DNA from: Candidatus Hydrogenedens sp.
Lineage (GTDB): Bacteria > Hydrogenedentota > Hydrogenedentia > Hydrogenedentales > Hydrogenedentaceae
Length of the DNA stretch: 64,000 nucleotides
Reading direction: 5' to 3'
Assembly (NCBI GenBank): GCA_049968235.1
Contig: JBMFRC010000009.1
Span: forward strand, 68,913-132,912
The translations under genes were made by a program, and so were the position numbers. Below are positions 1 to 64,000 of the stretch, one piece after another. The first letter of the stretch is position 1, and the number at the start of each line of letters is the position of its first letter. The notes under the pieces were generated by a model that made no database searches, was not told the DNA's origin, and worked only from the letters and a program-made list of their open reading frames with translations.

Positions 1-8
1 AATTTCTA

Positions 9-1697
9 TTGGAACCTTTGTGGACGGAAAAGGTGCGAACCGCACTTGTTGAAAATGGAACACTGCTATCAGCAAAAATTTTATGCAATAGTTTGAACAT
101 TCTTTCAGACGAAGGGAAAACCGCTATCCTTCTGGGGTTATATCAGATGGATAAAATTCCATGTATAGAAGAGGTAGTTTCACTTTTAGATAGTCCCATG
201 ATGTCTATAAAGGTTGCTTCCGCACGAGTAATTGCAAATACAGGATTACTGCTTTATGCACCTAAATTATTTGATGTATGCAAATCCACTCCGGAAACAG
301 AACCTTTATATCAGGAATTGTGGGACGCTTATATTCGTTTAGCAGAAAAATCCGCTTTGAATGGGGGAAACTGGGATTACACAATTTTTATGTATCGAAA
401 TGTTATTGAAAATTGCAAAATACCGGCAATTATAGAATCGGCTATTACAGGACTTGGGCGATATGGAGACGAAACCATTATACCTGATTTAGAAACGATT
501 CTCTTAAATTCGGATAAAGAAATGTTTCATCTGTCTGCATTTCACGCAATAAAAATGTTGAATATACCATCTACTGTCCAACCCGTATTAGAGTTATGCT
601 CTAAACTTACAAAAGAAAAACAATTATATTTGTTACCTTCCCTGGTTCAAATAAATGATGAAAGAGGGAAGACAATAGTTCAAAATTTGTTAGAAGAGTC
701 AGGGAGCAATGGTAAGAGGATGTTATTAAATGCATTTTACGAAAATCCATCTTTGCTATATATTAATTATGTTCCAACAATAATGGGAAATCTTGAGGAG
801 TCCGAAAAACAAAAATTGGTGGAATGTCTCTGGCGGGTTGTAGCCTCTTATCACGAAGTAGAGGATTCCGAAAAACAATTTATGGGAAAGGCGTATTTGT
901 ATCTATTTAAATTATGCCCTCCAGAAGAACGAGAAATAGTTATGGATAGGATAAAAAAGTTTCCTACCCCTGAAACTGTAGATGTATTACTTCCTGAATT
1001 GGGCAAAGAAGACCCCAAAAACTTACCTTTCCCCTTACTTTTTGAATTATATAACACACTAACCGATGATAATAAAGAAAAGCGAAACCAGATATATGAA
1101 ATATTGAGAGAACAGTTGGCGACCGTCCCTTTGGAAAAAATTATCAGTAGCATAAGTAATTCAAAAAATCTACCTCAGTTTTGTTCCTTAGCCGGTTTTG
1201 TTAGTAAATGGAACTTACTGGGACCATTTCCATGGAATACACAGGAACCATTTGTTGAAAATTATGGCTTTCCTCAAACGATTTCAATAGATACTCCCTA
1301 TAAATATAAAGACAAAGGGTATGACTGGAAAAAAGATGTTTCAGTAGAAGGTTGGGGATATGTAGGATTGATGGGTTTATGTTCACAATCTTCGATGGAC
1401 TGTGAGAATATATGTGCCTTTGCATACACAAAAATTGATGTTTCTGAAGATACTTCTGCCTTTGCCTGTATAGGTTCTGATGACGGTTTCCGTCTATGGA
1501 TAAATCAGGAAGAGATTGTAAATAAGCATGTGGACCGTGGTATGAAAGTAGATGAAGACAAAGCAGAGATTCATTTCAAGAAAGGAGAAAACACTATCTT
1601 GCTCCAAATAACCCAAATAAAAGGAGGATGGAATTTCTGTTTCAGGTTAACGGATGCTTCAGGAAAACCACTTATATTTAATATAAAACCTTTTTAG
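9..1697 (+). CDS. HEAT/ARM-repeat protein with a C-terminal PA14-like beta domain. 5' partial: the frame is open to the window edge.
   Basis: N-terminal half has helical-repeat (HEAT-like) composition. C-terminus carries a PA14-like motif (GSDDGFRLWINQEEIV...GGWNFCFRL). No stop upstream of position 9, so the gene probably starts outside the window. Confidence 0.55.
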   Translation: MEPLWTEKVRTALVENGTLLSAKILCNSLNILSDEGKTAILLGLYQMDKIPCIEEVVSLLDSPMMSIKVASARVIANTGLLLYAPKLFDVCKSTPETEPLYQELWDAYIRLAEKSALNGGNWDYTIFMYRNVIENCKIPAIIESAITGLGRYGDETIIPDLETILLNSDKEMFHLSAFHAIKMLNIPSTVQPVLELCSKLTKEKQLYLLPSLVQINDERGKTIVQNLLEESGSNGKRMLLNAFYENPSLLYINYVPTIMGNLEESEKQKLVECLWRVVASYHEVEDSEKQFMGKAYLYLFKLCPPEEREIVMDRIKKFPTPETVDVLLPELGKEDPKNLPFPLLFELYNTLTDDNKEKRNQIYEILREQLATVPLEKIISSISNSKNLPQFCSLAGFVSKWNLLGPFPWNTQEPFVENYGFPQTISIDTPYKYKDKGYDWKKDVSVEGWGYVGLMGLCSQSSMDCENICAFAYTKIDVSEDTSAFACIGSDDGFRLWINQEEIVNKHVDRGMKVDEDKAEIHFKKGENTILLQITQIKGGWNFCFRLTDASGKPLIFNIKPF

Positions 1698-1707
1698 GAG
1701 AAAAGAA

Positions 1708-2868
1708 ATGTTATATATAGCCCTATTCATTATGTCCAGTACGACTGTACTTGGTATGGATGCTGAAAATTATTTGTTCTTCCAACGAGAACGAATCGGG
1801 GAAGGAATCTATGAGTCTGCATCTATTTTTGATGTAAATAACAATGGCATTCTGGATATTTACTCGGGAGAATTCTGGTATGAAGGTCCCGATTTCAAAA
1901 AGGCACATCGCGTATGCGTTTTACAGCCAGTAGACGATTATTATGACGACTTTTCCAATTATCCGATGGATGTAAACGGTGATGGCTATATGGATGTTAT
2001 TACAGGTGGATGGTGGGGGAAAACTTTACGATGGCGTGAAAATCCTCAAGGAAAAGATAAATTATGGACCACGCATGATATAGCAGAAGTAGGTAATATA
2101 GAGCGAGCTATTTTTTGCGATTTGGATAAGGATGGTATTGCAGAAATTATTCCTGTTACAAAGCCTGTATATATATTTAAATTAAAAATTTCAGATGATG
2201 GGAAACCTGCGGGTGAATTTATTAAGTATGAAATAAAAACAGATGGAGCGGGAGGACATGGTGCAGGTTACGGAGATGTAGATGGTGATGGTAATATAGA
2301 CCTGTTGTACGCAGGAGGTTGGTTACAATCGCCATCGAATCCATTTGATATATCTTCATGGCAGTGGCACCCGGAGTGGAATTTCGGTTCTGCCAGTGTT
2401 CCTATTTTGACCTGTGATATTAATAAAGATGGAAAGAACGATATTTTGGTAGGTTCTGCACATGATTATGGTCTCTTCTGGTATGAACAAAAGTGTTCTT
2501 CTAATGGGAAAAGGATATGGGGAAAGCATGTTATTGATGAACATCGTTCTCAATATCATGATATTCAACTACATGATATTGATAATGATGGTGAATTGGA
2601 ATTAGTTACCGGGAAACGTTATCGTGCTCATGCCTTCCATGACCCCGGTTCCAAAGACCCCTTAGGTGTATATTACTTCAAGATAATAAATGGAGAATTT
2701 CGTCGTTATACCGTTGATTATGGACCTGCAGGAAAAGCAAGTGGTGTTGGTATTTATTTCTGGATTGACGATGTTGACAAAAATGGGTGGAAAGACATCC
2801 TTGCCCCCGGTAAAGAAGGCGTTTTCTTATTCCGTAATTTCGGACCGATAAAATCTGTTAAAAAATAA
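1708..2868 (+). CDS. FG-GAP/VCBS repeat beta-propeller protein, probably secreted.
   Basis: Repeated D-x-[DN]-x-D-G-x-x-D motifs (DVNGDGYMDVITGG, DLDKDGIAEII, DVDGDGNIDLLYAGG, DINKDGKNDILVGS, DIDNDGELELVTG). Hydrophobic N-terminus. Confidence 0.7.
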   Translation: MLYIALFIMSSTTVLGMDAENYLFFQRERIGEGIYESASIFDVNNNGILDIYSGEFWYEGPDFKKAHRVCVLQPVDDYYDDFSNYPMDVNGDGYMDVITGGWWGKTLRWRENPQGKDKLWTTHDIAEVGNIERAIFCDLDKDGIAEIIPVTKPVYIFKLKISDDGKPAGEFIKYEIKTDGAGGHGAGYGDVDGDGNIDLLYAGGWLQSPSNPFDISSWQWHPEWNFGSASVPILTCDINKDGKNDILVGSAHDYGLFWYEQKCSSNGKRIWGKHVIDEHRSQYHDIQLHDIDNDGELELVTGKRYRAHAFHDPGSKDPLGVYYFKIINGEFRRYTVDYGPAGKASGVGIYFWIDDVDKNGWKDILAPGKEGVFLFRNFGPIKSVKK

Positions 2869-2875
2869 TCACAGA

Positions 2876-3283
2876 ATGCGTAAACTCACGGAATCATTTT
2901 ATAGACATAAAAGATTTGTAAAATTTATACTGGCGGTGATTGTTGCAATTCATTTAGGTCTGCTGGAATCTGCATGGACTACTCCAACAGCACCGGGAGC
3001 CGTAAAAGCAGAATTGGGAAATTTTGCTATTGCAGTAATTATGGTGATTGTTTGTTTTCCATGGGTATGGTGGGCTTTCGGATTAAGTATGCTGGAAGAA
3101 TTTATTCAAGTGTGGATTGGCAATGAGGGCAGATGGGTTCCCAATTGGGATTGGCTATTTCATCATTGGTCAGCAGGCTATTTCGGTGTGAACCTCTATC
3201 CCGTCTTAACATTTCCTCTGGCGTCAATTCTTATAGAACGCGGTTATTGGATATTTATCAGATATTCAAAACATAAAGAATAA
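2876..3283 (+). CDS. Small integral membrane protein, hypothetical.
   Basis: 135 aa with about 3 hydrophobic helices. Starts 8 nt after the previous stop. No recognisable family. Confidence 0.4.
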   Translation: MRKLTESFYRHKRFVKFILAVIVAIHLGLLESAWTTPTAPGAVKAELGNFAIAVIMVIVCFPWVWWAFGLSMLEEFIQVWIGNEGRWVPNWDWLFHHWSAGYFGVNLYPVLTFPLASILIERGYWIFIRYSKHKE

Positions 3284-3453
3284 CTAGGATAAGTTACAAA
3301 AATGTTTGTTTCACAATTTCTTTGACTACTACAATGTAGATAATTAAACGCAAAAAATTATTTTCTATATCATATTAGATGTTGGCATAAATTTTGTTCA
3401 TAACTTTTCAGGTGTGAAGAAAATTAAATAACAAATAAAAAAGGAATGTATAA

Positions 3454-5019
3454 ATGATAAAAAAAATCCTTCTTACACTTTTTATAATTTCTTTTTTAAG
3501 TGTTTTGTCCTATGGAGAATTGGTTTCTGTTGAAATTGGAGGAAAACTTGAGATTTATGGTTTGTATTACCATGGTTTTATTGAACCGTCTGACCGGGAT
3601 AGGATTCCGTCATGGGCTTTATCAGGTAGGACCATAGGACCTGATGGAACATACTCCGCTTATAGGACAGGAAGCGATTCCACTGGAAGTTCGTATGTTG
3701 AACAGAGGACCCGTCTCCATACTCGTGCAATGATGACCGATAATGTTTCCGCTTTTATTGAATTAGATTCAATTGATTCATGGGGAGAAGATTTTCGTTC
3801 TCAAGACTATTTAACAGGAAGAGACAATAGAGGTAATACCATTGATGATATTGAATTATTTCAAGCATATATACAATGTAAAGATATAGGAACTGAGGGT
3901 TTGACACTTACTATAGGAAGGCAAGCCATTGACTTAGGTTCAGGTTGGCTGGTAGGTTCAGACCCGGGACCTAATCCATTTACAGGGCTAAGTTTTGACG
4001 CAATCAGATTACAATATGAACAGGAATCGTATATACTGGATGTTTTTTATGCAAAACTTCTTGAAAGTATGAATTCATTTAATCATAACGATGTCGATTT
4101 TGCGGGTATGTATTTTACCTGGAAGGAAATTATTGAAGGTAGTAGTATTGACCTTTATTATTTTCTGCTAAGGGATAATCGAAAGAATGAAGTGACCTAT
4201 GGAGACATTTTCCTGGAAACATTTGAGCGAATTTTGGACAGAGATAATCCATCCACCACTTATATTAATACAATAGGCGTGCGATTTTTTGGTGAATACA
4301 ACAGCTTTGATTATGAAGTAGAATTTGCATATCAATGGGGAGAAAGTTCTGCTTTTGGTAATTTGTATGTTCCGGTTGATGGAATTTATGGCGATAGTGG
4401 TGCGGATTGGGCATTACCTGCGGGTCATTTCGAAGTAGGATATACTATAGACGAGAAAAAATGGACACCCCGAGTTTATATAGGAGGATGTTATTATGGA
4501 GCAGAAGATAATCGTTCTTTCTCATTTGTAGATTGGTTAACGGGAATAGGTGTCGGAGAAGCCAGTCCTTCATTTAATCGCTTATTTACAGCAACCCGTG
4601 AAGATAATTTCATTGATTTATCCGGTATGACAAACTTCTGGCAATTGTATTCTGGGATATCTGTTGCACCTATCGAAAAAGTAGAAGTCGGGTTTGAAGT
4701 CGCTTATTTGCAAACAGTATCTGCTTTTGATAGACCTTATTCTTTTACAATTGGCAATGCAGAGTTTTATCCACTGAGTCCATTCTCATTTTTAACAAGA
4801 ACGAATAGTAAAGATATCGGCTGGCAAACACTCCTCAGTCTAACATATCAATATAGTGAAAACCTAAGTTTTGAAACCGGCTGGTCTCATTTCTTCATTG
4901 GCGATGGACTAGTAAAAGGAACCTTTCTGGATAATTACGCTACCTCCTTTGTTTCTACTGTTAATGATGACGATGCCGATTTCTTTTATTTATCAACAAC
5001 AATCGAGTTTAATACTTAA
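3454..5019 (+). CDS. Secreted protein, possibly an outer-membrane beta-barrel or porin-like protein.
   Basis: N-terminal signal peptide (MIKKILLTLFIISFLSVLSYG). Alternating amphipathic composition rich in G/Y/S/T/D/F. Aromatic-rich C-terminal region. Confidence 0.45.
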   Translation: MIKKILLTLFIISFLSVLSYGELVSVEIGGKLEIYGLYYHGFIEPSDRDRIPSWALSGRTIGPDGTYSAYRTGSDSTGSSYVEQRTRLHTRAMMTDNVSAFIELDSIDSWGEDFRSQDYLTGRDNRGNTIDDIELFQAYIQCKDIGTEGLTLTIGRQAIDLGSGWLVGSDPGPNPFTGLSFDAIRLQYEQESYILDVFYAKLLESMNSFNHNDVDFAGMYFTWKEIIEGSSIDLYYFLLRDNRKNEVTYGDIFLETFERILDRDNPSTTYINTIGVRFFGEYNSFDYEVEFAYQWGESSAFGNLYVPVDGIYGDSGADWALPAGHFEVGYTIDEKKWTPRVYIGGCYYGAEDNRSFSFVDWLTGIGVGEASPSFNRLFTATREDNFIDLSGMTNFWQLYSGISVAPIEKVEVGFEVAYLQTVSAFDRPYSFTIGNAEFYPLSPFSFLTRTNSKDIGWQTLLSLTYQYSENLSFETGWSHFFIGDGLVKGTFLDNYATSFVSTVNDDDADFFYLSTTIEFNT

Positions 5020-5618
5020 AACTTATCCTTAATAACAAATTCTTCATAGGGAAGTTGACCGGCACGAGGCCAGGCAGGTTTTATTGCTTTACCTACTGCG
5101 ATCATCATAGCAATAACATGGTCAGGTGGAAGATTAATTAATTTACCCACAGCATCAAAGTCAAAACCTACCATCGGACAGGAGTCATATCCCATTGCTT
5201 TTGCGGAAAGCATTAATGTTTGCCCCGCTATTCCACAGGAACGCATTGCCTCATCTCTTTGAACAAGTTCTCGCCCACGATAATATTGGTCTATGGCTGG
5301 GATAACAAATTTTTGTATATCTTCAGGTGCATTTCTCCAGTATCGTTCAGGTTGCTTTTCCCATGATTTCACATCTGCACACAGCACAACAAGCAGTGAA
5401 GCATCGGTTACCTGGGATTGATTCCATGCAACCTCGCGAATCTTCTTTCGTAATTCAGGGTTCTGCACCAATACAAAACGCCAATTCTGGATATTGAAGG
5501 AAGTCGGAGACAAAAGCACCAAAGACATCAACTTTTTTATCTCTTCTTCTGTCATTTTGTGATTTGGGTCAAAATGTTTTACTGCCCTTCGTTGTTCAAT
5601 GGCTTCAAAAACATTCAT
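5016..5618 (-). CDS. Nitroreductase-family NAD(P)H-dependent oxidoreductase.
   Basis: Classic nitroreductase N-terminus (AIEQRRAVKHFDPNHKMTEEEIKKLMSLVLLSPTSFNIQNWRFVLV). 200 aa. Confidence 0.8.
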   Translation of the reverse strand: MNVFEAIEQRRAVKHFDPNHKMTEEEIKKLMSLVLLSPTSFNIQNWRFVLVQNPELRKKIREVAWNQSQVTDASLLVVLCADVKSWEKQPERYWRNAPEDIQKFVIPAIDQYYRGRELVQRDEAMRSCGIAGQTLMLSAKAMGYDSCPMVGFDFDAVGKLINLPPDHVIAMMIAVGKAIKPAWPRAGQLPYEEFVIKDKF

Positions 5619-5707
5619 TATTTATATTCCTTTTTATACAGTTATAATTTTTGCATTGTTATGGTCTGGATTTATAACAAAATAAAAAATGTTTTTATTC
5701 AAAAAGG

Positions 5708-7396
5708 TCATTTCACAGTATTTTGAAAATAATCACAACATTTTTTGATTTTCTTTGTCATTAATGTTGAACGCTCATATCCGCCTCGATAAATATTTAA
5801 TGTCTGTTTTGCCAATTCCAGTGGATTACTTCCTTCCAGATTATCTCGTTCAAATTTCGTAACAAGGGTAATAGGTTTTAAATATGAATTTAATTCCCCA
5901 TAGATTCGTATTTGTTCGTCAATTTCGGATAATAATTTAACCTGTTCACGTGCTTTTATAATCTTGCTATCCGCTATAGTATTTTTTAATTGTTCTGTAA
6001 TATGAATTCCCTGTTTATATTTTCCCGCCAATTCCTCAAAAGAATTTCGAAATTCCTTGTTCCATACCGCAAGAGTTTTTGCATCGGGAGTATTATAAAA
6101 TTGGAAAAATTTGTGAAGATTATCCGATTCTGTTTGTTTATGGGGATTCACATTAAGATGTTCCAGCCACATTAACCGATAGGCAAAGCGTAGAAAATCT
6201 TTCTCATCAATTTCTCGACGAATAACGGGATAAAATTGCAGACAACCATCGGGAGCAAATTCCGAGATATGAACATTTACATTATCCATATCGGGTGTAA
6301 GTTCATGCTGAATTAATTGTTTCTTCTTACGCGTGGAGAAAAGCCAATCAATTGCTTTGAGGACCTGCTCAGGTTGTATCTTATCTAAAGGATGAACATC
6401 GGAAGACTTTGAAGAAATATCCATCTTAAAAGAACGTTCTCTCATTTCGATAGCACAATTTCCTACGCCATAGGGACCTGTTTCGCGAAAATGCACATAG
6501 CCAACAGACACAAGCATTACAGGACATTTTACTGCCGATGCAAGATGCATAGTGCCTGTATCATTGGTTACTAATAAATGGGAGCGTTTTAATAATCCTG
6601 CCAACTGTGGAATGGTCGTTTTACCAAAAAGCGGAATTGCCAGACCGGGAACTTCCTTTTGAAATCTTTGACCCAATTCCGCTTCTGATGGAATACCTAC
6701 AAGAAATATCCGTGCCCTGCACTTTTCATGTAACTTTTTCCCTAATTGTGCAAAATATTCCGCAGGCCAACGTTTATTCGTTTCACTGGCACCCAGTTGC
6801 ATACATACAACAAAATCTTCGGGTGTAATATGATACTCCGCAAAGAGATGGTCTGTAAATTCCATTGCATTAGAATTCACCTCAAAGGTGAGTTCTTTTA
6901 CAGGTTCGGGTATCGGTTCATAGAGTTTGAATATATCGCATAAGTTCAAATCATTATAATCCCGAGAAAGAACGCTGGTAAAGAAGTAAACCGTCCACGG
7001 TCCCCGTAATGTGAATTGCCAATCTTCGGATAAATGTGCCCCGATAACTTTAGGAATTTGTGCCAATTTTAATAACAAAGCGGAAGATGTGCTGTGAGTT
7101 ATGTTATAAGCAATATCAAAGTTCCGTTGTCGTAAATCAAGAATTAACTTTTCTACCTCTTTGTATGCATTTAAATATCGGTCTGAATCTCTCGCAATCA
7201 TATCGGAGAAAATGGGGTCTTCTTGATAAATAATATAATCATTTACATCCGTATTGGCTTTAATAACCTCTTCACTCATTGCCCGTATCATAACAGTAAT
7301 ATGGGCATCTGGATATTTAATACGAATCTGACGGAATAGGGGGGTGGTCTGAATTGTATCGCCAATCCTTGCAGTTTGCAAAACAAGTATTTTCAC
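5708..7396 (-). CDS. Glycosyltransferase family 9 (heptosyltransferase-like) with a C-terminal extension of about 200 aa.
   Basis: N-terminus MKILVLQTARIGDTIQTTPLFRQIRIKYPDAHITVMIR is typical of GT9 ADP-heptose transferases. Last gene of the fliW-csrA-glycosylation operon. Confidence 0.7.
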   Translation of the reverse strand: MKILVLQTARIGDTIQTTPLFRQIRIKYPDAHITVMIRAMSEEVIKANTDVNDYIIYQEDPIFSDMIARDSDRYLNAYKEVEKLILDLRQRNFDIAYNITHSTSSALLLKLAQIPKVIGAHLSEDWQFTLRGPWTVYFFTSVLSRDYNDLNLCDIFKLYEPIPEPVKELTFEVNSNAMEFTDHLFAEYHITPEDFVVCMQLGASETNKRWPAEYFAQLGKKLHEKCRARIFLVGIPSEAELGQRFQKEVPGLAIPLFGKTTIPQLAGLLKRSHLLVTNDTGTMHLASAVKCPVMLVSVGYVHFRETGPYGVGNCAIEMRERSFKMDISSKSSDVHPLDKIQPEQVLKAIDWLFSTRKKKQLIQHELTPDMDNVNVHISEFAPDGCLQFYPVIRREIDEKDFLRFAYRLMWLEHLNVNPHKQTESDNLHKFFQFYNTPDAKTLAVWNKEFRNSFEELAGKYKQGIHITEQLKNTIADSKIIKAREQVKLLSEIDEQIRIYGELNSYLKPITLVTKFERDNLEGSNPLELAKQTLNIYRGGYERSTLMTKKIKKCCDYFQNTVK

Positions 7397-7398
7397 AG

Positions 7399-9183
7399 TT
7401 ATTTCTCCCGTAGCAGATTTTCACCAAAAATACGAACTTCATTCAAATACCAGAATACCTGAACAGGTAATGGAACATTATCATCCAGAATAGGCAAATG
7501 TTTATTAATTTCCTCCTGTAAAAAGGGTATGTCCTGAGGTAGTTTTGCAAGCCATTGTCCCAGAGGGCTATCTTTTCCATATCGTTCGATGATTTCTCCT
7601 ACAGTTCTCTGTATACGCATTCCCTTCCTCATGATTTTTCCACCATAATATTCTTTAATATAATCCAACATTTGATTGGCACGGTGCTCATAAGTATGCT
7701 CTTTTAAAGCCCGTTTTTGTGCATTTTGGGCTATCTGCTTTCTTTCTTCTTCATGTTGCAAAAAATAGTCTATTTTATTCCGAAGTGTTTTTAAGTCTGT
7801 ATAGGTAGGGATTTCATTTTGAGTATCAAATAAATTTTCTAATCCCTTACAGGGGTCGCAAAGTTGAAATCCACCTGCTGATGCAATTTCAAATACGCGG
7901 GGATTGATAGCATCAGCCTCCGGGTCAACTCCTTCATGAATGACACTGGAATGAAGGTTTAGGTTAATCTTTGACCCAGCCACAATTTTCATATATTCTT
8001 CTGTATTAAACCCTTTATTCCCTTCTACCACATGAGGGAGCAATTCTAATTCATTCCAGTTTACTCCCCATATTTTTAAGTTGTAATCAGTTAGTCCTTT
8101 TAACATCTTAATACGATTATAATATCCTGCCCCTGCAAAGGATAAATCACACCTGTATTTTTTCTCTTCGTCTGGACTTAAAGAGACAGGTGCATGAAGT
8201 TCCGGATCACATGCGGTAAATATAGGGAAATGGCAATTACAACCAATAGCATCCAATTTGTTATCAAACTCTCCGGGTTGAATATGAAAAAATAAATTAT
8301 AAAAAGGTGCTATTTCTTTCCAGTAACTAAGGTGCCGCCAGTTCTCCACAAACCAGAATGCAGTTACAATTCCTCGTTCATTCAATCTTGAAACAAATAA
8401 GTTTGTAACGGGAGCCTGCGCCATAACAATACAAATCTCCGGCTGAAATTCTAATACTTGAGCCAGGCACCATTCAGAAAGAAACTTTGTATAGAAATCT
8501 TCAAGCGAATGAGCAATTCGGGTTGTTTTCAGAGTTTTGCCGATAGCATTAAAGACATTCCACGCTATTTCAGTATCTACAAGAAGTGTTTGATGACCCA
8601 ATTTCCGAAAAGCCTGATTTAAATATCGAGTAATAGGAAGAGAACCTCCATACATAGGACCTACAATGGCAATGTTGAAGTGTTGTCGGTTGAAGCATTC
8701 CCGGGATATTCGTTTAATTAACATTTCGCAAAATTCAGGATAAATCCGACTTACAACAGGATGGAAAAAAGGTTGAGGTATTTTATCAAGATAATCATTG
8801 AAGAAAGAATCATTAAAAAGGCAATCTAATGTATCAGGAATGGCAAGTAATAGGTCATCAGGTAATAGATTATTTTGAATGGCTGTAAATGCTACGTCTT
8901 TATCGGGTTCAATGACAATAATTTTATATTCTTTCTGAATGAGTTCCTGGATATGATAACCCAATCCCAGCCCAACAACAACTACAGGCCGCTTTTTATC
9001 CAGAGAAGAACCTTCTACTAATTTTTTGGCTTCCTCTATGGGATTGTATTGGCTGTGATAAAGAAGTCCTGTTATACGAATTGTTTTTATACCTTTGCGT
9101 TTTTCGACCAATTCAACGCGTTCACTCCTATAATTTTCAGGAATTTCTTTTCTCCATTCTGCAATAGATTTAAACATCTTCAT
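7399..9183 (-). CDS. Motility-associated-factor (Maf/DUF115, MptE-like) protein fused to a CgeB-like glycosyltransferase domain.
   Basis: N-terminal region (GLLYHSQYNPIEEAKKLVEG...VVVVGLGLGYH) resembles Maf flagellin-glycosylation proteins. C-terminal region (EEYMKIVAGSKINLNLHS...RVFEIASAGGFQL) resembles CgeB/DUF3880 GT-1-like domains. Confidence 0.65.
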   Translation of the reverse strand: MKMFKSIAEWRKEIPENYRSERVELVEKRKGIKTIRITGLLYHSQYNPIEEAKKLVEGSSLDKKRPVVVVGLGLGYHIQELIQKEYKIIVIEPDKDVAFTAIQNNLLPDDLLLAIPDTLDCLFNDSFFNDYLDKIPQPFFHPVVSRIYPEFCEMLIKRISRECFNRQHFNIAIVGPMYGGSLPITRYLNQAFRKLGHQTLLVDTEIAWNVFNAIGKTLKTTRIAHSLEDFYTKFLSEWCLAQVLEFQPEICIVMAQAPVTNLFVSRLNERGIVTAFWFVENWRHLSYWKEIAPFYNLFFHIQPGEFDNKLDAIGCNCHFPIFTACDPELHAPVSLSPDEEKKYRCDLSFAGAGYYNRIKMLKGLTDYNLKIWGVNWNELELLPHVVEGNKGFNTEEYMKIVAGSKINLNLHSSVIHEGVDPEADAINPRVFEIASAGGFQLCDPCKGLENLFDTQNEIPTYTDLKTLRNKIDYFLQHEEERKQIAQNAQKRALKEHTYEHRANQMLDYIKEYYGGKIMRKGMRIQRTVGEIIERYGKDSPLGQWLAKLPQDIPFLQEEINKHLPILDDNVPLPVQVFWYLNEVRIFGENLLREK

Positions 9184-9208
9184 AAGATATGCCTCTTACT
9201 TCAATCTT

Positions 9209-12200
9209 TCATAATGATTCCAATCGTTTTAATTCCTTTCCCAGTACATTATCACTCCCAAATAACGCTATATGCTCCTTTATCATATTTACTGCTTCCT
9301 TTACCCTGTGATGTTGAGATAGGAAAGTCGAATACTTCAGGATAAGTGAAACATCTCCGGGGTAGAAATCTATAAACGCTTTAATTGTTTGTTCCGCAGA
9401 TTCGATATAGCCTAATTGTTCGCATACATAAATATATAGGTCAAGAATCCCCGGATAATCATAACTGTTCGAAAAGGCATAATTTAAGTGTTTATAAGAT
9501 TCGTGCATATTCCCTGATTGTAAATATCCCTGTCCCATGGCAAGGTGCAGACGAATATTCTCAGGTTCTTCTTGGAATACTTTTCCCAATAATTCTAACG
9601 CTGTTTGCGTTTGATTCATTGCTAATAATAGCAGTCCATAATCTATATGTAATTCATTATTTTTTTCAATTTCTAATGCTTTCAGATAACATTCTTGTGC
9701 TTTTACAAGGTTACCCGTGTGAGCATACGCTTTCCCTTCAATACTGTATCGTTTCCATAGAGGCAAGTCGCTTTCTGTTTTTGCAAGTTCAAATAACAGG
9801 TCCGTTCTCCCTGCTTCCAATAATTTGCGAACCTGTTCATTGATTTCATTTATATCCGAAGGGAGTTTTTGTGCAATAACGATATATTGGAAGGTGCGGA
9901 ACACCTCATATTCTTCGTCGCTGATTTTATCAATACAAATTTTACCCATGTGTAAATTCCCATTTTCATCACGGGGTATTATGTCCTCAGATGCTATGGA
10001 AAGAGGTCCAATAGCATTAATCAGGAGACCTGTTTTACGAATAAATTCTTGTAAAGTATCTCTCGTGTAAAATTTCAAATGAGTTATATCCTGAATTCCG
10101 GAATCACGATAGTCCCACCTCCCAAGAGATAAACCAAAAATAACACCCCAATATTGGACATTAGGAATGCTGATGATAACATAACCATACGGTTTTAGAT
10201 AACGAATTAAATTTCGCAATGCTTTCTCGGGGTGTTCTGTATGTTCTAATACATCACAACAGGTAATTACATCAAAATAATCATTTTCAAATGGGAAATC
10301 ATCCTTCTCAATATTTCCAATAAAAACTTTATCTAAAACCTTTTTGGCAATTTCAGCAATGTCAGGTACAATTTCTATTCCTACCACTTCCTCCACACCC
10401 AATTCACGTTTCATTGCTAATCCAAAATTCCCTGTAGCACAGCCAATATCGAGAACCTTTTTTGTCCCATCGGGAATATATTTTAAGACCTCTCTTCTCT
10501 CAGAAGAGTAATAGTTTATAGGTTTAATTTCCAATCGTTTCGCTTTTGTTGTATCAATCTTGAAAATTTCCTCTACCTTCTTAATAATCTGTTGGCACCT
10601 ATGGTAATAAGTATGACTCTCTAATACCTTTTGTTGTCCCTGCCTTGCGATTTGCTCTCGTTCCTCTTTATGCTCCAGATAATACCGAATTTTTTCAATT
10701 AAGTCCTTTTCATTTTCATAAATAACAAGATCTTTACCATCCTCAAACAATTCCAGAATACTATCTGCAGGGTCTGTAACTAGTAAAGCACCTCCTGCCA
10801 TACCTTCAAATACTCTCATGTTTAAATCGTAATTAATTGCAGAATTCACAACAATTTTACTTCTTGAATACACTTCCCCCATTTCAAGAGGCCATTTTTT
10901 ACCAATATAATGATTTGGAAATATTTCGGCTACTTTCATTAATAACCTTCTTCTTTTATCTCCTTCATCAGGCGATAAACTACCTACATAAGAAACATCT
11001 ATGTCACGAGACAATTCTTTTTGGGGATATAGTTCAGGACAACATGCAAGAGGTAGCCAGAAGACATAACGGACACCCTGCTCCTTAAAAAGTTTGACAT
11101 GACTTTGTTGAGCCAGAAACACAATGTCAAAATGCTTTGCTATTTCCAACCGTGTTTGAAAGTCCAGGTGGGTATCAATAAGATACGCCACACGAGGAAT
11201 ATTGAGCATGTCTATCATAGGGTCAACTGTTTTAAGACCGGAATCAACATAGATATAAAAATCTGATGGATATCCTGATGGAATACCTGCTAAAAGATTC
11301 TCTATGCGTTTATCGCCAAAGGAGGTAGGAATCCTTTGCGGAGGATATGGTGGAGGATTTTGAAATCCCCACTTATATAACAAATCTTCAGGACATCGAA
11401 AACCCGATGTTATAACATCATGGTCTTTTTCAAAGGCAAATTCAAAATATCGGGCTGTTGTGTGGGGTGAAGTTATATAATCTAATATAATGCGATAGTG
11501 CTTTTTCGCTGTTGATGGTTTTGTTATCTGAATAGAAGTGGTTTCTTTTCCACTTTGTTTCAATATTATCTTCTGCCAATTATCAACAAATTGAGATATA
11601 GGAAATTTCTTTTGAACAGTTTCTCTACCTCGTGTTCCTATTTCCCTGGCTAAGTCCGGATTTCCTAAGAGGAGTTCCAGATATTTGCGTAGCTGTGCTG
11701 GGTCAAAAGAAGTAAAGCCATCTACTCCATTTGTAATAGGAGAAGAACGATTGTTTAGAGCAACCACTGGCATACCACAAGCCATTGCCTCTAATGTAGA
11801 AAGATTATATCCATCTTCAAATTCCTGACGGGTGATATGTAATAGACAGCGGTTCAAACGATATGCAGACAGCAATTCTTCAAAGTTTATAGATGGCTTT
11901 GAATTTTCAACCCCCGGATTTTCTCCCACAATAATATTGGGTAATCCCTTGCAGAGAGCCTCCTGTAATGGGAAATCAAACATCCAGTTCCGCACCTGCA
12001 TATAATTGCCTACTCGCAAAATTACTTCTTTACTCCCCGCATAGCCTCCATATTCTTCTATATCAATTCCGGGTAGAACCACATACCCCGGATAACCATA
12101 ATCATCTCTTTTAGAAGGGGAAATAAATACGAAAGTGAATCGTTCAGATAGGATATTTATGACCTTCTCAAAATTATTAACAACAAAAACATCGTTCTTT

Positions 12201-12514
12201 GGGAGTGTTGTTTTCAGATAGGTTTTTCTGTTATGACATACAAGAATTTTAGGGCAATTTGCTTCGCGAATATCCCAGGCATTTGTTTCATTATGTGCAA
12301 TAACAATATCATAATAGCCTTTAAAAACTCGTTCCCGCCACTCATTTTCAGGGACTTCATGTAAATTTTCAGGTATAGGTCGAAATTCCGTTTTCCACTT
12401 TCGAGCAAGCAGTCCCTCGCTATATAACCCCAAATCCATCTCAAACCCTGTTTTTGCCATCAAACACATGTAAGGCTCATGAAAATTAAAGGTTAAGATT
12501 TTAAGTTGTCCCAT
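9209..12514 (-). CDS. 1101-aa multidomain enzyme: GT4-type glycosyltransferase, CgeB-like domain, class I SAM-dependent methyltransferase, C-terminal TPR repeats.
   Basis: GT4 motif EAMACGMPVVA. CgeB-like NMRVFEGMAGGALLVTDP. Methyltransferase motif I VLDIGCATGNFG, with DVITCCDVLEH and YLKPYGYVIISIPN. TPR-like helical repeats in the last roughly 300 aa. Confidence 0.7.
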   Translation of the reverse strand: MGQLKILTFNFHEPYMCLMAKTGFEMDLGLYSEGLLARKWKTEFRPIPENLHEVPENEWRERVFKGYYDIVIAHNETNAWDIREANCPKILVCHNRKTYLKTTLPKNDVFVVNNFEKVINILSERFTFVFISPSKRDDYGYPGYVVLPGIDIEEYGGYAGSKEVILRVGNYMQVRNWMFDFPLQEALCKGLPNIIVGENPGVENSKPSINFEELLSAYRLNRCLLHITRQEFEDGYNLSTLEAMACGMPVVALNNRSSPITNGVDGFTSFDPAQLRKYLELLLGNPDLAREIGTRGRETVQKKFPISQFVDNWQKIILKQSGKETTSIQITKPSTAKKHYRIILDYITSPHTTARYFEFAFEKDHDVITSGFRCPEDLLYKWGFQNPPPYPPQRIPTSFGDKRIENLLAGIPSGYPSDFYIYVDSGLKTVDPMIDMLNIPRVAYLIDTHLDFQTRLEIAKHFDIVFLAQQSHVKLFKEQGVRYVFWLPLACCPELYPQKELSRDIDVSYVGSLSPDEGDKRRRLLMKVAEIFPNHYIGKKWPLEMGEVYSRSKIVVNSAINYDLNMRVFEGMAGGALLVTDPADSILELFEDGKDLVIYENEKDLIEKIRYYLEHKEEREQIARQGQQKVLESHTYYHRCQQIIKKVEEIFKIDTTKAKRLEIKPINYYSSERREVLKYIPDGTKKVLDIGCATGNFGLAMKRELGVEEVVGIEIVPDIAEIAKKVLDKVFIGNIEKDDFPFENDYFDVITCCDVLEHTEHPEKALRNLIRYLKPYGYVIISIPNVQYWGVIFGLSLGRWDYRDSGIQDITHLKFYTRDTLQEFIRKTGLLINAIGPLSIASEDIIPRDENGNLHMGKICIDKISDEEYEVFRTFQYIVIAQKLPSDINEINEQVRKLLEAGRTDLLFELAKTESDLPLWKRYSIEGKAYAHTGNLVKAQECYLKALEIEKNNELHIDYGLLLLAMNQTQTALELLGKVFQEEPENIRLHLAMGQGYLQSGNMHESYKHLNYAFSNSYDYPGILDLYIYVCEQLGYIESAEQTIKAFIDFYPGDVSLILKYSTFLSQHHRVKEAVNMIKEHIALFGSDNVLGKELKRLESL

Positions 12515-12553
12515 GTTTCCTTTCTATTCTTTTATCTATGAAAATTAAACATT

Positions 12554-13192
12554 TTAGGTTGTTTTAATAATATATTGGATTGCCAATTGTTTTAACTGAC
12601 CCACGATTTCAGGTTCTTTTTCTGCAAGAGGAGCTAATTCATATTCCAGCAAGTCCCCAAGACCAATACAATCGTTATTTTCGAGAGATTTATATGCTTC
12701 CTCAAGAACATGATTCAATTCGTCATGATGTTCTTTTATCTTCCTTATAATAGGATTCTCTTCCGTTACATGGGAACTCAATATATTGATTATAAGTGCC
12801 TCTCTTTTTTTAATTTCACTCCATATCTCCGAAAGTTTCTGAAAAGGGTCAAATCCTTCATCCGGATTTTCACTCTGAAATACCCGAGCAATTTCACAAC
12901 ATAAATCACTTAATTCCGGTGAATATAATTCCAAATCCGCAATACCTTCCTCCACCAATTGGTAAATTGGATAGGTATTAATTTCTAATGTCCGTATATT
13001 AGAGATATTCATTTCTTGAATAGATTCTAATGACCTACCGGGATATACTTCTTGCTCATTAACTCTTAACTTTACCATTGCCAGTTGTTGACTATTAAGA
13101 AAATTCATAATCTCGTTCAGAGCCGATTGAAGTGTATCCGGCGAATTGGAAAATTGAAATCCTTTTACTCCATCAATGAGCACTTCCATCAC
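12554..13192 (-). CDS. Hypothetical acidic helical protein, 212 aa, lying between csrA and the glycosylation genes.
   Basis: No recognisable family and not flagellin-like. Its start overlaps the 3' end of csrA by about 20 nt, implying translational coupling. Confidence 0.4.
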
Positions 13193-13424
13193 GGGGGTCT
13201 CCTTTGTTGGGTTGGAAAACGGGAATATCCTTCGGGGGTTCTACCCGTGCTGCCTCTTCATTTTCCGCTTTGATTGATAGATATACCTCTTTCCGATGAA
13301 CAGGAATAGAACGCGGTGCTTCTATCCCTATTTTGACCTGATTTTCCCGTAATTCAAGCACTTTGATTTCGATATTATCGCCAATCATTATGCTTTCATC
13401 TTCCTTACGCGTAAGCACAAGCAT
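13173..13424 (-). CDS. csrA: Carbon storage regulator CsrA.
   Basis: [47 protein letters not shown] is a canonical CsrA core. The start was moved to the internal ATG at 13422-13424, which sits behind an AGGAGG ribosome-binding site. The start codon lies 1 nt downstream of the fliW stop. Confidence 0.85.
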
Positions 13425-13425
13425 A

Positions 13426-13884
13426 TTAGACCTCCTGTCTATTAGTTGGTTGTTCATTTTGGGGTTGCGCAAGGAACCATTGAACAGGGTAATCCGTTCT
13501 GTCCAATACCATTTGCTTTGCTAACCTTGTTTTTGTATTTATTACAATGGGGGCTCTTAAATTTGTCCGGATTTTGGTCGGGTCTTCCGGAACCACAAGT
13601 AATGTATATATGGAAATCTCCTGAGGAGAATCGGCTTGTAATTCATGTAAATCCTGGGGAGTAAAAGAAACCTGATAATCTGGCAAAACCTGCAAAGGTT
13701 CTAACAAAAGAAAAGCCAATGCACCATCTTCTATAGACTGAAGCCACCAAAGAGGGCTATCTTTAGGTCCTGGCAATAACATAAACTTCTGACAATTCTG
13801 AAATCCTAAAATAGGTTTTACAAATAGAAGAATTTGATTCTCATCAATTTCTATCTCACCGAATCGTGTTGTTTGTAGTTTCAT
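13426..13884 (-). CDS. fliW: Flagellar assembly factor FliW.
   Basis: [21 protein letters not shown]...[13 protein letters not shown]...[19 protein letters not shown]...PDYQV...[30 protein letters not shown] matches the FliW/DUF180 family. The start was chosen at the MKLQ methionine. The upstream AT-rich extension of the ORF is probably untranslated. Confidence 0.8.
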
Positions 13885-14164
13885 ATAATTCTGTTCATTC
13901 CTTTTTGTTTTCAGTATGCAATATTTTATTTTACAATAACAACTCATTATTATAAAAATGTGTAATATCAAATAAACATTTGTAAAATATATCGATATAT
14001 AATATAATTTACACTTAAATGTTAACATCAAGGAAGTAGTGTGTTTGGAGAAGAAAACCAGATATTGATAAAGGAGATGTTAAGATGCGACATACTGAAA
14101 AAGTAAATGATTAAAAAGAATATAATGCGTTTAAAGAACTTATAAAAGAAAACTTATCAAGGCA

Positions 14165-14455
14165 GTGGATGATGAGGATTATGAACGGTTGAAGTTCATA
14201 TTCTCTATGTTAGAAATGCTTTTCCAGATAAAGGAAAGACTTAATATTTCAGAGAAAGAGAGCAATGAGTTTGATGAACAAGAATTAGAAGTGATAGAGA
14301 CGGAAACAGGCAAAGATGTTAAAAAGAACAGAAAGAAAAGAAGTAAACCCTCAGAGGATAAAAAGGATGAAATTCAAGAAACGAAAGAAGATATGGGTAA
14401 AGAAAATATAATTGAAGAAGAGGAAGATGTAATTAAAAAAGAAGCGGTAACATAG
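14165..14455 (+). CDS. Lys/Glu-rich low-complexity ORF, possibly the N-terminal part of the downstream Mrr_N-like gene.
   Basis: Highly charged K/E-rich sequence. Ends at TAG 14453-14455. The downstream ORF continues in the same frame. Confidence 0.35.
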   Translation: MDDEDYERLKFIFSMLEMLFQIKERLNISEKESNEFDEQELEVIETETGKDVKKNRKKRSKPSEDKKDEIQETKEDMGKENIIEEEEDVIKKEAVT

Positions 14456-14548
14456 GAAGAGGAGAAATCATCAAAGAAAAAGCAATCTCCACCAGAGAAA
14501 TTAGCTCGCGGTTTAAAAACACCTGAAAGAGCCTATGTCCTACCGGTA

Positions 14549-14956
14549 GTGGATTCCTTAATGGAATTTGGGGGAACTGCTCCTCGAAAAGAAGTTGTCA
14601 CAAGGGTATTTGAAAAAATGAAACATATCTTAAAAGATTATGATTTAGAACCCATGTCATACAATAAATATGTCCCTCGCTGGAAAGATACTTTACATTG
14701 GGTAAGATTACACTTACTTGAAAGGGGAATCCTTGAGAAAGGAACTGAAAAAGGTATTTGGACTTTAACAGAATATGGTAAAGCCTATTACGCTATGCAC
14801 AAAGATAGAACAGAAGAAAAGAAAGAGGTTGATATTCCTCCATACTCCGAAAAAAGTGAAGAAATGACTAGTGAAGGAACTTTTTCTGCTCCCGAAAAGC
14901 AGGAAGAAAATATAGAACATAACATTAGTGAACCAAGAGATATCTTAAATCAGTAG
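14549..14956 (+). CDS. Winged-helix protein with an Mrr N-terminal-like (Mrr_N) domain.
   Basis: VVDSLMEFGGTAPRKEVVTRVFEKMKHIL...YVPRWKDTLHWVRLHLLERGILEKGTEKGIWTLTEYGKAYY resembles the Mrr_N DNA-binding fold. The in-frame sequence upstream back to the TAG at 14453 (EEEKSSKKKQSPPEKLARGLKTPERAYVLP) also looks coding. Confidence 0.5.
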   Translation: MDSLMEFGGTAPRKEVVTRVFEKMKHILKDYDLEPMSYNKYVPRWKDTLHWVRLHLLERGILEKGTEKGIWTLTEYGKAYYAMHKDRTEEKKEVDIPPYSEKSEEMTSEGTFSAPEKQEENIEHNISEPRDILNQ

Positions 14957-15042
14957 ATAGAAATTATAGAATAAAAAATAAATCCCGATAATTTTACCTC
15001 TTTCCCAGAAATACAATCCTTTATTGACATGAAAGTATATCC

Positions 15043-15077
15043 ATAAAAAAGCCTCTCGTAAAAAGAGAGGCTTTTTT
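15043..15077. terminator. Bidirectional rho-independent terminator.
   Basis: Perfect hairpin GCCTCTC-gtaaaaa-GAGAGGC flanked by an A-run on one side and a T-run on the other. It terminates the + strand gene ending at 14956 and the - strand tRNA-Leu ending at 15079. Confidence 0.7.
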
Positions 15078-15078
15078 A

Positions 15079-15165
15079 TGGTGCCCGGGAGGAGAATTGA
15101 ACTCCTACCCCATTTCTGGGACCAGATCCTTAGTCTGGCGCGTCTGCCATTTCCGCCACCCGGGC
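15079..15165 (-). tRNA. Class II (long variable arm) tRNA, most likely tRNA-Leu. The anticodon loop reads CUAAGGA, so the anticodon appears to be AAG.
   Basis: Hand-folded: acceptor GCCCGGG/CCCGGGC, discriminator A and CCA are encoded. D-stem is 3 bp. Anticodon stem CCAGA/TCTGG. Long variable arm CCCAGAAATGGGG. T-arm AGGAG-TTCAATT-CTCCT. Confidence 0.7.
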
Positions 15166-15273
15166 GCATATATTTGAAAAGTGTTTAAATTCTATAACAA
15201 ACAGCAGAAAAATTTAAAGTTAAGGTTCCTTTTAATGTCAGACCTATCGTACTCGTTAGTTTCGTCAGATTTA

Positions 15274-15528
15274 TCAAAGCATAGGTTCATGTCTCCCTTT
15301 ACCAGGACCATTCGGATGACGAAGACAGAAATTCGTAGTCATGCCGGCAATAGAACCGAACTTCTTCCCACAATATTTGCAAATATATGTCTCTTTCTCC
15401 TCTCCCTCATAAGGTACATGTCTCCCCTTACCGGGACCATTCGGATATCTTATGCATGCGGAAGATGTTAAAGACTGGACACTGGTTGCTTGTTTCCCAC
15501 AATATTTACAACGATAAATAGTAGTCAT
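15274..15528 (-). CDS. Small tandemly duplicated zinc-ribbon-like protein, 84 aa.
   Basis: Two copies of Y-x-C-K-Y-C-G-K-x(11-13)-C-[IL]-R-[YH]-P-N-G-P-G-K-G-R-H-x-P. Weak GGGAAG ribosome-binding site upstream. Confidence 0.5.
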   Translation of the reverse strand: MTTIYRCKYCGKQATSVQSLTSSACIRYPNGPGKGRHVPYEGEEKETYICKYCGKKFGSIAGMTTNFCLRHPNGPGKGRHEPML

Positions 15529-15546
15529 AATTATCTTCCCTGTTAA

Positions 15547-16275
15547 TTAGAGTTTAATACCATGTTCTTTAGCAACGAGAATATTAGAACGGAGCAGTGC
15601 TTCGAAACTACCACAATCTGCCCACCAACCTTCTAAAACTTCATAAGTCATTGTTCCCCGTCGAATATACTCATTATTTACATCTGTTATTTCCAATTCA
15701 CCACGTGCACTGGGTTTCAATGTCTTACAAATGTTAAACACATCCGCATCATACATATATATTCCGATGACTGCATAATGGGTCGGTGGAACTTTAGGTT
15801 TTTCTATAATCTCTTTCACTTTTCCATTCTCTACTATAGCAACCCCAAATTCCTGGGGATTGGGGACTTCTTTTAAAAAAATCTTTGCACCGCAATCTTG
15901 TTTTTCAAAATCATCTACTGCATTCTTGATACTACCCTGCGTAAAGTTATCACCAAGGATAACTACCACTTTATCTCCACCAACAAATGGTTCTGCAAGT
16001 TTAAGAGCATGAGCAATTCCCCCCTCTGTTTTCTGATAAGTATAATGAAGTTGATGTAATCCAAAATCTTCACCATTCCCTAATAACCGAAGAAAATCTC
16101 CCGCATTATTCCCACCTGTAACTATCATAATATCTTTAATACCCGCATCTACAAGTGTTTGTATAGGATAAAAAATCATAGGTTTGTTATATACAGGCAA
16201 TAAGTGCTTATTAGTTACGCGAGTTAATGGTAATAATCTTGTTCCTAAACCTCCAGCCAGGACAACACCTTTCAT
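15547..16275 (-). CDS. Sugar-phosphate nucleotidyltransferase (RfbA/NTP-transferase family).
   Basis: MKGVVLAGGLGTRLLPLTRVTNKHLLPVYNKPMIFYPI is the G-x-G-T-R-L nucleotidyltransferase N-terminus. 242 aa. Confidence 0.8.
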   Translation of the reverse strand: MKGVVLAGGLGTRLLPLTRVTNKHLLPVYNKPMIFYPIQTLVDAGIKDIMIVTGGNNAGDFLRLLGNGEDFGLHQLHYTYQKTEGGIAHALKLAEPFVGGDKVVVILGDNFTQGSIKNAVDDFEKQDCGAKIFLKEVPNPQEFGVAIVENGKVKEIIEKPKVPPTHYAVIGIYMYDADVFNICKTLKPSARGELEITDVNNEYIRRGTMTYEVLEGWWADCGSFEALLRSNILVAKEHGIKL

Positions 16276-16410
16276 TTAATTTCTCCTTATATCTAATTTA
16301 CAAATTGCATTGTATTTGTCTTATCATTATACAATCTTTTATCTGTATTTAAAACTAATGGTATTATTTATCTCAATTTGATAAAAAAAGAATCAATAGG
16401 AGAATAGAAA

Positions 16411-17133
16411 ATGAAGATGCTAAAAATTATCTTAACTTCTGTAATAATTCTTTTTATACTGACTACTTTTCTTACTTGCACTACAAATGGCAGAGAAGAA
16501 ATTCAAAAGCGAATACCTGTTGGTAAATGTACACCTCCACCCCGTGGTGATGGTTGGATAAATTTATTCTCAGCAGAAAACCAATCTAAATGGGAAAATG
16601 TAACATCCGACAACAAAAAAACAGGATTTGAATTTATGCCTGACAATATATTACATATTTTTGGTTCTAAATCAGGAGGTTATATTGCATATATGGGTGA
16701 AGAAATAACCGATTTTGAGTTACATATTGAATTTCAATTAACACCAAAAGCGAACAGCGGTGTTTTTTTCCGTTCCGACCTAAAGGACCCTGTTCAGAAA
16801 GGATTTGAAATACAGGTTTTGGAGGATTATGGACAATCTCCTAACAAACAAGGTTCCGGTTCTTTATACGATGTAGCCACCCCTATGTTTAATATGTGCT
16901 TACCTCCCGGTGAATGGAATTCTTATGATATTACTTGCAAGGGGAGTCATCTCATCGTAATAATGAATGGTTGGAAAGTTATTGATGTTGATATTTCTCT
17001 TATGACAATGCCAATCGGAAAATTTGATACACCCTTAGCGCAACTACCTCAAAAGGGATATTTACAACTTCAGGACCATGGCGGTGAAGTATGGTATCGA
17101 AACGCTTATTATAAAAATATTGCAGGTAATTAA
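16411..17133 (+). CDS. Secreted DUF1080 (3-keto-disaccharide hydrolase-like, LamG-fold) protein.
   Basis: Signal peptide. The motif GYLQLQDHGGEVWYRN is characteristic of DUF1080. Confidence 0.75.
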   Translation: MKMLKIILTSVIILFILTTFLTCTTNGREEIQKRIPVGKCTPPPRGDGWINLFSAENQSKWENVTSDNKKTGFEFMPDNILHIFGSKSGGYIAYMGEEITDFELHIEFQLTPKANSGVFFRSDLKDPVQKGFEIQVLEDYGQSPNKQGSGSLYDVATPMFNMCLPPGEWNSYDITCKGSHLIVIMNGWKVIDVDISLMTMPIGKFDTPLAQLPQKGYLQLQDHGGEVWYRNAYYKNIAGN

Positions 17134-17147
17134 TACAGGAATTCGAG

Positions 17148-18383
17148 ATGTACTCTGGACAACAAAAATACTGGCTAACTCTATTTTTAATTCCGGGTAT
17201 TGGTTCTACTACTTTTATTAAATTAATTGCCCGTTTTAGTTCCCCTTCTGAAGTCCTTACTGCATCTGAAAAAGCCCTATCCGAAGTAGTCGGGAAAACT
17301 TTAGCCCATAGAATAGCCCACTATCGGGAAGTTGTTGATGTGGATACCGAATTAAAATTAATAGAAAGTCATAATGTAAAAATTATTACTTTAGATGACC
17401 CGGAATACCCCGTTTCATTAGCAGAAATTTATGAACCCCCTCTCGTTCTATATTGTAAGGGAAATCTACTCAGAAGAGACCAATATTCTATTTCCATTGT
17501 TGGGACGCGGAAATACAGCCCGTATGGGAGTAAAGCAACGCGATTTTTTGCGCAGGGATTGGTAAACGCAGGTTTTACTATTGTAAGCGGTCTTGCTTCC
17601 GGTATTGATACCATTGCCCATCAGACTGCGCTGGATAATGGGGGTAGAACCGTTGCCTTTTTAGGTTGTGGAATTGATGTGATATATCCTAAAGAAAACG
17701 CGGATTTATATGAGAGGATACAAAATCAAGGAGTAATAATATCTACTTTCCCTATGCGGACAAAACCCTTAGGAAATAATTTTCCAATACGCAATCGCTT
17801 TATTAGTGGATTTTCACTTGGAACAATCGTTACAGAAGCAACACAGAATAGTGGAGCATTGATTACCGCACAACATGCAGTTGAGCAAGGAAAAACCGTT
17901 TTCGCTGTTCCCGGTCCTATCGGTTCGTTAAATAGTCAGGGACCGCATGGATTAATTCGACAGGGAGCAAAACTGGCAGAAAAAATATCTGATATTCTTG
18001 AAGAAATTCCTCAATATGCCCGTGAAAACATTACTGATGACCTCCCGAATATGGATAAAAAAATAACTCAGCCTGCTCATGAAACTGGAACAGAAAAAAT
18101 CCAGTTCCCCTTGTCTATGGCAATAAAGCCTTCTGTGGAAACAACCCCTCCAGAACACGAGAGAGCAGAAAAGGTTCCACAACAAACCCATTTTAGCGAG
18201 GTTAGTTCACAAAGTCCACTAGAAGAGAAAATCCTATCTATTTTAAGTCCAGAGGGCTCGTATGTAGATGAGGTTGCCATCTCCTGTCAGATACCAATTT
18301 CCCAGGCACTTTCGACGCTGACCTTGATGGAAATGAAAGGTTGGGTTAAACAATTTTCTGGAAAAAGATTCGCGAAAGCATAA
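17148..18383 (+). CDS. dprA: DNA processing protein DprA (Smf).
   Basis: SIVGTRKYSPYGSKATRFFAQGLVNAGFTIVSGLASGIDTIAHQTALDNGGRTVAFLGCGIDVIYP is the DprA Rossmann core. C-terminal winged-helix-like extension. Confidence 0.85.
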   Translation: MYSGQQKYWLTLFLIPGIGSTTFIKLIARFSSPSEVLTASEKALSEVVGKTLAHRIAHYREVVDVDTELKLIESHNVKIITLDDPEYPVSLAEIYEPPLVLYCKGNLLRRDQYSISIVGTRKYSPYGSKATRFFAQGLVNAGFTIVSGLASGIDTIAHQTALDNGGRTVAFLGCGIDVIYPKENADLYERIQNQGVIISTFPMRTKPLGNNFPIRNRFISGFSLGTIVTEATQNSGALITAQHAVEQGKTVFAVPGPIGSLNSQGPHGLIRQGAKLAEKISDILEEIPQYARENITDDLPNMDKKITQPAHETGTEKIQFPLSMAIKPSVETTPPEHERAEKVPQQTHFSEVSSQSPLEEKILSILSPEGSYVDEVAISCQIPISQALSTLTLMEMKGWVKQFSGKRFAKA

Positions 18384-18396
18384 AAACGGAGTTGCT

Positions 18397-19131
18397 ATGA
18401 TAAAAACAGAAAATTTGACCAAAAAATTCGGCGAAAAAACTGCTGTTAATAAACTCAATATTGAAGTTCCCCGCGGAACTTTTTTTTGTTTTTTAGGACC
18501 CAACGGAGCAGGTAAAACGACAACAATTAAAATGTTGACAGGTCTAATGCGTCCCACTGGTGGCAGAGCGTTTATAGCAGGAATTGATATTCAGCAGGAC
18601 CCCGTAAAAGCTAAAAAATATATCGGATTTGTTCCCGACCATCCCTTCCTTTATGATAAATTAACAGGAAGAGAATTTCTAAAGTTTATTGCAGGCTTGT
18701 ATCAAATTTCAGAAAAAGAATTTAAAGAACGAACAGAAGAATTGGTCGGCTTATTTGGTTTAAATTCTGTCATAGACCAACTTATTGAAGATTACAGCCA
18801 TGGCATGCGACAAAAATTGTCATTTACCGCTTGCTTTTTACATAAACCCGAAATCGTTATCGTAGATGAACCCTGGGTAGGTCTTGACCCTAAAAATATA
18901 AGATTTGTAAAGGACTATCTCAAAGAAAAAACACGCAGAGAAGGAGTAACGGTCTTTATGTCTACACATACATTAAGTATTGCAGAAGAAATAGCAGATG
19001 TTATTGGCATTATCCATCAAGGAAAGTTATGTGCTTTTGGCTCTGTAAATGACATAAAGTCCCTTTCCAATACACCCGGGAATCTGGAAGATGTATTTTT
19101 AGAGTTAACCAGGGAAATGGATGAAGTATAA
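18397..19131 (+). CDS. ABC transporter ATP-binding protein.
   Basis: Walker A motif GPNGAGKTT, Walker B IVIVDEP, and a signature-like YSHGMRQKL. Confidence 0.85.
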   Translation: MIKTENLTKKFGEKTAVNKLNIEVPRGTFFCFLGPNGAGKTTTIKMLTGLMRPTGGRAFIAGIDIQQDPVKAKKYIGFVPDHPFLYDKLTGREFLKFIAGLYQISEKEFKERTEELVGLFGLNSVIDQLIEDYSHGMRQKLSFTACFLHKPEIVIVDEPWVGLDPKNIRFVKDYLKEKTRREGVTVFMSTHTLSIAEEIADVIGIIHQGKLCAFGSVNDIKSLSNTPGNLEDVFLELTREMDEV

Positions 19132-20830
19132 TAATATGAATCAAATTTCCGCTATCTTAGAAGCAAAACGGAATATCCTGAAACATCAAATATTAAGCAT
19201 TCGAAAAGAATCAAAACTAAAAGTTACGGTAATCACATTCTCCGCTATTGCTATCTGGTTAGGAATTTTCTTCGGACTCTATGAAGGTTTTAACTGGCTA
19301 TTAACATTCGGTTCACGAGCAGGGATAGAAGTAAACTTTGGTGAATTGCTCATGGCTCGGATGTTTATGATACTTATGAGTGCCGTTTTCCTGTTCCTTA
19401 TATTTTCAAATATTCTCATAGCATTTTTTACTTTATATAAAGCCAAAGAAATTCATTTTCTTGTTCAAACGCCTATTCCTTTTCAACGTTTATTCCTTGT
19501 TCGTTTTGTTGAATGTATTGCGTTTAGTTCGTGGTCCGTTGCCTTCTTGGGTGTTCCTCTTATCCTCGCTTATGGATTGAGTCTGAGAACCTCTATCTTT
19601 TTCTATGTTGCATCCATCATATTTTTTATACCATTTATTATCATACCGGCAAGTTGGGGTAATATTATCACTCAATTTTTAGTGCTTATTTCCCCGAAAA
19701 TAAAATTAAGAACGATGATTTTATTCGGTATTCTCGCAGTCATATTTCTATTCTGGTATCTAACCACGATGTTAAAAGGAACACGAATTAATGAAGATAC
19801 CATTCTACCTATATTTCTAAGTGCTACTTCCCGTGTTCAGTCTCCCATATTTCCACCTTATTGGTTTTCCGAAGGAGTGCTTAAATCCAAAGACGGATTA
19901 TTTTCTGAAGTATTATTCTGGTTTTTGCTCCTTATGTCCAATGCATTATTTTTTACCTTTTTATCTTCGCTCATTGCTCAATGGATATTTTATCCCGGTT
20001 TCTCAGGATTACAAGGTAGTGGACAAAGGAGAGTAAAACTTCCCAACAAAGGGATTTTAGGTCGGCTTGAATCTTTCTTAAATTTTATTCCTTACCCTTA
20101 CAAACCTTTAGTTGTAAAAGATATCCGAATGTTCTGGAGAGATGCCACTCAGTGGTCCCAGTTTATTATATTTTTCGGGATTATGGCGATTTATATTGCA
20201 AACCTGCGTAATACTACAAAATACTTTGAGCAGGAAATGTGGCGTAGTTTTGTCGCCTGTATGAACATAGCATCATTAAGCCTTATCCTCGCTACCTTAA
20301 CCAGCCGTTTCATTTTCCCGCTGATTAGTTTAGAGGGACATCGTTTCTGGATTATCGGTCTGGCTCCAATCACACTTCGACAGATACTCTGGCAAAAGTT
20401 TTGGCTCAGTGTAATGACTTCGGCACCCTTCACAGTGACCCTCGCTATTTTATCCGGATATATGCTTCAACTTGCTCCCCTCTATTATGCTATGACGATT
20501 TTTAGTATTCTCCTAATGAATTTTGGGCTTTCAGGTCTTGCAGTGGGATTAGGTGCTCTCTACCCTAGTTTTGAGGAAGATAACCCCGCAAGGATTGTAT
20601 CCGGATTGGGTGGGACATTGAACTTATTGTTAAGTATATTCTATATAGCTATAGTAGTTACAGCCCAAACAATAATTCTTCAATGGCGGGTGCTTGAACA
20701 GTTCACAAGCCCCGGTTATTTCTGGTTCGCATTGGTATTTGTAATAATTTTAATAGTAACATTAACAGGGATAACCATTGCTCTTCCTATGTCTTTAGGA
20801 TTAAAAAATTTGAAATCACTGGAGTACTGA
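19121..20830 (+). CDS. ABC transporter permease (multi-pass membrane protein).
   Basis: About 12 hydrophobic segments. Overlaps the upstream ATPase gene by 11 nt. Confidence 0.6.
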   Translation: MKYNNMNQISAILEAKRNILKHQILSIRKESKLKVTVITFSAIAIWLGIFFGLYEGFNWLLTFGSRAGIEVNFGELLMARMFMILMSAVFLFLIFSNILIAFFTLYKAKEIHFLVQTPIPFQRLFLVRFVECIAFSSWSVAFLGVPLILAYGLSLRTSIFFYVASIIFFIPFIIIPASWGNIITQFLVLISPKIKLRTMILFGILAVIFLFWYLTTMLKGTRINEDTILPIFLSATSRVQSPIFPPYWFSEGVLKSKDGLFSEVLFWFLLLMSNALFFTFLSSLIAQWIFYPGFSGLQGSGQRRVKLPNKGILGRLESFLNFIPYPYKPLVVKDIRMFWRDATQWSQFIIFFGIMAIYIANLRNTTKYFEQEMWRSFVACMNIASLSLILATLTSRFIFPLISLEGHRFWIIGLAPITLRQILWQKFWLSVMTSAPFTVTLAILSGYMLQLAPLYYAMTIFSILLMNFGLSGLAVGLGALYPSFEEDNPARIVSGLGGTLNLLLSIFYIAIVVTAQTIILQWRVLEQFTSPGYFWFALVFVIILIVTLTGITIALPMSLGLKNLKSLEY

Positions 20831-20833
20831 GAA

Positions 20834-21232
20834 ATGAAAACATTCACAATTGCTACTTCAAAGCAAACTCAATTTATACCTTTAGATTCATATATTCAAC
20901 AATTTGTTCATGAAACCGGTGTAAAAAATGGAATTGTTTGTGTTTATATCCCACATACCACGGCGGGAATTACTATCAATGAAAATGCAGACCCGGATGT
21001 ATTACACGATATCGAACAAATACTGGATAAACTTGTTCCCTGGTATGGAAATTACAGACATGTAGAAGGCAATTCCTCCGCTCATGTAAAAGCATCTATT
21101 ATGGGGTCATCTGTCCAGATAATTGTTCAGAATGAGAAATTAGTCTTAGGAACATGGCAATCTATCTTCTTTTGTGAATTTGATGGTCCTCGAACACGAA
21201 AATTTTTTGTCGAAATAATACCTGCCCCATAA
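20834..21232 (+). CDS. YjbQ/UPF0047 family protein (secondary thiamine-phosphate synthase-like).
   Basis: GIVCVYIPHTTAGITINENADPDVLHDIE...GNSSAHVKASIMGSSVQIIV matches the YjbQ family. Confidence 0.75.
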   Translation: MKTFTIATSKQTQFIPLDSYIQQFVHETGVKNGIVCVYIPHTTAGITINENADPDVLHDIEQILDKLVPWYGNYRHVEGNSSAHVKASIMGSSVQIIVQNEKLVLGTWQSIFFCEFDGPRTRKFFVEIIPAP

Positions 21233-21242
21233 GTCTTATTTT

Positions 21243-21452
21243 TTAAGAAAGATTTTTGGAGATTATTTGCTGATAGCAATCCTCACATATTGTATGTGTA
21301 AGAGAAGGAATCTGTGTCTGTGTTAGCAACCCATATTTATTAATAACTTGTTCTAATTCTTCCCACTCTGCATCCATTCTGATTCTTTTACACCATGAAC
21401 ACATTGAAATAAATTCAAAAGACCGCACCGCTTTGGGGTCATGGATATTCAT
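21243..21452 (-). CDS. Small Cys-rich protein with a C-x2-C...C-x2-C motif. Possibly the detached C-terminal module of the upstream PAS-like ORF.
   Basis: CSWCKRIRMDAEWEELEQ...HTICEDCYQQI is a zinc-binding-like tail. Confidence 0.4.
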   Translation of the reverse strand: MNIHDPKAVRSFEFISMCSWCKRIRMDAEWEELEQVINKYGLLTQTQIPSLTHTICEDCYQQIISKNLS

Positions 21453-21508
21453 ATAATTTTGTGGGACAATTTTTTTGCTTCAGAAATAAACTTTACAATA
21501 TTACCATT

Positions 21509-21790
21509 TTAGGGTTTTATTGTCATTTTTAAAAACCTTTTGCATGTAGGGGCATCACAACGAAAGTCAATAGGAATTACATTACCTTTTCGAGCCTGGT
21601 TAATAATATCTAAATATATCTGTTTTACAGTCATATTTTGAATAAAATCAAATAAATTTTTGCCCAAAATCTTCTTGGATATAATTTCCTCCCCAAAATT
21701 ATTTAAAGCGAAACGGTCCCATTCTTCATTGACAAAAATAATGTTTTTTTCTGTATCAATTTTATATTCAATTGGGTTCATGTTAGTCAT
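21509..21790 (-). CDS. Small PAS-like domain protein, 94 aa.
   Basis: NIIFVNEEWDRFALNNFGEEIISKKILGKNLFDFI has a PAS signature. The given ORF was trimmed to the MTNMNPIEY start because its upstream part overlaps two tRNA genes. Confidence 0.45.
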   Translation of the reverse strand: MTNMNPIEYKIDTEKNIIFVNEEWDRFALNNFGEEIISKKILGKNLFDFIQNMTVKQIYLDIINQARKGNVIPIDFRCDAPTCKRFLKMTIKP

Positions 21791-21895
21791 CCTTTTATGG
21801 GTGTATAATACCCGGTTTATATAAATATTCTCTATATTTGAATTATGCCACCTTTTCTTTGTAAAATTAAACCACCATGATAATGGTGGCGGCAT

Positions 21896-21970
21896 GGCGG
21901 CATGGCCAAGTGGTAAGGCAGAAGCCTGCAAAGCTTCCATTCCCCGGTTCGAATCCGGGTGCCGCCTCCA
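21896..21970 (+). tRNA. tRNA-Cys (GCA).
   Basis: Hand-folded: acceptor GGCGGCA/TGCCGCC, anticodon loop CTGCAAA, T-arm CCCGG-TTCGAAT-CCGGG, CCA encoded. Confidence 0.85.
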
Positions 21971-21983
21971 TCTATTTCGTCGT

Positions 21984-22067
21984 GGGCGAGTGGTGGAATA
22001 GGAATACACGACGGACTTAAAATCCGTTGGCCGTAAGGCCATGCGGGTTCGATTCCCGCCTCGCCCA
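21984..22067 (+). tRNA. tRNA-Leu (TAA), class II.
   Basis: Acceptor GGGCGAG/CTCGCCC, anticodon stem-loop ACGGA-CTTAAAA-TCCGT, long variable arm GGCCGTAAGGCC, T-arm GCGGG-TTCGATT-CCCGC. No CCA encoded. A T-rich tract follows. Confidence 0.85.
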
Positions 22068-22160
22068 CTTTTTTATTTTTACCTCTCTTTTTATATAATC
22101 TTTGACAGAGGGTTTTCCCAGCCTAACATATAAAAATTAAGTCCAAAAGGATATACCGAA

Positions 22161-23558
22161 ATGGCAGTATGTTTTTTTAATACTATGAACCGAAAATTAG
22201 AACCGTTTATCCCCTTAGAACCACCTAAAGTAAAACTTTATACATGTGGACCGACCGTTTATAATTTCGCTCATATTGGGAATTTTCGTGCGTACATCTT
22301 TGAGGATTTACTAAAACGTTATCTCAAATTTCGCGGCTATAATGTATTTCATGTTATGAATATTACGGATGTAGAAGATAAATTAATACGCACATGTCGC
22401 GAAACAGGAAAGTCCCTCAAAGAGATTACGGATTTTTACATTGAAGCCTTTTTTAAAGACCTTGATACCCTTCAAATTGAAAGGGCAGATATTTATCCGC
22501 GTGCTACGGAACATATACCGGAAATGGTAGCGATTATTAAAAAATTAAAAGAAAAGGGACATACCTACGAACATGAAGGAAGTATTTATTTCCGTCTGAG
22601 TACTTTTCCAGAATACGGAAAATTAAGTCATATGAACATCGAAGAGTTAAAAGTCGGTGCTAGTGGCAGGGTAGATAGCGATGAATATACTATGGAAGAT
22701 GCCCGTGATTTTGCACTCTGGAAAGCATGGGATGAAGAGGATGGCAATGTATTTTGGGAAACGGAACTTGGAAAAGGCAGGCCCGGCTGGCATATCGAGT
22801 GTTCTGCCATGAGTATGAAATATCTCGGAGAAAGTTTTGATATTCATTGTGGGGGTATAGATAATATGTTCCCCCATCACGAAAACGAAATAGCACAATC
22901 CGAATGTGCAACCGGGCAACCTTTTGTCAAATATTGGCTCCATTGTGCCCATCTGGTTGTTGATGGTAAAAAAATGTCAAAATCATTAGGGAACTTTTAT
23001 ACGCTACGAGACCTCCTGGAACGCGGTCTGGAACCTCTTGCTATTCGATGGGTACTCCTCGCTACACATTATCGCCAACCCAATAACTTTACCTTTGAAA
23101 CGGTGGAATCTGCTTCCAGCAGTATTCGGCGAATACGCGATTTCCGTTTGCGTCTCAAAGAAATTAAGGGAAGTGGGGACGAACTAATGGAAGAATGTTC
23201 CCAATGTGAGAAATTATTTATAGATGCACTGGATGATGACTTAAATATTTCATCTGCTCTTGGTGTTTTGTTCGATTTTATAAGAGATGTTAATAAAAAA
23301 ATAGATAACGGCGAAGTGGGGGAGAAGGGGGCTCATAACGCTATCAATCTTCTTAACAAGTTAAACCAGATAACAGGACTATTCAACCCAGATATGGAAG
23401 ATGAAATTCCAGCTGAAGTATTGGAAAAAGTTATGCAGAGGCAACAAGCACGGAGAGAAAAAAACTTCACTCTGGCTGATACAATCCGCAATCAATTACT
23501 TGAACAGGGTTGGGTTATTGAAGATACACCTCAAGGTCCACGCGTAAAACGAAAATAA
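22161..23558 (+). CDS. cysS: Cysteine--tRNA ligase.
   Basis: HIGN motif (FAHIGNFRAY) and KMSKS motif (KMSKSLGN). The N-terminus CGPTVYN is typical of CysS. Confidence 0.95.
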   Translation: MAVCFFNTMNRKLEPFIPLEPPKVKLYTCGPTVYNFAHIGNFRAYIFEDLLKRYLKFRGYNVFHVMNITDVEDKLIRTCRETGKSLKEITDFYIEAFFKDLDTLQIERADIYPRATEHIPEMVAIIKKLKEKGHTYEHEGSIYFRLSTFPEYGKLSHMNIEELKVGASGRVDSDEYTMEDARDFALWKAWDEEDGNVFWETELGKGRPGWHIECSAMSMKYLGESFDIHCGGIDNMFPHHENEIAQSECATGQPFVKYWLHCAHLVVDGKKMSKSLGNFYTLRDLLERGLEPLAIRWVLLATHYRQPNNFTFETVESASSSIRRIRDFRLRLKEIKGSGDELMEECSQCEKLFIDALDDDLNISSALGVLFDFIRDVNKKIDNGEVGEKGAHNAINLLNKLNQITGLFNPDMEDEIPAEVLEKVMQRQQARREKNFTLADTIRNQLLEQGWVIEDTPQGPRVKRK

Positions 23559-23643
23559 ATACAAGACAGGTTCATATACCTCTTAAAGATGGAACTTTGT
23601 TCATAGTAACAGTGTTTAATTTTATAAAAGGTAAATAAAAAGA

Positions 23644-24222
23644 ATGCGTTCCTTAGAGGATTGGGAATTGGTTGCATTAGCAAAACAAGGAAATCGTGAA
23701 GCGTTCCACAACCTTGTAGAACGATACAAATCCCCCATTTACACCCTTTGCCTCTATTTAACAAGAAATGTCCAGAATGCAGAAGACCTTGTGCAAGAAA
23801 CATTTATCCGTCTATATAAAAATTTGAACCATATAGAACCTAAGGCTCAATTTAAAACATTTATCCTGGGGATTGCGAGAAATCTTGCTCTGAACCAGAT
23901 TCGGAACGAAAAAAGAAAGAATAATTTTTTAGCACGGCTATTTAATAAAATAAATTCCAATTATGAGGAACAAGTAAATTATAAATCTGAAATGTGGCCT
24001 CCCGATGAAAAACAAGAATTTACCGCTGTTGTTCAGCAATGTATGTTAGAATTATCTACTGAACATCGAGAGATATTAATATTAAGAGAAACCCAGGGAC
24101 TTGACTATGAAAGTATTGCTAAAATTCTGGGTTGCCGGGTAGGAACGGTTCGCAGTCGTTTAGCAAGAGCAAGAGCACAACTCCGAAAGATAATACTTGA
24201 GAAAGGGATAACAATACAATGA
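23644..24222 (+). CDS. ECF-type RNA polymerase sigma-70 factor.
   Basis: Sigma-70 region 2 (EDLVQETFIRLYKNL) and region 4 (ILILRETQGLDYESIAKILGCRVGTVRSRLARAR). Confidence 0.85.
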   Translation: MRSLEDWELVALAKQGNREAFHNLVERYKSPIYTLCLYLTRNVQNAEDLVQETFIRLYKNLNHIEPKAQFKTFILGIARNLALNQIRNEKRKNNFLARLFNKINSNYEEQVNYKSEMWPPDEKQEFTAVVQQCMLELSTEHREILILRETQGLDYESIAKILGCRVGTVRSRLARARAQLRKIILEKGITIQ

Positions 24223-24815
24223 CACATTTAACAGATGAACAAATTTCAGAATTACTGGATGGTTTCCGTGTCCTCAATCAGAAACAACAAGAACATCTAC
24301 AATCCTGTCCTGAATGTATGAAAAAATTAAAAGAATGGCGAAGCATTTCCCAATGTGTTCAAAATCTACCCCTTCCACAAGTATCTGATGAATTTACATC
24401 TCGAATTAACTATAAAATAAATTCTATCCGGGAAGATACACCTAAAAGAGTTTTTCCATCAATCCAATGGAAATATACATTCCTTATCTCTTCTATTATG
24501 GCTATCCTACTTATTGTTTTTGGGAGTTTAATTATTAATTATAATAATTATGAAAATACAAACATATTAAATCATGGTAATGTTCAACCTGCTTCTGCCG
24601 TAGGTCCGATTGCTAGTAATAATGGTACATCCACGAATAACCTTGCTATAACAGAAGAAATTCCTGGTGAAGAAAATATATTAAATAGCATTAGCGAACA
24701 ATACATCAATTCAGAACCTTTTGATGAAGAATTACATAACATTACTATCTCAGAGTTGCTTTTGTCCCTCGCAGAAGAGACAGAAGAGTATAATATTTCA
24801 GATGTATCTCTTTAA
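24219..24815 (+). CDS. Putative anti-sigma factor (zinc-finger plus single transmembrane helix).
   Basis: Overlaps the sigma factor gene by 4 nt. N-terminal H/C-x2-C motif (HLQSCPECMKKL). Central hydrophobic helix (FLISSIMAILLIVFGSLII). Confidence 0.6.
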   Translation: MTHLTDEQISELLDGFRVLNQKQQEHLQSCPECMKKLKEWRSISQCVQNLPLPQVSDEFTSRINYKINSIREDTPKRVFPSIQWKYTFLISSIMAILLIVFGSLIINYNNYENTNILNHGNVQPASAVGPIASNNGTSTNNLAITEEIPGEENILNSISEQYINSEPFDEELHNITISELLLSLAEETEEYNISDVSL

Positions 24816-24833
24816 TGCGAACAAATATACATA

Positions 24834-25559
24834 TTGGAGAATGATTTTATGAAAAAATGTATAACAATAATCCTTTTTCTGATTGTGCTTTTATCCTATT
24901 CCAATATAGCAACAGCACAACCTCCTGACACAATGCGTCCTGATTTAGTAAACCCACCTCATCCGGAGGGCTTTCAGCAAGGTATACCTGCCCCACCTGG
25001 GGATAGGAATCCTCCACCACTACCAGGTCCTGGTATATATCCTGAACCCATAGGACCGCCTCCAGAAGGAGATTTACCTGCTCGGGAAATACTGGAACAA
25101 GTGCTTTTAGCAAAAGTAGCGAAGCAACTAAATCTCAATGATGAACAAACAGTTATACTCGTTCGGAGATTTTACGAGCAGAAAGAAGTCTTATCCGAAA
25201 AAATTCAGCAACGAAACAATTTAGCAAATGAATTACATAAACTAATCCGTGATAAAACGAAAGGGAATCCTAAAGAGTTAGAAGAAAAATTCTCCCGTCT
25301 CCTAAAAATGGATATGGAATTAGCAGAGTTAAGACAGAAATGGATTGATAATATTTCTATGGAATTACCTTTAGAGTCCAAAATCCAGTTATATCTACTT
25401 ATTTCCGATTTCGAGAACGAAGTACGTAAATTTCTCCGTAAAGCCTACGATTGGAAACAAAATAGATTTCCAGATAATAGAGGTGGTTTAATGCCTCCGG
25501 AACAACGTCGCAGTAGGTCTCAAAAACCCAACAATAATCCCGATACAGAAAGTCAATAA
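24834..25559 (+). CDS. Secreted proline-rich periplasmic protein with an LTxxQ-like (Spy/CpxP-type) motif.
   Basis: Signal peptide. Pro-rich segment (PPHPEGFQQGIPAPPGDRNPPPLPGPGIYPEPIGPPPEG). LNLNDEQ motif and helical charged repeats. Third gene of the sigma/anti-sigma cluster. Confidence 0.5.
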   Translation: MENDFMKKCITIILFLIVLLSYSNIATAQPPDTMRPDLVNPPHPEGFQQGIPAPPGDRNPPPLPGPGIYPEPIGPPPEGDLPAREILEQVLLAKVAKQLNLNDEQTVILVRRFYEQKEVLSEKIQQRNNLANELHKLIRDKTKGNPKELEEKFSRLLKMDMELAELRQKWIDNISMELPLESKIQLYLLISDFENEVRKFLRKAYDWKQNRFPDNRGGLMPPEQRRSRSQKPNNNPDTESQ

Positions 25560-25881
25560 CTATACACAGTTTTTTTACGATTAAAAGGTAGCATAATTTT
25601 AATGGTCTGAATTACAGAACTTAAGATTTACCTTCTAATTTATTCTTTAGTGTCGTAAACACAATCAACCTATAAACACTGGAAACTAAAAGAACGGCTA
25701 CTGTAATTCTTGTATCCAGAAGAAAAAAGTTTCCTACATTCATTTCTTTATTAAAATATTTTTTATATCCGAATTAATTATATAGACAATGATATACAGG
25801 GATATACAGGATAAAATCGGACCCGAAGTGGCATAAATAGTTTTTCTGGATTTCACTGAATATTAAGAAATTAGTAAATCT

Positions 25882-27351
25882 TTATCTACTATGTCGAAGG
25901 TCATCAAGACTGGAATCTTTGATAGCATTGTGATTACGAGGCGGAATATTGTAATCAAGAGGAGTCGGTGTCGGATAGTTGTTATCAAAACATGCAGTAC
26001 AAAAATGTCGTTTGTCACCAAAAGTTGCTTCGAGAATAGCAGGAATTGTTAGATACGCAAGAGAATCCACACCCAGGTACTTCCGAATCTTTTCCACATC
26101 TACTTGATTATCTTGCTTCGACATCTTATAAGCAACTAATCGTTCACGATTCGGCGTATCAATCCCGTAATAACAGGAATTTATAATTGGGGGAGATGCA
26201 ACCCGGTAATGGATTTCTTTTACCTTGCACCGTCGAAGCATTTTTATAATCTTACGGGAGGTTGTCCCACGAACGATACTATCATCTACCAGTACAATCC
26301 TTTTTCCTTTTACCGTATCCTTTGACGGATTTAGTTTTATCTTAACGCCAAAATCACGCATCTTTTGGTCGGGTTCGATAAATGTCCTACCCACATAGTG
26401 ATTGCGAATAAATCCCATATCAAAAGGCAAGCCTGATTCATGAGCATATCCTAATGCTGCTGGATTGGATGAATCAGGAACAGCCATCACAAAATCTGCT
26501 TCAATAGGTGCTATCCTTGCAAGGGCTCTACCTAACTCTTTCCGGACCAAATCAACACTTTTGCCGAAGATTACACTATCCGGTCGTGCCACATATATAT
26601 ATTCAAATATACATTGTTTCGGAATAACTTTGCGGAAAGGGAAAAAACTTGTTATTTGGTTATTGGCTATATGAACTACTTCCCCGGGTTCAACTTCACG
26701 AATCCATTTGGCTTCTACTAAATCCAGTGCACAGGTTTCACTGGCAAAAACATAAGACCTCCCCTTTTTCCCTATCCATAAAGGACGAAAACCGTAAGGG
26801 TCACGAACAGCAATTAATTCATTATGATTCATTACAAGGACACAAAATGCCCCTTTTACCTGTTTCAAAGCATCAATTACCGATTCAACAAAGGTCTTCT
26901 TACCAGAACGGGCAATTAAATGAATAATTACCTCTGTATCTGAAGAAGATTGGAAAATGGCTCCTTTTTGTTCCAGTTCATACCGTAAATATGCAGCATT
27001 TACCAGATTCCCGTTATGACAAACAGCAAGGGAGCCGTTTACATAATTTACTAAAAAAGGTTGAACATTTCGTAAATTACTGGAACCAAAAGTAGAATAT
27101 CGCACATGTCCAATACCAATATGTCCCTGAACACGTGCAAGTTTATGAGCAGGGAATACATCATTTACCAGCCCTACACCTCGATGAGCTGTTAATGTTG
27201 CTCCATCGGAACATACAATTCCCGCCCCTTCCTGTCCACGATGTTGTAGGGCATACAACCCTAAATATATCCAATTTGGGGCAGATTTATGATTATATAT
27301 ACCAAAGATACCACATTCTTCATGAAATTTATCTAATGTAAAGTTAAACAT
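25882..27351 (-). CDS. purF: Amidophosphoribosyltransferase.
   Basis: N-terminal CGIFGIY class-II glutamine amidotransferase nucleophile motif, plus a PRTase domain. Confidence 0.9.
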   Translation of the reverse strand: MFNFTLDKFHEECGIFGIYNHKSAPNWIYLGLYALQHRGQEGAGIVCSDGATLTAHRGVGLVNDVFPAHKLARVQGHIGIGHVRYSTFGSSNLRNVQPFLVNYVNGSLAVCHNGNLVNAAYLRYELEQKGAIFQSSSDTEVIIHLIARSGKKTFVESVIDALKQVKGAFCVLVMNHNELIAVRDPYGFRPLWIGKKGRSYVFASETCALDLVEAKWIREVEPGEVVHIANNQITSFFPFRKVIPKQCIFEYIYVARPDSVIFGKSVDLVRKELGRALARIAPIEADFVMAVPDSSNPAALGYAHESGLPFDMGFIRNHYVGRTFIEPDQKMRDFGVKIKLNPSKDTVKGKRIVLVDDSIVRGTTSRKIIKMLRRCKVKEIHYRVASPPIINSCYYGIDTPNRERLVAYKMSKQDNQVDVEKIRKYLGVDSLAYLTIPAILEATFGDKRHFCTACFDNNYPTPTPLDYNIPPRNHNAIKDSSLDDLRHSR

Positions 27352-27408
27352 ATTCCTTATAGTACTTCCTAACCAATTTTAGATTTTGATATTCAAAATT
27401 CTACAAAT

Positions 27409-28296
27409 TTATGGAAGATTTCTTCCTGTTAACCGTGTAAATGCTTCAAGATATTTTTCTCGTGTTTTCGCTACAATATCCGGTGGTAATGGTGGCGGAG
27501 GAGAATTTTTATCCCAGTTTACCGATTCTAAGTAATCACGAATAAACTGTTTATCAAAACTGGGCTGACTTTTTCCGGGTTCATACTGGTCTGCAGGCCA
27601 GAACCGTGATGAGTCCGGTGTCAATATCTCATCTGCCAGCACTAATTCACCATCCAGTAAACCAAATTCAAACTTGGTATCACATAAAATAATTCCCTTT
27701 GTTATAGCATATTCATTGGCTCGTTTGTATATTTCGATAGCGATATTTCCTGCTTTCTGATTCAGTTCTTCCCCGATAATTTTTCCTGCCTCTTCCGACG
27801 ATATATTTATATCATGTCCCACTTCTGCTTTTGTACTAGGAGTATAAATAGGTTCAGGTAATTTACTTCCTTCCACGAGACCCGATGGTAGTGAAATACC
27901 ACAAACAGTTCCCTTTTCCTTATACTCTTTCAGTCCACTTCCGGCTAAATATCCACGGACAATAAATTCAACTGGCAACATTTTACATTTACGCACATAC
28001 ATAGATCGGTCTTTGAACATCTCAGGATGATTACGAAATTCCACAGGGAAATCTTCCAATTGTGCCGATATCAAATGGTTGGGGATGATATCTTTCATCA
28101 TTTCAAACCAGAACAGGGACAACTGAGTTAATATTTTACCCTTATCGGGTATAGGTGTCGGATTTACCCAGTCAAATGCGGAGATTCTGTCTGTCGCGAC
28201 TAAAAGAAGTTTATCTCCTAAATCATAAATATCTCTTACTTTTCCTCTACGGGTGGGTTCTTTCCCGTTTAAATTTGTCTCCGATAATGAGTTCAT
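27409..28296 (-). CDS. purC: Phosphoribosylaminoimidazole-succinocarboxamide (SAICAR) synthase.
   Basis: GKVRDIYDLGDKLLLVATDRISAFD is the PurC signature. Confidence 0.9.
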   Translation of the reverse strand: MNSLSETNLNGKEPTRRGKVRDIYDLGDKLLLVATDRISAFDWVNPTPIPDKGKILTQLSLFWFEMMKDIIPNHLISAQLEDFPVEFRNHPEMFKDRSMYVRKCKMLPVEFIVRGYLAGSGLKEYKEKGTVCGISLPSGLVEGSKLPEPIYTPSTKAEVGHDINISSEEAGKIIGEELNQKAGNIAIEIYKRANEYAITKGIILCDTKFEFGLLDGELVLADEILTPDSSRFWPADQYEPGKSQPSFDKQFIRDYLESVNWDKNSPPPPLPPDIVAKTREKYLEAFTRLTGRNLP

Positions 28297-28325
28297 AAAT
28301 TTTTTCCTTTTTTGATTTTAATTTT

Positions 28326-29618
28326 TTATTTATTGAAAAAATTTTTTAAATAAGGTTTATTTATTTCCAGAAGTTCATTTAATAATTCCCTGCATTTTTT
28401 TGCATCCGGCATTAAGGGATGACTTAATAAGGCTTGAAAAGCAAGTTCACGGTCTCCCTTTACTGCAGAATGGACAGTTAAAGTTTCGTAAGCCTTAATA
28501 ATCTGCATCAAACCCCGAATCGAATGCTCCGGGTGCGATTGAGGAATAGAATGAGCACCATCTTTATCTATAATGGCAGGAATTTCAACAGATACATCAT
28601 CATCAAAAGTGGGAATGGCTCCATTATTTCTGCAACATACAATTTGCCGCGATTTTTTGTCATTTTCTATAGCATCGATTACCATTAGTGCCGCAGTTGA
28701 ATAGTGAGCACCACCTCTCTTACTCAATTCTTCCGGTTTCTCTTTCAATTCAGGATTGGAATATTTATCAAACAATTTTTTCTCAATCTCCAACACTTCT
28801 TCTCCCCGTGTCTTTTCTTTTTTCTTTAACTGATTCAAAACAGATTCTGTCGAATAGTAGTATTGAAGGTAGTAATTACAAAACATATTCAAACTTTTCA
28901 TTGCTTCCAACATATTATTACGGGTTGTTTCGTCCTCCCACTCTTCTTCTGCATGCTCCCAGAATTTCTGTAATACTTCTTGAGTAATATCAACTCCCTG
29001 TTTTTTAAATTTACGGACCCATGATAAATGGTTCAATCCAACATAATCCAACTCAATTTCTTCCGGCTCTCCTCCTATATACTTTACTATCTCCATTATC
29101 ATACCTATAGGCACATTGCATAGACCAATTGTCCGAATTTTGCTATATTTAATTACTGCTTCCGTATTAATCCCTGCTGGATTTGTAAAATTAATGAGGA
29201 AAGCATTCGGACATAATTGTTCCATTTTTTGAGCTATCTCTAAAATTACAGGAATAGTTCGTAAGGCGCAGGCAAATCCACCAATTCCTGTTGTCTCCTG
29301 TCCTATAATTCCATATTTCAGCCCCAATTTTTCATCATTTATCCGAGCCTGCATCTGACCAACCCGTATTTGCGTTAATACATAGCGTGCATCTTTTACT
29401 GCATCAGCAATATGTGTCGTCTTATATATCTTACAGGACGAACTATAACGCTGTGCCAATCTCTCCGAAAAAGAATGATTAATCTCCAATCTCTGTTCGT
29501 TTGTGTCCATCAACCAAATTTCATCAAATAAAAATTTGCCTTCTCTTGCAAATATTCCATCAATTAATTCCGGGGTATATGAACTACCACCACCAATTAC
29601 TGCAAATTTCATATCCAA
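28326..29618 (-). CDS. Glycoside hydrolase family 4 (NAD- and Mn-dependent 6-phospho-glucosidase or alpha-glucosidase type).
   Basis: N-terminus MKFAVIGGGSSYTPELIDGI is a GH4 Rossmann signature. 430 aa. Confidence 0.8.
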   Translation of the reverse strand: MDMKFAVIGGGSSYTPELIDGIFAREGKFLFDEIWLMDTNEQRLEINHSFSERLAQRYSSSCKIYKTTHIADAVKDARYVLTQIRVGQMQARINDEKLGLKYGIIGQETTGIGGFACALRTIPVILEIAQKMEQLCPNAFLINFTNPAGINTEAVIKYSKIRTIGLCNVPIGMIMEIVKYIGGEPEEIELDYVGLNHLSWVRKFKKQGVDITQEVLQKFWEHAEEEWEDETTRNNMLEAMKSLNMFCNYYLQYYYSTESVLNQLKKKEKTRGEEVLEIEKKLFDKYSNPELKEKPEELSKRGGAHYSTAALMVIDAIENDKKSRQIVCCRNNGAIPTFDDDVSVEIPAIIDKDGAHSIPQSHPEHSIRGLMQIIKAYETLTVHSAVKGDRELAFQALLSHPLMPDAKKCRELLNELLEINKPYLKNFFNK

Positions 29619-29760
29619 TACCTTTACTTCTTAATAATTAAAAATATTAATGCCCGATTATAACTATTGAGTAAATTTTAGAATATAATATCGAATATGA
29701 TGAGTTGGTTTAAAATATGACGCTCATAAAACAAATTGTATTATAAAAAGATAAAATTAG

Positions 29761-30699
29761 ATGACAGAACAGGAATTTATTTTCAATCTACAATGGGACA
29801 CATCCGATATTATCAGTATCCTTTTATTAAGTTTCCTGTTTTTTTGGGGTGTGTTCCTGTTATATCAAAAATGGATAAAAAACTACGATTATCCTCTCTG
29901 GCTAGACCTGCTATCCCTTATTATCATGTTTCTCGTCCTTGCGATTGAACTACTTCAATTCAAAGACTGGCTTCAAAATTACCCTCTCCTTTATGTCCTT
30001 TCAGCATTGGGACTGTTTATCACTGCATCTGCTCTCTACTCTCAGAGTTTTATTTCACTACTTACATTAATATTCTTAAGCATTATCCACCCCGGAGAAG
30101 AATCCTCACCTGATGTCCCTCGTTTTGGACCTGCAGAAATATTAGAACGACAAAACGATTGGAAAGGTGCGTTAAATGAATATTTCGTCCTTGCCCGGAT
30201 TTATCCCCACCATCCATCTGTTCATCTGCGGATTGCAAATGCCTATATAAAAATGAAACAACCTGAGGAAGCATTACACTGGCTAAAAAAATCATTACAA
30301 TACCTTAAAAAAGAAGAGGATACCTATCTAATTATAGCCCGATATTGTGATATTGCACACGATATAGGCGATATACCATCGGCAAAAGAGATGATAGACT
30401 ATTTTTTGAATCAATATCCAGAATCCACGCATTCGCAGTCAATTTTAGAAAGAAAAAAACGAATGAAGGTAGATAGTCCAAAAGAAAAATCAATATTACT
30501 GGTCTCAATGGAAGATGTTCTACTGAATAGTAATGATATACAAGAAGATGAAAATGAGAAAAAAGGAAAGAAATTAATTTTAGAAAAAATTAATGAAGAC
30601 CCCATTACAGGTAACTCTGCAGAACCAGAACAGTTGAACAACAATGACGAAAATAAAGAGGATAAAAAATCAACAATATCCCGCCTGGAACCCATGTAA
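29761..30699 (+). CDS. Membrane-anchored TPR-like protein with an acidic low-complexity tail.
   Basis: Three N-terminal transmembrane helices, then TPR-like helices (ALNEYFVLARIY...ANAYIKMKQPEEALHWLKKS), then a D/E/K/N-rich tail. Confidence 0.45.
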   Translation: MTEQEFIFNLQWDTSDIISILLLSFLFFWGVFLLYQKWIKNYDYPLWLDLLSLIIMFLVLAIELLQFKDWLQNYPLLYVLSALGLFITASALYSQSFISLLTLIFLSIIHPGEESSPDVPRFGPAEILERQNDWKGALNEYFVLARIYPHHPSVHLRIANAYIKMKQPEEALHWLKKSLQYLKKEEDTYLIIARYCDIAHDIGDIPSAKEMIDYFLNQYPESTHSQSILERKKRMKVDSPKEKSILLVSMEDVLLNSNDIQEDENEKKGKKLILEKINEDPITGNSAEPEQLNNNDENKEDKKSTISRLEPM

Positions 30700-30713
30700 T
30701 ATTTTATTGTATT

Positions 30714-31178
30714 CTAATTATCATTCCCCGTCATTGTTGATATATCTTTTTCGGGGACAGTTGCTATTGTGAGACCGGAATACCCTAATTGTAAAGCAAG
30801 GTCAAATACCTTAACCGTGATACGGAAAGGAACCTCTGCATCAGATTCTAAAATAAGTGTGGCAGAAGGATTCTTCTCCTTTATTTCTTTAAGCCTTTTT
30901 TCTAACTCTTCTATTGTTATATGTGTGGGACTTCCACTTTCTTTTTCTGCAATAAAAATATTCCCTTTGCTATCAATAATAACCCTATATATATTTATAT
31001 CTTTTATTTCATCCGTTGTTTTACTCTCCGGCAGTTGCAACGAAAGCCCTAAATGAGGATTAAATGTCGTTGTAATAACTAAAAAAATAAGCAATAGAAA
31101 CATCACATCAATTAGTGATGTAATATTTAAGAAAGGGAAGTCATTTTTGACAGGTTTTCCAAAAGGACCTTCACGCAT
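30714..31178 (-). CDS. exbD: Biopolymer transport protein ExbD/TolR.
   Basis: Single transmembrane helix (DVMFLLLIFLVITTTF) followed by a periplasmic domain. 154 aa. Confidence 0.75.
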   Translation of the reverse strand: MREGPFGKPVKNDFPFLNITSLIDVMFLLLIFLVITTTFNPHLGLSLQLPESKTTDEIKDINIYRVIIDSKGNIFIAEKESGSPTHITIEELEKRLKEIKEKNPSATLILESDAEVPFRITVKVFDLALQLGYSGLTIATVPEKDISTMTGNDN

Positions 31179-31354
31179 AAAAAATTATCTCGCACTTCAA
31201 GAATTCCCAATATAACACCGTTTTATAGATAGAATCAAAAATTTAGTAAAGAATACAGATTAAAATTAAAAAATTTGGCAAAAATTTAATTTTTCTGGTA
31301 AACTTATAACGAAAGAGTGATGGAGGTAAGAAGTTTGACGTGAACGAGGTGTAA

Positions 31355-32305
31355 ATGAAGAACATTAGAGTTTGTGTCGCAGACGATAATAAGGATGAAG
31401 TCCTTATATTATGCGAAAGTCTAAAATTACATAACTATGAAGCAATCCCTGCTTTTTGTGGAATGGAAGTGATTGATTTATGTAAGAGCAAGAATGTAGA
31501 TTTGTTGTTATTAGACATAGGACTTCCCGATATAGATGGTATTGAAGTATGCAGAAGATTAAAAGCAGACTCTGATACCCATGATATTCCTGTAATTTTT
31601 GTAACAGCCAGAGGTTCCTCGCAAGATGTTGCTTTAGGGCATGATTTAGGTGCGGTTGATTATATCGCAAAACCTTATAATCTACCCATGGTCCTCGTTG
31701 TAGTGGAAATGGCTTTACGAACCCTGCATACCTCCGCTTATGTGGATAGCCCGGTCGAGTTCTGGGATGACCCTATCTATACAGACCCGTTAACAGGGCT
31801 GAGAAATTATCGTTATTTAATGGAACGATTGGAAGAGGAAATTGTCCGAACAGACCGACACAAAACACCTCTCAGTTGTATCGTTATGGATTTTGCCGAC
31901 TACAATATTGACGAAGAAGAAACTACAGAACGAACAGAATTGATAGAAAGCGAATCATTCCTGCAAGATGTTGCCTTAGCATTAAAACAAAATTCCCGTA
32001 GTTGCGATATTTTGACAAGGTTCGAAGCATCAAAATTTGTCATTGTGCTCCCCAATCAAAATCTTGAAAGAGCAATAAAATACGTACAAAAAATATCACG
32101 AGAAGTTGAAAAAAACTTTTTAGAAGATGAAAAAACAGTTTCTTTACAATCAAAATTTGGGATTGTAAGTTGTAAAGATAAATGTATCCCCTCCGGAGAA
32201 GAACTTTTAGGTATTGCTATGAAAAATCTATTAAGAGCTTTTACCCGCCCCGGAATTAACATCGTAGGAAAAGACCTCACAGAGAAAAAAGAAGTTTTTC
32301 TCTAA
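31355..32305 (+). CDS. Response regulator: receiver domain fused to a degenerate GGDEF-like domain.
   Basis: REC motifs (VADDNKDEV, LLLLDIGLPDIDG, K-P). C-terminal DPLTGLRNYRYL start of a GGDEF fold, but the GG(D/E)EF site is replaced by RFEASKF. Confidence 0.7.
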   Translation: MKNIRVCVADDNKDEVLILCESLKLHNYEAIPAFCGMEVIDLCKSKNVDLLLLDIGLPDIDGIEVCRRLKADSDTHDIPVIFVTARGSSQDVALGHDLGAVDYIAKPYNLPMVLVVVEMALRTLHTSAYVDSPVEFWDDPIYTDPLTGLRNYRYLMERLEEEIVRTDRHKTPLSCIVMDFADYNIDEEETTERTELIESESFLQDVALALKQNSRSCDILTRFEASKFVIVLPNQNLERAIKYVQKISREVEKNFLEDEKTVSLQSKFGIVSCKDKCIPSGEELLGIAMKNLLRAFTRPGINIVGKDLTEKKEVFL

Positions 32306-32468
32306 TTCTCACCCCAAATTATTTTGTTAGTTATCAAACAGTTCGTTATCTTACATTTGGTAATTCTGTAACTCATTGATATAATTCTACTTAATGATTT
32401 AATAAAATAAAACCTATTAAAACCAATAAAAGTCTAATAAGCGAAGTAAAAACTTTTTAAGTCAAACA

Positions 32469-33326
32469 TTGAGGTGGATTTTTATGTTAAGAAAAAAATA
32501 TTTCATTTCCATTCTTATCGTTGTTATTTTACTTAGTTTTATCCTCCCTTTATCTGCATTTGCAAAGACTCCAAGGATTTTAATGGTAGGTGATAGTTGG
32601 GCATGGTTTATGTATTTGAACCGTTCCCTGCGCGATGCTCTGGAAGATATGGGATTAGGTGAGTATGAAGAAATCGGTATTTTTACTACTGTGCCCGGGA
32701 GTAAAGCCTACCAATGGGTAAATTCAAAATGGTTAGAACAAGTAAAAAAAGAATTAGATAATTATCCTACAATTGACATTATTCATTTAAGTATTGGTGG
32801 TAATGATTTTCTAAATAACTGGAGGATTGATATGCCACCTGAAGCCAAAGAAGCATTATTCCAACAGGTTGTCCGTGATACAGAAACGGTCATTCGTGCT
32901 TTACTGGATATGAAACCCAATCTTCATGTGGCTCTTATTGAATATGATTTTATCAATAAAGGTAAAGGAAAAGCCCGTTGTCAGGAATTAAATATGGCAG
33001 GAGTGGAATTATCTCGCAGGCGAATGGAAATGTGTAAAAATATAGATAGATGCAGATATATTCAAACATATGGATTAATGCAATATAAATTTGGAGTAGC
33101 AAATGATATTCCCCCCCAAACAGTACCTCTTCCAGGACAATATCCTGATTACAAACCTTTTCCCGGTGGAAATCCTGATTATTGTAATGATGCAAAAGCC
33201 ATGATGGATAATGTTCATCTAAGTAGTGAGGGATATTATCATTTGGCAAGATATTGCATCGAAGTAATTTATAAAGAATGGCTTACGAATACAAATACTC
33301 AGTTGACTATTAGCAAAAAACAATAA
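32469..33326 (+). CDS. Secreted SGNH/GDSL-family hydrolase.
   Basis: Signal peptide. Block I MVGDSWAW and block III HLSIGGNDF. Confidence 0.7.
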   Translation: MRWIFMLRKKYFISILIVVILLSFILPLSAFAKTPRILMVGDSWAWFMYLNRSLRDALEDMGLGEYEEIGIFTTVPGSKAYQWVNSKWLEQVKKELDNYPTIDIIHLSIGGNDFLNNWRIDMPPEAKEALFQQVVRDTETVIRALLDMKPNLHVALIEYDFINKGKGKARCQELNMAGVELSRRRMEMCKNIDRCRYIQTYGLMQYKFGVANDIPPQTVPLPGQYPDYKPFPGGNPDYCNDAKAMMDNVHLSSEGYYHLARYCIEVIYKEWLTNTNTQLTISKKQ

Positions 33327-33338
33327 CAAAAAGTGCAA

Positions 33339-34106
33339 TTATTTTGAGAAAGGTCCTGGATTGTAATTATCCTCTCCGTTTACATCCAGATGATAACTTC
33401 CGCCCGGAAAATTAAAAAATTGGATTATGCGGAGTAATTCATTTAATCGTATTTTCCAGTCTTGAGGATTATAATCAGACTTATGAGATGAACAATTTTT
33501 ATTTCCTTCAAAAGGAGCATACCCATCTTCTGTTCCCGATTCACAATGATACTCCCGTGCATTGTACAATTGAACTACACGGAGAACTTCTGAAAGGCTG
33601 ATACTCCAATCTTTGTTCGTATCGGCACTATGATAGTCATTATTATTCTTTACGGTTATTTTCCCTGCATTGACGGATACATTCTGAGTGAGTGCTTTAT
33701 TATCTGCTCCTTCTGCACTTACTCCTGTTATCTGAATTTCTAAATTATCGGCTAATCGGGTTGTGCTTTGTGCGACTAAATTTCCTAACAAGCCATTGGG
33801 AATAGGTTGTGTACCTCCATAAATAATAATGTTTATCTGAGAACCTGTTACCGAATACATTAATTTTTTCTCTGCACCTAAAGTTGAAGAGGGTTCTACT
33901 TCCAGCGGGAAAATATTGGATATATTGCAATTCCATTGTATTATCAATGTGCTTATATTTGAATTATTGCCATTCCAATTCAAAGATAACTGGAATACTC
34001 CAGGAGTGGCTGTCTCAACATCAGAGATGGTTAAAACTCCATCTGCAAAAATACTGAAAGATATAATTACACATGTTGAGAAAATAAAAATAAAATTCCG
34101 CACCAT
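33339..34106 (-). CDS. Secreted hypothetical protein with an internal duplicated motif of about 40 aa.
   Basis: Signal peptide. Two copies of D-x-N-x-DW-x-I-x-L-x-E-[VL]-LR-[VI]-[VI]-Q-x-[YF]-N...YH near the C-terminus. Confidence 0.45.
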   Translation of the reverse strand: MVRNFIFIFSTCVIISFSIFADGVLTISDVETATPGVFQLSLNWNGNNSNISTLIIQWNCNISNIFPLEVEPSSTLGAEKKLMYSVTGSQINIIIYGGTQPIPNGLLGNLVAQSTTRLADNLEIQITGVSAEGADNKALTQNVSVNAGKITVKNNNDYHSADTNKDWSISLSEVLRVVQLYNAREYHCESGTEDGYAPFEGNKNCSSHKSDYNPQDWKIRLNELLRIIQFFNFPGGSYHLDVNGEDNYNPGPFSK

Positions 34107-34195
34107 AACATTTTCCTTTACCTATATTTTTTTTATAAGATAATAATACCTTAAAATTTCTTAATAAAATCAAATAAATAACTCAAAATTTAATA

Positions 34196-34960
34196 ATGCG
34201 TGAACGACTGGATGTCCTTTTACAAAAACGAATGAATCTAACACGAGCACAGGCTCAATCTCTTATTCGTTCAGGAAAAGTATTTGATAAAAACGGTACA
34301 TGCCTTGATAAACCCGGAACAAAACTTCCCGAAAATATTGAGTTAAAAGTGATACAGGATAATCGTTTTGTAAGTCGTGGAGGAATTAAATTAGAACATG
34401 CATTAAATCATTTCAGGATAGATGTTCAGTCGGTCATCGCTATAGATATAGGTGCTTCTACAGGAGGATTTACGGATTGCTTATTACAATACGGTGCAAA
34501 AAAAGTCTATGCTATTGATGTGGGATACGGTCAACTGGCATGGGCAATAAGAAATAATTCTCGTGTCATTGTCATGGAACGATGCAATATTCGATACTTA
34601 GACCCTGCTCAATTATCGGAAAAACCCAATTTTTTTACTGTAGACTGTTCCTTTATCTCTCTAAAATTAATTTTACCTAAAATAGTAGAACTTGTAGATA
34701 ATCAATCCTGTGGGGTAATATTAATCAAACCTCAGTTTGAAGCAGGACGCGAACATGTAGAAAAAGGCGGAGTTGTTAAAGATAATATGATTATTAAAAA
34801 AACGATTCATGAAGTATTAAACGAAGCAGAAAAACTTGGATTTGAAATTCAGGGAGTAGTTCCGTCTCCTATTAAAGGTCCTGCTGGTAATCAGGAATAT
34901 CTGGCATATCTGACTTTAACAAAAAAGACAGAAGCACAGGATGGAAGTAATTCATGTTAG
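34196..34960 (+). CDS. tlyA: TlyA-family rRNA (cytidine-2'-O)-methyltransferase (hemolysin A-like).
   Basis: S4-like N-terminus (RLDVLLQKRMNLTRAQAQSLIRSGKV) plus an FtsJ-like methyltransferase domain (VIAIDIGASTGGFTDCLL). Confidence 0.85.
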   Translation: MRERLDVLLQKRMNLTRAQAQSLIRSGKVFDKNGTCLDKPGTKLPENIELKVIQDNRFVSRGGIKLEHALNHFRIDVQSVIAIDIGASTGGFTDCLLQYGAKKVYAIDVGYGQLAWAIRNNSRVIVMERCNIRYLDPAQLSEKPNFFTVDCSFISLKLILPKIVELVDNQSCGVILIKPQFEAGREHVEKGGVVKDNMIIKKTIHEVLNEAEKLGFEIQGVVPSPIKGPAGNQEYLAYLTLTKKTEAQDGSNSC

Positions 34961-36642
34961 AAACCTTGTATATCAAAGATTTTGCACTTATTGATGAACT
35001 CGAAATTACTTTTTCATCAGGATTGAATATCCTGTCAGGGGAAACGGGTGCGGGCAAATCTATTATTGTTGAATCCCTACAAATGGCGTTAGGGGAGAGG
35101 GCATCCACAGAATTTATCAGAACAGGTGCCGAAAAAGCACGAGTAGATGCCGTATTTCATATCTCTAATGTGTCCCAATCTATACAACAGATACTGAATG
35201 AATATGAAATTGAATTAGATGATGACAGAATTATCCTTTCCCGTCTTATATCTTCCGATGGGAGAAGCAAAGCATGGGTTTCGGGAAGACCTGTGCCTGT
35301 CAGTGTCCTCTTAAATCTGGGCAATCAACTTGTAGATTTTCATGGACAACACGAACATCAATCTGTATTAAAATCCTCATGTCAGTTGGAATTATTAGAT
35401 ACCTTTGCAGATGCTATTACTCTTTGTGAAGATGTGCGGAAGAAGTTTCATGCTATTAAGGAGATAGAGGAAGAAATAACATCCCTTGAGGAGATGGTTC
35501 AACGACAGAACCGCGAGTTAGATTTATTAAAACATGAATTAAACGAGATTGAACAGGTAGCCCCATCTATTGGGGAGGATGAAAGCCTACGAAATCAACT
35601 ATCTTATGCTATGAATCTTGATAATATCAGGAAGAATGCAAAAGAAATCTCCGAATTACTTTCCGGTTCAGAATTTAGTGTGATTGTTTTTTTACATCGT
35701 ATACAATCTATGTTGGGTGAACTACAAAAACATGATACAACCTTTGAACCATTTTTTAATCGCCTTGAAGAAATTCAATGCGAACTGCAAGAACTATCCC
35801 GAGAATGTGAACGATGCTGTAGTCTGGTAGAAATTAGTGAAGAAGAAATTGAACGGTTAAATCAAAGACTTAACCAGATAAACCGATTGAAACATAAATA
35901 CGGGAATACAATTGAGGAAGTATTGGAATATGCACAAAAAGCACGTTCCGTCCTGGATAAGGTTGTAAACAGTGAACAGCAGTTAGAAGAATTAAATAAA
36001 CAAAAAAATAAACTCTACAAAGAAATCATGCAATCCGCAGAAGAATTATCCGAACGAAGGCAGAAAGCAGGAGAAACACTTTCCTCACAGGTAACACAAT
36101 CACTTAAAGATTTAGCAATGAAAGATGCTACTTTCCATGTAGCAATAGAAAGATGTCCATTATATTCAAACGGTATAGATAAAGTTGATTTTTTACTAAC
36201 TTCCAATATTGGCGAAATCGAAAAACCCTTACGACAAATTGCCTCCGGTGGTGAAATGTCTCGAATTATGCTCGCATTAAAAACAGAACTGGCTCGTGCT
36301 GACCAGATTCCTACCTTAATATTTGATGAAATTGATGCAGGCGTAGGCGGTATGGTCGCACGAAAAGTAGCCGAAAAGTTGGCAGAATTAGCCCGGCATC
36401 ATCAGGTTCTTGTTATAACGCATATCCCACAGATTGCCATTTTCGGGGTTTCCCATTTCCAGATATGGAAAGAAAATGTAGATAACCGAACTGTAGTCCG
36501 TATTAAACATCTAAAAGGGGAAGAAAGAATTAAAGAAATTGCCCGCATGCTCGACGGCTCTGTTTCTGAAATTAGTTTGAAACATGCCAATGAATTATTA
36601 AAAGAAGTAAAACAGCAGAAAGGAGTAAAAACGAATGGATAA
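34954..36642 (+). CDS. recN: DNA repair protein RecN.
   Basis: N-terminus MLETLYIKDFALIDELEITFSSGLNILSGETGAGKSIIVESL. Long coiled coil. C-terminal signature and Walker B region (LIFDEIDAGVGG). Confidence 0.9.
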   Translation: MLETLYIKDFALIDELEITFSSGLNILSGETGAGKSIIVESLQMALGERASTEFIRTGAEKARVDAVFHISNVSQSIQQILNEYEIELDDDRIILSRLISSDGRSKAWVSGRPVPVSVLLNLGNQLVDFHGQHEHQSVLKSSCQLELLDTFADAITLCEDVRKKFHAIKEIEEEITSLEEMVQRQNRELDLLKHELNEIEQVAPSIGEDESLRNQLSYAMNLDNIRKNAKEISELLSGSEFSVIVFLHRIQSMLGELQKHDTTFEPFFNRLEEIQCELQELSRECERCCSLVEISEEEIERLNQRLNQINRLKHKYGNTIEEVLEYAQKARSVLDKVVNSEQQLEELNKQKNKLYKEIMQSAEELSERRQKAGETLSSQVTQSLKDLAMKDATFHVAIERCPLYSNGIDKVDFLLTSNIGEIEKPLRQIASGGEMSRIMLALKTELARADQIPTLIFDEIDAGVGGMVARKVAEKLAELARHHQVLVITHIPQIAIFGVSHFQIWKENVDNRTVVRIKHLKGEERIKEIARMLDGSVSEISLKHANELLKEVKQQKGVKTNG

Positions 36643-37213
36643 ACCCAAAATTAAAATCGGTGTTATGGGCTCTGCTGGTGGAGAAATTTTACCAGAAGTA
36701 GCACAAAAATGCAGAATTTTAGGAGAAACAATTGCAGAATTGGGCTGTGTAATATTAACAGGAGGCTGTCCTGGTTTACCTCACGAAGCAGTCAAAGGAT
36801 GTAAGTCCAGAGGCGGTTTAACAGTCGGAGTTTCTCCCGCATTAAGCGAGTATGAACATGTCCATGTCTACGGAAGTCCTCTCGACCATATTGACATTAT
36901 GATATACACAGGCTCGGGCCTGATGGGTCGTGAAGTAATAGGTGTACGCAGTTGCGATATTATCATTATAGTAGGAGGTCGTTCCGGCACATTAGGCGAA
37001 TTTTCCATTGCTTACGATGAAGGAAGACCTATCGGTGTCCTGATGGGTACAGGAGGTATTGCGGACCATGTCGATGATATTCTCCCTGTTATCGAGAAAA
37101 AAACAGGTTCAAATATTGTTTTTGACAGGGACCCAAAACGGCTTGTTGAGCGTTGTGTAGAATGGTTTAAAGCACATCCACCGGTTATAAGAAACAGGGA
37201 GTCCGCCTCATGA
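36635..37213 (+). CDS. TIGR00725/LOG-like (SLOG) family protein.
   Basis: KIGVMGSAGGE N-terminus and an IIVGGRSGTLGEF motif (PGGxGTxxE-like). Confidence 0.65.
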   Translation: MDKPKIKIGVMGSAGGEILPEVAQKCRILGETIAELGCVILTGGCPGLPHEAVKGCKSRGGLTVGVSPALSEYEHVHVYGSPLDHIDIMIYTGSGLMGREVIGVRSCDIIIIVGGRSGTLGEFSIAYDEGRPIGVLMGTGGIADHVDDILPVIEKKTGSNIVFDRDPKRLVERCVEWFKAHPPVIRNRESAS

Positions 37214-38589
37214 AAATTACATCCTATGGTGCTGCACAAGAAGTAACAGGAAGTAAACACCTCTTAGAAATAAATGGCAATAAAATTTTACTGGATTGTG
37301 GACTTTTTCAGGGAAGACGAACCGAAGCTGACCAAAAAAACCGTCAGAATTCTCTCGACATACAGAAGATTAATAGCATCATACTTAGCCATGCACACAT
37401 AGACCATAGCGGTCTATTACCATTGTTCGGTAAAAAAGGATATAGAGGACCCATCTACGCAACACCTGCTACACGAGATTTATGTTCCATTATGTTAATG
37501 GATAGTGCCCATATTCAACAGAAAGATGCCCAATGGCTGTCCAAAAAGCACCTGACCTTTATACCACCTCTTTACACTTCAGATGATGTCCATGAAATTA
37601 TGAAACGTTTTATATCTATTCCTTATGAAATGCGGATACAGGTCGGAAATGATGTCTTCCTGACATTCCACGACGCAGGACATGTATTAGGTTCCGCAAT
37701 GGTCGAATTAGAATATCGAGAAACGTCGAAGTGGAAACGGTTCATCTTTTCAGGAGATATTGGTCGAAAAAATATGCCCATACTTGCAGACCCATGGGAA
37801 CCCCCTCTTTGTGATACCCTGATTATGGAATCCACCTATGGTGACCGTGACCATGGTAATGTAGAACAGATGGATGCTAAATTAGAAGAGATAATAAAAG
37901 AGGCAGTTGCACAGGATGGCAAAATTATTGTCCCCAGTTTCGCATTAGAACGAACACAAGAATTTATTTACGCTCTACACCGATTGGAAACACAAAACCG
38001 AATTCCCGATATTCCTGTGTATGTAGATAGTCCTCTCACTGTGGACATTACAGAAGTATTTCGATTGCATATGGAATCCTTTGACGAGGAATTTAAAAAA
38101 CAACTACGCGAAGCAGGCAATCCCTTTGACCTGAAACGAATCCGATATGTTCGTTCCCAGACCGAGTCTATGGAATTAAATAGTTTAAAAGGTCCTGCTA
38201 TTATTATCTCTGCATCCGGAATGTGTGAATATGGTAGAATTTTGCACCATCTCCGAAACAATATCTCAGACCCACGCAATACCATTCTTATCATTGGTTT
38301 CCAGGCTGAATATACATTGGGTCGCAAGATTGTTGAAAAACAAAAACAGGTAAAAATTTTAGGTGTTATGTTGGAGTTAAAAGCACGCGTTCGAGTTATG
38401 AACGAATTTAGTGCACACGCAGGTAGGGCTGAACTCATTGATTTTGGTGCCAGATACGCAAATACAGATACAAAAGTTTTTCTGGTACATGGCGAAACAA
38501 AAGCAATGCAGGCTCTATACTCAGCACTTGAAGAAAAAGGAGTTAAAAATCTATCCATTCTTAAATTCTGCGAAACCGTAGAAATCTAA
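37210..38589 (+). CDS. MBL-fold metallo-hydrolase with a beta-CASP/RNA-specificity domain (RNase J / CPSF-like).
   Basis: HAHIDHSG metal-binding motif. Beta-CASP region (IVPSFALERTQEFI). 459 aa. Confidence 0.8.
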   Translation: MKITSYGAAQEVTGSKHLLEINGNKILLDCGLFQGRRTEADQKNRQNSLDIQKINSIILSHAHIDHSGLLPLFGKKGYRGPIYATPATRDLCSIMLMDSAHIQQKDAQWLSKKHLTFIPPLYTSDDVHEIMKRFISIPYEMRIQVGNDVFLTFHDAGHVLGSAMVELEYRETSKWKRFIFSGDIGRKNMPILADPWEPPLCDTLIMESTYGDRDHGNVEQMDAKLEEIIKEAVAQDGKIIVPSFALERTQEFIYALHRLETQNRIPDIPVYVDSPLTVDITEVFRLHMESFDEEFKKQLREAGNPFDLKRIRYVRSQTESMELNSLKGPAIIISASGMCEYGRILHHLRNNISDPRNTILIIGFQAEYTLGRKIVEKQKQVKILGVMLELKARVRVMNEFSAHAGRAELIDFGARYANTDTKVFLVHGETKAMQALYSALEEKGVKNLSILKFCETVEI

Positions 38590-38735
38590 AGTATCACCAA
38601 ATGTTCAATTACTTTATAATCATATTTTATCCTAATGTAGGGCGGAATATTTTTCGCATTTTAAATGTAGTGTTATTTATAATTATAATTATGTGTATAA
38701 ATTTATATAGAATAATCTAATATAAGGGTTTTGTT

Positions 38736-39167
38736 ATGAAAAAAATCTTTTTATTAATGGTATTGGTTCTCGGTCTTGTGTCTCTTTCCGGTTGTAATCC
38801 AGACACTCGTTTGAATGGTGTTTGGGAAGGTTCACAGTGGGAAAATGGTAAAGAGATGGAAAATAGTCAAATTACAATTGAATTTAAAAGTGGTTCTTTG
38901 AAAATTTCGCAGAATGTAGGTGCTATTAGTTTCAATTATCAGGGCTCGTATGCAACATATATCGAAAAGTTCCCTAATCAAATATTTTTTACAATTAATA
39001 TAGACAATAATATAGCTATTATACGCAAAGGTATTTATCGTTTTAATCTTCCCATGTTTGGTAAAACACTCTATCTATCTGTAACACAATCCGATGAAGA
39101 GAACTATCCTCCCAAAGAGAGATTAAATCCCGATGTAGGACCTGTGTATGTACTGAAAAAGAAGTAA
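38736..39167 (+). CDS. Putative lipoprotein, hypothetical.
   Basis: Signal peptide with a lipobox-like LSGC. Confidence 0.45.
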   Translation: MKKIFLLMVLVLGLVSLSGCNPDTRLNGVWEGSQWENGKEMENSQITIEFKSGSLKISQNVGAISFNYQGSYATYIEKFPNQIFFTINIDNNIAIIRKGIYRFNLPMFGKTLYLSVTQSDEENYPPKERLNPDVGPVYVLKKK

Positions 39168-39177
39168 GGAACTCATC

Positions 39178-40329
39178 TTAAAAAGAAGCCAGGGGATTAA
39201 TAGGCTTTTTATGTGTTTTATGTTCAATAAAACAACATCCGGGACAGGTTGCCCAAAGATGATTTTTACATGCCTGTCGGAATTGACGCATAACCGGATT
39301 ATTCCATAATTCTTTTAAGGATGCGTTTTTGATATTTCCAATTTTACATATCCAGCAAGGATATACATCGCCTGTTCGTCCAATGAATAAAGTATTCCAT
39401 GCATTTCTACATTCAAAATCATTTAAATCAATTCCTATTGTATAGTAGTCAATAATCGAAGAAATAGGCATTCGAGGAAGACGCAGTTGTATCCCTAATT
39501 TTGTCGCTTCTGTAATCGTTTCTGTTAACGATATTGTCAATTTATCTCTATCAATTTTGGGATACTGAATATGTTCCGCTTTATATACCGAAGGGTCTAC
39601 ATCCCCCAAACCGGGAAGGTCAAGAGATCTACTTTCTGTTACTAAATTCAGGACATCTGCCCCTAATTCCTTTATCAAAGCAGGCATTTGAGGTAAAATC
39701 TCCACATTATCCTGCTGAATAACGGTTGTTATATGTATCAATGGACACTGTTTTTTCGCCTTCTCACGATATTCTCGTAAAAATTTAATCCCTGTGATAG
39801 TTCGTTCAAAAGCCCCTTTCATCTTACGGATATTATCATGTTTTTCTCCGGGTGCTTCAATAGATGTCCCTGCAAAATTAAGTCCTTTCCCTCCCAACCT
39901 TCTGGGTGCTAATTCTACCAGTTCTTCTGCTCTTTCCTCCGTAATCATTGTCCCATTTGAAATAAAATGTGTTCTTGCTCTTCTACTTGCATAGGAGAAC
40001 AATTCCATAAAATCCTTGCGTACAAAAGGTTCTCCACCGGTAAATGTAATCAAACTCCATGAATGTATTTGTGAAATTACATTTTTCCATTCTTCTGTAG
40101 TTAACTCTCCTTCCATTTGCTGTTTAATAGGGACATTTTCCAGCCAATCAATATATTGGCACATTTTACAACGAAGGTTGCAACGACGGGTAAGTTCGAT
40201 ATAGTAATGCCATGCAGGAAATGAATAACCGCTTTTAAAATAATTATATGGAATAGAACTATAAAAGCGTTGAAGTATATCGTAAAGTGAGGCAATACCC
40301 CAGCGTAATACTGAATTTTTACATTCCAT
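39178..40329 (-). CDS. Radical SAM enzyme with a C-terminal SPASM-like Cys cluster.
   Basis: CNLRCKMCQY is the C-x3-C-x2-C radical SAM motif. The C-terminus has C-x2-C...C-x2-CC. Confidence 0.75.
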   Translation of the reverse strand: MECKNSVLRWGIASLYDILQRFYSSIPYNYFKSGYSFPAWHYYIELTRRCNLRCKMCQYIDWLENVPIKQQMEGELTTEEWKNVISQIHSWSLITFTGGEPFVRKDFMELFSYASRRARTHFISNGTMITEERAEELVELAPRRLGGKGLNFAGTSIEAPGEKHDNIRKMKGAFERTITGIKFLREYREKAKKQCPLIHITTVIQQDNVEILPQMPALIKELGADVLNLVTESRSLDLPGLGDVDPSVYKAEHIQYPKIDRDKLTISLTETITEATKLGIQLRLPRMPISSIIDYYTIGIDLNDFECRNAWNTLFIGRTGDVYPCWICKIGNIKNASLKELWNNPVMRQFRQACKNHLWATCPGCCFIEHKTHKKPINPLASF

Positions 40330-40405
40330 AGTATTTCTCTTTTTTTTCTATTGTAACAAAGTATCCACAGACATTATTTCAATTGTCTATTGTAAACAAA
40401 TAGAA

Positions 40406-41191
40406 TTACTCAAATGAAAATATTTTCTTTGCATTTTGGTTTGTGGAATGAATTATATCCGTTATACGAACCTTTTTTATCTCTGCTATTTTTTCTGCTG
40501 TATAAAGTAAAAATTCTGGAACACATCTTTTCCCTCGAACAGGTTGTGGTGCAAGATATGGAGCATCTGTTTCGATAAGTAAAAATTCCAGGGGTACCCG
40601 TTCCACACAATTTTGTAATTCAATGGCTTTGGGGTATGTTATGTTTCCTGCAAAAGATATATAACAATTTAGTTGCAGAAATGGTTCCACCATATCCATA
40701 TCACCTCCGTAACAATGCAGAATTATAGAAGGGACATTTTTATAATAATCGCATAGAATTTCGTAAGTATCCTTTTCTGCATTTCTGCTGTGTATTACTA
40801 TCGGAAGGTTATGCTGATGTGCAAATTCAATTTGCTGAACGAATGCTTTTTTTTGAATATCCTTTGGTACTTTACAATGATAATAATCCAGTCCTATTTC
40901 ACCAATAGCACGAATATACCCAGTATGTAAAAATGAACTTAGTGTTTCTAAATTCCCTTCAATAACTTTTTCTGAATAATACGGATGATAACCTACTGCA
41001 TATCTTATTTTAGGGTGTTTTATTAAAGATAATGAAGAAATATTAAAAGGTTCCTCAATAATAATAACTAAACCCTCTAACATTTCAAGAGAAGCAGTAA
41101 TTATCTTCTCTCTGTCCTCATTAAATTTTTCATCAAATAGATGACAATGACTATCTATGGGTTTTATTTGTATGTTATTCTGAACTGGCAT
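40406..41191 (-). CDS. tatD: TatD-family metal-dependent hydrolase.
   Basis: IDSHCHL N-terminal motif. TIM-barrel hydrolase length of 261 aa. Confidence 0.8.
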   Translation of the reverse strand: MPVQNNIQIKPIDSHCHLFDEKFNEDREKIITASLEMLEGLVIIIEEPFNISSLSLIKHPKIRYAVGYHPYYSEKVIEGNLETLSSFLHTGYIRAIGEIGLDYYHCKVPKDIQKKAFVQQIEFAHQHNLPIVIHSRNAEKDTYEILCDYYKNVPSIILHCYGGDMDMVEPFLQLNCYISFAGNITYPKAIELQNCVERVPLEFLLIETDAPYLAPQPVRGKRCVPEFLLYTAEKIAEIKKVRITDIIHSTNQNAKKIFSFE

Positions 41192-41209
41192 GGATAGTAA
41201 AAATATCTG

Positions 41210-41971
41210 TTAGGAATCTTTATTGGTGGGGTCAAGGGGTTCATCTTCAAGTTCTTTTAACAACTTTATTTCTTCCTGGTCTAATTCTTCATCAATATCT
41301 GCCTCATCATCCCTGAAATATTTCAAAGGAGGATACATTTCATTTTCGTAGGATAAGCAACAGAGAAGGCGACCACATTGCCCACTAATTTTTGTTGGAT
41401 TTAAGGATAGATTCTGCCTCTTTGCCATTCGCATAGAAATAGGTATAAATTGTTCAAGCCACTGAGCACAACAAAGTTTTAATCCACAATTACCAATTCC
41501 CCCGACCAATTTGGCTTGGTCGCGAATTTGTATATGTCTCAATTCAATTCGTGTGCGAAATTCCTGCGCAAGGTCTTTGACTAATTCACGAAAGTCAACC
41601 CGTCGGTCTGCTGTAAAATAAAAAGTAAGGCGATGTTTATCAAAAGTATATTCCGCATCAGCCAGACGCATAGGCAAATTGTGCTTGTTAACATACTTCT
41701 GACAGGTTACCAATGCTTTTTTTTCTTCTTGCACGATTTCTTTTAATGTTTTATGGTCATTATTATGCGCCCGACGAATCACCTTAAAAGCACTATGACG
41801 TTCTATTTCCACAGAACACGGTTCCGGAGGAAGAACACAGATGCCCCATTCCTGCCCACGGTCAGTTTGCACAATACAGGGGTCATCTCTTTTAATAATA
41901 ATCTGTTCACTGCAAAGTACCTGTAATACTCGTCTCGGTTTTCTCATGCGTATTCTGGCTATATTTTGCAT
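41210..41971 (-). CDS. PSP1 C-terminal domain protein (RicT/YaaT-like).
   Basis: LVGGIGNCGLKLCCAQWL...GQCGRLLCCLSYE is the PSP1 Cys motif. Sits next to holB, as often seen. Confidence 0.75.
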   Translation of the reverse strand: MQNIARIRMRKPRRVLQVLCSEQIIIKRDDPCIVQTDRGQEWGICVLPPEPCSVEIERHSAFKVIRRAHNNDHKTLKEIVQEEKKALVTCQKYVNKHNLPMRLADAEYTFDKHRLTFYFTADRRVDFRELVKDLAQEFRTRIELRHIQIRDQAKLVGGIGNCGLKLCCAQWLEQFIPISMRMAKRQNLSLNPTKISGQCGRLLCCLSYENEMYPPLKYFRDDEADIDEELDQEEIKLLKELEDEPLDPTNKDS

Positions 41972-41985
41972 ATATAACTACCTCT

Positions 41986-43116
41986 TCAAATTTTCGGTGA
42001 TAAAGCAAAAAACAAATCTCGAACAACTTTTTCACGGCTTATGTTCCGTAACAAATAAGAACGAACTTTTCCCACAAAGTTTAGTCCTGCCTCTGCGTGC
42101 TGTTGATTCCATGACTTAAATTCTGAAATCATTTCAGGAAAATATAGCATATCAGAATTCTGAGTGTTAATATAAACCAGCACGTCACGCAAAAAACAAG
42201 TTATCAAATACAAACAAGATTCAAACTCATTAGCAACCTGTGCCTCTATTTCCGCATTTATTAATTGCTGTAGTGCATTTTGTTCGGCAGGGGTTAACTC
42301 TTTCTTATCTATATTTTCCGTTTTACTTGCCTCCTTTTCAATTTTCTTCCGTATCCCTGTAAGAAACTGTTCAAATTCTACGGTAAGTAGTAAAGGGTCC
42401 CTACCTTGTGCTAACTGCCGGAACAATTCCATTATTAAAGTCCGTTTATCGGAATCCAATATTTCTATGCTTTTAGATATCTGCCCTTGAGATAACATAG
42501 CAACAAGATAAGCAGTTTTTTCCGGAATTTCCTTGATTTGGTTTATAATTTTTGTGACGGTTTCCAGTCTCAGCCTTTGAAAACGAATGGGCTGGCACCG
42601 GGAGCGAATGGTTGGAAGTATTAACCCCGGATTCGAACTGAGTAGAATAAAAGTTGTTTCAGAAACAGGTTCTTCAAGTGTCTTTAAAAAGTGATTTTGA
42701 GCCGGTATCCCTATTCTCTCCGCATCTTCAAAAATAATAAATCGTCGACTACTCTCATAGGCTCTATACAGGGCTATCTTATTAACCTCTTCTATTGTAT
42801 CTACACTAATAAGTCTTGTTTTCCCCATTGGTCGGATTATCATTACATCCGGATGAATGTCTCTTTCAATACGAGAACAAATAGAACAGTCTCCACACCC
42901 TTTTACTTCTGTATTTTGACATAAAACTGATTGAGCAAACGCCTTTGCAGTAACTTTCTTCCCAACTCCATCAGGTCCCCAGAAGAGATATGCATGAGAA
43001 ATGCGATTGTTTTGGATAGAATTAGTTAAGATACGAATAGCAGTATTCTGGTCTTTTATTTTTTGAAAAACCGGAGGTATGCGTTTCTCAATATGATTAC
43101 TTATTATTTCTGGCAT
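41986..43116 (-). CDS. holB: DNA polymerase III subunit delta prime.
   Basis: AYLFWGPDGVGKKVTAKAFAQSVLCQN...CGDCSICSRIERDIHPDVMII gives the AAA+ P-loop plus zinc module. Confidence 0.85.
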   Translation of the reverse strand: MPEIISNHIEKRIPPVFQKIKDQNTAIRILTNSIQNNRISHAYLFWGPDGVGKKVTAKAFAQSVLCQNTEVKGCGDCSICSRIERDIHPDVMIIRPMGKTRLISVDTIEEVNKIALYRAYESSRRFIIFEDAERIGIPAQNHFLKTLEEPVSETTFILLSSNPGLILPTIRSRCQPIRFQRLRLETVTKIINQIKEIPEKTAYLVAMLSQGQISKSIEILDSDKRTLIMELFRQLAQGRDPLLLTVEFEQFLTGIRKKIEKEASKTENIDKKELTPAEQNALQQLINAEIEAQVANEFESCLYLITCFLRDVLVYINTQNSDMLYFPEMISEFKSWNQQHAEAGLNFVGKVRSYLLRNISREKVVRDLFFALSPKI

Positions 43117-43736
43117 AGTTCCCTTAAATCGTTTTGTATGATTAAAGCAATTGCATCTTCAGATTGCATCGCATCAATTATCATAACCCTCTGAGGATTC
43201 TCCTGTGCAATCCGAAGAAAACAATCACGGATTCTTTGGTGAAATTCCATATTTTCTGTTTCTAAACGGTCTAAGGTATTTCCGCGTTTACTTATCCGTT
43301 GTATTCCTACCTCAACAGGTAAATCAAATAAATAAGTTCTTGTAGGATAAATTCCTAATGTAGCAATCTTATGTATTTGATGTATAAGTTCAAAATCTAA
43401 ACCTCGTCCTCCACCTTGATACGCCGTCGTTGAGTCAATATACCTATCGCATATTACAGTAATTCCTTGTTCTAAAGCAGGCAGAATAACCTCTCGCAGA
43501 TGTTGAGTTCTATCCGCAGAAAATAATAACAGTTCCGCAATGGGATGCAATGGAATAGGATTATCATTTTTTTCGAGAAGAATTCGCCGAATATATTCAC
43601 CTGCTTGTGTAGCCCCCGGTTCGTAAGTTCGCAAAACAGGATACCTTAATGATTTAAGATATTCTTCTGCTCTCTTTGCTTGCGTTGTTTTACCACAACC
43701 TTCAATACCTTCAAATGTAATGAAATGTGCCATCAT
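43104..43736 (-). CDS. tmk: Thymidylate kinase.
   Basis: FITFEGIEGCGKTTQ P-loop. Overlaps holB and tyrA, giving an operon arrangement. Confidence 0.9.
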   Translation of the reverse strand: MMAHFITFEGIEGCGKTTQAKRAEEYLKSLRYPVLRTYEPGATQAGEYIRRILLEKNDNPIPLHPIAELLLFSADRTQHLREVILPALEQGITVICDRYIDSTTAYQGGGRGLDFELIHQIHKIATLGIYPTRTYLFDLPVEVGIQRISKRGNTLDRLETENMEFHQRIRDCFLRIAQENPQRVMIIDAMQSEDAIALIIQNDLRELCQK

Positions 43737-44608
43737 TTGTTAAATAACCGTTGTCGTGAGTCGTTCCCTTGTTTAAAGAAATCCATTATCCGGTCAACCT
43801 CATTGTTTTGGAGAGATAACTTGAACTCTTCTAATTTTTTTTGAATCCCTTCAATGCCTGAAAGGATATTTTTTTGATTAGTTAAAATTATATCTTTCCA
43901 TATTTCGGGTCGGCTCTCTGCAATCCGTGTAGTATCTCGAAAACCACCACCGATAAAATGATTAGGAGATTTCGTTTCCTCCGTAACTTGAGCCAATGCA
44001 GATGCTATAACATGCGGAAGATGACTTGTATATGCCATAAAAAAGTCATGTTCCTCCATATCCACTTCGATAACCTTTGTCCCCAAAGTATTCCAAAAAT
44101 CCCATACGGTTTTTTTTACTTCTGTTCGGGCATTGGTCCCCTTTTCTAAAAGACAAATCGTATTATCATAGAAATCTGCTCTTGCATACTCCGGTCCATA
44201 TTTTTCTGAGCCCGCAAGGGGATGACTACCTATAAATGGACTATTCTTATGCCAGATGGATTGTGCACACTTACATATATCTACTTTTGTGCTACATACA
44301 TCTGTTATTATAGCCTTTTCAGAAGAAATATATTGGCCAATGGACTGGAGAATCTTTATGGCTGATTGGACAGGGGTACAAAGGATGATAAAATCTGCAT
44401 TACTAATAGAAGGAAATAATTCTGTAGAGAAATTATCAATAGCCCCTTTTTGTAATGCTTTTTCTAAAGTAGAAATATTCCGCCCTATACCCATTACTTC
44501 ATCAGCTAATTTTTTATTACGGATTGCCATCCCTAACGAGGCACCCAAAAGTCCTACTCCAATAATGGCAACTTTCCCGAAATGTAACTCCACTATTTGT
44601 TTCTCCAA
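43733..44608 (-). CDS. tyrA: Prephenate dehydrogenase.
   Basis: VAIIGVGLLGASLGMAI Rossmann motif plus a prephenate dehydrogenase C-terminal domain. Confidence 0.8.
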   Translation of the reverse strand: MEKQIVELHFGKVAIIGVGLLGASLGMAIRNKKLADEVMGIGRNISTLEKALQKGAIDNFSTELFPSISNADFIILCTPVQSAIKILQSIGQYISSEKAIITDVCSTKVDICKCAQSIWHKNSPFIGSHPLAGSEKYGPEYARADFYDNTICLLEKGTNARTEVKKTVWDFWNTLGTKVIEVDMEEHDFFMAYTSHLPHVIASALAQVTEETKSPNHFIGGGFRDTTRIAESRPEIWKDIILTNQKNILSGIEGIQKKLEEFKLSLQNNEVDRIMDFFKQGNDSRQRLFNK

Positions 44609-44611
44609 TTA

Positions 44612-45337
44612 TTAGGAACCAAGTATCTGTTTCGCTTCTTTTATCGAAAACTTCTTTAAGTATAACGCTCTGCCAACAATAATCTCATCTACGCCGAAGG
44701 GCTGTAATAATTTTGCTTTCTGTATATCTTCCAGAGAGGATACACCTCCCGACATGGTAACGGGAATATGAACGGACTGGGCTATTTGTTGTGTAACTAT
44801 AAAATTGGGGCCTTTCATCATACCATCCGAAAGAATATCTGTATATATTATACGAATAGCACCATACTCTTGTGCCTTTTGTGCAATTTCTATTGCAGAG
44901 AGGTTCGTTTCTTCTATCCAACCTTCAAGAGCGATTTTCCCATTTTTGGCATCAATGGCTACAACTATTTTGTCTTTCCATTTTAAAGTGGCTATTTGTA
45001 ATAAATCGGGATTTTTAACCATCCCTGTCCCAATAATTACCCGTGAAGCACCTGCAGAAATAATTTTCTCTATTGTATCTACCGTCCGTATCCCCCCACC
45101 TACCTCATATGGAATCCCATTTTCCCCTAATTTTTCAAGAAAAGGTAAAATTTCACATCTCCCCGATTTAGCTCCATCTAAATCAACAATGTGAAGTATC
45201 CCTTCTTGAAGTTCGTTCCACCAGATTTTTGCTTGTTCGAGAGGGTCATCAGAAAAAACAGTTTCCTTCCCATAATCCCCTTGAACCAGATTGACACACT
45301 TTCCCCCTCGTATATCAACTGCAGGCACGATACGCAT
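44612..45337 (-). CDS. hisA: HisA/PriA-type ProFAR isomerase.
   Basis: MRIVPAVDIRGGKCVNLVQGDY and a (beta/alpha)8 HisA signature. 241 aa. Confidence 0.85.
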   Translation of the reverse strand: MRIVPAVDIRGGKCVNLVQGDYGKETVFSDDPLEQAKIWWNELQEGILHIVDLDGAKSGRCEILPFLEKLGENGIPYEVGGGIRTVDTIEKIISAGASRVIIGTGMVKNPDLLQIATLKWKDKIVVAIDAKNGKIALEGWIEETNLSAIEIAQKAQEYGAIRIIYTDILSDGMMKGPNFIVTQQIAQSVHIPVTMSGGVSSLEDIQKAKLLQPFGVDEIIVGRALYLKKFSIKEAKQILGS

Positions 45338-45354
45338 TTAATATTTGCCTGTTT

Positions 45355-45780
45355 TTAGGATGAAGTATCTACTTCAGAAATATCAACTGGTTCAGAATCT
45401 TTTTCATCTTGAGGAATGGATTCGCCTGCAATCGCAGATTTTGCAATCTCAACCAATTTGGCGAAGGCTTCCTCATCTTTTACCGCAAGGTCTGCCAGCA
45501 TTTTACGGTCTGCATTCATTCCCGCCTTATGTAGACCAAATACAAGACGGTTATAACTCATACCATAATTGCGTGCCGCCGCATTAATTCGGGCTATCCA
45601 CAAAGCACGAATTTCTCTTTTCTTGGATTTGCGGTCACGATAGGCATATTGTCCGGCATGGTCAACCGCTTGTTTGGCTGTTTTGAAAAGGCGATGATGG
45701 CTTCCACGATATCCTTCGGCTTGTTTTAATACTTTGCGTCTGCGGTCACGGGAAGCAGGATTGTTTGTTGCTCGTGGCAT
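45355..45780 (-). CDS. rplT: 50S ribosomal protein L20, with an acidic C-terminal extension of about 20 aa.
   Basis: MPRATNNPASRDRRRKVLKQAEGYRG is the L20 N-terminus. Confidence 0.9.
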   Translation of the reverse strand: MPRATNNPASRDRRRKVLKQAEGYRGSHHRLFKTAKQAVDHAGQYAYRDRKSKKREIRALWIARINAAARNYGMSYNRLVFGLHKAGMNADRKMLADLAVKDEEAFAKLVEIAKSAIAGESIPQDEKDSEPVDISEVDTSS

Positions 45781-45882
45781 TGCTCTTTCTCCTATTTTGT
45801 AAAATGTTATGTTTATGTTCCGGAGGCATCTTCCGGATACATGAACACGAATTTATTAATTAAAACAAAAAAAATCCCTCTT

Positions 45883-46080
45883 TTATGCGTAAGGAAGCAT
45901 CACTTTTACATTTTTTGCTTCTACAGATGAGACCAGTGTAGTCTTTCTCAGGTGTCTCTTCTTCTTTGCTGATTTGGTCGTTTTTAAATGCCTATTATAG
46001 GCTTTCTTTCTCAAAACCTTCCCGTTTTTAGTAACCTTAAATCTTTTTGATGCACTCTTATTCGTTTTTAATTTTGTCAT
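45883..46080 (-). CDS. rpmI: 50S ribosomal protein L35.
   Basis: MTKLKTNKSASKRFKVTKNGKV. Confidence 0.9.
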   Translation of the reverse strand: MTKLKTNKSASKRFKVTKNGKVLRKKAYNRHLKTTKSAKKKRHLRKTTLVSSVEAKNVKVMLPYA

Positions 46081-46159
46081 GGATTAACTCCTTTTTATTT
46101 AAACGTATTACAATTAATACATTTCTGGATAAAGAAGTTCCTTTTAGATTTGTCGTCGT

Positions 46160-46696
46160 TTAATTTGATTTGCCCGGACTGAGAGTAATAGTTAACGACC
46201 TATCCTCAGGACGACAATGTTCGAGCGAGTATGTTTCTGAGCAAAGGTCCTTTGTAGATTCAATAATATTCTTTAGAACTTCGTAGGCAAATTCGGGGTG
46301 TTCATATTCACGACCTCGAAATACCACTGAGACCTTCACCTTATTTCCTTCTTCAAGGAACTCTCGTATATGTTTTAGTTTATATTCGAAATCATGTTTA
46401 TCAATTTTCGGTCTTAGTTTTATTTCCTTCAGCACAATTACATGCTGTTTCCTTTTTGCTTCGCGGGCTCTTCTTTTCTGTTCATAACGGTATTTACCAT
46501 AATCCATTATTCTACATACTGGCGGGGTAGCATTGGGTGCTACTTCTACGAGGTCCAGTTCACGCATTTCGGCTTCCCTCAGAGCATCTCTTTTGCTCAT
46601 GATACCTAACTGAACCCCTTTATCATCAATTACTCTTACCTGCGGAGCCCTGATTTCTTCATTCACCCGCACCGTGTCTTCAGACGGCTTTGCTAT
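46160..46696 (-). CDS. infC: Translation initiation factor IF-3, probably starting at a non-canonical AUA codon.
   Basis: VNEEIRAPQVRVIDDKGVQLGI is the IF3 core. The ORF track starts at GTG 46670-46672. A strong AAGGAG ribosome-binding site lies 7 nt upstream of an in-frame ATA at 46694-46696 (IAKPSEDT...), consistent with the unusual start codons known for infC autoregulation. Confidence 0.8.
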   Translation of the reverse strand: MAKPSEDTVRVNEEIRAPQVRVIDDKGVQLGIMSKRDALREAEMRELDLVEVAPNATPPVCRIMDYGKYRYEQKRRAREAKRKQHVIVLKEIKLRPKIDKHDFEYKLKHIREFLEEGNKVKVSVVFRGREYEHPEFAYEVLKNIIESTKDLCSETYSLEHCRPEDRSLTITLSPGKSN

Positions 46697-46874
46697 CGTT
46701 GTTCTCCTTAATTTATAGTTTTATTTGCCTCAACTTTTGATAAAATTATACTTTAACAGTATACATTTTATCAAATTGAAATTGATACTTTGTAATAAGA
46801 CCGACCAGTCAGACCTGTAACTTGTTTATCCCGGCTGACTTGTCCAACACAAAAACAAAGAAAAGGAGGCCATT

Positions 46875-47975
46875 ATGAAAATATGTGTTTTAGGTGGATG
46901 TGGGGATATGGCAAAAGTCGCCCTCGAATTACTTGCAAAAGAAACAGATGCTACTTCCGTTACCATTGCTGACATCAACATAGAAAAAGCGAAGCAAATT
47001 GCGGAGAATCTCGGAAGCAAGTTCTCCGCAAAATTTGTTAATGCAAAAGACAAATCCTCTATTATAGATGCAGTGAAAGAACATGATGCCACATTGGGAT
47101 TTATTGGTCCTTTTTACCTATTTGAAAAAGATATTATTCAAGCATGTCTCGATGCTAAAGTTCCCTATGTTAGTATTTGCGACGATTATGATGCGTATCT
47201 TTCTGCAATAACCCTGGATAACATTGCAAAAGAGAAAGGCATTACAGTTATTGCCGGATTAGGAAATTCCCCGGGAATAACCAATCTTTTAGCGAAAAAA
47301 GGCTATCTTTCTATGGACAAACCTGAACGCATTGAAATCAACTGGGCGGGCGGTTCTGATGAAGATATTGGACCAGCAAATGTAAAGCATGTATTGCATA
47401 TCTTCAGTGGATATACACTACAATGGCGAGATGGAAAAGAAGTAAGAATTAAAACGGGCACAGAACGGAAAGTAGTGGACTTCCCTGAACCTATGGGAAA
47501 ATTACCGGTCTATATCACGGGACATGCAGAGTCTGTTTCTGTTCCACGCAATTTACCCGGCTTAAAATATGTTTCACTTCACGGAGGAATTCACCCACCT
47601 TATATTGCCCGATTAGCCACATTTTTAGGTAAACTCGGATTAACAAATACTCCTCAAAAACGAGAAAAACTCACAAAAATTTTACTGCCTCTTGTTAATA
47701 TGGGTATTTTCTCTAAAGGCGGTATTGACCAGTCTGTATTTCGCATCGATGTTTACGGTGAAAAAGAGGGAAAAACTGCACACCATTATTATTCAGGAGT
47801 AGGGCATATCGCTGATATAACAAGCATCCCTGCCGTTGAAGGAGCCCTTATGATAGCCAGAGGAGAACTAAATAAACCCGGCGTTCATTCCGCTGAATCA
47901 GCTATTGATGATGTAGATGATTTCTTAAATCGTCTTCAGAATCGTGGCGTAAAACTCTTCTATCACGAAGAATAA
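46875..47975 (+). CDS. Saccharopine dehydrogenase-family NAD(P)-binding oxidoreductase.
   Basis: MKICVLGGCGDMAKVALELL Rossmann N-terminus. AAGGAGG ribosome-binding site upstream. Confidence 0.75.
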   Translation: MKICVLGGCGDMAKVALELLAKETDATSVTIADINIEKAKQIAENLGSKFSAKFVNAKDKSSIIDAVKEHDATLGFIGPFYLFEKDIIQACLDAKVPYVSICDDYDAYLSAITLDNIAKEKGITVIAGLGNSPGITNLLAKKGYLSMDKPERIEINWAGGSDEDIGPANVKHVLHIFSGYTLQWRDGKEVRIKTGTERKVVDFPEPMGKLPVYITGHAESVSVPRNLPGLKYVSLHGGIHPPYIARLATFLGKLGLTNTPQKREKLTKILLPLVNMGIFSKGGIDQSVFRIDVYGEKEGKTAHHYYSGVGHIADITSIPAVEGALMIARGELNKPGVHSAESAIDDVDDFLNRLQNRGVKLFYHEE

Positions 47976-48052
47976 CATTAAAATTTATCTATTCAATGGG
48001 TCAAACATATCCAACCTGTCCAACCCATCGAATGTGCTTTATCCGATATTCT

Positions 48053-48736
48053 CTACCTTTCCAATTTTTTATGGGAGAACCACCAATCGAAACATTCATA
48101 ACCACCTTCTTTTGCTTTAGATAAACGTTCTTTGGCACTATGGGTATCCGTTGGTGGTGGTATAATCACGCGGTCCTTAATCAATTCATTGTTAGGCCAA
48201 TTTTCAGGCATGGCAACCTTATACTTGTCCGCAATTTGTAACGCCTCTACAATTCGGACAACTTCGTCAATATTTCTACCTACCTCTTGCGGATAATAAA
48301 TAATCAACCGTATCCTGGCTTTGTCATCCACAACAAATACTGCACGAACTGTATTCGTACCTTTTCCCGGATGGACCAATCCAAGAGTATTAGCAATGGC
48401 TCCATTATCTGCAATAATAGGAAATTGAATATCAATTCCTAACTTCTCCCGTATCCATTCTTCCCACTTTATATGTGAGAACACCTGGTCCATACTTAGA
48501 CCTATCAATTCGCAATTTAACGTCTTAAACTTATCATACCGTTTTTGAAATGCAACAAACTCTGTGGTGCATACAGGCGTAAAATCCGCTGGGTGGCTGA
48601 ACAGAACAAACCACTTTCCTGCAAATGCCTTTGGCAATTCCATTTTCCCATGTGTTGTCATTACATTCATCGCAGGGAACTCATCTCCTAATAATGGAAT
48701 CCCTTGTTTTGTCCCTTCAGAACTATTCATAGACAC
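48053..48736 (-). CDS. 1-Cys peroxiredoxin (Prx6-like).
   Basis: FTPVCTTEF peroxidatic-Cys motif. 227 aa. Confidence 0.85.
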
Positions 48737-48786
48737 TCTCCTTTCCTGAAAATAAAGTTAAATGTTACATAACACAATGAAAAATT

Positions 48787-49555
48787 ATATGAGACCTCTG
48801 AATAAGTCATTCGAGTTAGCTAGTATGTATAAAGATATTATATACGAGAGGGGGTGAAAAAAAAATGAAACGAGATAAGAGAGAAAAGTGCTATAAATAT
48901 AGCAGAAGTATTTTGGGTTAAATAACAAAGCAAGGGAAAAATAAAAATGAAGGAAAATCAACGTAGTATGGTAAAAAAGATAGAGCAAACAAGTTTTATA
49001 GATTACGAGATGTTCCATCAGAAACCGCCTCGTCGTAGATGTTCTTTGAGGCAGATGCAAGAAGTAATACTATGGAAGGAACTTGGGTAGAGGGCGTATA
49101 GGGAGGAGTATATAAGGTGAACAGGGGAGAACGAAGACTTACGTCCTTACTATTTTATGCATTATTGAGCAGTGCGTGATAATGTCTATGTGCTTTTGTG
49201 GCTATTACATCCAAATCTTTACCTTTTCTTTTCTCAGTATTTTCTTTGGTTGATTATATTTTTTCCCCACTACCAAAGAACACGGAGGTGCATGGAGGAT
49301 ACGGTGGGGTACAGTGAGACATAGGGAGAGGAGTATATCATTTCTTCTGAATGACTAAATATATTTGAAATGGATGTATGATTAGAGGTATGCATAGATA
49401 CAAAAAGATAGAAAACGGACAGAAAAAACAAAATAAATTGATAAAAGTAGAAATACAGACTTTTGTATTTTAATTTCTCATCGGGATTTTATCTCGTAAA
49501 AATATATATAATTTATACCATTACCTCTTACACCACTTTTTCAGAGGTCTCATAT
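48787..49555. mobile_element. 769-bp non-coding element bounded by a perfect 16-bp inverted repeat (ATATGAGACCTCTGAA). MITE-like, or a candidate invertible segment.
   Basis: Left end 48787-48802 is the reverse complement of right end 49540-49555. No credible ORF inside. Internal imperfect repeats (AGGGAG(G/AG)GAGTATAT twice). The right repeat overlaps the last codons of the methyltransferase gene. Confidence 0.45.
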
Positions 49556-50503
49556 CTTTTTTTGGTCCCTCAATGTATTCCGTTCCCAGAATACTCCATC
49601 CACATAGCCTTGAATTGTTCTATCAGAGTTGGCTAATTCTAATCGTTTTTCTGCTAAACAGCAATAAGTTTCGTCGATTTCTACCCCGCAATATTGCCTT
49701 CCTAATTTTTTAGCCACAACACATGTAGTCCCTACACCCGAAAACGGGTCAAATATAAAATCACCTTCTTTTGAACTGGCAAGGATAATTTTCGCTACGA
49801 GTTTCTCCGGTTTTTGTGTTGGATGGTCTGTATTCTCAGGCATAGACCAGAACGGCACAGTTATATCTGTCCATAAATTAGAAGGATATGTAAGCCGATA
49901 ATTGCCATCGGTTTCTACTTTCCAATCTTTAGGGTTACCTGTTTCATCACGATAAGGTGCAATTACTTTCCGTTTCAGCATTACCGCTTTGCTATTAAAA
50001 TAAAATTTATTTGAGACCGTTCCAAACCATATATCTTCCGAACAATTTTTCCAGTTATTCTTCGCACCTCTACCTTTTTCCCGTTCCCATGTAATTCGAT
50101 TTCGCACCTTAAAATATTTTGACATAACTCGATAAATAGCGGAGGAAGATTTCCAATCTCCACAGATATAAATAGAACCTGTCTGCTTTAATATCTTTCT
50201 CAACGGTTTTAACCAGGAATCCATCCATATTTCATACTCTTCCGAAGACATTTCACGAAATTTATTCGAATTAAAGTCTTTATGCAAATTATAAGGGGGG
50301 TCTATAAATAACAAATCAACAAATGATTCAGGTAAAAAGTCAATAACTTCAAACAAATCTTGATGAAGAATTTTGTTGGTTATCTTCTCAACCGATACAG
50401 GATGGTTAATTCGTAAAATCTGTTTCGTATAAATCGATACTTCTTGTTTTGAGAGGGTTGTTGTCCTATTCCGTCCTGCTTTAAGATGTTTATCTACTGA
50501 CAT
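49550..50503 (-). CDS. Beta-class DNA (N6-adenine or N4-cytosine) methyltransferase, apparently orphan.
   Basis: Motif IV DPPY (LLFIDPPYNL) comes before motif I (IFDPFSGVGTT). No restriction endonuclease gene is adjacent. Confidence 0.8.
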   Translation of the reverse strand: MSVDKHLKAGRNRTTTLSKQEVSIYTKQILRINHPVSVEKITNKILHQDLFEVIDFLPESFVDLLFIDPPYNLHKDFNSNKFREMSSEEYEIWMDSWLKPLRKILKQTGSIYICGDWKSSSAIYRVMSKYFKVRNRITWEREKGRGAKNNWKNCSEDIWFGTVSNKFYFNSKAVMLKRKVIAPYRDETGNPKDWKVETDGNYRLTYPSNLWTDITVPFWSMPENTDHPTQKPEKLVAKIILASSKEGDFIFDPFSGVGTTCVVAKKLGRQYCGVEIDETYCCLAEKRLELANSDRTIQGYVDGVFWERNTLRDQKKI

Positions 50504-50556
50504 ACCTACTTTTTTGTAGTCGTATTATATACGAGCAAATCCTTTTTAATAAATAA

Positions 50557-50915
50557 TGGTGGAGGCGGCGGGAATCGAACCCGCGTCCGAAGATGTTTCA
50601 GTGCGGACCTACTACATGCTTAGCCCATCCTTTATAGATTCGCCATTGCGGAGCGCCTCAGGGCGGGCTCACCACAACCGCTATGCGGGATAGTTACTGC
50701 CTTTCAGGCACCGCAAATCCCAAAAGGACAGACCTGCTGGTTGACGCCCCAGTCCGTTAGCAGGCAATCACGGGTGGGACGCGCTGCGCGTATTAGGCAG
50801 CGAGGGCCAATTCTTGATTGGCAGTTGTTTGCGACCGGCTTTTAACGAGGCCAACCGGTCAACCTCGGCATGCATTCCACACCTCAACCATCCCCGTCGA
50901 AACCTTTTCGCCCCC
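50557..50915 (-). ncRNA. ssrA: tmRNA (SsrA).
   Basis: On the - strand the 5' end is GGGGGCGAAAAGGTTTCGACGGGG. The 3' tRNA-like end is GGACGCGGGTTCGATTCCCGCCGCCTCCACCA. The internal tag reading frame ends ...GCC AAT CAA GAA TTG GCC CTC GCT GCC TAA (ANQELALAA-stop). Confidence 0.9.
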
Positions 50916-51079
50916 AGCAACATCCTATTATTCAATTGTTGTATTATATTATACGATATTTGATATCTAAAAATTTACAATAAAGATAAATTTTTTCAAT
51001 AATATATTATTCTATTACTTATGTTGTCCCTATCTTTCTGGCTAAGATAAAATTAGACATGTCGAGAGGAAGTGAAGTA

Positions 51080-52719
51080 ATGAAAAATTTCTTCTCAAAA
51101 AAATCCTGCAAATCAATCTACTACCCTTTTGGATTCATTTTTTCTATCGTGCTAATTAATACGATTGCAAATAGTGAAGGAAATCAACCAACATCTTTAT
51201 CTACAACAATAGACCCCATTACTCGTTATATTCACATTTCATATACAGTCCCTGCAGGTACACCCGGAGAAAAACAATCTTATGCTCATGATCTCCTATG
51301 GACAGACAACACATAGTCCTGAAACAAACCCATTACTACACAGGTTATACCGAAAGTAGAATTGATTATATTAAGTTAGTCCCCTTATCCACAGAACAGG
51401 TACAAATGTTAGAAAGCCAATTTGGAACACCCGACAAAATCGTTGCAGGCTATTTTGAACCTTACTCATGGGCATTCTTCGAGGATATACAGGAAAGCCT
51501 GCAACATCGAGAACCTATTTCCACATATAAGGAAGCACGAGTTAATATCGTAGACATCCAGGTGGGTCGCTTCGGCATGAAAGTCGTTTATGAATCACGC
51601 TTAACCGACCAATTTCTTTACAACACTATCGGCGACCCTATCGGCGGTGTTATCCCCCATACAAGTAATGTCGGAAAAATGCAACAAATGACCAACACAT
51701 TACAAACCGAACTCCAATATGCCCACGAATTAGGCTTAACCGCACACGCCAACTTCGGAGCGACCTACTGCTATCCCGACACACCATTACAAAGTGATTT
51801 TTCAAAACAACACCCCGATTGGATGACGGACGGATTATTGAGATATGACATACCCGAAGTTCGTCAATATATCTTATCCTTACTAAAAGAGACGCTTGAA
51901 ATTGGTGCAGATGGCATCTCCATAGATTTTTGTAGGTATCCCGGTGGTATTGACAAACCTGAAACTTGCAATCAATTCCTGCGAGAACTCAAAGCACTAC
52001 GCGAAGAATTTGCAAAAAAACGTGATAAATCCATACCCTTATTACTCCGTTTCCCGGCGGAAGGTGTAAGTCTCTGGAAAAATTTCGACTACAACACATG
52101 GATTCATGAAGGATTAGTTGATTACCTCTGCCCAAGCAACATCTAGGGCAGACATATGCACTTCGACATCACCCCATACAGCAACGCCGTTCGTGGCTCA
52201 ACATGCAAACTACTCCCCGTCATTGATGGATTAAGTTGGGGACTCGAAATACCCGCCCTATTCCTATGGCGTATCCATCAACTCTACCAGGCAGGCACCG
52301 ACGGCATTTATGTATACCAATCCGACGCACGCATCTGCACCAATAAACGACCAGAAGACAGACGCTGTATACGACTCATTTCCAGTAGCGAAGCAGTTCA
52401 TAACTGGTGGCAACGATACAACAAACAAAATCAACAATTTAGCAAACGCATCTGGATACAACCCTCCGAAGACGGAGACCTCGAATACCATAACTGGGAA
52501 CGCTGTCGAATCTGGGTAGAAGGAATTACCCCTAACGAGGTCCAAATCCTCCTCGATGGACAACTCACCAATACTTATACTCAACCTCCCTAAATACTTG
52601 GCGGAGAAGATTACACCTACGATAACCTTATCACCCCCGGCACACACACCCTCACCATCCACGCCAAAACACAAGACACCACTCTATCCCAAACTTTCAC
52701 CATCTCCGGCACAAAATAA
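51080..52719 (+). pseudogene. Disrupted GHL10/DUF4015-like glycoside-hydrolase-like gene (frameshift plus two in-frame stops).
   Basis: Signal-peptide ORF in frame 2 (MKNFFSKK...) runs into the frame-1 ORF near 51290-51300. Frame 1 then continues through TAG 52144-52146 and TAA 52591-52593 to TAA 52717. The motif GADGISIDFCRYPGG resembles GHL10 DGIHLDYIRYP. The C-terminus has an Ig-like beta segment (YTYDNLITPGTHTLTIHAKTQDTTLSQTFTISG). Confidence 0.55.
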
Positions 52720-52792
52720 TAAGAACATTTATATTTCCGAACATCTTTCTCCCTTTTAAGAGATGAAACATTTTTTGTTCCTAAATTTTGTT

Positions 52793-53056
52793 TTATAAGG
52801 ATAGAATTACACTATTAGAATCTACCCCATATTTATTGAAATATTGGTTTATATCCTTATAATGTTTTATTCGGTGAGGGTCCAAATAATACAATTCCCA
52901 ATGGCTAAGACTATTTATTATATAGTCCATGATTCTTTCATATTCTCTTTCATTCCGAATCACGTGTTCGTAATAATTCCTTTGCCATGACTTCCTGTTT
53001 TCGTTTTCCAATCCAAAATTCTTATCCCCACATATATAGCCATTTGTTGTCATCAT
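52793..53056 (-). mobile_element. C-terminal fragment of an IS200/IS605-family Y1 (REP-associated, RAYT-like) transposase. Probably a remnant.
   Basis: WQRNYYEHVIRNEREYERIMDYIINSL parallels the RAYT/TnpA(IS200) C-terminus (FWEHAIRN..DY...DYI..NP). The HUH-containing N-terminal half is missing. Confidence 0.5.
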
Positions 53057-53155
53057 CTTAAATCACTGTAATACTTTTGACAGTAATACCTACGATGATA
53101 CTTGTATTGGCAAATCCATGTGTTCACTTTAAATATTAATAACATCTACAGAATT

Positions 53156-54475
53156 TCAAAACTCGAATTTCAGTACCCAGGCGTGTTGGCATGGGATTTG
53201 GGCAGGGGAGACGCAAGGTGTAGTTATAACTATTTGCCCGTATTGGTCTTCCGCATTTACCGGAATGTCTGTGCCGAGTAAGGTTACTTTGGGCACGGTC
53301 TGGAACTCAGCTGGTTTGGGGATGGTCCATGTCTCGGGGGGCCATTTCAACGCTATGGCATATATTGCATTCCCTTTGCGTGTGAAACGGAAATTCTCCA
53401 TCTTCGGTGCATCTTTCCATACATCCGTTCCGTAGATAGCATCACCGTTAACTTCTAACCATTTGCCCATCTCCAACAACCGTTCCTGCATTATCTCCGG
53501 TATGCGTCCATCTGCGGATGGACCTATGTCCAATAGTAGGTTACCACCCCGTGAGACATTATCTATGAGCAGGTGAAGCAATTCCGCGGTGCTACGGTAA
53601 TTTTCCGCCGTCTCATTTCGGTTATAACCAAATGACCGACCCATACCCTGGCACTCTTCAAACAGTCCCTTTTCCATCAACGGACCCTCGGGGATATGTC
53701 CATACTCAGGTGTTGCAAAACCTCCATGTATATTACGACAATCTTTGCCCCAGCGGTCATTTACAACGATATCCTTTGGTGCGGGCGATTCATTAAACAG
53801 CCAAGCTAAAAACTCCGTGCTCCGCCAGACAGAACTCGGATGGTCCCACTCCCCATCAGACCAGAACACATCCGGTTGATAGCGAATAATTAAGTCTTTC
53901 ATCTGCGGTAACATATGTTCCTCTACATAGCGATGTACATCCTGTTTATACAGCGGGTTGAACCATTCATATAATGAGTAGTAAAACCCGGCTTTAAGTC
54001 CAGCATTCTTTACTGCACTGATAAGGTCGCCTGCGAGGTCTCGATGCGGTCCGATGTCCATTGCGTTCCAATTCCAACTTTGCATACTGGGCCACATACA
54101 AAAGCCATCGTGATGTTTGGATGTCAAAACGACATATTTCGCACCCGACCTTTTAAATATATCTGCCCATTGGTTCGGGTCATATAATTCTGCTTTGAAC
54201 ATTGGTGCAAAGTCCTGATATTGGAATTTTTCACCATATTTCTCAACATGGAATTTCCATGTGGCACCCTCTTTATTTTGCATGTGATTCCAATACCATT
54301 CCGAATAAGTTTCCTTGGGTGCCCATGACGGGACGGAATATACCCCCCAGTGAATAAAAATACCAAATTTGGCATCTTCAAACCATTGCGGATTAGGTCG
54401 CTGGTCCAATGATTCCCATGTGGGCTCATAAGCAGTGGCAATAGCGGTCGCAATAACAAAGGATGTTAATAACAT
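53156..54475 (-). CDS. Alpha-L-fucosidase (GH29), secreted.
   Basis: FGIFIHWGVYSVPSW and HHDGFCMWPS are GH29 motifs. N-terminal signal-like segment. Confidence 0.85.
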   Translation of the reverse strand: MLLTSFVIATAIATAYEPTWESLDQRPNPQWFEDAKFGIFIHWGVYSVPSWAPKETYSEWYWNHMQNKEGATWKFHVEKYGEKFQYQDFAPMFKAELYDPNQWADIFKRSGAKYVVLTSKHHDGFCMWPSMQSWNWNAMDIGPHRDLAGDLISAVKNAGLKAGFYYSLYEWFNPLYKQDVHRYVEEHMLPQMKDLIIRYQPDVFWSDGEWDHPSSVWRSTEFLAWLFNESPAPKDIVVNDRWGKDCRNIHGGFATPEYGHIPEGPLMEKGLFEECQGMGRSFGYNRNETAENYRSTAELLHLLIDNVSRGGNLLLDIGPSADGRIPEIMQERLLEMGKWLEVNGDAIYGTDVWKDAPKMENFRFTRKGNAIYAIALKWPPETWTIPKPAEFQTVPKVTLLGTDIPVNAEDQYGQIVITTPCVSPAQIPCQHAWVLKFEF

Positions 54476-54500
54476 AAGATATGCTCCTATCGTTTAAAAT

Positions 54501-56867
54501 TTATTTTACTTTTAATTCTGTTATAACAATGCTATATGGTGGAATTTCCATTTCAGGGAAGGCTTTCTTATTGATTTTTTCTTCCTTCAGCCAGACGCCA
54601 GGTTCAGTATCAGGCAGGTTAATGGACATTGGGTCTTTGCCCGTGAGTATCCATGCGGTTTTCGGTGGTGTCACCTCCTTGCCTGCTACACCTACATGGA
54701 TATTAATTGCCCTATCCATGGGGTTTACCACAGAGAGAGTTAATATCCCCTCTTGCCCATCTTTCCAGGCAGAGAAAACATCAATTGGTACCATAGATAC
54801 CCCTGCCTGATTGCTATCGGATAGCGGTTTTACCTCGACAGCTACAGGCACAGAACCGAAATGCTGACGGTACAGCATCAGGGTAAGCCCTGTCGTATCA
54901 AAGAAAGCAGTTGTTTTGGTAGTTTTAATGGCAGATATTACATTTACAGTCTGGGCATAATTTGCCATCGTTATTACATCACTATTGCGGAAAAATTCAT
55001 GCAGACCAATAGCCACGCCTAAGGCATCTTTCAGGTGGTAAACACAACCTAACTCACCATAGACATGGTCGCCATACCAATAGTTCCATTCGTCCATTGC
55101 AATGGGCACAAATTTCTCCTTTAAAGCAGGTATCGTTTCCAAATAACCTTTATGATTTTTAACTTTGGCTTTTATTCTCTCGGCTAACTGGTAAACATGT
55201 TCAAGCACATCCTTTTTTTCTCCACAATAAAAGTGTTCACTTATAAAATCCATATTATTTGCACAATTTTCCAGCATTTTCTGGCTCCAGATACCCATAT
55301 TTTCGCCTACACCCACTAACTTAATATTCGGGTCAACTGCTTTCATTGCTTGCGCAAATTCATTATGCCTCTTAACATAGTCATCCACAGGGATATGTCC
55401 CAATTGCCACTCGCCATACATTTCATTGCCAACGCCCCAGTAGGTAATTTTGTATGGTTCGGGGTTGCCATTATCGGCACGCCATTTGCCCATAGGAGTA
55501 TCAACTGAGCCATTAGCATATTCGACCATATCACGTGCTAACTGCACATCGCCCAGACCTGTATTAACCACCGCCAACGGTTCTGTTCCTATTTCTCTAC
55601 AGAATTGGATAAATTCGTCTATACCAAAATCATTGGTATCAATACCTCCCCAGGCTGGGTTCTTGCGTGTTGGACGTTTATCCGGGTCTCCAATGCCGTC
55701 TTTCCAGTTATAACCACTGACGAAATTGCCACCAGGCCAGCGATAAATGGGCGAATTAAGTTGTCTAAGCAAGGTTAATGTATCCGCTCTCATCCCTTTG
55801 ATATTATCTCCAGGCATAAGTGAGACCGCACCAATGAATAGGTTACCCTGCCCTGTAGCAAGAATAGCAAATTGAGCAGGTTTGCCATCTTTATCCACTT
55901 TCAATCGGAATGTATATTTCTGATAATCCTGTGAAATATTTTGGATAATAGCGGGTTCGCCCAATAAAGTGTCGCCAGAACGAAGGACAATTTTAACTAT
56001 AACATCCGTATGCGTCGATTTTAGCACAATCCTACCCACATATTCCTTACCTGCAACCACTTCTAATCCATCCTGCACCAGCCCCCGTTCATGCCTCTGA
56101 TTTAGCAGTATAACAGGCGAATACCAACTCGTATATGGATGAATCTGATCAATAAAGAGCATCATGTCCGATGGGAACAATTTCCATGGGGAATCGTTGG
56201 TGTTGATGAGGTAGAAGAACTTGCGGTCTTCCAGCGTTTCTGCCCAGATACCACCATAAATACAGCGACCTAAATGTTCGATAAATTGACCGTAGATAAA
56301 TGGATGTATCGGAGTGCCTTTCTTTGAGGGGTCGATAGAAATGTTCATATCACCTATCACCATATCTGATATTTTTTCTAATTTTATATCATCAAATATG
56401 GCGGAACCTTTCGCCAAACCCCAACCCCCAAAAAGGCAATTCACCATAATTCGTGTTTGTGAACCGACAAAAAAGGTAGATTCAACATATTTCCAATCAT
56501 TCGTTCCGGATAATGCTTCTGTGCGAGCACCATCAATTCCATGAACATTGAGTAATGCACCCACACCATTTTCTAATTGAATGTTATCTGTTTTAATCCA
56601 GCCGGAGAGTTTGTATTGGGCAAATGGGTCAACATCAATTTCATTGAACCAGGATAAATCACCACCTTCGGTGGAAGAAATCTGGACTGCATTGCCACTT
56701 TTCCCCGGTACGGGATATTGGAATTCACCTTTACCCTGCCAGACCCTTGTCTGCCAGTTATCAGGGGCAGTTGAGCCCTGTTCGAAGGCTTCTTCAAACA
56801 TGATTTGAGCAAAAACAAAAGGGGTTAAAAGGATAAACATTACGAATATGACTGAGTTTGGTTTCAT
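54501..56867 (-). CDS. Secreted GH51 alpha-L-arabinofuranosidase with an N-terminal carbohydrate-binding (galactose-binding-like) module.
   Basis: Signal peptide. YWGVGNEMYGEWQLGH carries the GH51 acid/base Glu. IAMDEWNYW carries the GH51 nucleophile Glu. An N-terminal beta-sandwich region of about 170 aa. Confidence 0.8.
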   Translation of the reverse strand: MKPNSVIFVMFILLTPFVFAQIMFEEAFEQGSTAPDNWQTRVWQGKGEFQYPVPGKSGNAVQISSTEGGDLSWFNEIDVDPFAQYKLSGWIKTDNIQLENGVGALLNVHGIDGARTEALSGTNDWKYVESTFFVGSQTRIMVNCLFGGWGLAKGSAIFDDIKLEKISDMVIGDMNISIDPSKKGTPIHPFIYGQFIEHLGRCIYGGIWAETLEDRKFFYLINTNDSPWKLFPSDMMLFIDQIHPYTSWYSPVILLNQRHERGLVQDGLEVVAGKEYVGRIVLKSTHTDVIVKIVLRSGDTLLGEPAIIQNISQDYQKYTFRLKVDKDGKPAQFAILATGQGNLFIGAVSLMPGDNIKGMRADTLTLLRQLNSPIYRWPGGNFVSGYNWKDGIGDPDKRPTRKNPAWGGIDTNDFGIDEFIQFCREIGTEPLAVVNTGLGDVQLARDMVEYANGSVDTPMGKWRADNGNPEPYKITYWGVGNEMYGEWQLGHIPVDDYVKRHNEFAQAMKAVDPNIKLVGVGENMGIWSQKMLENCANNMDFISEHFYCGEKKDVLEHVYQLAERIKAKVKNHKGYLETIPALKEKFVPIAMDEWNYWYGDHVYGELGCVYHLKDALGVAIGLHEFFRNSDVITMANYAQTVNVISAIKTTKTTAFFDTTGLTLMLYRQHFGSVPVAVEVKPLSDSNQAGVSMVPIDVFSAWKDGQEGILTLSVVNPMDRAINIHVGVAGKEVTPPKTAWILTGKDPMSINLPDTEPGVWLKEEKINKKAFPEMEIPPYSIVITELKVK

Positions 56868-56946
56868 ATTTGTTTCTCCATGTTTGGATTTAATAATTGT
56901 TATGGCAAAAAAGGAAAGATAAATGCAAATAAAGTTGGGGGAGAAT

Positions 56947-56974
56947 CGGACGGGTCGGACGGGTCAGACGGGGT
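56947..56974. repeat. 9-bp tandem repeat array A, (CGGACGGGT)x3 in GTCRGACRR register, just 5' of tRNA-Pro.
   Basis: The same family is seen in arrays at 57113-57168, 57544-57598 and 57786-57822. Confidence 0.7.
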
Positions 56975-57024
56975 GATGGTGAAATTGCTATTTTTGAGGT
57001 AGAATAGATATAATAGTGTTGTTT

Positions 57025-57102
57025 CGGGGCGTAGCGCAGTCCGGCTAGCGCACTTGGTTTGGGTCCAAGGGGTCGCCGGTTCAAATCCGGCCGCCCCGAC
57101 CA
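57025..57102 (+). tRNA. tRNA-Pro (TGG).
   Basis: Acceptor CGGGGCG/CGCCCCG, anticodon stem-loop CTTGG-TTTGGGT-CCAAG, T-arm GCCGG-TTCAAAT-CCGGC, discriminator A, CCA encoded. Confidence 0.85.
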
Positions 57103-57112
57103 TGAAGTTAAA

Positions 57113-57168
57113 GGGTCAGACAAGTCAGACGGGTCGGACAGGTCAGACAAGTCGGACAAGTCGGACGA
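57113..57168. repeat. 9-bp tandem repeat array B, (GTCRGACRR)x6, immediately 3' of tRNA-Pro.
   Basis: Reads GTCAGACAA GTCAGACGG GTCGGACAG GTCAGACAA GTCGGACAA GTCGGACGA. Confidence 0.75.
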
Positions 57169-57195
57169 AAAAACACAAAATAGAAAGGAAGGGTT

Positions 57196-57786
57196 ATGTC
57201 TGATGGGAGGTTAATTCCTCCACATGGGGGCTATCGGAGATTGCGGAGTTTTCAAGTAGCACAGGAGATATATGACGCGACGGTATTGTTTTGTTAGCGG
57301 TTTATTGATAAGAAGTCAAGAACATATGACCAGATGATTCAGGCGAGCAGGAGTGGGGTTCAAAATATTGCAGAAGGGAGTGTGGCGTCTGCGACATCAA
57401 AGAAGATGGAGATTAAGTTGACAGGTGTGGCAAAGGCAAGTTTGGAGGAGTTGTTGCGGGATTATGAGGATTATTTGAGACAACATGGTTTGAAACAATG
57501 GGGTAAGGATTCGCCGGAGGCAGGAAGGATAAGGGAGATGTATAAGTCGGACAGGTTGGACAAGTTAGACGAGGTGGACCCGTCAGACAAGTCGGATATT
57601 TATGGGATAAGGACAGCGTCGGCAGAGGTTGCGGGGAATACGGTGATTTGTTTGATTCATCAGGCGACATATTTGTTGAGGAAGCAGTTAGAACGTTTGG
57701 AACGGGAGTTTTTGGAGAAGGGTGGTTTTACGGAGCGGATGTATTGGGAACGAAAACGTTGGCGAGAGAGAGAGAAGAAAGAGTAG
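57196..57786 (+). CDS. Four-helix-bundle protein (TIGR02436-like, the 23S rRNA IVS-protein family) with a C-terminal suffix domain. The frame is interrupted by one in-frame TAG at 57295-57297.
   Basis: N-terminal helix MSDGRLIPPHGGYRRLRSFQVAQEIYDATVLFC, then TAG, then RFIDKKSRTYDQMIQASRSGVQNIAEGSVASATSKKMEIKLTGVAKASLEEL. All in one frame and matching the family consensus (...QIRRAAVSIPANIAEGS...). Repeat array C lies inside the coding sequence (KSDRLDKLDEVDPSDKSD). Confidence 0.6.
57544..57598. repeat. 9-bp tandem repeat array C (degenerate, x6), inside the four-helix-bundle coding sequence.
   Basis: Reads GTCGGACAG GTTGGACAA GTTAGACGA GGTGGACCC GTCAGACAA GTCGGATAT. Confidence 0.6.
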
Positions 57787-57822
57787 AGTCGGACGGGTCG
57801 GACGGGTCGGACAAGTCGGACA
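57786..57822. repeat. 9-bp tandem repeat array D, (GTCGGACRR)x4, immediately after the four-helix-bundle stop.
   Basis: Reads GTCGGACGG GTCGGACGG GTCGGACAA GTCGGACA. Confidence 0.75.
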
Positions 57823-57958
57823 TTTAAAACAGATAAAAATGAAAAAAAATAAACGAATCAAATTGAAGGCTATACCTCCCGTTAATTTGCCAGGATAATC
57901 CTTCCTATTTTACTATTTGAGTATTCTAATTTTATGAAATTAATAGAAAGGGATTGTC

Positions 57959-60900
57959 ATGGAAAGAAACATTTGTCATTTCATTACGAATCATGAACAA
58001 AAAAGTCTTCGGGAACGTATAAGAGAACTTATTACTATCAGCAAAGAACTTAAAATTTTAGTGGGTTTCTTCTATTTTTCCGGGATAACAGAGTTGTATG
58101 AAAGTTTACAAAAAAATCCTAACATTGTGATTAAAGTGCTTATAGGTATGGATGTCGATAAATTAATTAATAAGTTGATTGAATATGCCAATCCAGACAC
58201 CTCATTAACTGATAAAGATAGAATTGACTATTTTTTTAAATCATTAAAAACGGCTCTTACTTCCGAAGATATGGACCGTCCCGAGCCCTACCGACAGATT
58301 TCTTATTTCCTGAAACTCATCCAGGAAAATCGTATTATCATCCGAAAAACAAGAAAACCCAATCATTCAAAACTTTATATCTTCAAAATATCAGAAGGGC
58401 AGGATTTAATTCGCGATACGCTATTCATCACGGGAAGTAGCAATTTGACACACGCAGGTCTATCGGGACAGGGCGAGTTCAATGTTGAAATAAGTGATTA
58501 TGGAACAAAAGAAGCGGAAGCGTTTTTTGACGATTTATGGGATGATGCAGTGAAAATCACAGAAACAGAGGAAACAAAAAAGAAACTAATCCAGATTATC
58601 AATACGGAAACAATGTTTGCATCGATAAAACCTTTTGAGGCTTATACCCTGGTCCTGAAATCCTACCTTGATGCAAATAGTATGAAAGAGGTTAGTTTAG
58701 AGTCCCTTAAAGAAACTATGGAGAAAAAAGGATATGTGCCTTATAAATATCAGATGGACGCTGTTCAATTAGCTTTATCTATTATCAATGCTTATGACGG
58801 CGTTATTATTGCCGACGTGGTCGGTTTGGGCAAAACGATTATTGCCTGTGCCGTAGCCCGACTTTTAAGAAAACGCGGAATTGTCATCTCTCCACCGGGG
58901 ATTATGGGCGATGAGTTGAGGCAATATGGTTGGCGTAAGTATATCGAAGAATTTGGTCTCTATGACTGGGAGGTTTTTTCCAGCGGGAAACTTGATACCA
59001 TATTGAAAACAGTTCGTAGATGTGAAGATATTGAGGTGATTATCATTGATGAAGCACATAAATACCGCAATCAGGATACAGAAAGTTACGAACTGTTAAA
59101 AAATATATGTCTGCATAAAAAAGTTATCCTTTTAACTGCAACTCCGTTCAGTAATTCTCCCAGTGATGTATTTTCATTACTAAAATTATTTACTGTTCCG
59201 GGCAAATCAAAGTTATCCCTGACTGATAATTTAGATTTTCTGTTTAATGAATACAAAAATACTTTTAATCAATTATCACATATACAAAAATACCATGATT
59301 CGCAAGATGCAGAGAAAAAACAAAAAGCACAGACCTATTATAATAAGTTATTCGGTTCAGATAATATTGATTTAACAACGGTAAAAAAGCGGACAAAATA
59401 CCTTGCCAATACAATTCGCTCAATTATCCAGCCTGTGCTTATACGGCGAAATCGGATTGACCTACAAAATGACCCGGATTACCAAAACGAGATTAAGGAT
59501 TTATCCAGATTAGAAAATCCGAAAGAGTTGTTCTATGAGTTAAGCCCGGACCAATCGCTGTTTTACGATAAAGTTATTAGCACTTACTTTGGTGAAAACG
59601 GTGCATTTTCAGGTGCTATTTATCGCCCGTATTATTACGAAGAAAAATCCGATTTGGAAGATATCGATGAGGATATAGAAACCAATGGTAAGGATGGGAA
59701 AAAAGTGGAGGAACAGAGAGAACAACTAAGCCAGAAAAACTTATATGATTTTATGAGACGATTATTAGTGAAACGATTTGAGAGTTCTTTCGGTGCGTTC
59801 CAACAAAGCGTTAAAAATTTTATTGAGATTCATAAAAAGATACTTCAATTCATTGAAAAAACAAACAAATATATCCTCAATCGCAAGTTATTGGAACATA
59901 TTTATGAAATGGACCCGGATGAAATTGACGAGGAATTAGAACGATTTAAAGAAGAAATTGCAAAATTAGATAAACCCGACTCACATATCCATAAGGTTTA
60001 TGATTTGAAGGACTTCCACTTCAAGGATGAGTTTATTAAAAATATTAATGATGATATTCAATTGTTTGAAGGAATTCTCAAAGAGATTGAAGACCTTCAT
60101 TTGATACAGAAAGACCCGAAATCGAAATCTTTAGCAGAAGAAATCCCAAAAATTATCCAGAATAAAGAAGAAAATGAATCCAAACGAAAGATAGTTATCT
60201 TTACTGAGTATATAGATACAGCCCGCCATTTAGAAGAACAGATGAAGCACTTATTACCCGAAAACTTGAAAAATCGTATTTTAACAGTCATAGGAAAGCC
60301 GTCCGATGACCGTTATGAGACGCTATTAAAAAATTTCGATGCCAGTTATGAAAAGAACCAACAGGAAGATACCTATGACATTCTTATAACAACAGACCGA
60401 CTTTCCGAAGGATTTAATCTGAATCGTGCTGGCGCAGTTATTAATTATGATATTCCGTGGAACCCGACACGGGTCATACAGCGTGTAGGACGAATAAATC
60501 GAATCAGTAAAAAGGTCTACAATACTTTATATATCTACAATTTCTTCCCAACAGAAACAGGTGCTGATGTTGTCAAAAGTCGTGAAATAGCCCAGCATAA
60601 GATGTTCCTCATTCATAATACAATTGGTGAAGATGCCCGTATTTTTGAGCCCGATGAGGAACCTACTGCTTCGCGATTATACACCAAAGTTATGACTCTT
60701 CCGGATGAACTCGAGCCAGAAAGTTTATATACGACCATAAAGAAGAAATATTACGAGATAAAAAAGAACTATCCGGAAGTCATTCGAACCATAGAGAAAT
60801 ACCCTTCACGTGTAAAAACGGCAAAGAAATACCACACCTACAACCTCGTTGTATTTTTAAGAAAAGGCAGAAGTATATTTGTAAAATATACCGATGGAAC

Positions 60901-61357
60901 ACCTGGCACAACCGCTGAAAAACCGCTTGAAGATGCATTGAATTATATCCAGTGTGAATATGAAGAACAACCCCTTCACATTTCAGACAAATTCTGGAAT
61001 AATTATATATCTCTCATTGAAGTAGCAACTACGGATTTTTCAAGAGGAAGGAAAATTTGGACTGAGGCAATGACCAATATTAAAACAATATTGCAACAAT
61101 TACCCGCAGAATTGGATGACTATAAAAGTTTCCTTAACATATTATCAGAAGATATTTCATACTATCGGACATTGTCCGATTATACCATCCGACGAATTCG
61201 AAATCTGAAACTGGATAAGGAAAAACAATTTAAAGAATTTAAAGAGGTCATTGATAAACTGCGAAACGATTTAGGAGATGATTACCTTACTAAAATTAAA
61301 AATGACCTAATATCTATTAAACCAGAAGTTATTATTGCGATGGAGAATCAACCTTAG
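57959..61357 (+). CDS. Fusion of a PLD-family (HKD) nuclease domain with an SNF2/SF2 helicase, 1132 aa.
   Basis: HKD motif NHSKLYIF...FITGSSNLTHAG near the N-terminus. Helicase motif I ADVVGLGKT, motif II IIIDEAHKYRN, motif III LLTATPFSN, motif V-VI ILITTDRLSEGFNLNRAGAVINYDIPWNPTRVIQRVGRINR. Confidence 0.8.
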   Translation: MERNICHFITNHEQKSLRERIRELITISKELKILVGFFYFSGITELYESLQKNPNIVIKVLIGMDVDKLINKLIEYANPDTSLTDKDRIDYFFKSLKTALTSEDMDRPEPYRQISYFLKLIQENRIIIRKTRKPNHSKLYIFKISEGQDLIRDTLFITGSSNLTHAGLSGQGEFNVEISDYGTKEAEAFFDDLWDDAVKITETEETKKKLIQIINTETMFASIKPFEAYTLVLKSYLDANSMKEVSLESLKETMEKKGYVPYKYQMDAVQLALSIINAYDGVIIADVVGLGKTIIACAVARLLRKRGIVISPPGIMGDELRQYGWRKYIEEFGLYDWEVFSSGKLDTILKTVRRCEDIEVIIIDEAHKYRNQDTESYELLKNICLHKKVILLTATPFSNSPSDVFSLLKLFTVPGKSKLSLTDNLDFLFNEYKNTFNQLSHIQKYHDSQDAEKKQKAQTYYNKLFGSDNIDLTTVKKRTKYLANTIRSIIQPVLIRRNRIDLQNDPDYQNEIKDLSRLENPKELFYELSPDQSLFYDKVISTYFGENGAFSGAIYRPYYYEEKSDLEDIDEDIETNGKDGKKVEEQREQLSQKNLYDFMRRLLVKRFESSFGAFQQSVKNFIEIHKKILQFIEKTNKYILNRKLLEHIYEMDPDEIDEELERFKEEIAKLDKPDSHIHKVYDLKDFHFKDEFIKNINDDIQLFEGILKEIEDLHLIQKDPKSKSLAEEIPKIIQNKEENESKRKIVIFTEYIDTARHLEEQMKHLLPENLKNRILTVIGKPSDDRYETLLKNFDASYEKNQQEDTYDILITTDRLSEGFNLNRAGAVINYDIPWNPTRVIQRVGRINRISKKVYNTLYIYNFFPTETGADVVKSREIAQHKMFLIHNTIGEDARIFEPDEEPTASRLYTKVMTLPDELEPESLYTTIKKKYYEIKKNYPEVIRTIEKYPSRVKTAKKYHTYNLVVFLRKGRSIFVKYTDGTPGTTAEKPLEDALNYIQCEYEEQPLHISDKFWNNYISLIEVATTDFSRGRKIWTEAMTNIKTILQQLPAELDDYKSFLNILSEDISYYRTLSDYTIRRIRNLKLDKEKQFKEFKEVIDKLRNDLGDDYLTKIKNDLISIKPEVIIAMENQP

Positions 61358-61380
61358 ACAATTATATAAAGGGGATAAAA

Positions 61381-64000
61381 ATGAACCTGTCTGCCAAAAG
61401 ACATTTAGAGAACTTTATCGGAGCAACAAATTATGATGGGTTACAAAAATCGCTTATATGCTTTTTACAAGAAAAGACGGAACACTTTTCAGAGATGCCT
61501 GAGGACTATTCATTTCATTTTCGGGATGATAATTTTAATGAAGTCCAAAAAGTTGGTGAATTATCTCTAACACCGTCGTATGCTGAAGAAGGAGATAGTA
61601 CAGAAAAATTTATCGTGGTTACACTCCATACCACAGGGGGACTAACAGAGCGGAGTAGTAAAAAGCGTCAGTTCGACAAAGGGAAACAAATATTAAAAAC
61701 TTTGTATCAGACAGGCAATTTTGACCTCATCGGCGGTTTTTTCATTTTTTATGATGACGATTTTAATTATCGTTGGAGTTTGATTTATCAAGAACCGGCG
61801 GGCAGAAGATTACAATATAACCCCTACAAACGATATACCTATTTCGTATCACGAAATTTGACAAATAAAACCTTCATTCAGCAGTTATGTGCGGATGAAT
61901 CCTTTGACAGGTTAAATGACATCAAATCCGCATTCTCCGTAGAAAAGGTTACCCGAGAGTTTTATAACAAGGTGGCACAATGGTATTTCTGGGTGCTATC
62001 TGATGAAAAGATTAAATATCCCCCATCCGTTCCTAACCAAAACAACGGAAGAGAGTTGTTTTTAATCCGTCTCTTATCTCGATTGATTTTTATCTGGTTC
62101 ATGAAAGAGAAAAAACTTATTCCGGGAAAATTGTTCGATAGACAGGAATTAAGAAGCTATCTGCATGATATTGAAGATGACGGAACTGCTTATTACAATG
62201 CCATCCTCCAGAATTTATTCTTCGCTACACTGAACACACCTCAGGACAGACGACAATTCCGCAATGATAAACAATATCAAGGCAAGAATAACGATTACAT
62301 GAACCATAATAAATACAGGTATAAGGAACTATTCAAAAATGAAACGGATATAGAAGAGCTCTTCCAACCGATACCGTTCCTGAACGGCGGTCTATTTGAG
62401 TGTCTGGATAAAAGTAGAAAAGACCCAAAGAACCCGACAGAAGGAGAACTACGGCTGGATGGCTTCTCTTCATCGCATCAAAAACATCCTAATATTAGAA
62501 ATATCTTCTTTTTCGGTGAGGAACAAACGGTCGATATTAGTAAATATTTTGGGGACAATTCATATAAATCCGCAAAGGTTTACGGAATTATTGAAATATT
62601 AAAGGATTACAATTTCACGATTGATGAAAATGTTCCCGGTGATGAAGAAGTTGCCCTTGACCCGGAACTACTCGGAAAAATATTTGAAAATCTGCTTGCC
62701 AGTTATAACGAAGAGACATCGACCACCGCCAGAAAAGCCTCCGGCAGTTATTACACACCCCGCGAGATTGTAGAATTCATGTGTCGTGCTTCTCTGGTGG
62801 AATACCTGAAATTATGCCTGATTAAAAAGGGCTCTGCGGTTGATGTTAACGAGAAATCGCTGGATGAAAAACTTCATCAATTATTAGACCCTCATCAGGA
62901 AGAACTGCCCGTTTTTTCCGAAACGGAAAAGGATACACTCATCCATGCCATTAACAATCTTAAAGTATTGGACCCTGCGGTAGGTTCGGGAGCCTTTTTG
63001 ATGGGAATGTTACAACAACTTGTCCATATCCTATCTAAACTTGACCCACATAATGAGATGTGGAAACAACAGCAGATAGAGGGGGTAAAAAAATCTGTTT
63101 CCGACCCACAACTCCGGAATGAGTTAATCAACAAAATTGAAGAACAATTTCAAAAGAATGAACTGGACTACGGTAGGAAATTATATCTCATCCAGAACTG
63201 CCTGTTTGGTGTGGATATTCAACCTATTGCCATACAACTGGCAAAACTCCGCTTCTTTATCGCACTACTGGTGGATGAAAAGGTTGATAAAACACAGAAA
63301 AACAGCGGGATAGAACCTCTGCCTAATCTTGAAACAAAACTCGTCCCCGCAGATACTCTTCGTTCCTTAAACATAAAAACCGAAGACCTGTCTTCACCCG
63401 AAATACAGGAAGAAGAAAGGAAATTATTCGAGTTAAGAAAAAAATATTTTAGCGAATCAGACCAGAGAAAGAAAGAAACGATAAAAGAGGAGGATAAGAA
63501 AACGCGAAATAGAATAGAAGAATTACTTAAACAGGATTCTTTATATAATGATAAATTAGAAACTATCCTTGCATGGGACCCCTATGATGCCCATATTTCT
63601 GCGGACTGGTTCGACCCTGAATGGATGTTCGGCATCGACACAGGTTTCGACATCGTTATCGCTAATCCGCCGTATATCCAACTGCAAAAAGAGGGAGGGA
63701 AACTCGCTAAATTATACGAAAAACAAAACTACCAGACCTTTGCCCGCACGGGCGATATTTATGCCCTTTTTTACGAAAAAGGAATTCAAATACTGAGAGA
63801 TGGAGGACATCTTTGCTTCATTACCTCAAATAAATGGATGCGTGCGGGCTATGGTGAAAAATTGCGGAGTTTTTTTACACAATACAACCCATTGCTTCTT
63901 ATCGATTTGGGACCTGGTGTGTTTGAAAATGCTACTGTCGATACCAATATATTGCTGATACAAAAAAAGCAAACTCCAGCAAAACACCTCAAAGCCGTAA
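61381..64000 (+). CDS. Large gamma-class N6-adenine DNA methyltransferase (Eco57I/PglX/DrmMI/type IIG-like). 3' partial at the window edge.
   Basis: GSYYTPREIVEFM, motif I VLDPAVGSGAFL and motif IV IANPPYIQ, with motif I before motif IV. Long N-terminal region of about 400 aa, as in PglX-like enzymes. No stop before the window ends. Confidence 0.8.
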   Translation, partial: MNLSAKRHLENFIGATNYDGLQKSLICFLQEKTEHFSEMPEDYSFHFRDDNFNEVQKVGELSLTPSYAEEGDSTEKFIVVTLHTTGGLTERSSKKRQFDKGKQILKTLYQTGNFDLIGGFFIFYDDDFNYRWSLIYQEPAGRRLQYNPYKRYTYFVSRNLTNKTFIQQLCADESFDRLNDIKSAFSVEKVTREFYNKVAQWYFWVLSDEKIKYPPSVPNQNNGRELFLIRLLSRLIFIWFMKEKKLIPGKLFDRQELRSYLHDIEDDGTAYYNAILQNLFFATLNTPQDRRQFRNDKQYQGKNNDYMNHNKYRYKELFKNETDIEELFQPIPFLNGGLFECLDKSRKDPKNPTEGELRLDGFSSSHQKHPNIRNIFFFGEEQTVDISKYFGDNSYKSAKVYGIIEILKDYNFTIDENVPGDEEVALDPELLGKIFENLLASYNEETSTTARKASGSYYTPREIVEFMCRASLVEYLKLCLIKKGSAVDVNEKSLDEKLHQLLDPHQEELPVFSETEKDTLIHAINNLKVLDPAVGSGAFLMGMLQQLVHILSKLDPHNEMWKQQQIEGVKKSVSDPQLRNELINKIEEQFQKNELDYGRKLYLIQNCLFGVDIQPIAIQLAKLRFFIALLVDEKVDKTQKNSGIEPLPNLETKLVPADTLRSLNIKTEDLSSPEIQEEERKLFELRKKYFSESDQRKKETIKEEDKKTRNRIEELLKQDSLYNDKLETILAWDPYDAHISADWFDPEWMFGIDTGFDIVIANPPYIQLQKEGGKLAKLYEKQNYQTFARTGDIYALFYEKGIQILRDGGHLCFITSNKWMRAGYGEKLRSFFTQYNPLLLIDLGPGVFENATVDTNILLIQKKQTPAKHLKAV

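Follow-up and report, generated by a model that had tools for sequence, protein, structure and literature searches.

FliW-CsrA and a probable flagellin-modification module in one putative six-gene operon of Hydrogenedentota

Introduction

The FliW-CsrA-flagellin partner switch is known from B. subtilis, Geobacillus (structure 5DMB), Campylobacter and Borrelia. In the canonical loci, the adjacent fliW and csrA genes have flagellin beside csrA, an arrangement also found in Verrucomicrobiota. A Candidatus Hydrogenedens contig departs from this layout. In the 64-kb stretch analyzed here (the window), and in other Hydrogenedentota, csrA is followed by a gene for a putative adaptor and by genes for three sugar-transferring enzymes, with flagellin more than 10 kb away. 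What do these enzymes decorate, and what is the protein encoded between them and the regulatory pair? The explanation favored here, with moderate confidence, is that a flagellin-modification module has been fused in this phylum to the FliW-CsrA homeostasis pair as one six-gene operon, flagellin itself being encoded elsewhere. What is new is how known parts are arranged; the kind of system is not.

Organization and Conservation of the Locus

Six tightly packed genes lie on the minus strand, encoding, in order of transcription, FliW, CsrA, a DUF8042 protein and enzymes of 1101, 594 and 562 aa. Their junctions measure +1, −17 (−20 from an alternative GTG start), +39, +25 and +2 nt, and this spacing suggests co-transcription as a single operon. 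The layout and coordinates proposed in an earlier sequence-only reading were confirmed, as was its central observation that FliW-CsrA is joined to glycosyl- and methyltransferases in a co-oriented, almost gap-free unit. Profile searches against Pfam and NCBIfam, by which domains were assigned, upheld the labels FliW, CsrA, GT4-CgeB-methyltransferase-TPR and GT9. That reading also called the operon unusual, which is fair but only to a modest degree: the locus corresponds to a canonical late-flagellar locus minus its flagellin-fliD-fliS segment.

Around 60 genomes at species level, most of them from Hydrogenedentota, share the fliW-csrA-DUF8042-glycosyltransferase block, and all six genes and their order are retained in relatives whose identity has fallen to 35-53%. 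Where related loci extend far enough to be scored, fliW and csrA precede the DUF8042 homologue (55/55), and downstream of it come the 1101-aa gene (52/55), the 594-aa gene (42/46) and the GT9 gene (37/42). Given these counts, the arrangement is not due to chance. The flanks of the block vary between genomes, whereas its link to fliW-csrA persists in 52 of 55.

The FliW-CsrA Pair

FliW (152 aa, 13426..13884, minus strand) matches PF02623 with 121.8 bits (cut-off 25). Among solved structures it comes closest to chain A of 5DMB, the FliW of the Geobacillus FliW-CsrA complex (E 4.8e-23), and its start, MKLQTTRF, is common to relatives. CsrA (83 aa, 13173..13424, minus strand) scores 92.4 bits to the Pfam CsrA family and 93.2 bits to NCBIfam NF002469, over the equivalog cut-off of 73. 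Chain D of 5DMB is the closest solved structure and aligns through IKAEN55EEAA; the C-terminal extension of this CsrA thus keeps N55, as in the known partner switches. In B. subtilis the N55 region, within that extension, is reportedly used for FliW binding. The csrA gene starts 1 nt past the fliW stop and is preceded by an AGGAGG Shine-Dalgarno sequence; in 57 related loci the two genes, again adjacent and co-oriented, overlap by a median of 20 nt.

The Sugar-Transferring Enzymes

The 1101-aa enzyme (9209..12514, minus strand) combines, from the N-terminus, a GT4-like GT-B module (Glyco_trans_1_4), a CgeB-like module (DUF3880 and Glyco_trans_1_2), a SAM methyltransferase domain (residues ~675-830) and TPR repeats (~910-1080). 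The name CgeB derives from a role in the spore coat. FlmG (Caulobacter) and Maf-1 (Shewanella) likewise join a TPR domain to a glycosyltransferase, and in them the TPR domain binds flagellin. Unlike these proteins, the 1101-aa enzyme combines two GT-B modules with a methyltransferase domain. Across relatives its gene starts a median of 2 nt past the DUF8042 stop, mostly without a Shine-Dalgarno sequence.

The 594-aa enzyme (7399..9183, minus strand), which retains ~50% identity across the phylum, had been labeled Maf(DUF115)-CgeB. The CgeB-like part and a Maf N-terminal domain (residues ~8-160) stand; the DUF115/MptE-like part does not. No match to the MptE-like/DUF115/MAF_flag10 family (PF01973) was found in Pfam at E ≤ 0.01, whereas true Maf proteins from three loci (L073, L076 and L080) score 123-155 bits. 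The match to Maf_flag10_N (PF20157) reaches 22.6 bits, under the gathering score of 23.5, but one homologue (P0237) carries a precomputed PF20157 match, and hhalign aligns the first ~160 residues to real Maf N-domains at 99.7% (E 1e-26, 152 columns). With Maf as tblastn query, the match is confined to residues up to ~185. The region that the sequence-only reading took as DUF115-like is therefore related to Maf at its N-terminus and lacks the catalytic domain. The AF2 model (pLDDT 91.1) predicts a GT4-type GT-B fold, with GT4 enzymes such as 7qsg, BshA and SdgB as top Foldseek matches. Thus the enzyme shares its N-terminal domain with Maf proteins (Magnetospirillum Maf, 5MU5; H. pylori Jhp0106/PseE) and differs from them in lacking the central MptE-like domain that defines Maf; classification as a true Maf is rejected, and the argument that Maf is a hallmark flagellin glycosyltransferase does not apply here as stated. 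Because the catalytic part is of the GT4-type GT-B kind, the donors are probably not CMP-nonulosonic acids.

The 562-aa enzyme (5708..7396, minus strand) matches Glyco_transf_9 with 93.8 bits and carries a helical C-terminal extension of ~210 aa, unrelated to DUF8042. GT9 enzymes normally act on LPS. All NCBIfam equivalogs for LPS heptosyltransferases (RfaC/RfaF/RfaQ) fall under their cut-offs, the best match, heptosyltransferase II, scoring 104.4 against 134.6.

Homologues of the DUF8042 protein, the 594-aa enzyme and the long GT9 occur in flagellar or flagellin-glycosylation loci of Verrucomicrobiota, Auribacter, Geobacter, Bacteriovorax and one Clostridia genome. Verrucomicrobiota loci read FlgK-FlgL-FliW-CsrA-flagellin-FliD-FliS-...-DUF8042-Maf (Pfam families confirmed), and the Hydrogenedentota operon looks like such a locus with the filament genes moved away. 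In Auribacter, DUF8042-Maf is followed by PseG/PseC-like genes. The Geobacter locus contains FliS, CgeB-like glycosyltransferases, DUF8042, a 514-aa GT9 and a 598-aa homologue of the 594-aa enzyme, and the flagellar locus of Cellulosilyticaceae (Clostridia) reads FliD-FliS-Maf-(120 aa)-Maf. The earlier proposal that the glycosylation enzymes are tied to flagella thus gains support from flagellar contexts in five other lineages.

Could the three transferases instead serve a surface glycan unrelated to flagella, for example LPS core or exopolysaccharide, their position downstream of fliW-csrA being incidental and DUF8042 a general helper? The affiliation of the GT9 with the LPS heptosyltransferase family would fit, as would the CgeB-like, GT4 and TPR domains, which polysaccharide loci often contain (PEP-CTERM and EPS matches among them), a nucleotidyltransferase gene 1.7 kb upstream, and the Omnitrophota DUF8042 loci, where flagellar neighbors are lacking. 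However, the sub-threshold scores to every heptosyltransferase equivalog argue against it, and so do the recurrence of full-length homologues of the long GT9, together with the 594-aa enzyme, in Geobacter and Bacteriovorax flagellar loci, the Maf N-terminal domain of the latter enzyme, and the attachment to fliW-csrA that persists while the flanks change. Furthermore, the six-gene block contains no flippase, polymerase or lipid-carrier genes. This alternative is considered unlikely; most likely, the three enzymes decorate flagellin encoded elsewhere.

The DUF8042 Protein

The gene between csrA and the transferases (12554..13189, minus strand) encodes 211 aa from its ATG, with an alternative GTG start at 13192; it had been left unassigned as a 212-aa ORF. 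Its product belongs to Pfam DUF8042 (PF26154), with PF27299 (TP0873_N) in relatives; these family models are matched by the operon protein and all close relatives (precomputed matches). FlaG, FliS and FlgN, which had been suggested as candidates, were rejected as identities. The family counts 306 representatives in 1.84 billion proteins. The AF2 model (pLDDT 90.6) predicts an N-terminal β-grasp domain (residues 1-75, TP0873_N-like) and a C-terminal four-helix bundle, for which structural matches are generic four-helix bundles only. The bundle carries a sequence motif; D180 is nearly invariant within DLLEYE and forms a D-x-x-E spacing.

The protein is best compared with GlfM, a recently described 89-aa adaptor of Maf-2 flagellin glycosyltransferases (Shewanella oneidensis SO_3260), in which D77 and E80 are strictly conserved and D77 is essential; glfM lies downstream of maf-2 in most genomes examined, and the family is present in Gram-negative as well as Gram-positive flagellar loci (Unay, Kint and Viollier, bioRxiv 10.1101/2023.12.03.569772). 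The resemblance is indirect, drawn through the Cellulosilyticaceae 120-aa protein encoded between two Maf genes, to which residues 76-197 align at 98.7% (hhalign) and a close relative of which carries PF26154. The operon encodes no true Maf, and Maf-2 is the sole partner known for GlfM. In both cases a helical-bundle protein is encoded beside a glycosyltransferase gene (here directly upstream of that for the 1101-aa enzyme), and the family adjoins Maf, as DUF8042 does in Verrucomicrobiota, Auribacter and Cellulosilyticaceae. The acidic D-x-x-E spacing in the last helices of the bundle may correspond to the D77 and E80 positions of GlfM. In contrast to GlfM, the DUF8042 protein is 211-212 aa long with an extra β-grasp domain, the enzymes it would partner here are without Maf's catalytic domain, and its gene follows csrA rather than maf-2. 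It is proposed here as a GlfM-like adaptor.

Candidate Regulatory Elements

Aligned upstream regions of five close relatives share a conserved block ahead of fliW, AGTTGTTATTGTAAAATAAAATATTGCATACTGAAA (13909..13944, minus strand), which may be a sigma-70-type promoter. The block contains no sigma-28 consensus, and a promoter scan gave no enrichment over shuffles.

Three GGA motifs (AAGGAG, AUGGAA and AUGGAG) lie where translation of the DUF8042 gene is initiated, a region within the 3′ end of csrA (13170..13210, minus strand) that is a candidate CsrA-binding site. At least two GGA motifs occur in 90-93% of orthologous DUF8042 initiation regions, compared with 25-54% for fliW and the transferase genes, and ATGGA marks the DUF8042 start codon in 53 of 58 relatives. 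The start region of csrA itself is also GGA-rich. These motifs suggest possible CsrA control of the adaptor gene. H. pylori offers a precedent for an effect of CsrA on an enzyme that glycosylates flagellin: its Maf homologue jhp0106 is reported to be under CsrA/RpoN control (as cited in PMC7988653).

The shared GGA-richness of the DUF8042 and csrA start regions would also fit a different role, in which DUF8042 would mainly serve the FliW-CsrA switch as its third member, modulating FliW or CsrA or replacing flagellin as FliW ligand, and the transferases are secondary passengers. The triad is what varies least (present in 55/55; the enzymes in 37-52 of 42-55), one related locus (L044) retains fliW-csrA-DUF8042 without transferases, and the DUF8042 gene starts inside or just past csrA. 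However, outside the phylum DUF8042 adjoins Maf, CgeB-like or GT9 genes and not fliW-csrA; even in Verrucomicrobiota, where one locus holds both, it does not lie beside the pair. Stop-start coupling ties DUF8042 to the 1101-aa enzyme, its bundle is homologous to the protein encoded between two Maf genes, and no flagellin-like sequence was found in it. A primary role in the switch is thus unlikely.

Location of Flagellin

Searches of the 64-kb window and of 903 kb of related loci gave no match to flagellin, FlgK, FlgL, FliD or FliS, and flagellin is absent within 10 kb of the block in all of the ~60 genomes; the absence of flagellin in cis, as first described, therefore holds. Flagellar genes occur in 72% of the phylum's genomes. 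In the published KEGG catalogue, 113 of 179 Hydrogenedentota genomes have flagellin (K02406), all three assemblies of Hydrogenedens terephthalicus among them, and 106 of 179 have fliW; FliG, FliN, FliR, MCP and CheA are likewise listed for H. terephthalicus. A genome devoid of flagellar genes, the case that would have undone the earlier reading, is contradicted by these records. A flagellin gene most likely lies elsewhere in the genome, its existence resting on these tables for congeners. Repurposing of FliW-CsrA in a non-flagellated lineage, where it would regulate something besides flagellin, agrees with the lack of flagellar structural genes in the regions searched and of a sigma-28-type promoter upstream, but is highly improbable in the face of the KEGG records from congeners and across the phylum.

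A Proposed Model for Flagellin Modification

Under the favored reading, a flagellin-modification module fused to FliW-CsrA, the DUF8042 protein would resemble GlfM in action, docking as a helical-bundle adaptor on a flagellin glycosyltransferase and helping it engage flagellin. The 1101-aa enzyme may bind flagellin via its TPR domain, as FlmG and Maf-1 do, and would add and O-methylate sugars. Glycan extension could then fall to the Maf-N/CgeB-like enzyme and the long GT9, drawing on nucleotide-hexose or nucleotide-heptose donors and not on the nonulosonic acids of true Maf proteins. Co-transcription with fliW-csrA would make the modification machinery appear alongside the switch by which flagellin translation is released when secretion begins, and stop-start coupling (DUF8042 to the 1101-aa gene; 594-aa gene to GT9) may fix the ratios of the proteins. 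CsrA may, in addition, act as a repressor at the adaptor gene's GGA-rich start; glycosylation capacity would then be tied to the FliW/flagellin state.

Elsewhere, DUF8042 homologues of Omnitrophota adjoin genes without a recognizable flagellar link, and those of spirochaetes lie upstream of a che operon. Given these contexts, the family may do more than assist glycosylation.

Gene organization

The cluster consists of six minus-strand ORFs arranged head to tail (5708-13884). ORF calls and a reading of the DNA agree on six tightly packed, co-oriented genes, as had been claimed from the sequence alone, and that observation is essentially right. Read from the DNA, fliW starts at ATG 13884, csrA at ATG 13424 (1 nt past the fliW stop, with AGGAGG in front) and the 212-aa ORF at ATG 13189 (17 nt inside csrA, with AAGGAG in front); the ORF finder places the last start at a GTG one codon 5′. 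The 1101-aa, 594-aa and 562-aa ORFs, on the same strand, begin 39, 25 and 2 nt past the preceding stop, respectively. Across the phylum, median gaps are -20 nt from fliW to csrA, +14 nt from csrA to the gene of the 212-aa protein (DUF8042), +2 nt from there to the 1101-aa gene, mostly without a Shine-Dalgarno sequence, and +2 nt from the 594-aa gene to the GT9 gene. This typical spacing indicates translational coupling. In many relatives outside the Hydrogenedens genus (L009-L063 in our genome scan for DUF8042 homologues), csrA overlaps fliW by 20 nt. In those of these relatives whose csrA 3′ ends were translated, CsrA has a tail of the ...N-L-I-P-R type just 5′ of the DUF8042 Shine-Dalgarno sequence; in the Hydrogenedens genus the tail is longer, different and overlaps the DUF8042 start.

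No sigma-28 promoter was seen 5′ of fliW in the aligned upstream regions, promoter and terminator scans gave no enrichment over shuffles, and Rfam detected neither a CsrB/Rsm-type nor any other regulatory RNA on the cluster. The most terminator-like site of the region is a hairpin of 17 bp, nearly perfect and with a T-rich tail behind it (15041-15081, minus strand), located between an Mrr_N gene and an 84-aa gene. The latter (15274-15528, minus strand) encodes two copies of a YxCKYCGK...R[YH]PNGPGKGRH unit, has only faint zinc-finger matches in Pfam and is conserved beside a nucleotidyltransferase gene in two related loci (L005 and L006).

The FliW-CsrA pair and the enzymes

Profile searches agree with the fliW and csrA labels. 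The nearest relatives of both proteins are those of the crystallised Geobacillus FliW-CsrA complex (5DMB), and CsrA retains the C-terminal extension including N55. The same searches recover the domains that had been read in the 1101-aa protein, namely a GT-B domain, a CgeB-like glycosyltransferase (DUF3880 and Glyco_trans_1_2), a SAM methyltransferase and TPR repeats, as well as the GT9 domain of the 562-aa protein. The 562-aa protein scores under every LPS heptosyltransferase equivalog cut-off and carries ~210 additional C-terminal residues; this extension was considered as a DUF8042 homologue and rejected (hhalign probability 0.9%).

The 594-aa protein had been labelled Maf(DUF115)-CgeB. It has a Maf N-domain and a CgeB-like catalytic part, but not the DUF115/MptE-like domain: a Pfam search yielded no MptE-like/DUF115 match, and the Maf_flag10_N match stayed below threshold. 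With the N-terminal domain of true Mafs encoded in related loci, the first ~160 residues show clear homology (hhalign 99.7%, E 1e-26), and the AlphaFold model (pLDDT 91) resembles GT4-type GT-B enzymes, not Maf. Because a Maf-type N-terminus is thus joined to a GT4-type GT-B rather than to the Maf catalytic fold, the enzyme is a chimera in which a Maf N-domain precedes a CgeB-like catalytic domain. Geobacter has an enzyme of this architecture too, and such a chimera is previously undescribed.

The DUF8042 protein

The 212-aa ORF, which the sequence-only reading left unassigned, is the most informative gene of the cluster. According to precomputed annotation it belongs to Pfam DUF8042 (PF26154), and its relatives also match TP0873_N (PF27299). 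The predicted structure (pLDDT 90.6) has a ubiquitin-like beta-grasp at residues 1-75 and, at 76-209, a long four-helix bundle; fold searches returned generic bundles only. FlaG, FliS and FlgN, the profiles suggested for checking the ORF, were rejected as identities for want of any Pfam or NCBIfam match and because the structural matches were generic; BLAST gave no match to B. subtilis FliS. An exhaustive profile search collected 306 representatives, nearly all of 200-210 aa.

GlfM is a protein of 89 aa, predicted to fold as a four-helix bundle, whose gene neighbours that of the flagellin glycosyltransferase Maf-2; it binds Maf-2, which needs it to bind and glycosylate flagellin; D77 and E80 in the last helix of GlfM are strictly conserved and D77 is essential, while Maf-1 and FlmG bind flagellin through a fused TPR domain instead (Unay, Kint and Viollier, bioRxiv 10.1101/2023.12.03.569772). 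The family context and helical bundle of DUF8042 fit this pattern, but DUF8042 has an additional beta-grasp domain. A near-invariant D180-L-L-E183 repeats the D-x-x-E spacing of GlfM, a likeness of spacing rather than a mapping to a validated GlfM sequence; a plasmid tblastn in the hunt for such a sequence found no match. DUF8042 may be a two-domain relative of the flagellin-glycosylation adaptor GlfM. An uncharacterised Pfam family (DUF8042/TP0873_N) of ~300 representatives in at least seven lineages thereby gains a function-level lead, and GlfM-type adaptors would go with transferases other than Maf enzymes, including the Maf-N/CgeB-like chimera.

Homologues in other phyla

In Verrucomicrobiota the gene order is FlgK-FlgL-FliW-CsrA-flagellin-FliD-FliS-...-DUF8042-Maf-...-Maf, each family being confirmed by Pfam. 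DUF8042 precedes Maf and PseG/PseC-like genes in Candidatus Auribacter. Past fliS in Geobacter it sits among CgeB-like glycosyltransferases, with a GT9 nearby and also a 598-aa protein homologous to the 594-aa enzyme; in Bacteriovorax a long GT9 lies ahead of it at a locus with fliS and flagellin. Cellulosilyticaceae show the order FliD-FliS-Maf-(120 aa)-Maf. Their 120-aa protein aligns to DUF8042 (hhalign 98.7%, E 3.7e-16) over residues 76-197, a stretch that takes in LSDLLEYELIP, and a 91%-identical relative is annotated PF26154; a word-based search with the 120-aa protein gave one match. Omnitrophota encode a 611-630-aa protein without Pfam match directly upstream of DUF8042 (L066 8024-9916, L069 7718-9553), in the place held elsewhere by Maf, and this protein may represent a transferase family not yet recognised. 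In Brevinematales/Spirochaetota (L082, L083, L084; 9404-15100), a DUF8042/TP0873-like gene of greater length (294 aa) immediately precedes four che-like genes (cheR, cheB, cheA, cheW, named solely by size, gene order and N-terminal sequence). Because of these neighbours, the family may have further roles than glycosylation.

Conservation among relatives

The window derives from a Candidatus Hydrogenedens MAG. The scan, run with a 14-sequence alignment on one genome per species, yielded 80 loci. In about 60 of them fliW-csrA-DUF8042 is followed by the three enzymes, within unrelated flanks. Among loci long enough to judge, fliW and csrA lie upstream of DUF8042 in 55/55, and downstream are the 1101-aa gene in 52/55, the Maf-N/CgeB gene in 42/46 and the long GT9 in 37/42. 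By record title, 39 of the ~60 loci belong to Hydrogenedentota and 14 to "Nitrospirales/Nitrospiraceae" (L014, L019, L020, L023, L027, L029-L031, L042, L053, L058, L059, L062, L067). Since one of the latter, L042, shares flanking genes with Hydrogenedens (DUF8042 identity 74%), these bins are probably taxonomically mislabelled.

Flagellin and the proposed function

As the sequence-only reading had stated, there is no flagellin in cis: queries for flagellin, FlgK, FlgL, FliD and FliS found none in the 64-kb window or in 903 kb of related loci, although they readily find these genes in other phyla. Exact-match look-ups meant to extend the window towards flagellin gave short contigs at most. Besides FliW-CsrA, just one regulator of a motility-lifestyle type was seen in the window, a response-regulator-GGDEF diguanylate cyclase (31355-32305, plus strand). 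The refuting case named with the sequence-only reading, a genome without any flagellar genes, is nevertheless contradicted by published tables. Flagellar assembly genes occur in 72% of 179 catalogued Hydrogenedentota genomes, flagellin K02406 in 113 and fliW in 106, and all three assemblies of the congener Hydrogenedens terephthalicus are among those listed for flagellin, FliG and FliN (PMC11406978). DUF8042 and FliW of this species share 88-93% identity with their counterparts in the window.

FliW-CsrA with its proposed GlfM-type flagellin glycosylation module is a variant of known systems, conserved phylum-wide; the earlier interpretation had the right direction and erred on Maf/DUF115. In the simplest history, a canonical late-flagellar locus of the Verrucomicrobiota type would have lost its flagellin-fliD-fliS segment, bringing csrA next to the DUF8042/transferase module. 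In function, the cluster is probably a flagellin-modification operon in which DUF8042 would act as a GlfM-like adaptor and the TPR of the 1101-aa enzyme would bind flagellin. The glycan would be made by the GT4/CgeB-like and GT9 enzymes and O-methylated, and adaptor and enzymes would be co-expressed with FliW-CsrA. That the transferases build a non-flagellar glycan instead is unlikely, given the Maf N-domain of the 594-aa enzyme, the occurrence of these enzyme families in flagellar loci elsewhere, and the absence of export and polymerase genes. Equally improbable is a role of DUF8042 as regulator of FliW/CsrA: the triad is very constant and one locus (L044) has it without the enzymes, but outside the phylum the family is tied to transferases. 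A FliW-CsrA pair repurposed in a non-flagellate is highly implausible, as the published gene tables contradict it.

Possible control by CsrA

At least two GGA motifs occur in the start regions of csrA and DUF8042 in 90-93% of loci, vs. 28-54% for other genes, and in 53/58 loci AUGGA covers the start codon of DUF8042. Repression of the adaptor by CsrA is therefore possible. It is rather doubtful, because a conserved M-[DE]-V-x-x-D-G peptide forces part of the GGA signal. A check for GGA hairpins in the start regions of the operon gave a modest excess (32-36% of csrA/DUF8042 start regions with GGA in a predicted loop, vs. 7-18% for other genes), which is suggestive and not counted as evidence of CsrA binding. 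CsrA control of a Maf homologue in H. pylori is among the work cited in PMC7988653. A long shot of similar standing is direct gating of flagellin glycosylation by the FliW-CsrA switch. CsrA would bind where the DUF8042 gene starts, a region rich in GGA, and would thereby, via stop-start coupling, control the 1101-aa enzyme too, so that adaptor and enzymes are made only once flagellin secretion frees FliW; the beta-grasp may contact FliW, CsrA or flagellin, physically bridging homeostasis and modification. The cluster is a natural test case, in a widespread uncultured phylum, for a possible wiring of flagellin modification into the checkpoint formed by FliW-CsrA. Its value lies mainly in the DUF8042 annotation lead and in this testable link.

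Other features of the window

A 177-aa ORF (21509-22042, minus strand) is spurious, lying antisense over tRNA genes (21896-21967 and 21984-22067). A tmRNA gene (50557-50915, minus strand) adjoins an N6/N4 DNA methylase (49550-50503). GC climbs to 0.40-0.43 over 50-58 kb, where an alpha-L-fucosidase and an arabinofuranosidase-like gene are found, and a tRNA (57025-57099) is followed by a PLD+SNF2 helicase of 1132 aa. The stretch 49550-61357 could represent a defence region or an island integrated at the tmRNA.

What the first reader, a model, noticed from the sequence alone, without database searches (positions are those of the whole stretch)
14165..14956. Three otherwise intact genes are each interrupted by a single in-frame TAG codon
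Case 1: 14165-14956, a K/E-rich N-terminal part plus an Mrr_N-like winged helix, split only by TAG 14453-14455 (...KKEAVT*EEEKSSKKK...). Case 2: the four-helix-bundle gene 57196-57786 with TAG at codon 34, where both flanks match the family consensus. Case 3: the GHL10-like gene with TAG 52144-52146, although that gene also has a frameshift and a TAA and so is clearly decaying. TAG is otherwise a rare but genuine terminator here (it ends the ORFs at 1697, 14956 and 34960), so genome-wide recoding is unlikely. Still, two clean single-TAG interruptions in 64 kb deserve a look. Possible causes are context-dependent amber read-through or suppression, recent pseudogenisation, or consensus sequencing errors.
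Basis: seen in the sequence. Interest (0 to 1): 0.55.

Follow-up and report, generated by a model that had tools for sequence, protein, structure and literature searches.

The report
Three ordinary decaying genes, not recoding
The in-frame TAG codons are real, but they are ordinary nonsense mutations in three dying genes of an uncultured Hydrogenedens bacterium, mixed with TAA and TGA stops, a frameshift and a deletion, so nothing points to unusual decoding of TAG.

Summary
They are not sequencing errors: two other assemblies of the same species (about 99.9% identical) carry them. "Otherwise intact" holds only for case 2.

- **Case 1 (Mrr_N-like gene).** Its real start is ATG 14085. It also carries an in-frame TAA (14112-14114) and a 1-nt deletion (14143/14144). 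Its closing TAG (14954) and a following TAA (14972) sit where the closest homologue has CAG. Relatives have intact genes of 296-301 aa at the same syntenic position.
- **Case 3.** Compared with an intact 746-aa orthologue it has an internal deletion of about 600 nt with a frame change, plus TGG>TGA, CAG>TAG and TAC>TAA.
- **Case 2 (four-helix-bundle gene).** It has one lesion, GAG>TAG. Six contigs of a sister species all have GAG.

The premature stops total TAG x4, TAA x3 and TGA x1, so TAG is not favoured. TAG ends conserved genes normally (ExbD, TlyA/FtsJ-like, the four-helix-bundle gene itself). The window holds no tRNA-CUA, and no unusual RNA structure follows any of the TAGs. These are ordinary, recent pseudogenes that were the same in all three assemblies, two of them in a variable defence/glycosidase islet. 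Interest is low.

The parts
14085..14974 (+). Case 1 pseudogene. It is the disabled positional orthologue of a 296-306 aa Hydrogenedentes protein made of an N-terminal helix, a K/E-rich linker, an Mrr_N-like winged helix and a tail. Remnant tail homology runs on to about 15019.
   Evidence: Intact homologues P0002-P0011. Same synteny (fliW-csrA-DUF8042 | gene | NTP_transferase) in L007, L008 and L009. tblastn HSPs fall in two frames.
14071..14087 (+). Shine-Dalgarno AAGGAG (14071-14076) and the ancestral start ATG (14085-14087) of case 1
   Evidence: The AAGGAG-spacer-ATG arrangement is the same as in the intact homologue's locus L003. P0004 aligns to the window as 'GDVKMRHTEKVND*KEYNAFKELIKENL' with E=9e-8.
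14112..14114 (+). Case 1 lesion 1: in-frame TAA
   Evidence: Aligned to ACG (L003), ATA (L009) and ATG (L007). Identical in L001 and L002.
14143..14144 (+). Case 1 lesion 2: 1-nt deletion (frameshift) between these two bases
   Evidence: The window has a single-column gap against three orthologues. The frame change shows. Identical in L001 and L002.
14453..14455 (+). Case 1 lesion 3: the reported in-frame TAG, in the K/E-rich linker
   Evidence: Homologues have His, Lys, Thr or Glu near this column. Identical in L001 and L002.
14534..14788 (+). Mrr_N-like winged-helix domain of case 1, still with all family-invariant residues
   Evidence: Pfam PF14338 at 2.6e-10, residues 124-208 of the 14165 frame. 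Invariant columns are listed. The first possible start after the TAG is GTG 14549, which lies inside the domain.
14954..14974 (+). Case 1 tail: TAG 14954-14956 and TAA 14972-14974, each aligned to CAG in the closest homologue (probable tail truncation)
   Evidence: DNA alignment with L003. The tblastn alignment continues through both stops to 15019. Tail length varies among homologues, so this lesion is less certain.
57196..57786 (+). Case 2: four-helix-bundle plus suffix-domain gene, intact apart from one nonsense codon
   Evidence: TIGR04258 at 1.2e-20 and TIGR02436 at 3.2e-8. The syntenic orthologue P0013 is 190 aa and intact.
57295..57297 (+). Case 2 lesion: TAG at codon 34, derived from GAG (Glu) by one G>T change
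   Evidence: GAG in L004, L005, L006, L010, L011 and L012. The family has Glu, Asp, Gly or Asn here. The exact TAG context is present in L013 and L014.
51059..52719 (+). Case 3 pseudogene: remnant of a 746-aa secreted GHL10-like protein
   Evidence: Intact orthologue at L010 1182-3422. The window lacks about 600 nt of the 5' half and changes frame there.
51289..51291 (+). Case 3 lesion: TGA where the orthologue has TGG, at the deletion and frameshift junction
52144..52146 (+). Case 3 lesion: TAG where the orthologue has CAG (Gln)
   Evidence: Shared by L014.
52591..52593 (+). Case 3 lesion: TAA where the orthologue has TAC (Tyr)
   Evidence: Shared by L014.

Best explanation
All three loci are ordinary pseudogenes of a Candidatus Hydrogenedens species. 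Normal mutation disabled them: point substitutions, mostly in the GC>AT direction, created TAG, TAA and TGA codons, and there is also a 1-nt deletion and a deletion of about 600 nt.

Cases 1 and 3 each carry several independent lesions and cannot yield a full-length product under any reading of TAG. Case 2 is the youngest, a single GAG>TAG nonsense mutation in an accessory gene at the head of a defence islet.

TAG is read as a normal terminator. The ribosome stops at each premature stop, and the downstream parts are at most translated weakly from chance internal starts.

Shown directly: the lesions, their presence in three assemblies, intact syntenic orthologues, and TAG ending conserved genes. 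Inferred: loss of function, and the absence of a suppressor elsewhere in the genome.
For: 1. Real, not error. L001 and L002 (two other MAGs, 99.92% identical over 5.3 and 3.5 kb) carry the case 1 TAA, frameshift and TAG. L013 and L014 carry the exact case 2 TAG context, and L014 also the case 3 TAG and TAA.
2. Intact orthologues.
   - Case 1: genes of 296-301 aa in identical synteny.
   - Case 2: a 190-aa gene with GAG in six contigs.
   - Case 3: a 746-aa gene with CAG and TAC.
3. Multiple lesion types.
   - Case 1: TAA 14112, the deletion at 14143/14144, TAG 14453, and TAG 14954 / TAA 14972.
   - Case 3: deletion and frameshift, TGA, TAG and TAA.
   - Totals: TAG x4, TAA x3, TGA x1.
4. TAG is a working stop.
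   - It ends ExbD (profile 8-127 of 128 covered) and the TlyA/FtsJ-like gene (profile to 179 of 181, with RecN starting in overlap).
   - It ends the four-helix-bundle gene at the family's usual C-terminus, with the TAG conserved in orthologues.
   - Stop use in 56 ORFs is TAA 36, TAG 10, TGA 10.
5. No recoding apparatus was seen.
   - The window has no tRNA-CUA.
   - The 100 nt starting at each TAG fold no better than shuffles, z = +0.4 to +0.85.
6. Recency. dN/dS against the sister species is 0.12 for case 3 and 0.22 for case 2, against 0.07 for the intact neighbour. Most of the divergence therefore built up under selection. One assembly has K104R at a family-invariant residue of case 2.
Against: - Case 2 is clean apart from its TAG, and case 1 keeps every invariant residue of the Mrr_N domain. 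Sequence alone therefore cannot exclude residual function or low-level read-through for those two.
- Only 64 kb of the genome was visible, so a suppressor tRNA elsewhere is not excluded.
- The three assemblies probably come from one study and are nearly clonal. 'Fixed' is shown only for that population.
- The ancestral codon at 14453 cannot be determined, because the linker is low-complexity and aligns poorly.
Confidence: 0.9

Rival explanations
1. Programmed or context-dependent amber read-through, or a suppressor tRNA, lets the ribosome pass the TAGs so that full-length proteins are made.
For: Three TAGs sit at positions where both flanks match the family. All three are the same in three assemblies. 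Case 2 has no other lesion.
Against: - Orthologues have sense codons (GAG, CAG), not a conserved stop.
- Cases 1 and 3 would still be broken by TAA, TGA, a frameshift and a deletion.
- The contexts are not shared (TAG-GAA, TAG-CGG, TAG-GGC), and no downstream structure appears.
- The window has no tRNA-CUA.
- TAG ends conserved genes, some of them overlapping or abutting the next gene's start.
- No paper in the held library reports such a thing for Hydrogenedentes.
Confidence: 0.03
2. The TAGs are consensus sequencing or assembly errors, and the genes are intact in the organism.
For: The window comes from a metagenome-assembled genome. The case 1 frameshift lies next to an A-run, the kind of place where some sequencing platforms miscount.
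Against: The same lesions appear in two other assemblies that differ from the window by scattered SNPs. Substitution errors that produce stop codons at five or more sites in three assemblies are implausible.
Confidence: 0.03
3. The downstream fragments are still expressed as shorter functional proteins from internal starts: a stand-alone Mrr_N domain for case 1, and a 150-aa four-helix-bundle fragment from ATG 57334 for case 2. The NCBI annotation of the MAGs reads them this way.
For: NCBI-derived records call a 147-aa 'winged helix-turn-helix domain-containing protein' (P0001, from TTG in L001 and L002) and a 150-aa 'four helix bundle suffix domain-containing protein' (P0014). The domain residues are intact.
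Against: - In the window the TTG start used for P0001 is TTA. The first available start, GTG 14549, lies inside the Mrr_N domain, and I saw no Shine-Dalgarno motif before it.
- The 150-aa case 2 fragment lacks residues 1-46, which include most of the first part of the TIGR02436 match (residues 17-87).
- No homologue of either family has such a short form, apart from fragments on short contigs.
Confidence: 0.1
4. TAG is reassigned to an amino acid across the whole genome.
For: None beyond the three in-frame TAGs.
Against: TAG terminates at least six conserved ORFs at the expected protein ends. TAA and TGA occur as premature stops in the same pseudogenes.
Confidence: 0.005

Closest known systems
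Bacterial pseudogenes formed by nonsense and frameshift mutations (ordinary gene decay, most frequent in accessory and defence regions)
   Same: Intact syntenic orthologues exist in relatives. Stops of all three kinds, an indel and a deletion are mixed together. The inferable substitutions run mostly in the GC>AT direction. Two of the three genes lie in a variable islet between the tmRNA gene and tRNA-Pro, next to restriction/defence genes.
   Different: Nothing differs in any material way. The only slightly unusual point is that TAG is the commonest premature stop (4 of 8) in a genome of 36% G+C. That is within small-number noise.
Programmed stop-codon read-through and amber suppression (suppressor tRNAs, pyrrolysine decoding, TAG-recoded phages)
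   Same: In-frame TAG codons flanked on both sides by conserved coding sequence.
   Different: The stop is not conserved in orthologues. The window has no tRNA-CUA, no stimulatory structure and no shared context. TAG is used as a normal terminator, and non-TAG lesions sit in the same genes.
Four-helix-bundle (TIGR02436, Pfam 23S_rRNA_IVP) proteins with the TIGR04258 suffix domain
   Same: Case 2 matches both models and has the SDxSD-type repeat spacer between them. Like many members, it lies beside restriction/defence genes, and several JGI records name homologues 'restriction system protein'.
   Different: The copy here has a nonsense codon at position 34.

Membership tests
Pseudogene (disabled orthologue) | An intact orthologue exists at the same genomic position in relatives | tested here: met
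   Case 1: L007, L008 and L009, 296-301 aa, same neighbours. Case 2: L004, L005 and L010, 190 aa. Case 3: L010, 746 aa.
Pseudogene (disabled orthologue) | One or more disabling lesions that are real rather than assembly errors | tested here: met
   The lesions are identical in two further assemblies, GCA_049969095.1 and GCA_049971155.1. Raw reads were not available.
Pseudogene (disabled orthologue) | No full-length product is made | not testable with these tools
   This needs proteomics or ribosome profiling. It is inferred for cases 1 and 3 from the multiple lesions of different kinds.
Programmed amber read-through or suppression | The in-frame stop codon is conserved among orthologues | tested here: not met
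   Orthologues have GAG (case 2) and CAG (case 3). Homologues vary at the case 1 site.
Programmed amber read-through or suppression | A suppressor tRNA (CUA anticodon) or pyrrolysine machinery is present | tested here: inconclusive
   None is among the four tRNAs and one tmRNA of the window. The rest of the genome could not be scanned.
Programmed amber read-through or suppression | A stimulatory context or RNA structure lies 3' of the stop | tested here: not met
   Fold z-scores are +0.42, +0.85 and +0.59 against shuffles. The 3' contexts differ.
Genome-wide TAG reassignment | TAG is not used as a terminator of conserved genes | tested here: not met
   TAG ends the ExbD, TlyA/FtsJ-like and peroxiredoxin genes and the four-helix-bundle gene at the expected protein ends.
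Mrr_N (PF14338) winged-helix domain proteins (case 1 C-terminal part) | A match to the Pfam model above the gathering score | tested here: met
   40.7 bits against a cut-off of 29.5, E = 2.6e-10, profile positions 4-84 of 87.
Four-helix-bundle plus suffix domain (TIGR02436 / TIGR04258) (case 2) | Matches to both NCBIfam models above their cut-offs | tested here: met
   TIGR04258: 73.1 bits against 40. TIGR02436: 33.8 bits against 24.
GHL10 (PF02638) glycosyl-hydrolase-like (case 3) | A match to the Pfam model above the gathering score | tested here: not met
   18.3 bits against a cut-off of 27.9 for the longest fragment. The label is only a resemblance. The intact L010 orthologue was not scanned.

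The most novel reading that the evidence does not exclude
The clean single TAG in the four-helix-bundle gene (57295-57297), which is the same in all three assemblies, is not a dead end. On this reading, low-level natural amber read-through or a strain-borne suppressor passes it, giving throttled or conditional expression of an accessory protein that sits at the head of a PLD-SNF2 helicase / type IIG-like defence islet.
Probability: 0.03. Interest if true: 0.4.

Novelty: already known. Interest (0 to 1): 0.08.

Why it matters
It matters mainly as a negative result. This window gives no sign of amber recoding, suppression or pyrrolysine use in Hydrogenedentes.

There are two practical consequences:
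- The NCBI-style gene calls of 96, 147 and 150 aa at these loci are fragments of pseudogenes and should not be treated as proteins.
- A gene should not be called 'otherwise intact' until orthologues have been used to check its true start. Here that check revealed a TAA and a frameshift upstream of the apparent ORF.

Tried and rejected
- **Sequencing error.** Rejected, because two other MAGs share the lesions.
- **Read-through structure.** Folding the 100 nt starting at each TAG gave z-scores of +0.4 to +0.85.
- **Suppressor tRNA.** ARAGORN and Rfam found only tRNA-Leu(AAG), Cys, Leu(UAA) and Pro(UGG) plus a tmRNA.
- **Other hidden single-stop interruptions.** I scanned all six frames for pairs of open stretches of at least 60 codons separated by one stop. 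Besides cases 1 and 3, the scan gave only adjacent real genes or antisense shadows. The TAG after the ExbD gene, for example, is followed by an open stretch with no Pfam match that overlaps the end of the convergent TPR gene.
- **GTDB representative genomes.** A scan for the case 2 site found nothing, so the species appears not to be among the representatives.
- **P0014.** Looking up its contig failed, as it is not in the index.
- **Literature.** Searches on Hydrogenedentes with 'stop codon', and on the four-helix-bundle / 23S IVS protein family, returned nothing relevant.
- **Programmed frameshift in case 1.** I considered it and rejected it. The shift is a simple 1-nt deletion relative to three orthologues, and an in-frame TAA lies upstream of it.

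Full report
**Observation**

The window is bacterial DNA of about 36% G+C, with a tmRNA gene and four tRNA genes. Its closest database proteins are labelled Candidatus Hydrogenedens sp. MAG.
- 14453-14455;
- 57295-57297, which is codon 34 of 57196-57786;
- 52144-52146.

The domain calls hold. Mrr_N (PF14338) matches at 2.6e-10. The four-helix-bundle model TIGR02436 and its suffix domain TIGR04258 both match above their cut-offs. The GHL10 match is only weak and below threshold. Among 56 long ORFs the stops are TAA 36, TAG 10 and TGA 10.

**Case 1 (14165-14956) is not otherwise intact**

A database search with the fused protein found only 12 relatives. Ten of them are full-length proteins of 274-403 aa with a conserved N-terminal helix (consensus MKEYDxFKQFIKxEIxKAVDEEDxER...), a K/E-rich linker, the Mrr_N-like domain and a tail.

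Three of their loci (L007, L008, L009) show the same neighbourhood as the window: DUF8042, csrA and fliW on one side and NTP_transferase on the other. They are therefore positional orthologues.

The conserved N-terminal 24 codons are present in the window, but in a different reading frame. With tblastn, P0004 aligns as GDSKMTHNNKENDIKDYDAFKNLVKREL against GDVKMRHTEKVND*KEYNAFKELIKENL at 14073-14156 (E = 9e-8). The rest of the protein aligns in the frame of 14165.

DNA alignment with three orthologues places the lesions:
- a single-base deletion between 14143 and 14144;
- a TAA at 14112-14114, aligned to ACG, ATA and ATG in the orthologues;
- the true start at ATG 14085, 8 nt after an AAGGAG. 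The intact homologue's locus L003 has the same AAGGAG-spacer-ATG arrangement.

At the 3' end, the terminating TAG (14954) and a TAA (14972) both align to CAG codons of L003, and similarity continues to about 15019. Tail length varies in this family, so I count this as a probable lesion and not a certain one.

The gene therefore has at least three disabling lesions of three kinds, probably five. After the TAG at 14453, the first possible start is GTG 14549, which lies inside the winged-helix domain.

**Case 2 (57196-57786) is the one clean case**

The family is very large (8000 hits at E <= 1e-10). The closest full-length member, P0013 (91% identical by BLASTP), is syntenic: it follows the GH39-like gene and tRNA-Pro and precedes a large SNF2 helicase.

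Six contigs of that sister species have GAG where the window has TAG. The family has Glu, Asp, Gly or Asn at that column. The only other length difference is an in-frame 18-nt indel in the SDxSD repeat spacer. The lesion is a single G>T change.

**Case 3 (51059-52719)**

A metagenome contig (L010) carries an intact 746-aa orthologue next to the tmRNA gene. Against it the window has:
- lost about 600 nt of the 5' half, with a change of frame;
- TGG>TGA at 51289;
- CAG>TAG at 52144;
- TAC>TAA at 52591.

**The lesions are real**

Contigs from two other assemblies of the same species cover the sites. L001 and L002 are 99.92% identical to the window, differing by 4 and 3 SNPs. They carry the case 1 TAA, deletion and TAG. 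L013 and L014 hold the exact case 2 TAG context, and L014 also holds the case 3 TAG and TAA.

The lesions are therefore the same in every assembly examined. One assembly (L013) also has K104R at a family-invariant residue of case 2, a small hint of relaxed constraint.

**TAG is a normal stop here**

- TAG ends the ExbD gene, with the Pfam profile covered to position 127 of 128.
- It ends the TlyA/FtsJ-like gene, with the profile covered to 179 of 181 and the RecN gene starting in overlap.
- It ends a peroxiredoxin gene.
- It ends the four-helix-bundle gene itself, where the TAG is conserved in orthologues and falls at the family's usual C-terminus.

The window holds no tRNA-CUA. The 100 nt starting at each TAG fold no better than shuffled sequence (z = +0.42, +0.85, +0.59). 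The bases that follow the TAGs differ (GAA, CGG, GGC).

A six-frame scan for other pairs of long open stretches split by one stop found nothing further of note. The premature stops in the three genes total TAG x4, TAA x3 and TGA x1, so TAG has no special status.

**Timing**

dN/dS against the sister species is 0.12 for case 3 and 0.22 for case 2, compared with 0.07 for the intact GH39-like neighbour. Most of the divergence accumulated under purifying selection, so inactivation is recent relative to the split between the two species.

The single-base changes that can be inferred (CAG>TAG twice, GAG>TAG, TAC>TAA, TGG>TGA) all run from G/C to A/T. This fits the usual bacterial mutation bias (my own knowledge).

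**Setting**

Cases 2 and 3 lie in a stretch of higher G+C (0.40-0.43 against about 0.36) between the tmRNA gene and tRNA-Pro and just beyond it. This stretch includes fucosidase and GH39-like genes. It is followed by a PLD-SNF2 helicase (DrmD-like, HKD+Snf2) and a type IIG-like methyltransferase/restriction gene. The sister species has extra AbiJ-TIR and 320-aa genes here that the window lacks. Gene loss is common in variable accessory regions of this kind.

**Conclusion**

These are ordinary pseudogenes. The evidence does not support recoding, suppression or sequencing error. What remains unknown is whether a suppressor tRNA exists elsewhere in the genome, and whether the clean case 2 TAG is occasionally read through. 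Neither can be tested with 64 kb and no reads or proteome. The literature search found nothing on stop-codon peculiarities in Hydrogenedentes.

Noticed in passing
window 56946-56972, 57113-57167, 57788-57821 (and inside the gene at about 57545-57600): Same-orientation arrays of a 9-nt unit, GTCRGACRR, flank tRNA-Pro and both ends of the four-helix-bundle gene. The same unit encodes the SDxSD spacer inside the gene. The 16-mer GTCRGACRRGTCRGAC occurs 9 times against 0 expected. Orthologous loci have the arrays too, with different copy numbers. Their role is unknown: recombination or insertion scars of a mobile gene cassette is one possibility.
   Followed up: partly
window 57196-57786 compared with 54501-56867: Between the two species the four-helix-bundle gene has dS 0.12, while the adjacent GH39-like gene has dS 0.72. 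Family members from other phyla (Bacteroidia, Methylomirabilis, Aureabacteria) are still about 65-70% identical in protein. This suggests recent horizontal exchange or gene conversion of this small gene.
   Followed up: no
window 57959-64000: A defence-type pair follows case 2: a 1132-aa PLD plus SNF2 helicase (best PADLOC matches DrmD and 'HKD+Snf2') and then a large type IIG-like restriction-methyltransferase ORF that runs off the window. In the sister species the second gene is instead a DUF1156 methyltransferase.
   Followed up: partly
window 52721-53153, compared with L010 3424-6002 and L005 1-1885: The sister species has a TIR/AbiJ_NTD3 gene and a 320-aa gene with no family match between the GHL10-like gene and the fucosidase gene. 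The window has only about 430 nt there. It is a variable defence islet next to the tmRNA gene.
   Followed up: no
L013 (GCA_049969095.1, JBMFPN010000128.1), corresponding to window 53165-53477 and beyond: This contig matches the window almost perfectly from 53478 to 57657. It then diverges sharply over the last roughly 300 nt of the fucosidase gene (68 differences) and continues into a DnaE (DNA pol III alpha) gene instead of the case 3 pseudogene. This is either a structural variant or a chimeric contig.
   Followed up: no
window 14513-14515; L001 2354-2797; L002 1430-1873: The only SNP in the case 1 gene among the three assemblies is TTA (window) against TTG (L001, L002). The TTG is what allowed a 147-aa 'winged helix-turn-helix' protein (P0001) to be called in the other two MAGs. 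That annotation describes a pseudogene fragment.
   Followed up: yes
window 14085-14974 and loci L003, L007-L009: The case 1 protein family (N-terminal helix, K/E-rich linker, Mrr_N-like winged helix) has only 12 detectable relatives among 5.8 billion proteins. In the three relatives whose loci show the neighbourhood (L007, L008, L009) it sits next to the fliW-csrA flagellar regulator genes. Its function is unknown.
   Followed up: partly
window 50001-58000: G+C rises to 0.40-0.43 here against about 0.36 elsewhere, over the stretch from the tmRNA gene to tRNA-Pro. This is consistent with an acquired or compositionally distinct islet that holds two of the three pseudogenes.
   Followed up: no

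What the first reader, a model, noticed from the sequence alone, without database searches (positions are those of the whole stretch)
48787..49555. 769-bp non-coding element bounded by a perfect 16-bp inverted repeat between the peroxiredoxin and the orphan methyltransferase
ATATGAGACCTCTGAA at 48787-48802 is exactly reverse-complemented at 49540-49555, with partial extension to about 22 bp. The interior has no plausible ORF, but it does have internal direct repeats (AGGGAG(G/AG)GAGTATAT) and purine-rich tracts. Two readings are possible. One is a non-autonomous MITE-like transposon remnant, consistent with the IS200/RAYT fragment and pseudogenes nearby. The other is an invertible promoter segment (a phase-variation switch), since the right repeat overlaps the 3' end of the methyltransferase gene. 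A 3'-end position would be atypical for a promoter switch, though.
Basis: seen in the sequence. Interest (0 to 1): 0.5.

Follow-up and report, generated by a model that had tools for sequence, protein, structure and literature searches.

The report
Small non-autonomous IS5/IS1182-type transposon insertion
The 769-bp stretch is an ordinary "jumping gene" remnant: a 761-bp transposon without its own transposase (MITE-like) that landed in the stop codon of a DNA methyltransferase gene, just upstream of a peroxiredoxin gene, in a Candidatus Hydrogenedens genome.

Summary
There is a perfect 16-bp inverted repeat at 48787-48802 / 49540-49555, extending to 25 of 28 bases, and no credible gene lies between the arms.

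It is a non-autonomous, MITE-like transposable element of the IS5/IS1182 type. Four findings support this:
- **Empty sites.** Sister Hydrogenedens contigs have the methyltransferase stop and the peroxiredoxin start only 65-117 bp apart and carry no repeat. The window therefore holds a ~760-bp insertion.
- **Terminal repeat family.** The arm core GAGACCTCTGAAAAAGT ends many unrelated mobile elements in metagenomes. They range from ~120-bp MITEs to 1.2-kb and 1.7-kb elements encoding IS5-family and IS1182-family DDE transposases. 15 of 35 repeat pairs have exact 5-bp target duplications and 2 have 4-bp ones.
- **Second copy.** A diverged copy (73% identity over ~600 bp, ending at the same terminal repeat) sits at a different locus in a MAG of the same species.
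- **Flanks.** ATAT flanks both ends. Removing the element restores the ancestral "KI-stop" end of the methyltransferase.

The invertible-switch reading is not supported, and chance is excluded. No transposase gene is in the 64-kb window. This is a new member of a well-known kind, of low interest.

The parts
48791..49551 (.). The inserted element itself: 761 bp, non-coding, running from GAGACC... to ...GGTCTC.
   Evidence: It is absent from the orthologous methyltransferase-peroxiredoxin spacer of sister Hydrogenedens contigs, which is 65-73 bp or 117 bp. It is bounded by the family terminal repeat. No Pfam or Rfam hit.
48791..48807 (+). Left terminal inverted repeat, GAGACCTCTGAATAAGT. It matches 16 of 17 bases of the family core.
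   Evidence: The same 17-mer ends many unrelated elements in metagenome contigs.
49535..49551 (-). Right terminal inverted repeat. On the minus strand it reads GAGACCTCTGAAAAAGT, a perfect match to the family core.
   Evidence: The second copy, L144, ends at the same point with AAGAGGTCTC|ATATG.
48787..48790 (.). ATAT flank on the left: putative 4-bp target-site duplication.
   Evidence: Read directly from the sequence. Removing the element plus one ATAT gives AAG ATA TAA, the same K-I-stop end as the methyltransferase in L013-L015. ATAT is its own reverse complement, so it cannot be formally told apart from an extension of the repeat.
49552..49555 (.). ATAT flank on the right: putative target-site duplication, and the ancestral end of the methyltransferase ORF.
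   Evidence: Relatives all carry ...AAAAAAAGATAT(G/A)A at this point. In the window, the T of the TGA stop is position 49552 (flank), and the G and A are 49551-49550 (the first two bases of the element).
48947..49090 (+). A 47-codon ORF inside the element, probably not a gene. It may be a decayed remnant of a transposase N-terminus.
   Evidence: It was called as a gene only in MAG annotations. The L144 copy has a 75%-identical, longer version in which the window copy is frameshifted. Similarity to the N-terminus of IS5-type transposases of the same terminal-repeat family is weak, 7-9 bits. Pfam and NCBIfam do not confirm it.
49459..49534 (.). Subterminal block next to the right repeat. It is the best conserved long stretch between the two copies, about 90% against 73% overall.
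   Evidence: Pairwise alignment of the window and L144. The role as a transposase-binding region is inferred.
49550..50503 (-). Flanking gene: N6/N4 DNA methyltransferase. Its stop codon spans the insertion junction.
   Evidence: Pfam PF01555, E = 1.9e-43. Synteny tmRNA-methyltransferase-peroxiredoxin is conserved in relatives.
48053..48730 (-). Flanking gene: 1-Cys peroxiredoxin. Its ATG lies 60 bp from the element end.
   Evidence: The Shine-Dalgarno region and the proximal part of the ancestral spacer are retained next to the gene.

Best explanation
The segment is a non-autonomous, MITE-like transposable element with IS5/IS1182-type ends. It is 761 bp long (48791-49551).

Inferred mechanism: a DDE transposase of the IS5/IS1182 group, supplied in trans, bound the 17-bp terminal inverted repeats (GAGACCTCTGAAnAAGT). 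It cut the element out and pasted it into an A+T-rich target, with a short staggered cut whose repair duplicated ATAT.

Shown: the target was the last codons of the methyltransferase gene. The insertion rebuilt a stop codon (T from the flank, GA from the element), so the methyltransferase protein is unchanged. The peroxiredoxin gene is now separated from the methyltransferase by ~760 bp of foreign DNA, but it keeps its ribosome-binding site and the nearest 56-60 bp of its old upstream region.

Inferred: the copy is old, being 73% identical to the only other copy found. It carries no transposase, and none is present in the window. It is therefore probably an inert passenger today.
For: 1. **Empty sites.** In sister Hydrogenedens contigs (peroxiredoxin 89-92% identical) the methyltransferase stop and peroxiredoxin start are 65-73 bp apart (L007-L015) or 117 bp apart (L146-L148). 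None of these contigs has the repeat at the site.

2. **Shared end, varied context.** Outside flanks vary, interiors fall into discrete families, and many hits lie ~75-160 nt from contig ends.

3. **Pairs and duplications.** Inverted partners were found in about 45 loci, giving elements of ~120-130, 200-280, ~1014, ~1200 and ~1700-1760 bp. In a stricter set of 35 candidate pairs, 15 have an exact 5-bp direct repeat abutting the ends and 2 have a 4-bp one.

4. **Transposases.** The 1.7-kb members encode IS1182-family transposases (NF033551, 283.6 and 349.9 bits against a cut-off of 270). The 1.2-kb members encode IS5-family transposases (NF033581, 274.5 and 203.8 bits against a cut-off of 140). 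All carry DUF772 plus DDE_Tnp_1 domains.

5. **Literature.** Published IS5-family ends are nearly the same: GAGACCTTTGCAAAA in ISNme1, and matching ends in the ISPg elements and BrickBuilt MITEs of Porphyromonas (PMC4596501).

6. **Second copy.** L144 positions 7-577 align to window 48965-49562 at 72.9% identity over 620 columns (E = 2.9e-105). The match stops at the terminal repeat plus ATAT, and the flank is a different gene (a GFO_IDH_MocA oxidoreductase). L144 comes from MAG GCA_049969095.1, whose peroxiredoxin contig is 99.9% identical to the window.

7. **Assembly breaks.** Both contigs of that MAG break inside the element. L002 ends ~53 nt into it and L144 starts inside it, as expected for a repeat.

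8. **No coding or RNA signal.** No Pfam hit, no Rfam hit, and folding is not unusual, with a z-score of -1.8.
Against: - Only two copies are documented, and they are diverged. The left end of the second copy is missing because the contig is cut.
- The target duplication here is 4 bp and palindromic (ATAT), whereas 5 bp is the family norm. It is therefore ambiguous.
- No sister genome is close enough to give the exact pre-insertion sequence. The spacers differ by an ~11-nt indel.
- No cognate transposase was found in the window. The rest of the genome could not be searched, because the species is not in the genome collection scanned.
- At 761 bp the element is at the large end of the MITE size range.
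Confidence: 0.9

Rival explanations
1. Invertible promoter segment (phase-variation switch). A site-specific recombinase would flip the DNA between the inverted repeats and so switch peroxiredoxin expression on and off.
For: There are inverted repeats flanking a non-coding stretch just upstream of a gene.
Against: - The repeat is the conserved end of IS5/IS1182-type transposons.
- Relatives lack the whole segment rather than carrying it inverted.
- A diverged copy lies at an unrelated locus.
- The window and the one other full assembly share one orientation, and the partial contig agrees at the left end.
- Promoter-like matches in the segment are at the shuffled expectation, 4 found against 4.2 expected.
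- The genes immediately around the element (tmRNA, methyltransferase, peroxiredoxin, saccharopine dehydrogenase) include no recombinase. The window was not annotated exhaustively.
Confidence: 0.02
2. A dead autonomous insertion sequence. This would be a single IS5-type copy whose transposase gene has decayed or been deleted in place, rather than a member of a non-autonomous family that amplified.
For: - The 47-codon ORF and its longer L144 version align weakly with the N-terminus of IS5-type transposases carrying the same ends (...M(Q/D)EV(I/V)xWKE(L/I)G). Polarity relative to the imperfect and perfect repeats is the same.
- MITEs commonly arise from such deletion derivatives.
Against: - Scores are only 7-9 bits, against a 4-sequence database. 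Pfam and NCBIfam give nothing for either ORF version or for any frame of the element.
- The second copy shares the same transposase-less interior along ~600 bp. The deletion therefore predates the spread of the two copies, which is what defines a MITE-type derivative.
Confidence: 0.06
3. Chance palindrome pair, or a structured non-coding RNA or regulatory region closed by a long stem.
For: A 16-bp inverted pair within 1 kb arises by chance in about 3.5% of simulated windows.
Against: - Empty sites in relatives, a shared transposon end, target duplications in the family, and a second copy all argue against chance.
- No Rfam family matches.
- Folding energy is only 1.8 sd below shuffles.
Confidence: 0.02

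Closest known systems
MITEs derived from IS5-family insertion sequences, for example the Porphyromonas gingivalis BrickBuilt, MITE293 and MITE700 elements and the Neisseria ATR element linked to ISNme1 (PMC4596501)
   Same: - The terminal repeat is nearly identical: GAGACCT(C/T)TG(A/C)AAAA.
- There is no transposase and no recognisable transposase remnant.
- The interior is A+T-rich.
- Only the ends are shared with full-length insertion sequences.
- The location is intergenic, next to genes.
- Size is within the 50-1000 bp range quoted for MITEs.
   Different: - The host phylum is different (Hydrogenedentota) and the interior is unrelated.
- Only two diverged copies have been seen so far, against 10-20 per genome in those cases.
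- No parent insertion sequence has been identified in the same genome.
IS5-family (NF033581-type, ~1.2 kb) and IS1182-family (NF033551-type, ~1.7 kb) insertion sequences found here in metagenome contigs L043, L105, L107, L055, L044, L109, L125 and L073
   Same: The 17-bp end GAGACCTCTGAAAAAGT is the same. The short target duplications match: 4 bp in the IS5-type L105 and 5 bp in the IS1182-type L044. Targets are A+T-rich.
   Different: Those elements encode a DDE transposase and the window element does not. No interior nucleotide similarity was found.
REP/REPIN elements mobilised by RAYT (IS200-like) transposases
   Same: They are short non-coding repeats in intergenic regions, and a RAYT-like gene fragment lies 3 kb away.
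   Different: REPs are 20-40 nt imperfect palindromes, usually in closely spaced inverted pairs, and are handled by HUH/Y1 enzymes without target duplication. Here the ends are those of DDE-transposon families, lie 727 nt apart, and are associated with 4-5 bp duplications.

Membership tests
[quoted passage not shown] | Terminal inverted repeats | tested here: met
   The 17-nt ends match at 16 of 17 bases. The perfect repeat is 16 nt when the ATAT is included.
[quoted passage not shown] | No transposase gene; small size (about 50-1000 bp) | tested here: met
   The element is 761 bp. There is no Pfam hit in six frames and no tblastn hit to same-family transposases. The size range is quoted from PMC4596501.
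[quoted passage not shown] | Target-site duplication flanking the element | tested here: inconclusive
   ATAT lies on both sides and excision restores the ancestral K-I-stop end. ATAT is palindromic and only 4 bp. In the wider family, 15 of 35 pairs show exact 5-bp duplications and 2 show 4-bp ones.
[quoted passage not shown] | Presence/absence polymorphism: an empty site in related genomes | tested here: met
   All orthologous loci fetched from sister lineages lack it. The spacer is 65-117 bp.
[quoted passage not shown] | Several copies per genome | tested here: inconclusive
   Two copies at different loci in MAGs of one species: the window/L001 locus and L144. There are assembly breaks inside the element. 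The whole genome could not be searched, so the true copy number is unknown.
[quoted passage not shown] | Ends shared with a full-length insertion sequence able to mobilise it | tested here: met
   The same 17-mer bounds IS5- and IS1182-family elements in metagenome contigs. Whether such an element exists in this genome was not testable.
IS5 / IS1182 insertion sequences (autonomous) | Encodes a DDE transposase (DUF772 plus DDE_Tnp_1) | tested here: not met
   No such ORF or remnant passes any threshold. The element is therefore not an autonomous member, only a derivative or passenger with the family's ends.
Invertible DNA switch (phase variation) | Both orientations present; dedicated recombinase nearby; promoter inside | tested here: not met
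   The one other full assembly, and a partial contig covering the left end, show the window's orientation. No excess of promoter-like sites. No recombinase among the adjacent genes. Read-level heterogeneity is not testable with these tools.
REP/REPIN (RAYT-associated) | 20-40 nt imperfect palindromic units, closely paired, many copies, no target duplication | tested here: not met
   The arms are not themselves palindromic units. They lie 727 nt apart. There are only two arms in 64 kb. The ends match DDE-transposon families.

The most novel reading that the evidence does not exclude
Two more novel readings remain open.

1. The insertion has been co-opted. By landing in the methyltransferase stop codon, 60 bp upstream of the peroxiredoxin ATG, it may have uncoupled the peroxiredoxin from read-through transcription off the tmRNA/methyltransferase unit, and it may now supply its own promoter or regulatory sites.

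2. More broadly, the exact same 17-bp end is used by both IS5-type and IS1182-type transposases across several phyla. One pool of MITEs might then be cross-mobilised by two transposase families.
Probability: 0.1. Interest if true: 0.35.

Novelty: new member of a known kind. Interest (0 to 1): 0.1.

Why it matters
It matters little beyond annotation.

- The ~800-bp "gene desert" between two conserved neighbours is explained as a transposon insertion, not a switch, an RNA gene or a lost gene.
- The case gives a clean example of an insertion exactly into a stop codon that regenerates a stop.
- It shows that the slot downstream of the tmRNA gene varies in this lineage.
- It documents that the GAGACCTCTGAAAAAGT end is shared by IS5- and IS1182-type elements and many MITEs in uncultured phyla. 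That may help mobile-element annotation in MAGs, where such repeats break assemblies.

Tried and rejected
- **Rfam.** Gathering thresholds on the whole window, and E <= 10 on 48500-49800. Only the tmRNA and tRNAs were found, and nothing in the element.
- **Six-frame Pfam scan of the element.** Nothing.
- **Prophage or island boundary.** I looked for a direct repeat of the tmRNA 3' end that would mark an integrated island. None was found.
- **Genome-collection scan with the 21-mer.** Four single hits, in Brocadiales, Thermosulfurimonas and an uncultured bacterium. At first they looked like possible chance matches, since about 1-2 are expected. In two of them (L003, L005) an inverted partner later showed a small element of the same terminal-repeat family. 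The window's own species is not in that collection.
- **Viral-contig scan with the 17-mer.** Three hits without partners, at chance level.
- **Exact look-up of the 47-aa ORF.** Only the same locus. The homology search did find the second copy.
- **Transposase remnant in the interior.** Weak phmmer similarity was not confirmed by NCBIfam or Pfam. Left as inconclusive.
- **Interior similarity to the ~140 fetched loci.** None apart from the terminal repeats and L144.
- **Single-strand folding and the promoter/terminator scan.** Unremarkable.
- **Contamination of the metagenome hits.** About 10 of the 120 hits are one conserved coding gene of a gut bacterium, so they are chance matches and not elements.

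Full report
**The observation**

The sequence shows ATATGAGACCTCTGAA at 48787-48802 and its exact reverse complement at 49540-49555. With mismatches the repeat extends to 28 nt (25 of 28; 48780-48807 / 49535-49562).

The repeat lies between a 1-Cys peroxiredoxin gene (48053-48730, minus strand) and an N6/N4 DNA methyltransferase gene (49550-50503, minus strand; PF01555, E = 1.9e-43). A tmRNA gene (50557-50915, minus strand) sits directly upstream of the methyltransferase. The right arm overlaps the methyltransferase stop codon.

The interior has only short ORFs, no Pfam hit in six frames and no Rfam family. Its plus strand is purine-rich.

In 200 Markov simulations of the window, 7 contained any 16-bp inverted pair within 1 kb. 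In the real window this is the only long-range one.

**Source organism and orthologous loci**

The flanking proteins are annotated in public records as Candidatus Hydrogenedens sp..

- One MAG contig (L001) carries the same locus at 99.98% identity.
- A second MAG of the same species (GCA_049969095.1) has a contig, L002, that is 99.9% identical. It stops about 53 nt inside the element.
- In sister lineages (peroxiredoxin 89-92% identical, methyltransferase 81-86%), the order tmRNA-methyltransferase-peroxiredoxin-saccharopine dehydrogenase-IF3 is conserved.
- In those lineages the methyltransferase stop and peroxiredoxin start are only 65-73 bp apart (L007-L015) or 117 bp apart (L146-L148). No trace of the repeat is present.

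The window therefore contains an insertion of about 760 bp.

**The junctions**

On the minus strand the junctions read:

...AAAAAAAG ATAT | GAGACCTCTGAAAAAGT ... ACTTATTCAGAGGTCTC | ATAT AATTTTTC...

Relatives all have ...AAAAAAAGATAT(G/A)A at the end of the methyltransferase gene. Removing the element and one ATAT gives AAG ATA TAA, the K-I-stop end seen with a TAA stop in L013-L015.

The present TGA stop is built from the flank's T plus the first GA of the element. The insertion thus hit the stop codon and regenerated a stop.

**What the repeat is**

The genome-collection scan with ATATGAGACCTCTGAANAAGT gave four single hits with no flanking similarity: two in Brocadiales, one in Thermosulfurimonas and one in an uncultured bacterium. 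About 1-2 hits are expected by chance. Closer inspection found an inverted partner in two of them, giving small elements of 121 bp (L003) and 129 bp (L005).

- In these hits the sequence outside the 17-mer varies.
- The sequence inside falls into discrete families that recur with different outside flanks.
- Many hits lie 75-160 nt from a contig end, the signature of a dispersed repeat that breaks assemblies.
- About ten hits are one conserved gut-bacterial coding gene, so they are chance matches.

Inverted partners were found in about 45 loci, giving elements of ~120-130, 200-280, ~1014, ~1200 and ~1700-1760 bp. In a stricter set of 35 candidate pairs, 15 have an exact 5-bp direct repeat abutting GAGACC...GGTCTC and 2 have a 4-bp one.

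The long members encode transposases:

| Element size | Transposase family | NCBIfam model | Scores (bits) | Cut-off (bits) |
|---|---|---|---|---|
| ~1.7 kb | IS1182 family | NF033551 | 283.6 and 349.9 | 270 |
| ~1.2 kb | IS5 family | NF033581 | 274.5 and 203.8 | 140 |

All of them carry DUF772 and DDE_Tnp_1 domains.

The literature gives nearly the same end for IS5-family elements and their MITEs. It is GAGACCTTTGCAAAA in ISNme1, with matching ends in the ISPg1/ISPg9 elements and BrickBuilt MITEs of Porphyromonas. That paper also notes that such MITEs share only the ends with the insertion sequences and keep no transposase remnant (PMC4596501). An IS1182-family element with 16/16 inverted repeats and a 4-bp duplication is tabulated in PMC3281130.

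**A second copy of this element**

A homology search with the 47-codon ORF inside the element found one relative, 75% identical. It lies at the start of a 9.1-kb contig, L144, of MAG GCA_049969095.1, the same MAG as L002.

- L144 positions 7-577 align with window 48965-49562 at 72.9% identity over 620 columns (E = 2.9e-105).
- The alignment includes a 42-nt identical block and a ~90% identical subterminal region.
- The similarity stops at ...AAGAGGTCTC|ATATG.
- The flank there is a GFO_IDH_MocA oxidoreductase gene and an ABC-transporter cluster, not the methyltransferase locus.

The element is thus a coherent unit present at two or more loci in this species. The copies are old, and both contigs of that MAG break inside it.

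**Mechanism**

*Shown:*
- It is an insertion relative to relatives.
- It has transposon-type ends shared with IS5/IS1182 elements.
- Short duplications occur across the family.
- A second copy exists.
- It has no transposase of its own.

*Inferred:*
- It moved by cut-and-paste, mobilised by an IS5/IS1182-type DDE transposase supplied in trans.
- Repair of a staggered cut produced the ATAT duplication.
- It is inactive at present. No transposase gene is in the window, and the rest of the genome could not be searched.

*Effects on neighbours.* The methyltransferase protein is unchanged. The peroxiredoxin keeps its ribosome-binding site and about 60 bp of its old spacer. Whether its transcription changed is unknown. 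Promoter-like matches in the element are at shuffled expectation, and no terminator-like site was found.

**Rivals**

- **Invertible switch.** Contradicted by the empty sites, the transposon identity of the repeat, the unrelated second locus, and one orientation in the window and the other full assembly, with the partial contig agreeing at the left end.
- **Dead autonomous insertion sequence.** There is a weak resemblance between the internal ORF and the N-terminus of IS5-type transposases. Curated profiles do not support it. Both copies share the same transposase-less interior, so any deletion predates their spread.
- **Chance or a structured RNA.** Excluded by the family evidence, the lack of any Rfam hit, and unremarkable folding.
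- **REP/RAYT link.** The RAYT-like fragment at 52793-53056 is real but belongs to a different transposition system.

**Verdict**

This is an ordinary MITE-like, non-autonomous IS5/IS1182-type element: a new member of a known kind and of low interest.

The refined boundaries are 48791-49551, flanked by ATAT.

Noticed in passing
window 50557-50915 (-); L008, L010, L013, L145, L016: A tmRNA gene (tag ANQELALAA) lies directly upstream of the methyltransferase. The tmRNA-methyltransferase-peroxiredoxin order is conserved in close relatives, but the slot downstream of the tmRNA varies in more distant ones. In L016 an RNase_H_2-like gene replaces the methyltransferase. In L145 there is a ~1.1-kb non-coding spacer, and an NTP_transf_2/HEPN toxin-antitoxin pair replaces the peroxiredoxin. 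No repeat of the tmRNA 3' end was found in the window.
   Followed up: partly
window 52793-53056 (-): A short ORF ends with ...QRNYYEHVIRNEREYERIMDYIINS, which I recognise from memory as resembling the C-terminal part of IS200-like/RAYT transposases. It was not checked against a profile library, and it is unrelated to the DDE-type ends of the element.
   Followed up: partly
window 51059-52593 (+): Three consecutive ORFs of 85, 282 and 145 aa. The two longer ones have no Pfam hit. They look like one gene broken by frameshifts, possibly a pseudogene, between the tmRNA and the fucosidase gene.
   Followed up: no
window 56946-56972, 57113-57167, 57788-57821: Arrays of a 9-nt tandem repeat (GTCGGACGG / GTCAGACAA; 3-6 copies each). 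The first two flank tRNA-Pro (57025-57102). The third lies just beyond the 3' end of a 150-aa ORF that looks like a four-helix-bundle protein.
   Followed up: partly
window 57959-61357 (+) and 61381-64000 (+, runs off the window): A PLD-nuclease/SNF2-helicase fusion protein of 1132 aa is followed by a long open frame with an adenine-methyltransferase NPPY motif that continues past the window end. This looks like a restriction or defence gene pair.
   Followed up: no
window 15041-15081: A perfect 17-bp-stem hairpin (CCATAAAAAAGCCTCTC...GAGAGGCTTTTTTATGG) abuts tRNA-Leu (15079-15165). It is probably a bidirectional terminator.
   Followed up: no
window 49255-49340; L144 225-320; L145 1245-1286, 1476-1517, 1676-1700: A heptad-like motif (ACCACAGAGGACACGGAGA..CACGGAGAG.CACAGAGG) recurs in the second element copy. 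It also occurs in inverted pairs in the tmRNA-methyltransferase spacer of a related lineage, next to a terminal-repeat-like AATTATTCAGAGGTCTC. It is degenerate in the window copy. It may be a separate small repeat family of Hydrogenedens genomes.
   Followed up: partly
L005 6393-7616 (Brocadiales); L073 2000-2039; L093: There are complex arrangements of the same terminal repeat. L005 has three ends within 1.2 kb around a 210-aa non-transposase ORF. L073 has two elements head-to-head, 6 bp apart. L093 is a 1.16-kb contig bounded on both sides by copies of one element.
   Followed up: no
L145 5237-6986: In a related Hydrogenedens-like contig, a Cas9 gene (Cas9_a, HNH_4 and RuvC_III domains) sits next to the conserved saccharopine dehydrogenase gene.
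   Followed up: no

What the first reader, a model, noticed from the sequence alone, without database searches (positions are those of the whole stretch)
56947..57822. Four arrays of a 9-bp tandem repeat (GTCRGACRR) bracket tRNA-Pro and a four-helix-bundle gene, and one array is translated
The arrays lie at 56947-56974 (x3), 57113-57168 (x6), 57544-57598 (x6, degenerate) and 57786-57822 (x4). Arrays A and B flank tRNA-Pro. Arrays B and D flank the four-helix-bundle gene. Array C is inside its coding sequence and encodes an SD(K/R)xD-type acidic tract. The 9-bp periodicity keeps the reading frame, so the coding array could expand and contract without frameshifting. The intergenic copies could be recombination or regulatory sites, or the footprint of the element that delivered the gene. 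No CRISPR-like spacers are present.
Basis: seen in the sequence. Interest (0 to 1): 0.55.

Follow-up and report, generated by a model that had tools for sequence, protein, structure and literature searches.

The report
Repeat arrays that travel with a small gene
The four 9-bp repeat arrays are real, and they reveal an apparently undescribed rule: across many bacterial phyla, this small four-helix-bundle gene carries the same short palindromic repeat in its coding linker and often just outside both ends, here at a spot where neighbouring defence genes have been swapped between strains.

Summary
Thirteen of the 14 GTCRGACRR matches in the 64-kb window lie at 56954-57814, all on the + strand (1.4 expected). 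The arrays bracket tRNA-Pro(TGG) and a "four helix bundle suffix domain" gene (TIGR02436 + TIGR04258).

Array C is the family's hallmark. It encodes the disordered (SDx)n loop between helices 3 and 4, found in all 28 aligned homologues out of at least 8000 hits.

- **Flanking arrays:** about 30% of 83 loci from more than 15 phyla (strict test; 63% lenient) have arrays next to the gene, against about 0.1% of control windows.
- **Clade match:** two protein clades use different units (GTCNGACNN and AGGWCCTAT). Each locus's flanks carry only its own clade's unit.
- **Nucleotide-level selection:** the coding arrays are constrained beyond the protein's needs (x-codon third base G in 92-95% against 32-34%).
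- **Instability:** copy numbers differ between Hydrogenedens strains in all four arrays, and strain synteny ends inside array D.

My best reading is that the repeats are cis-acting, fold-back-prone elements of a selfish gene cassette that lodges in operons and beside tRNAs. The mechanism is inferred, not shown. I found no description in the searched literature.

The parts
56945..56971 (+). Array A: 3 units (ATCGGACGG GTCGGACGG GTCAGACGG). Non-coding. It ends 14 bp upstream of the -35-like hexamer of the tRNA-Pro promoter-like site.
   Evidence: The array has about 11 units in L001/L002 and is absent in L004.
56985..57014 (+). Promoter-like site TTGCTA-18-TATAAT (10 of 12 matches), ending 10 bp before tRNA-Pro.
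   Evidence: a consensus match only. The site is conserved in L001.
57025..57102 (+). tRNA-Pro (anticodon TGG).
   Evidence: ARAGORN; Rfam RF00005, 64.7 bits. The tRNA is identical in L001 and L004.
57115..57168 (+). Array B: 6 exact units of GTCRGACRR. It lies between the tRNA 3' end and the ribosome-binding site of the gene.
   Evidence: It has 5 units in L001 and is degenerate in L004. As RNA it folds back as a zipper hairpin, -20.3 kcal/mol, z = -5.4.
57196..57786 (+). Gene for a four-helix-bundle suffix-domain protein (196 codons plus stop), interrupted by an in-frame TAG at 57295-57297. Probably a recent pseudogene. NCBI annotates only the 150-aa ORF 57334-57786.
   Evidence: TIGR04258 scores 73.1 bits (cut-off 40) and TIGR02436 scores 33.8 bits (cut-off 24). 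Translation. P0002 is the 150-aa annotated product from Candidatus Hydrogenedens sp.. The AF2 model of the 91%-identical orthologue has pLDDT 86. Foldseek matches 2GSC, 2RLD and 8UB7_B.
57546..57599 (+). Array C: 6 units, 4 of them degenerate, read in frame as SDR-LDK-LDE-VDP-SDK-SD. This is the disordered loop between helix 3 and helix 4 of the bundle.
   Evidence: The linker is conserved in all homologues aligned. The loop corresponds to residues 116-136 of the model. It has 4 units in L001.
57788..57823 (+). Array D: 4 units, starting 2 nt after the stop codon. Nucleotide homology to the sister strains ends here.
   Evidence: blastn homology to L001/L002 and L004 stops at window 57821. Alignment. 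As RNA it folds back at -16 kcal/mol, z = -3.6.
57959..61357 (+). PLD (HKD) nuclease plus SNF2 helicase gene, a candidate defence gene. It has lower G+C (32-38%) and is not orthologous to the HmaA/HmaB genes at the same position in L001/L004. It is context for the arrays, not part of the cassette.
   Evidence: Pfam and NCBIfam; PADLOC HKD+Snf2 and DrmD-like; composition; comparison with L001.

Best explanation
The four arrays are the nucleotide signature of one small gene cassette, the "four helix bundle suffix domain" gene.

Array C is the in-frame tract that encodes the disordered (SDx)n loop between helices 3 and 4. Arrays A, B and D are non-coding copies of the same 9-bp unit. They accompany the gene on its upstream side and start directly after its stop codon.

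The unit has a 7-bp palindromic core, GTCNGAC. It is kept by selection acting on the nucleic acid, not only on the protein. The arrays can fold back on themselves, and they gain and lose whole units by slippage or unequal exchange.

I infer that the arrays are cis-acting parts of a selfish cassette that lodges between genes of operons, especially just upstream of defence nucleases and helicases, and next to tRNA 3' ends. The role I think most likely is at the DNA level: repeat-rich, fold-back-prone ends where the cassette and the DNA beside it are joined, exchanged and rearranged. In this window, that is how the defence gene downstream of array D came to differ from the one in the sister strains.

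Shown: the architecture, the clade-specific match of flank and linker units, the nucleotide-level constraint, the copy-number changes and the synteny breakpoint. Inferred: that the arrays have a function at all, and that the function is recombination rather than regulation.
For: 1. Family and linker. The protein matches TIGR02436 and TIGR04258 above their cut-offs. The search returned 8000 hits, which is its cap. All 28 aligned homologues carry an SDx linker of variable length at the same place. That place is a low-confidence loop between helices in the AF2 model.

2. Flank arrays are a family trait. Period-9 TRF arrays occur at 0.97 and 0.90 per kb in the 150 bp upstream and downstream of the gene, against 0.028 per kb further away, in 83 loci. 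By strict motif tests, 13 of 38 SD-clade and 12 of 45 YT-clade loci have an array of their own motif in a flank. This compares with 2 of 1785 and 1 of 2111 control windows, and 0 of 82 flanks for the other clade's motif. A lenient test gives 52 of 83 loci.

3. The two motifs follow two protein clades. The nearest neighbour by non-linker columns is of the same class in 78 of 79 cases. One genome, L013, carries one gene of each clade side by side, each with its own linker type.

4. Nucleotide-level constraint in the coding arrays.
- SD clade: Ser is TCN in 117 of 117 Ser codons (AGY is 49% elsewhere in the same genes). Asp is GAC in 83% against 56%. The third base of the free x codon is G in 77 of 84 against 34% (p = 4e-28).
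- YT clade: Tyr is TAT in 97% against 57%. The x-codon third base is G in 72 of 76 against 32% (p = 8e-31). Arg is AGG in 41 of 43 against 13%. Asn/Asp codons end in T in 43 of 43 against 43%.

5. Turnover between strains (window / L001 / L004): A has 3 / about 11 / 0 units, B has 6 / 5 / degenerate, C has 6 / 4 / about 7, and D has 4 / about 15 / 8. All changes are whole-unit indels.

6. Breakpoint. The window is 89-91% identical to L001/L002 up to window 57821, inside array D, and unrelated beyond it. L001 and L004 share HmaA/HmaB downstream.

7. Cassette behaviour. The gene sits between cas7 and cas4, and upstream of hsdR, in both clades. It sits next to the 3' end of five different tRNAs. 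Five of 83 copies carry a lone nonsense codon.

8. Fold-back. Arrays B and D, and arrays at other loci, fold better than shuffles, with z from -3.5 to -6.6. YT-clade arrays are arranged T..T A..A, which makes perfect hairpins, and start at the second base of the stop codon (in roughly 17 of 45 YT loci).
Against: - No recombinase, transposase or integrase was found next to the gene, and the protein is a plain helical bundle.
- No matched pair of filled and empty sites was found.
- The recombination role rests on one breakpoint among three strains. Any tandem repeat is fragile, so the breakpoint could be incidental.
- An internal recombination site would be harmful, and I found no sign of N-half/C-half mosaics among 3403 pairs.
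- By the strict test only about 30% of loci have clear flank arrays, so the arrays are not required for the gene to persist.
- GTCNGACNN arrays also occur far from this gene. Only 13 of 120 metagenome loci with such arrays hold the gene, and the others lie beside or inside assorted housekeeping genes.
- The position right after the stop codon and in the 5' leader fits an RNA-level role equally well.
Confidence: 0.4

Rival explanations
1. Regulatory elements at the RNA or DNA level. The arrays would be fold-back hairpins in the 5' leader, inside the ORF and just after the stop codon. Alternatively they would be tandem operator sites in duplex DNA. They would be bound by the four-helix-bundle protein itself, a relative of the nucleic-acid-binding DGR cofactor Avd, or by a host factor. 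Their role would be to autoregulate the gene, to process or stabilise its mRNA within a host operon, or to set expression of the nuclease or helicase gene immediately downstream.
For: - Array positions are typical of mRNA leaders and 3' stem-loops. Downstream arrays start 0-12 nt after the stop codon, and upstream arrays end 13-90 nt before the start.
- Fold-back stability exceeds that of shuffles.
- An internal, nucleotide-constrained motif is easier to explain as a binding or structure site than as a recombination site.
- The fold resembles PF05635 proteins and Avd in the DGR ribonucleoprotein 8UB7 (PMC10053308).
- The gene is co-oriented with, and tightly coupled to, downstream hsdR, cas4 or SNF2 genes.
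- Clade-specific motifs are what protein-site co-evolution would give.
Against: - There is no excess of wobble-compatible substitutions in non-coding arrays: 14 tolerated against 13 not tolerated, from small counts.
- The SD-type fold-backs are weak: 3-bp helices separated by 1x1 and 2x2 internal loops.
- Array A lies upstream of the tRNA promoter-like site, so it is probably not in the transcript.
- No binding data exist for any member of the family.
- Pentameric Avd-like symmetry does not match a two-fold palindromic site. This point comes from my own knowledge and was not tested.
Confidence: 0.27
2. Neutral by-product. The coding microsatellite that encodes the linker occasionally spills over by local duplication, template switching or gene conversion. 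The copies then drift in number. The flank arrays have no function, and the breakpoint at array D only reflects the fragility of repeats.
For: - Only about 30% of loci have clear flank arrays.
- Array A arose in one lineage only.
- Units within this locus differ only by A/G transitions, which suggests young arrays.
- Copy numbers are unstable.
- There is no evidence that RNA pairing is being preserved.
Against: - This does not explain why the free x codon ends in G in 92-95% of units, why Arg is AGG in 95%, or why Asn/Asp codons end in T in 100%, across genes that are only 55-80% identical in protein sequence.
- It does not explain the fixed placement of downstream arrays at the stop codon in both clades.
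- It does not explain the T..T A..A hairpin arrangement.
- Arrays are retained in short spacers before cas4 in loci about 80% identical at the nucleotide level.
Confidence: 0.17
3. A REP/RAYT-like system. The four-helix-bundle suffix protein would be the trans-acting partner of a dispersed family of 9-bp palindromic arrays. It would bind them or help them spread, and its own gene would be flanked and invaded by them because the activity is biased towards nearby DNA.
For: - The gene is flanked by its cognate repeat, and the repeat type follows the protein clade, as with RAYT genes and REP classes.
- GTCNGACNN arrays occur at many other places in metagenomes. Some lie in frame inside MutS, TopA, DnaE, DinB, ScpB and RecQ genes.
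- About 12 extra arrays were seen in 766 kb of array-seeded loci.
Against: - In this 64-kb window every array lies at the gene.
- In gene-centred loci, arrays further than 150 bp from the gene are rare.
- The protein has no HUH or any other catalytic domain.
- Arrays found away from the gene show no common context, and some are ordinary coding repeats such as collagen-like GPT.
- Whether genomes with dispersed arrays also encode the protein could not be tested.
Confidence: 0.08
4. A contingency (phase-variation) locus. Changes in repeat number would switch or tune the gene or its neighbours, as simple-sequence repeats do in restriction-modification genes of host-adapted pathogens.
For: Copy number differs between strains in all four arrays. 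The arrays sit beside defence genes. Array A abuts a promoter-like site.
Against: A 9-bp unit cannot switch a reading frame on and off. The motif is conserved across phyla and clades, which is not expected for a locally evolved switch. Within-population variation was not examined.
Confidence: 0.05

Closest known systems
Four helix bundle suffix domain-containing protein family (NCBIfam TIGR04258 with TIGR02436; Pfam PF05635 superfamily)
   Same: The window gene matches both NCBIfam models above their cut-offs. Its (SDx)n linker lies at the family's usual place, and its orthologue is predicted to have the PF05635 fold.
   Different: This copy carries an in-frame stop codon. The family is named but has no known function. 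I found no paper on it or on repeat arrays beside its genes in the searchable library.
23S rRNA intervening sequences (IVS) that encode a PF05635 protein (Leptospira, Coxiella; PMC4990558)
   Same: Both are a small insert that carries a gene of the same fold superfamily, is bounded by self-complementary sequence, and sits inside a host transcription unit. The IVS is regarded as a selfish element.
   Different: There is no rRNA here; Rfam finds only the tRNA. The ends are tandem 9-bp arrays, mostly in direct orientation, rather than one long inverted repeat. The same repeat also lies inside the coding sequence.
REP elements and their RAYT genes (from my own knowledge)
   Same: Both involve short palindromic repeats that flank a gene, with the repeat type matching the gene's clade.
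   Different: RAYTs are HUH Y1 transposases and REPs are dispersed in hundreds of copies. Here the protein is a helical bundle, and in the window the repeats are confined to the locus.
Rickettsia palindromic elements (from my own knowledge)
   Same: Both are palindromic repeats that can sit in frame inside protein-coding genes and be translated as an extra loop.
   Different: RPEs are single insertions of about 100-150 bp. These are tandem arrays of a 9-bp unit and are tied to one gene family.
Tandem short operator arrays such as MetJ metboxes (8-bp palindromes) or omega-repressor heptads (from my own knowledge)
   Same: Both are head-to-tail arrays of a short, partly palindromic unit with a variable number of units.
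   Different: No binding protein is known here, and an array also lies inside the coding sequence.
DGR accessory protein Avd
   Same: It has the same four-helix-bundle fold: Foldseek hit 8UB7_B with TM 0.74 normalised to the target. The homology is noted in PMC10053308.
   Different: No reverse transcriptase domain was found in the genes on either side. Template and variable repeats were not looked for.

Membership tests
Four helix bundle suffix domain-containing protein (TIGR04258 + TIGR02436) | C-terminal suffix domain matches TIGR04258 above the curated cut-off | tested here: met
   73.1 bits against a cut-off of 40, residues 143-190.
Four helix bundle suffix domain-containing protein (TIGR04258 + TIGR02436) | N-terminal part matches TIGR02436 above the curated cut-off | tested here: met
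   33.8 bits against a cut-off of 24, residues 17-87.
Four helix bundle suffix domain-containing protein (TIGR04258 + TIGR02436) | Four-helix-bundle fold with helix 4 supplied after the linker | tested here: met
   The AF2 model of the 91%-identical orthologue P0001 has pLDDT 86, helices at 17-36, 42-64, 69-96 and 137-169, and a loop at 116-136. The best PDB matches are 2GSC and 2RLD.
Four helix bundle suffix domain-containing protein (TIGR04258 + TIGR02436) | Intact open reading frame | tested here: not met
   There is a TAG at codon 34 (57295-57297), where the closest intact homologue has GAG. Four other copies among the 83 loci also have a lone nonsense codon.
23S rRNA intervening-sequence protein (Pfam PF05635) as part of an rRNA IVS | Pfam PF05635 match above the gathering score | tested here: not met
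   28.8 bits against a gathering score of 33.8 for the window protein. Most close homologues carry a precomputed PF05635 hit.
23S rRNA intervening-sequence protein (Pfam PF05635) as part of an rRNA IVS | The gene lies inside a 23S rRNA gene | tested here: not met
   An Rfam scan of 56000-64000 finds only tRNA-Pro. The neighbours are an arabinofuranosidase gene and a helicase gene.
Diversity-generating retroelement (Avd component) | Adjacent reverse transcriptase and template/variable repeat pair | tested here: not met
   No RT domain was found in the flanking genes. TR/VR repeats were not searched for.
REP/RAYT system | The gene is flanked by its cognate palindromic repeats | tested here: met
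   Arrays B and D flank the gene. Across loci the flanks carry only the clade's own motif.
REP/RAYT system | The protein is an HUH Y1 transposase | tested here: not met
   No such domain was found, and the fold is a helical bundle.
REP/RAYT system | Repeats are dispersed through the genome in many copies | tested here: inconclusive
   In the 64-kb window they are not dispersed: 13 of 14 hits are at the locus. Whole genomes could not be scanned. Arrays do occur elsewhere in metagenomes.
CRISPR array | Repeats of about 23-50 bp separated by unique spacers of similar length | tested here: not met
   The units are 9 bp and lie head to tail without spacers.
Simple-sequence contingency locus (phase variation) | Repeat number varies between close strains | tested here: met
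   Array A has 3 units against about 11 against 0. B has 6 against 5. C has 6 against 4. D has 4 against about 15 against 8.
Simple-sequence contingency locus (phase variation) | A change in repeat number switches a reading frame or promoter on and off | tested here: not met
   The 9-bp unit keeps the reading frame. The effect on promoters was not testable.
Integron gene cassette | attC site with an integron integrase and attI nearby | not tested
   No integrase domain was seen in the immediate neighbours. No attC model was run.

The most novel reading that the evidence does not exclude
The 9-bp palindromic arrays and the four-helix-bundle suffix protein form a previously unrecognised repeat-plus-protein system. 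The protein would recognise its clade-specific repeat on DNA or RNA. The arrays would be the cis sites through which the cassette inserts itself just upstream of defence nucleases and helicases and beside tRNAs. The arrays would also be the joints at which neighbouring defence genes are exchanged between strains. If so, this is a new kind of small mobile or regulatory module shaping defence islands in many phyla.
Probability: 0.15. Interest if true: 0.85.

Novelty: new variant of a known kind. Interest (0 to 1): 0.62.

Why it matters
The gene family is very large: at least 8000 close homologues, and at least 582 loci among species-representative genomes. It sits inside or beside CRISPR-Cas, type I restriction and other defence operons, and it has no known function.

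The same short palindromic repeat is kept inside its coding sequence against synonymous drift, and reappears just outside the gene in a clade-specific way. That gives the family its first concrete, testable handle: a candidate nucleic-acid partner.

If the arrays are recombination joints, they would help explain how defence genes are swapped at fixed chromosomal spots. If they are binding or structural sites, they point to a regulator of defence nucleases.

This is also a clear case of a protein linker whose sequence is dictated by the DNA rather than by the protein.

Tried and rejected
- **Chance or a generic simple-sequence repeat in this genome.** Rejected.
- **CRISPR-like array.** Rejected: no spacers.
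- **Flank arrays as remnants of decayed tandem gene copies.** Rejected: there is no residual similarity to the coding sequence next to arrays A, B or D.
- **Host-genome effect**, in which each genome's own repeat colonises the loop. Rejected: the linker type follows the protein clade (78 of 79), and one genome carries both clades side by side.
- **RNA-pairing signature.** Wobble-compatible and incompatible transitions in non-coding arrays were 14 against 13. This is uninformative.
- **Shuffling of N- and C-terminal halves at array C.** No mosaic pairs were found among 3403.
- **Phage origin.** Only 1 locus in 2.9 million viral contigs.
- **Known defence component.** The protein has no PADLOC hit.
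- **Known RNA family.** Rfam finds only the tRNA.
- **Excision footprints.** Arrays without the gene are not found in cas or hsd contexts. They lie in assorted housekeeping contexts.
- **Arrays at contig ends**, as a sign of a dispersed repeat. The excess is only weak: 14 against 6.4 expected.
- **Literature.** Searches for the family names and accession numbers returned nothing on the arrays.
- **Window 61.4-64 kb.** The short ORFs gave no Pfam hit.
- **An error of my own.** One of my context queries (hsdSc) was in fact a cas7 gene, so the hsdS_up labels of that call are unreliable. I did not use them.
Full report
**Observation.** Reading 56500-58300, running Tandem Repeats Finder and searching for the pattern confirm four head-to-tail arrays of a 9-bp unit on the + strand.
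- A lies at 56945-56971 (3 units).
- B lies at 57115-57168 (6 exact units).
- C lies at 57546-57599 (6 units, 4 of them degenerate).
- D lies at 57788-57823 (4 units).

The window holds 14 exact GTCRGACRR matches where 1.44 are expected, and no shuffle reaches 14. Thirteen of them lie in these 860 bp. tRNA-Pro(TGG) lies at 57025-57102, between A and B. A promoter-like site (TTGCTA-18-TATAAT, 56985-57014) lies between A and the tRNA.

**The gene.** The ORF 57196-57786 matches TIGR02436 (33.8 bits, cut-off 24) and the "four helix bundle suffix domain" TIGR04258 (73.1 bits, cut-off 40). It has an in-frame TAG at codon 34, where the 91%-identical orthologue has GAG. GenBank annotates only the 150-aa remainder, in a Candidatus Hydrogenedens sp. 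MAG (P0002). Five of 83 copies surveyed carry a lone nonsense codon at various positions. The window-L001 comparison shows relatively more non-synonymous change than L001-L004: 11 non-synonymous to 13 synonymous codon differences, against 33 to 67. I therefore read the window copy as a recent pseudogene, although a sequencing error cannot be excluded.

**Array C is the family's linker.** The homology search returned 8000 hits, which is its cap. All 28 homologues aligned carry an SDx tract of variable length at the same position. In an AlphaFold model of the intact orthologue (pLDDT 86), that position is a low-confidence loop (residues 116-136). It lies between helix 3 and a long helix (137-169) that completes the bundle. 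The best PDB matches are the PF05635 proteins 2GSC and 2RLD, followed by Avd in the DGR ribonucleoprotein 8UB7.

**Related loci.** Three contigs from related Hydrogenedens MAGs (L001-L002, L004; L003 carries only the gene and its arrays) keep the same neighbourhood: arabinofuranosidase, tRNA-Pro, this gene, then a helicase. The arrays keep their boundaries but differ by whole units (window / L001 / L004):
- A: 3 / about 11 / 0.
- B: 6 / 5 / degenerate.
- C: 6 / 4 / about 7.
- D: 4 / about 15 / 8.

Nucleotide identity of 89-91% between the window and L001/L002 runs from the left flank through A, the tRNA, B and the gene, and stops at 57821, inside D. Beyond D the window carries a PLD+SNF2 gene of lower G+C. 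L001 and L004 share HmaA/HmaB-type genes there. Array D therefore marks the point where a defence gene was exchanged.

**Family-wide survey.** A scan of one genome per species found at least 582 loci, of which 80 were fetched. They come from Armatimonadota, Planctomycetota, Nitrospirota, Acidobacteriota, Kiritimatiellota, Chloroflexota, Desulfobacterota, Verrucomicrobiota, Omnitrophota and other phyla, at 56-72% protein identity.

Period-9 tandem arrays are about 33 times denser in the 150 bp on either side of the gene than further away: 0.97 and 0.90 against 0.028 per kb.

The proteins fall into two clades by their non-linker columns; the nearest neighbour is of the same class in 78 of 79 cases.
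- One clade has the (SDx)n linker, built from G-TCN-GAC-NN.
- The other has an RSYxTYxTY linker, built from AGG-WCY-TAT.
- A few loci use CGGWCCGAT or similar units.

The flanks carry the clade's own unit in 13 of 38 and 12 of 45 loci by a strict test. This compares with 2 of 1785 and 1 of 2111 control windows, and the other clade's unit never appears. A lenient test gives 52 of 83 loci. One genome carries one gene of each clade in tandem, each with its own linker type. The repeat type is therefore a property of the gene lineage, not of the host genome.

**Selection on the nucleotides.**
- SD clade: serine in the repeat is always TCN (117 of 117 Ser codons; AGY is 49% elsewhere in the same genes). 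Aspartate is GAC in 83% against 56%. The free x codon ends in G in 77 of 84 units against 34% (p = 4e-28). Amino acids without an NNG codon are almost absent from x.
- YT clade: Tyr is TAT in 97% against 57%. The x codon ends in G in 72 of 76 units. Arg is AGG in 41 of 43 against 13%. The preceding Asn/Asp codon ends in T in 43 of 43 against 43%.

No requirement of the protein explains these choices. The conserved bases form odd palindromes: GTCNGAC, ATAGGWCCTAT and CGGWCCG.

The arrays fold back on themselves better than shuffled controls, with z from -3.5 to -6.6. In the YT clade, units with a T centre are followed by units with an A centre, which makes perfect hairpins. The downstream array begins at the second base of the stop codon in many loci (roughly 17 of 45 by my reading).

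**Context.**
- Immediate neighbours are enriched for Cas7 upstream (9 loci) and Cas4 downstream (11).
- They are also enriched for HsdS upstream (5) and for HsdR or SNF2-type helicases downstream (8-10).
- Both clades occur in both contexts.
- Other neighbours are ordinary housekeeping genes.
- Eight of the 11 tRNA genes in the 83 loci lie within 165 bp of the gene. These represent five independent tRNAs, and in every case the tRNA's 3' end faces the gene.
- The protein is not in PADLOC and is almost absent from viral contigs.
- PF05635 has been listed among CRISPR-linked genes (PMC10910872, figure legend) and equated with Avd (PMC10053308).
- I found nothing about the suffix family or its repeats in the searchable literature.

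**Arrays elsewhere.** Only 13 of them contain the gene. That is far more than chance placement would give, but it shows the motif class is not exclusive to the gene. Other hits are intergenic, or lie in frame as SDx loops in MutS, TopA, DnaE, GyrA, DinB, ScpB and RecQ genes. Some are unrelated coding repeats such as collagen-like GPT. Their neighbours show no common theme. Because the pattern itself forces the palindrome, these hits say little about selection.

**Interpretation.** The following are shown:
- the architecture;
- the clade-specific match of the repeat inside and outside the gene;
- the nucleotide-level constraint;
- rapid copy-number change;
- one synteny breakpoint inside an array.

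I infer that the arrays are cis-acting parts of a selfish cassette. My first choice, at about 0.4, is a DNA-level role as recombination-prone ends and joints. A regulatory role on RNA or duplex DNA, possibly with the protein itself as the binder, is nearly as likely at about 0.27. It explains the internal array better. A neutral spill-over of the coding microsatellite (about 0.17) does not explain the codon-level constraint or the fixed placement. A REP/RAYT-like system (about 0.08) remains possible.

Tests for RNA-specific wobble tolerance and for exchange of protein halves at array C were negative or uninformative.

**Verdict.** The finding is real. Its local reading is partly right, and it opens onto a family-wide pattern that appears to be undescribed. 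The gene is a member, probably an inactivated one, of a known and named family. The repeat architecture around it is a new variant of the known theme of small repeat-bounded selfish inserts.

Noticed in passing
window 57295-57297: There is an in-frame TAG at codon 34 of the four-helix-bundle gene, where the orthologue has GAG. Four other copies among 83 loci (L004, L024, L059, L083) and the second gene in L013 also carry a single nonsense codon, at different positions.
   Followed up: partly
window 57824-61357, compared with L001 4393-10339 and L004 6631-12552: The defence gene after array D differs between strains. The window has a PLD(HKD)+SNF2 gene with 32-38% G+C. L001 and L004 have HmaA-like helicase and HmaB-like DUF1156 methylase genes.
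   Followed up: yes
window 61358-64000: About 2.6 kb after the helicase gene has no ORF longer than 80 aa on either strand. The short ORFs have no Pfam hit and there is no Rfam hit. This could be decayed genes or something non-coding.
   Followed up: partly
window 49550-53155: The region contains tmRNA (50557-50915, - strand) with a DNA methylase gene on one side (49550-50503). On the other side is a 2.2-kb segment holding a 282-aa ORF with no Pfam hit. That segment has no nucleotide match in L002 or L004, which carry an AbiJ-TIR gene there instead. It looks like a second strain-variable spot next to a small RNA gene.
   Followed up: partly
L013 5731-5818: Two sequences that look to me like single CRISPR repeats lie between the two tandem four-helix-bundle genes. 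GTCGCCCCCCGTGCGGGGGCGTGGATTGAAAC resembles a type I-C repeat, and GGTTTTCCCCGCACGAGCGGGGATGAACCG resembles a type I-E repeat. They are about 30 nt apart. This resemblance rests on memory only.
   Followed up: no
L125, L155, L158, L202, L132, L122 (metagenome loci): GTCNGACNN arrays lie in frame as SDx insertions inside housekeeping genes of DNA metabolism. These are MutS domain III, TopA (two arrays), DnaE, DinB, ScpB and the GyrA tail.
   Followed up: partly
L124 3045-4988 (- strand): One open frame runs from a RecQ-type helicase (DEAD, Helicase_C, RecQ_Zn_bind) through an SDx array into a four-helix-bundle suffix gene. This is either a fusion or an artefact of the stop-free array.
   Followed up: no
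L084 3381-3468; L034 1786-1811, 6503-6535, 8582-8618: SDx-type arrays also sit in frame inside neighbouring type I restriction genes (near the C-terminal part of hsdM; in an hsdR-like ORF) within a few kb of the four-helix-bundle gene. The gene identities rest on motifs I recognised by eye; no family search was run on these ORFs.
   Followed up: partly
window 57000-57999: GC skew is strongly positive (+0.35 to +0.40) across the tRNA, gene and array segment, against -0.26 to +0.12 in the flanks. The variable positions of all four arrays are purines on the + strand.
   Followed up: no
YT-clade loci, for example L044, L052, L062, L064, L075: The gene's stop codon TAG is itself the start of the downstream repeat (T-AGGWCCTAT). 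In the gene's reading frame, the array repeats a TAG every 9 nt.
   Followed up: partly
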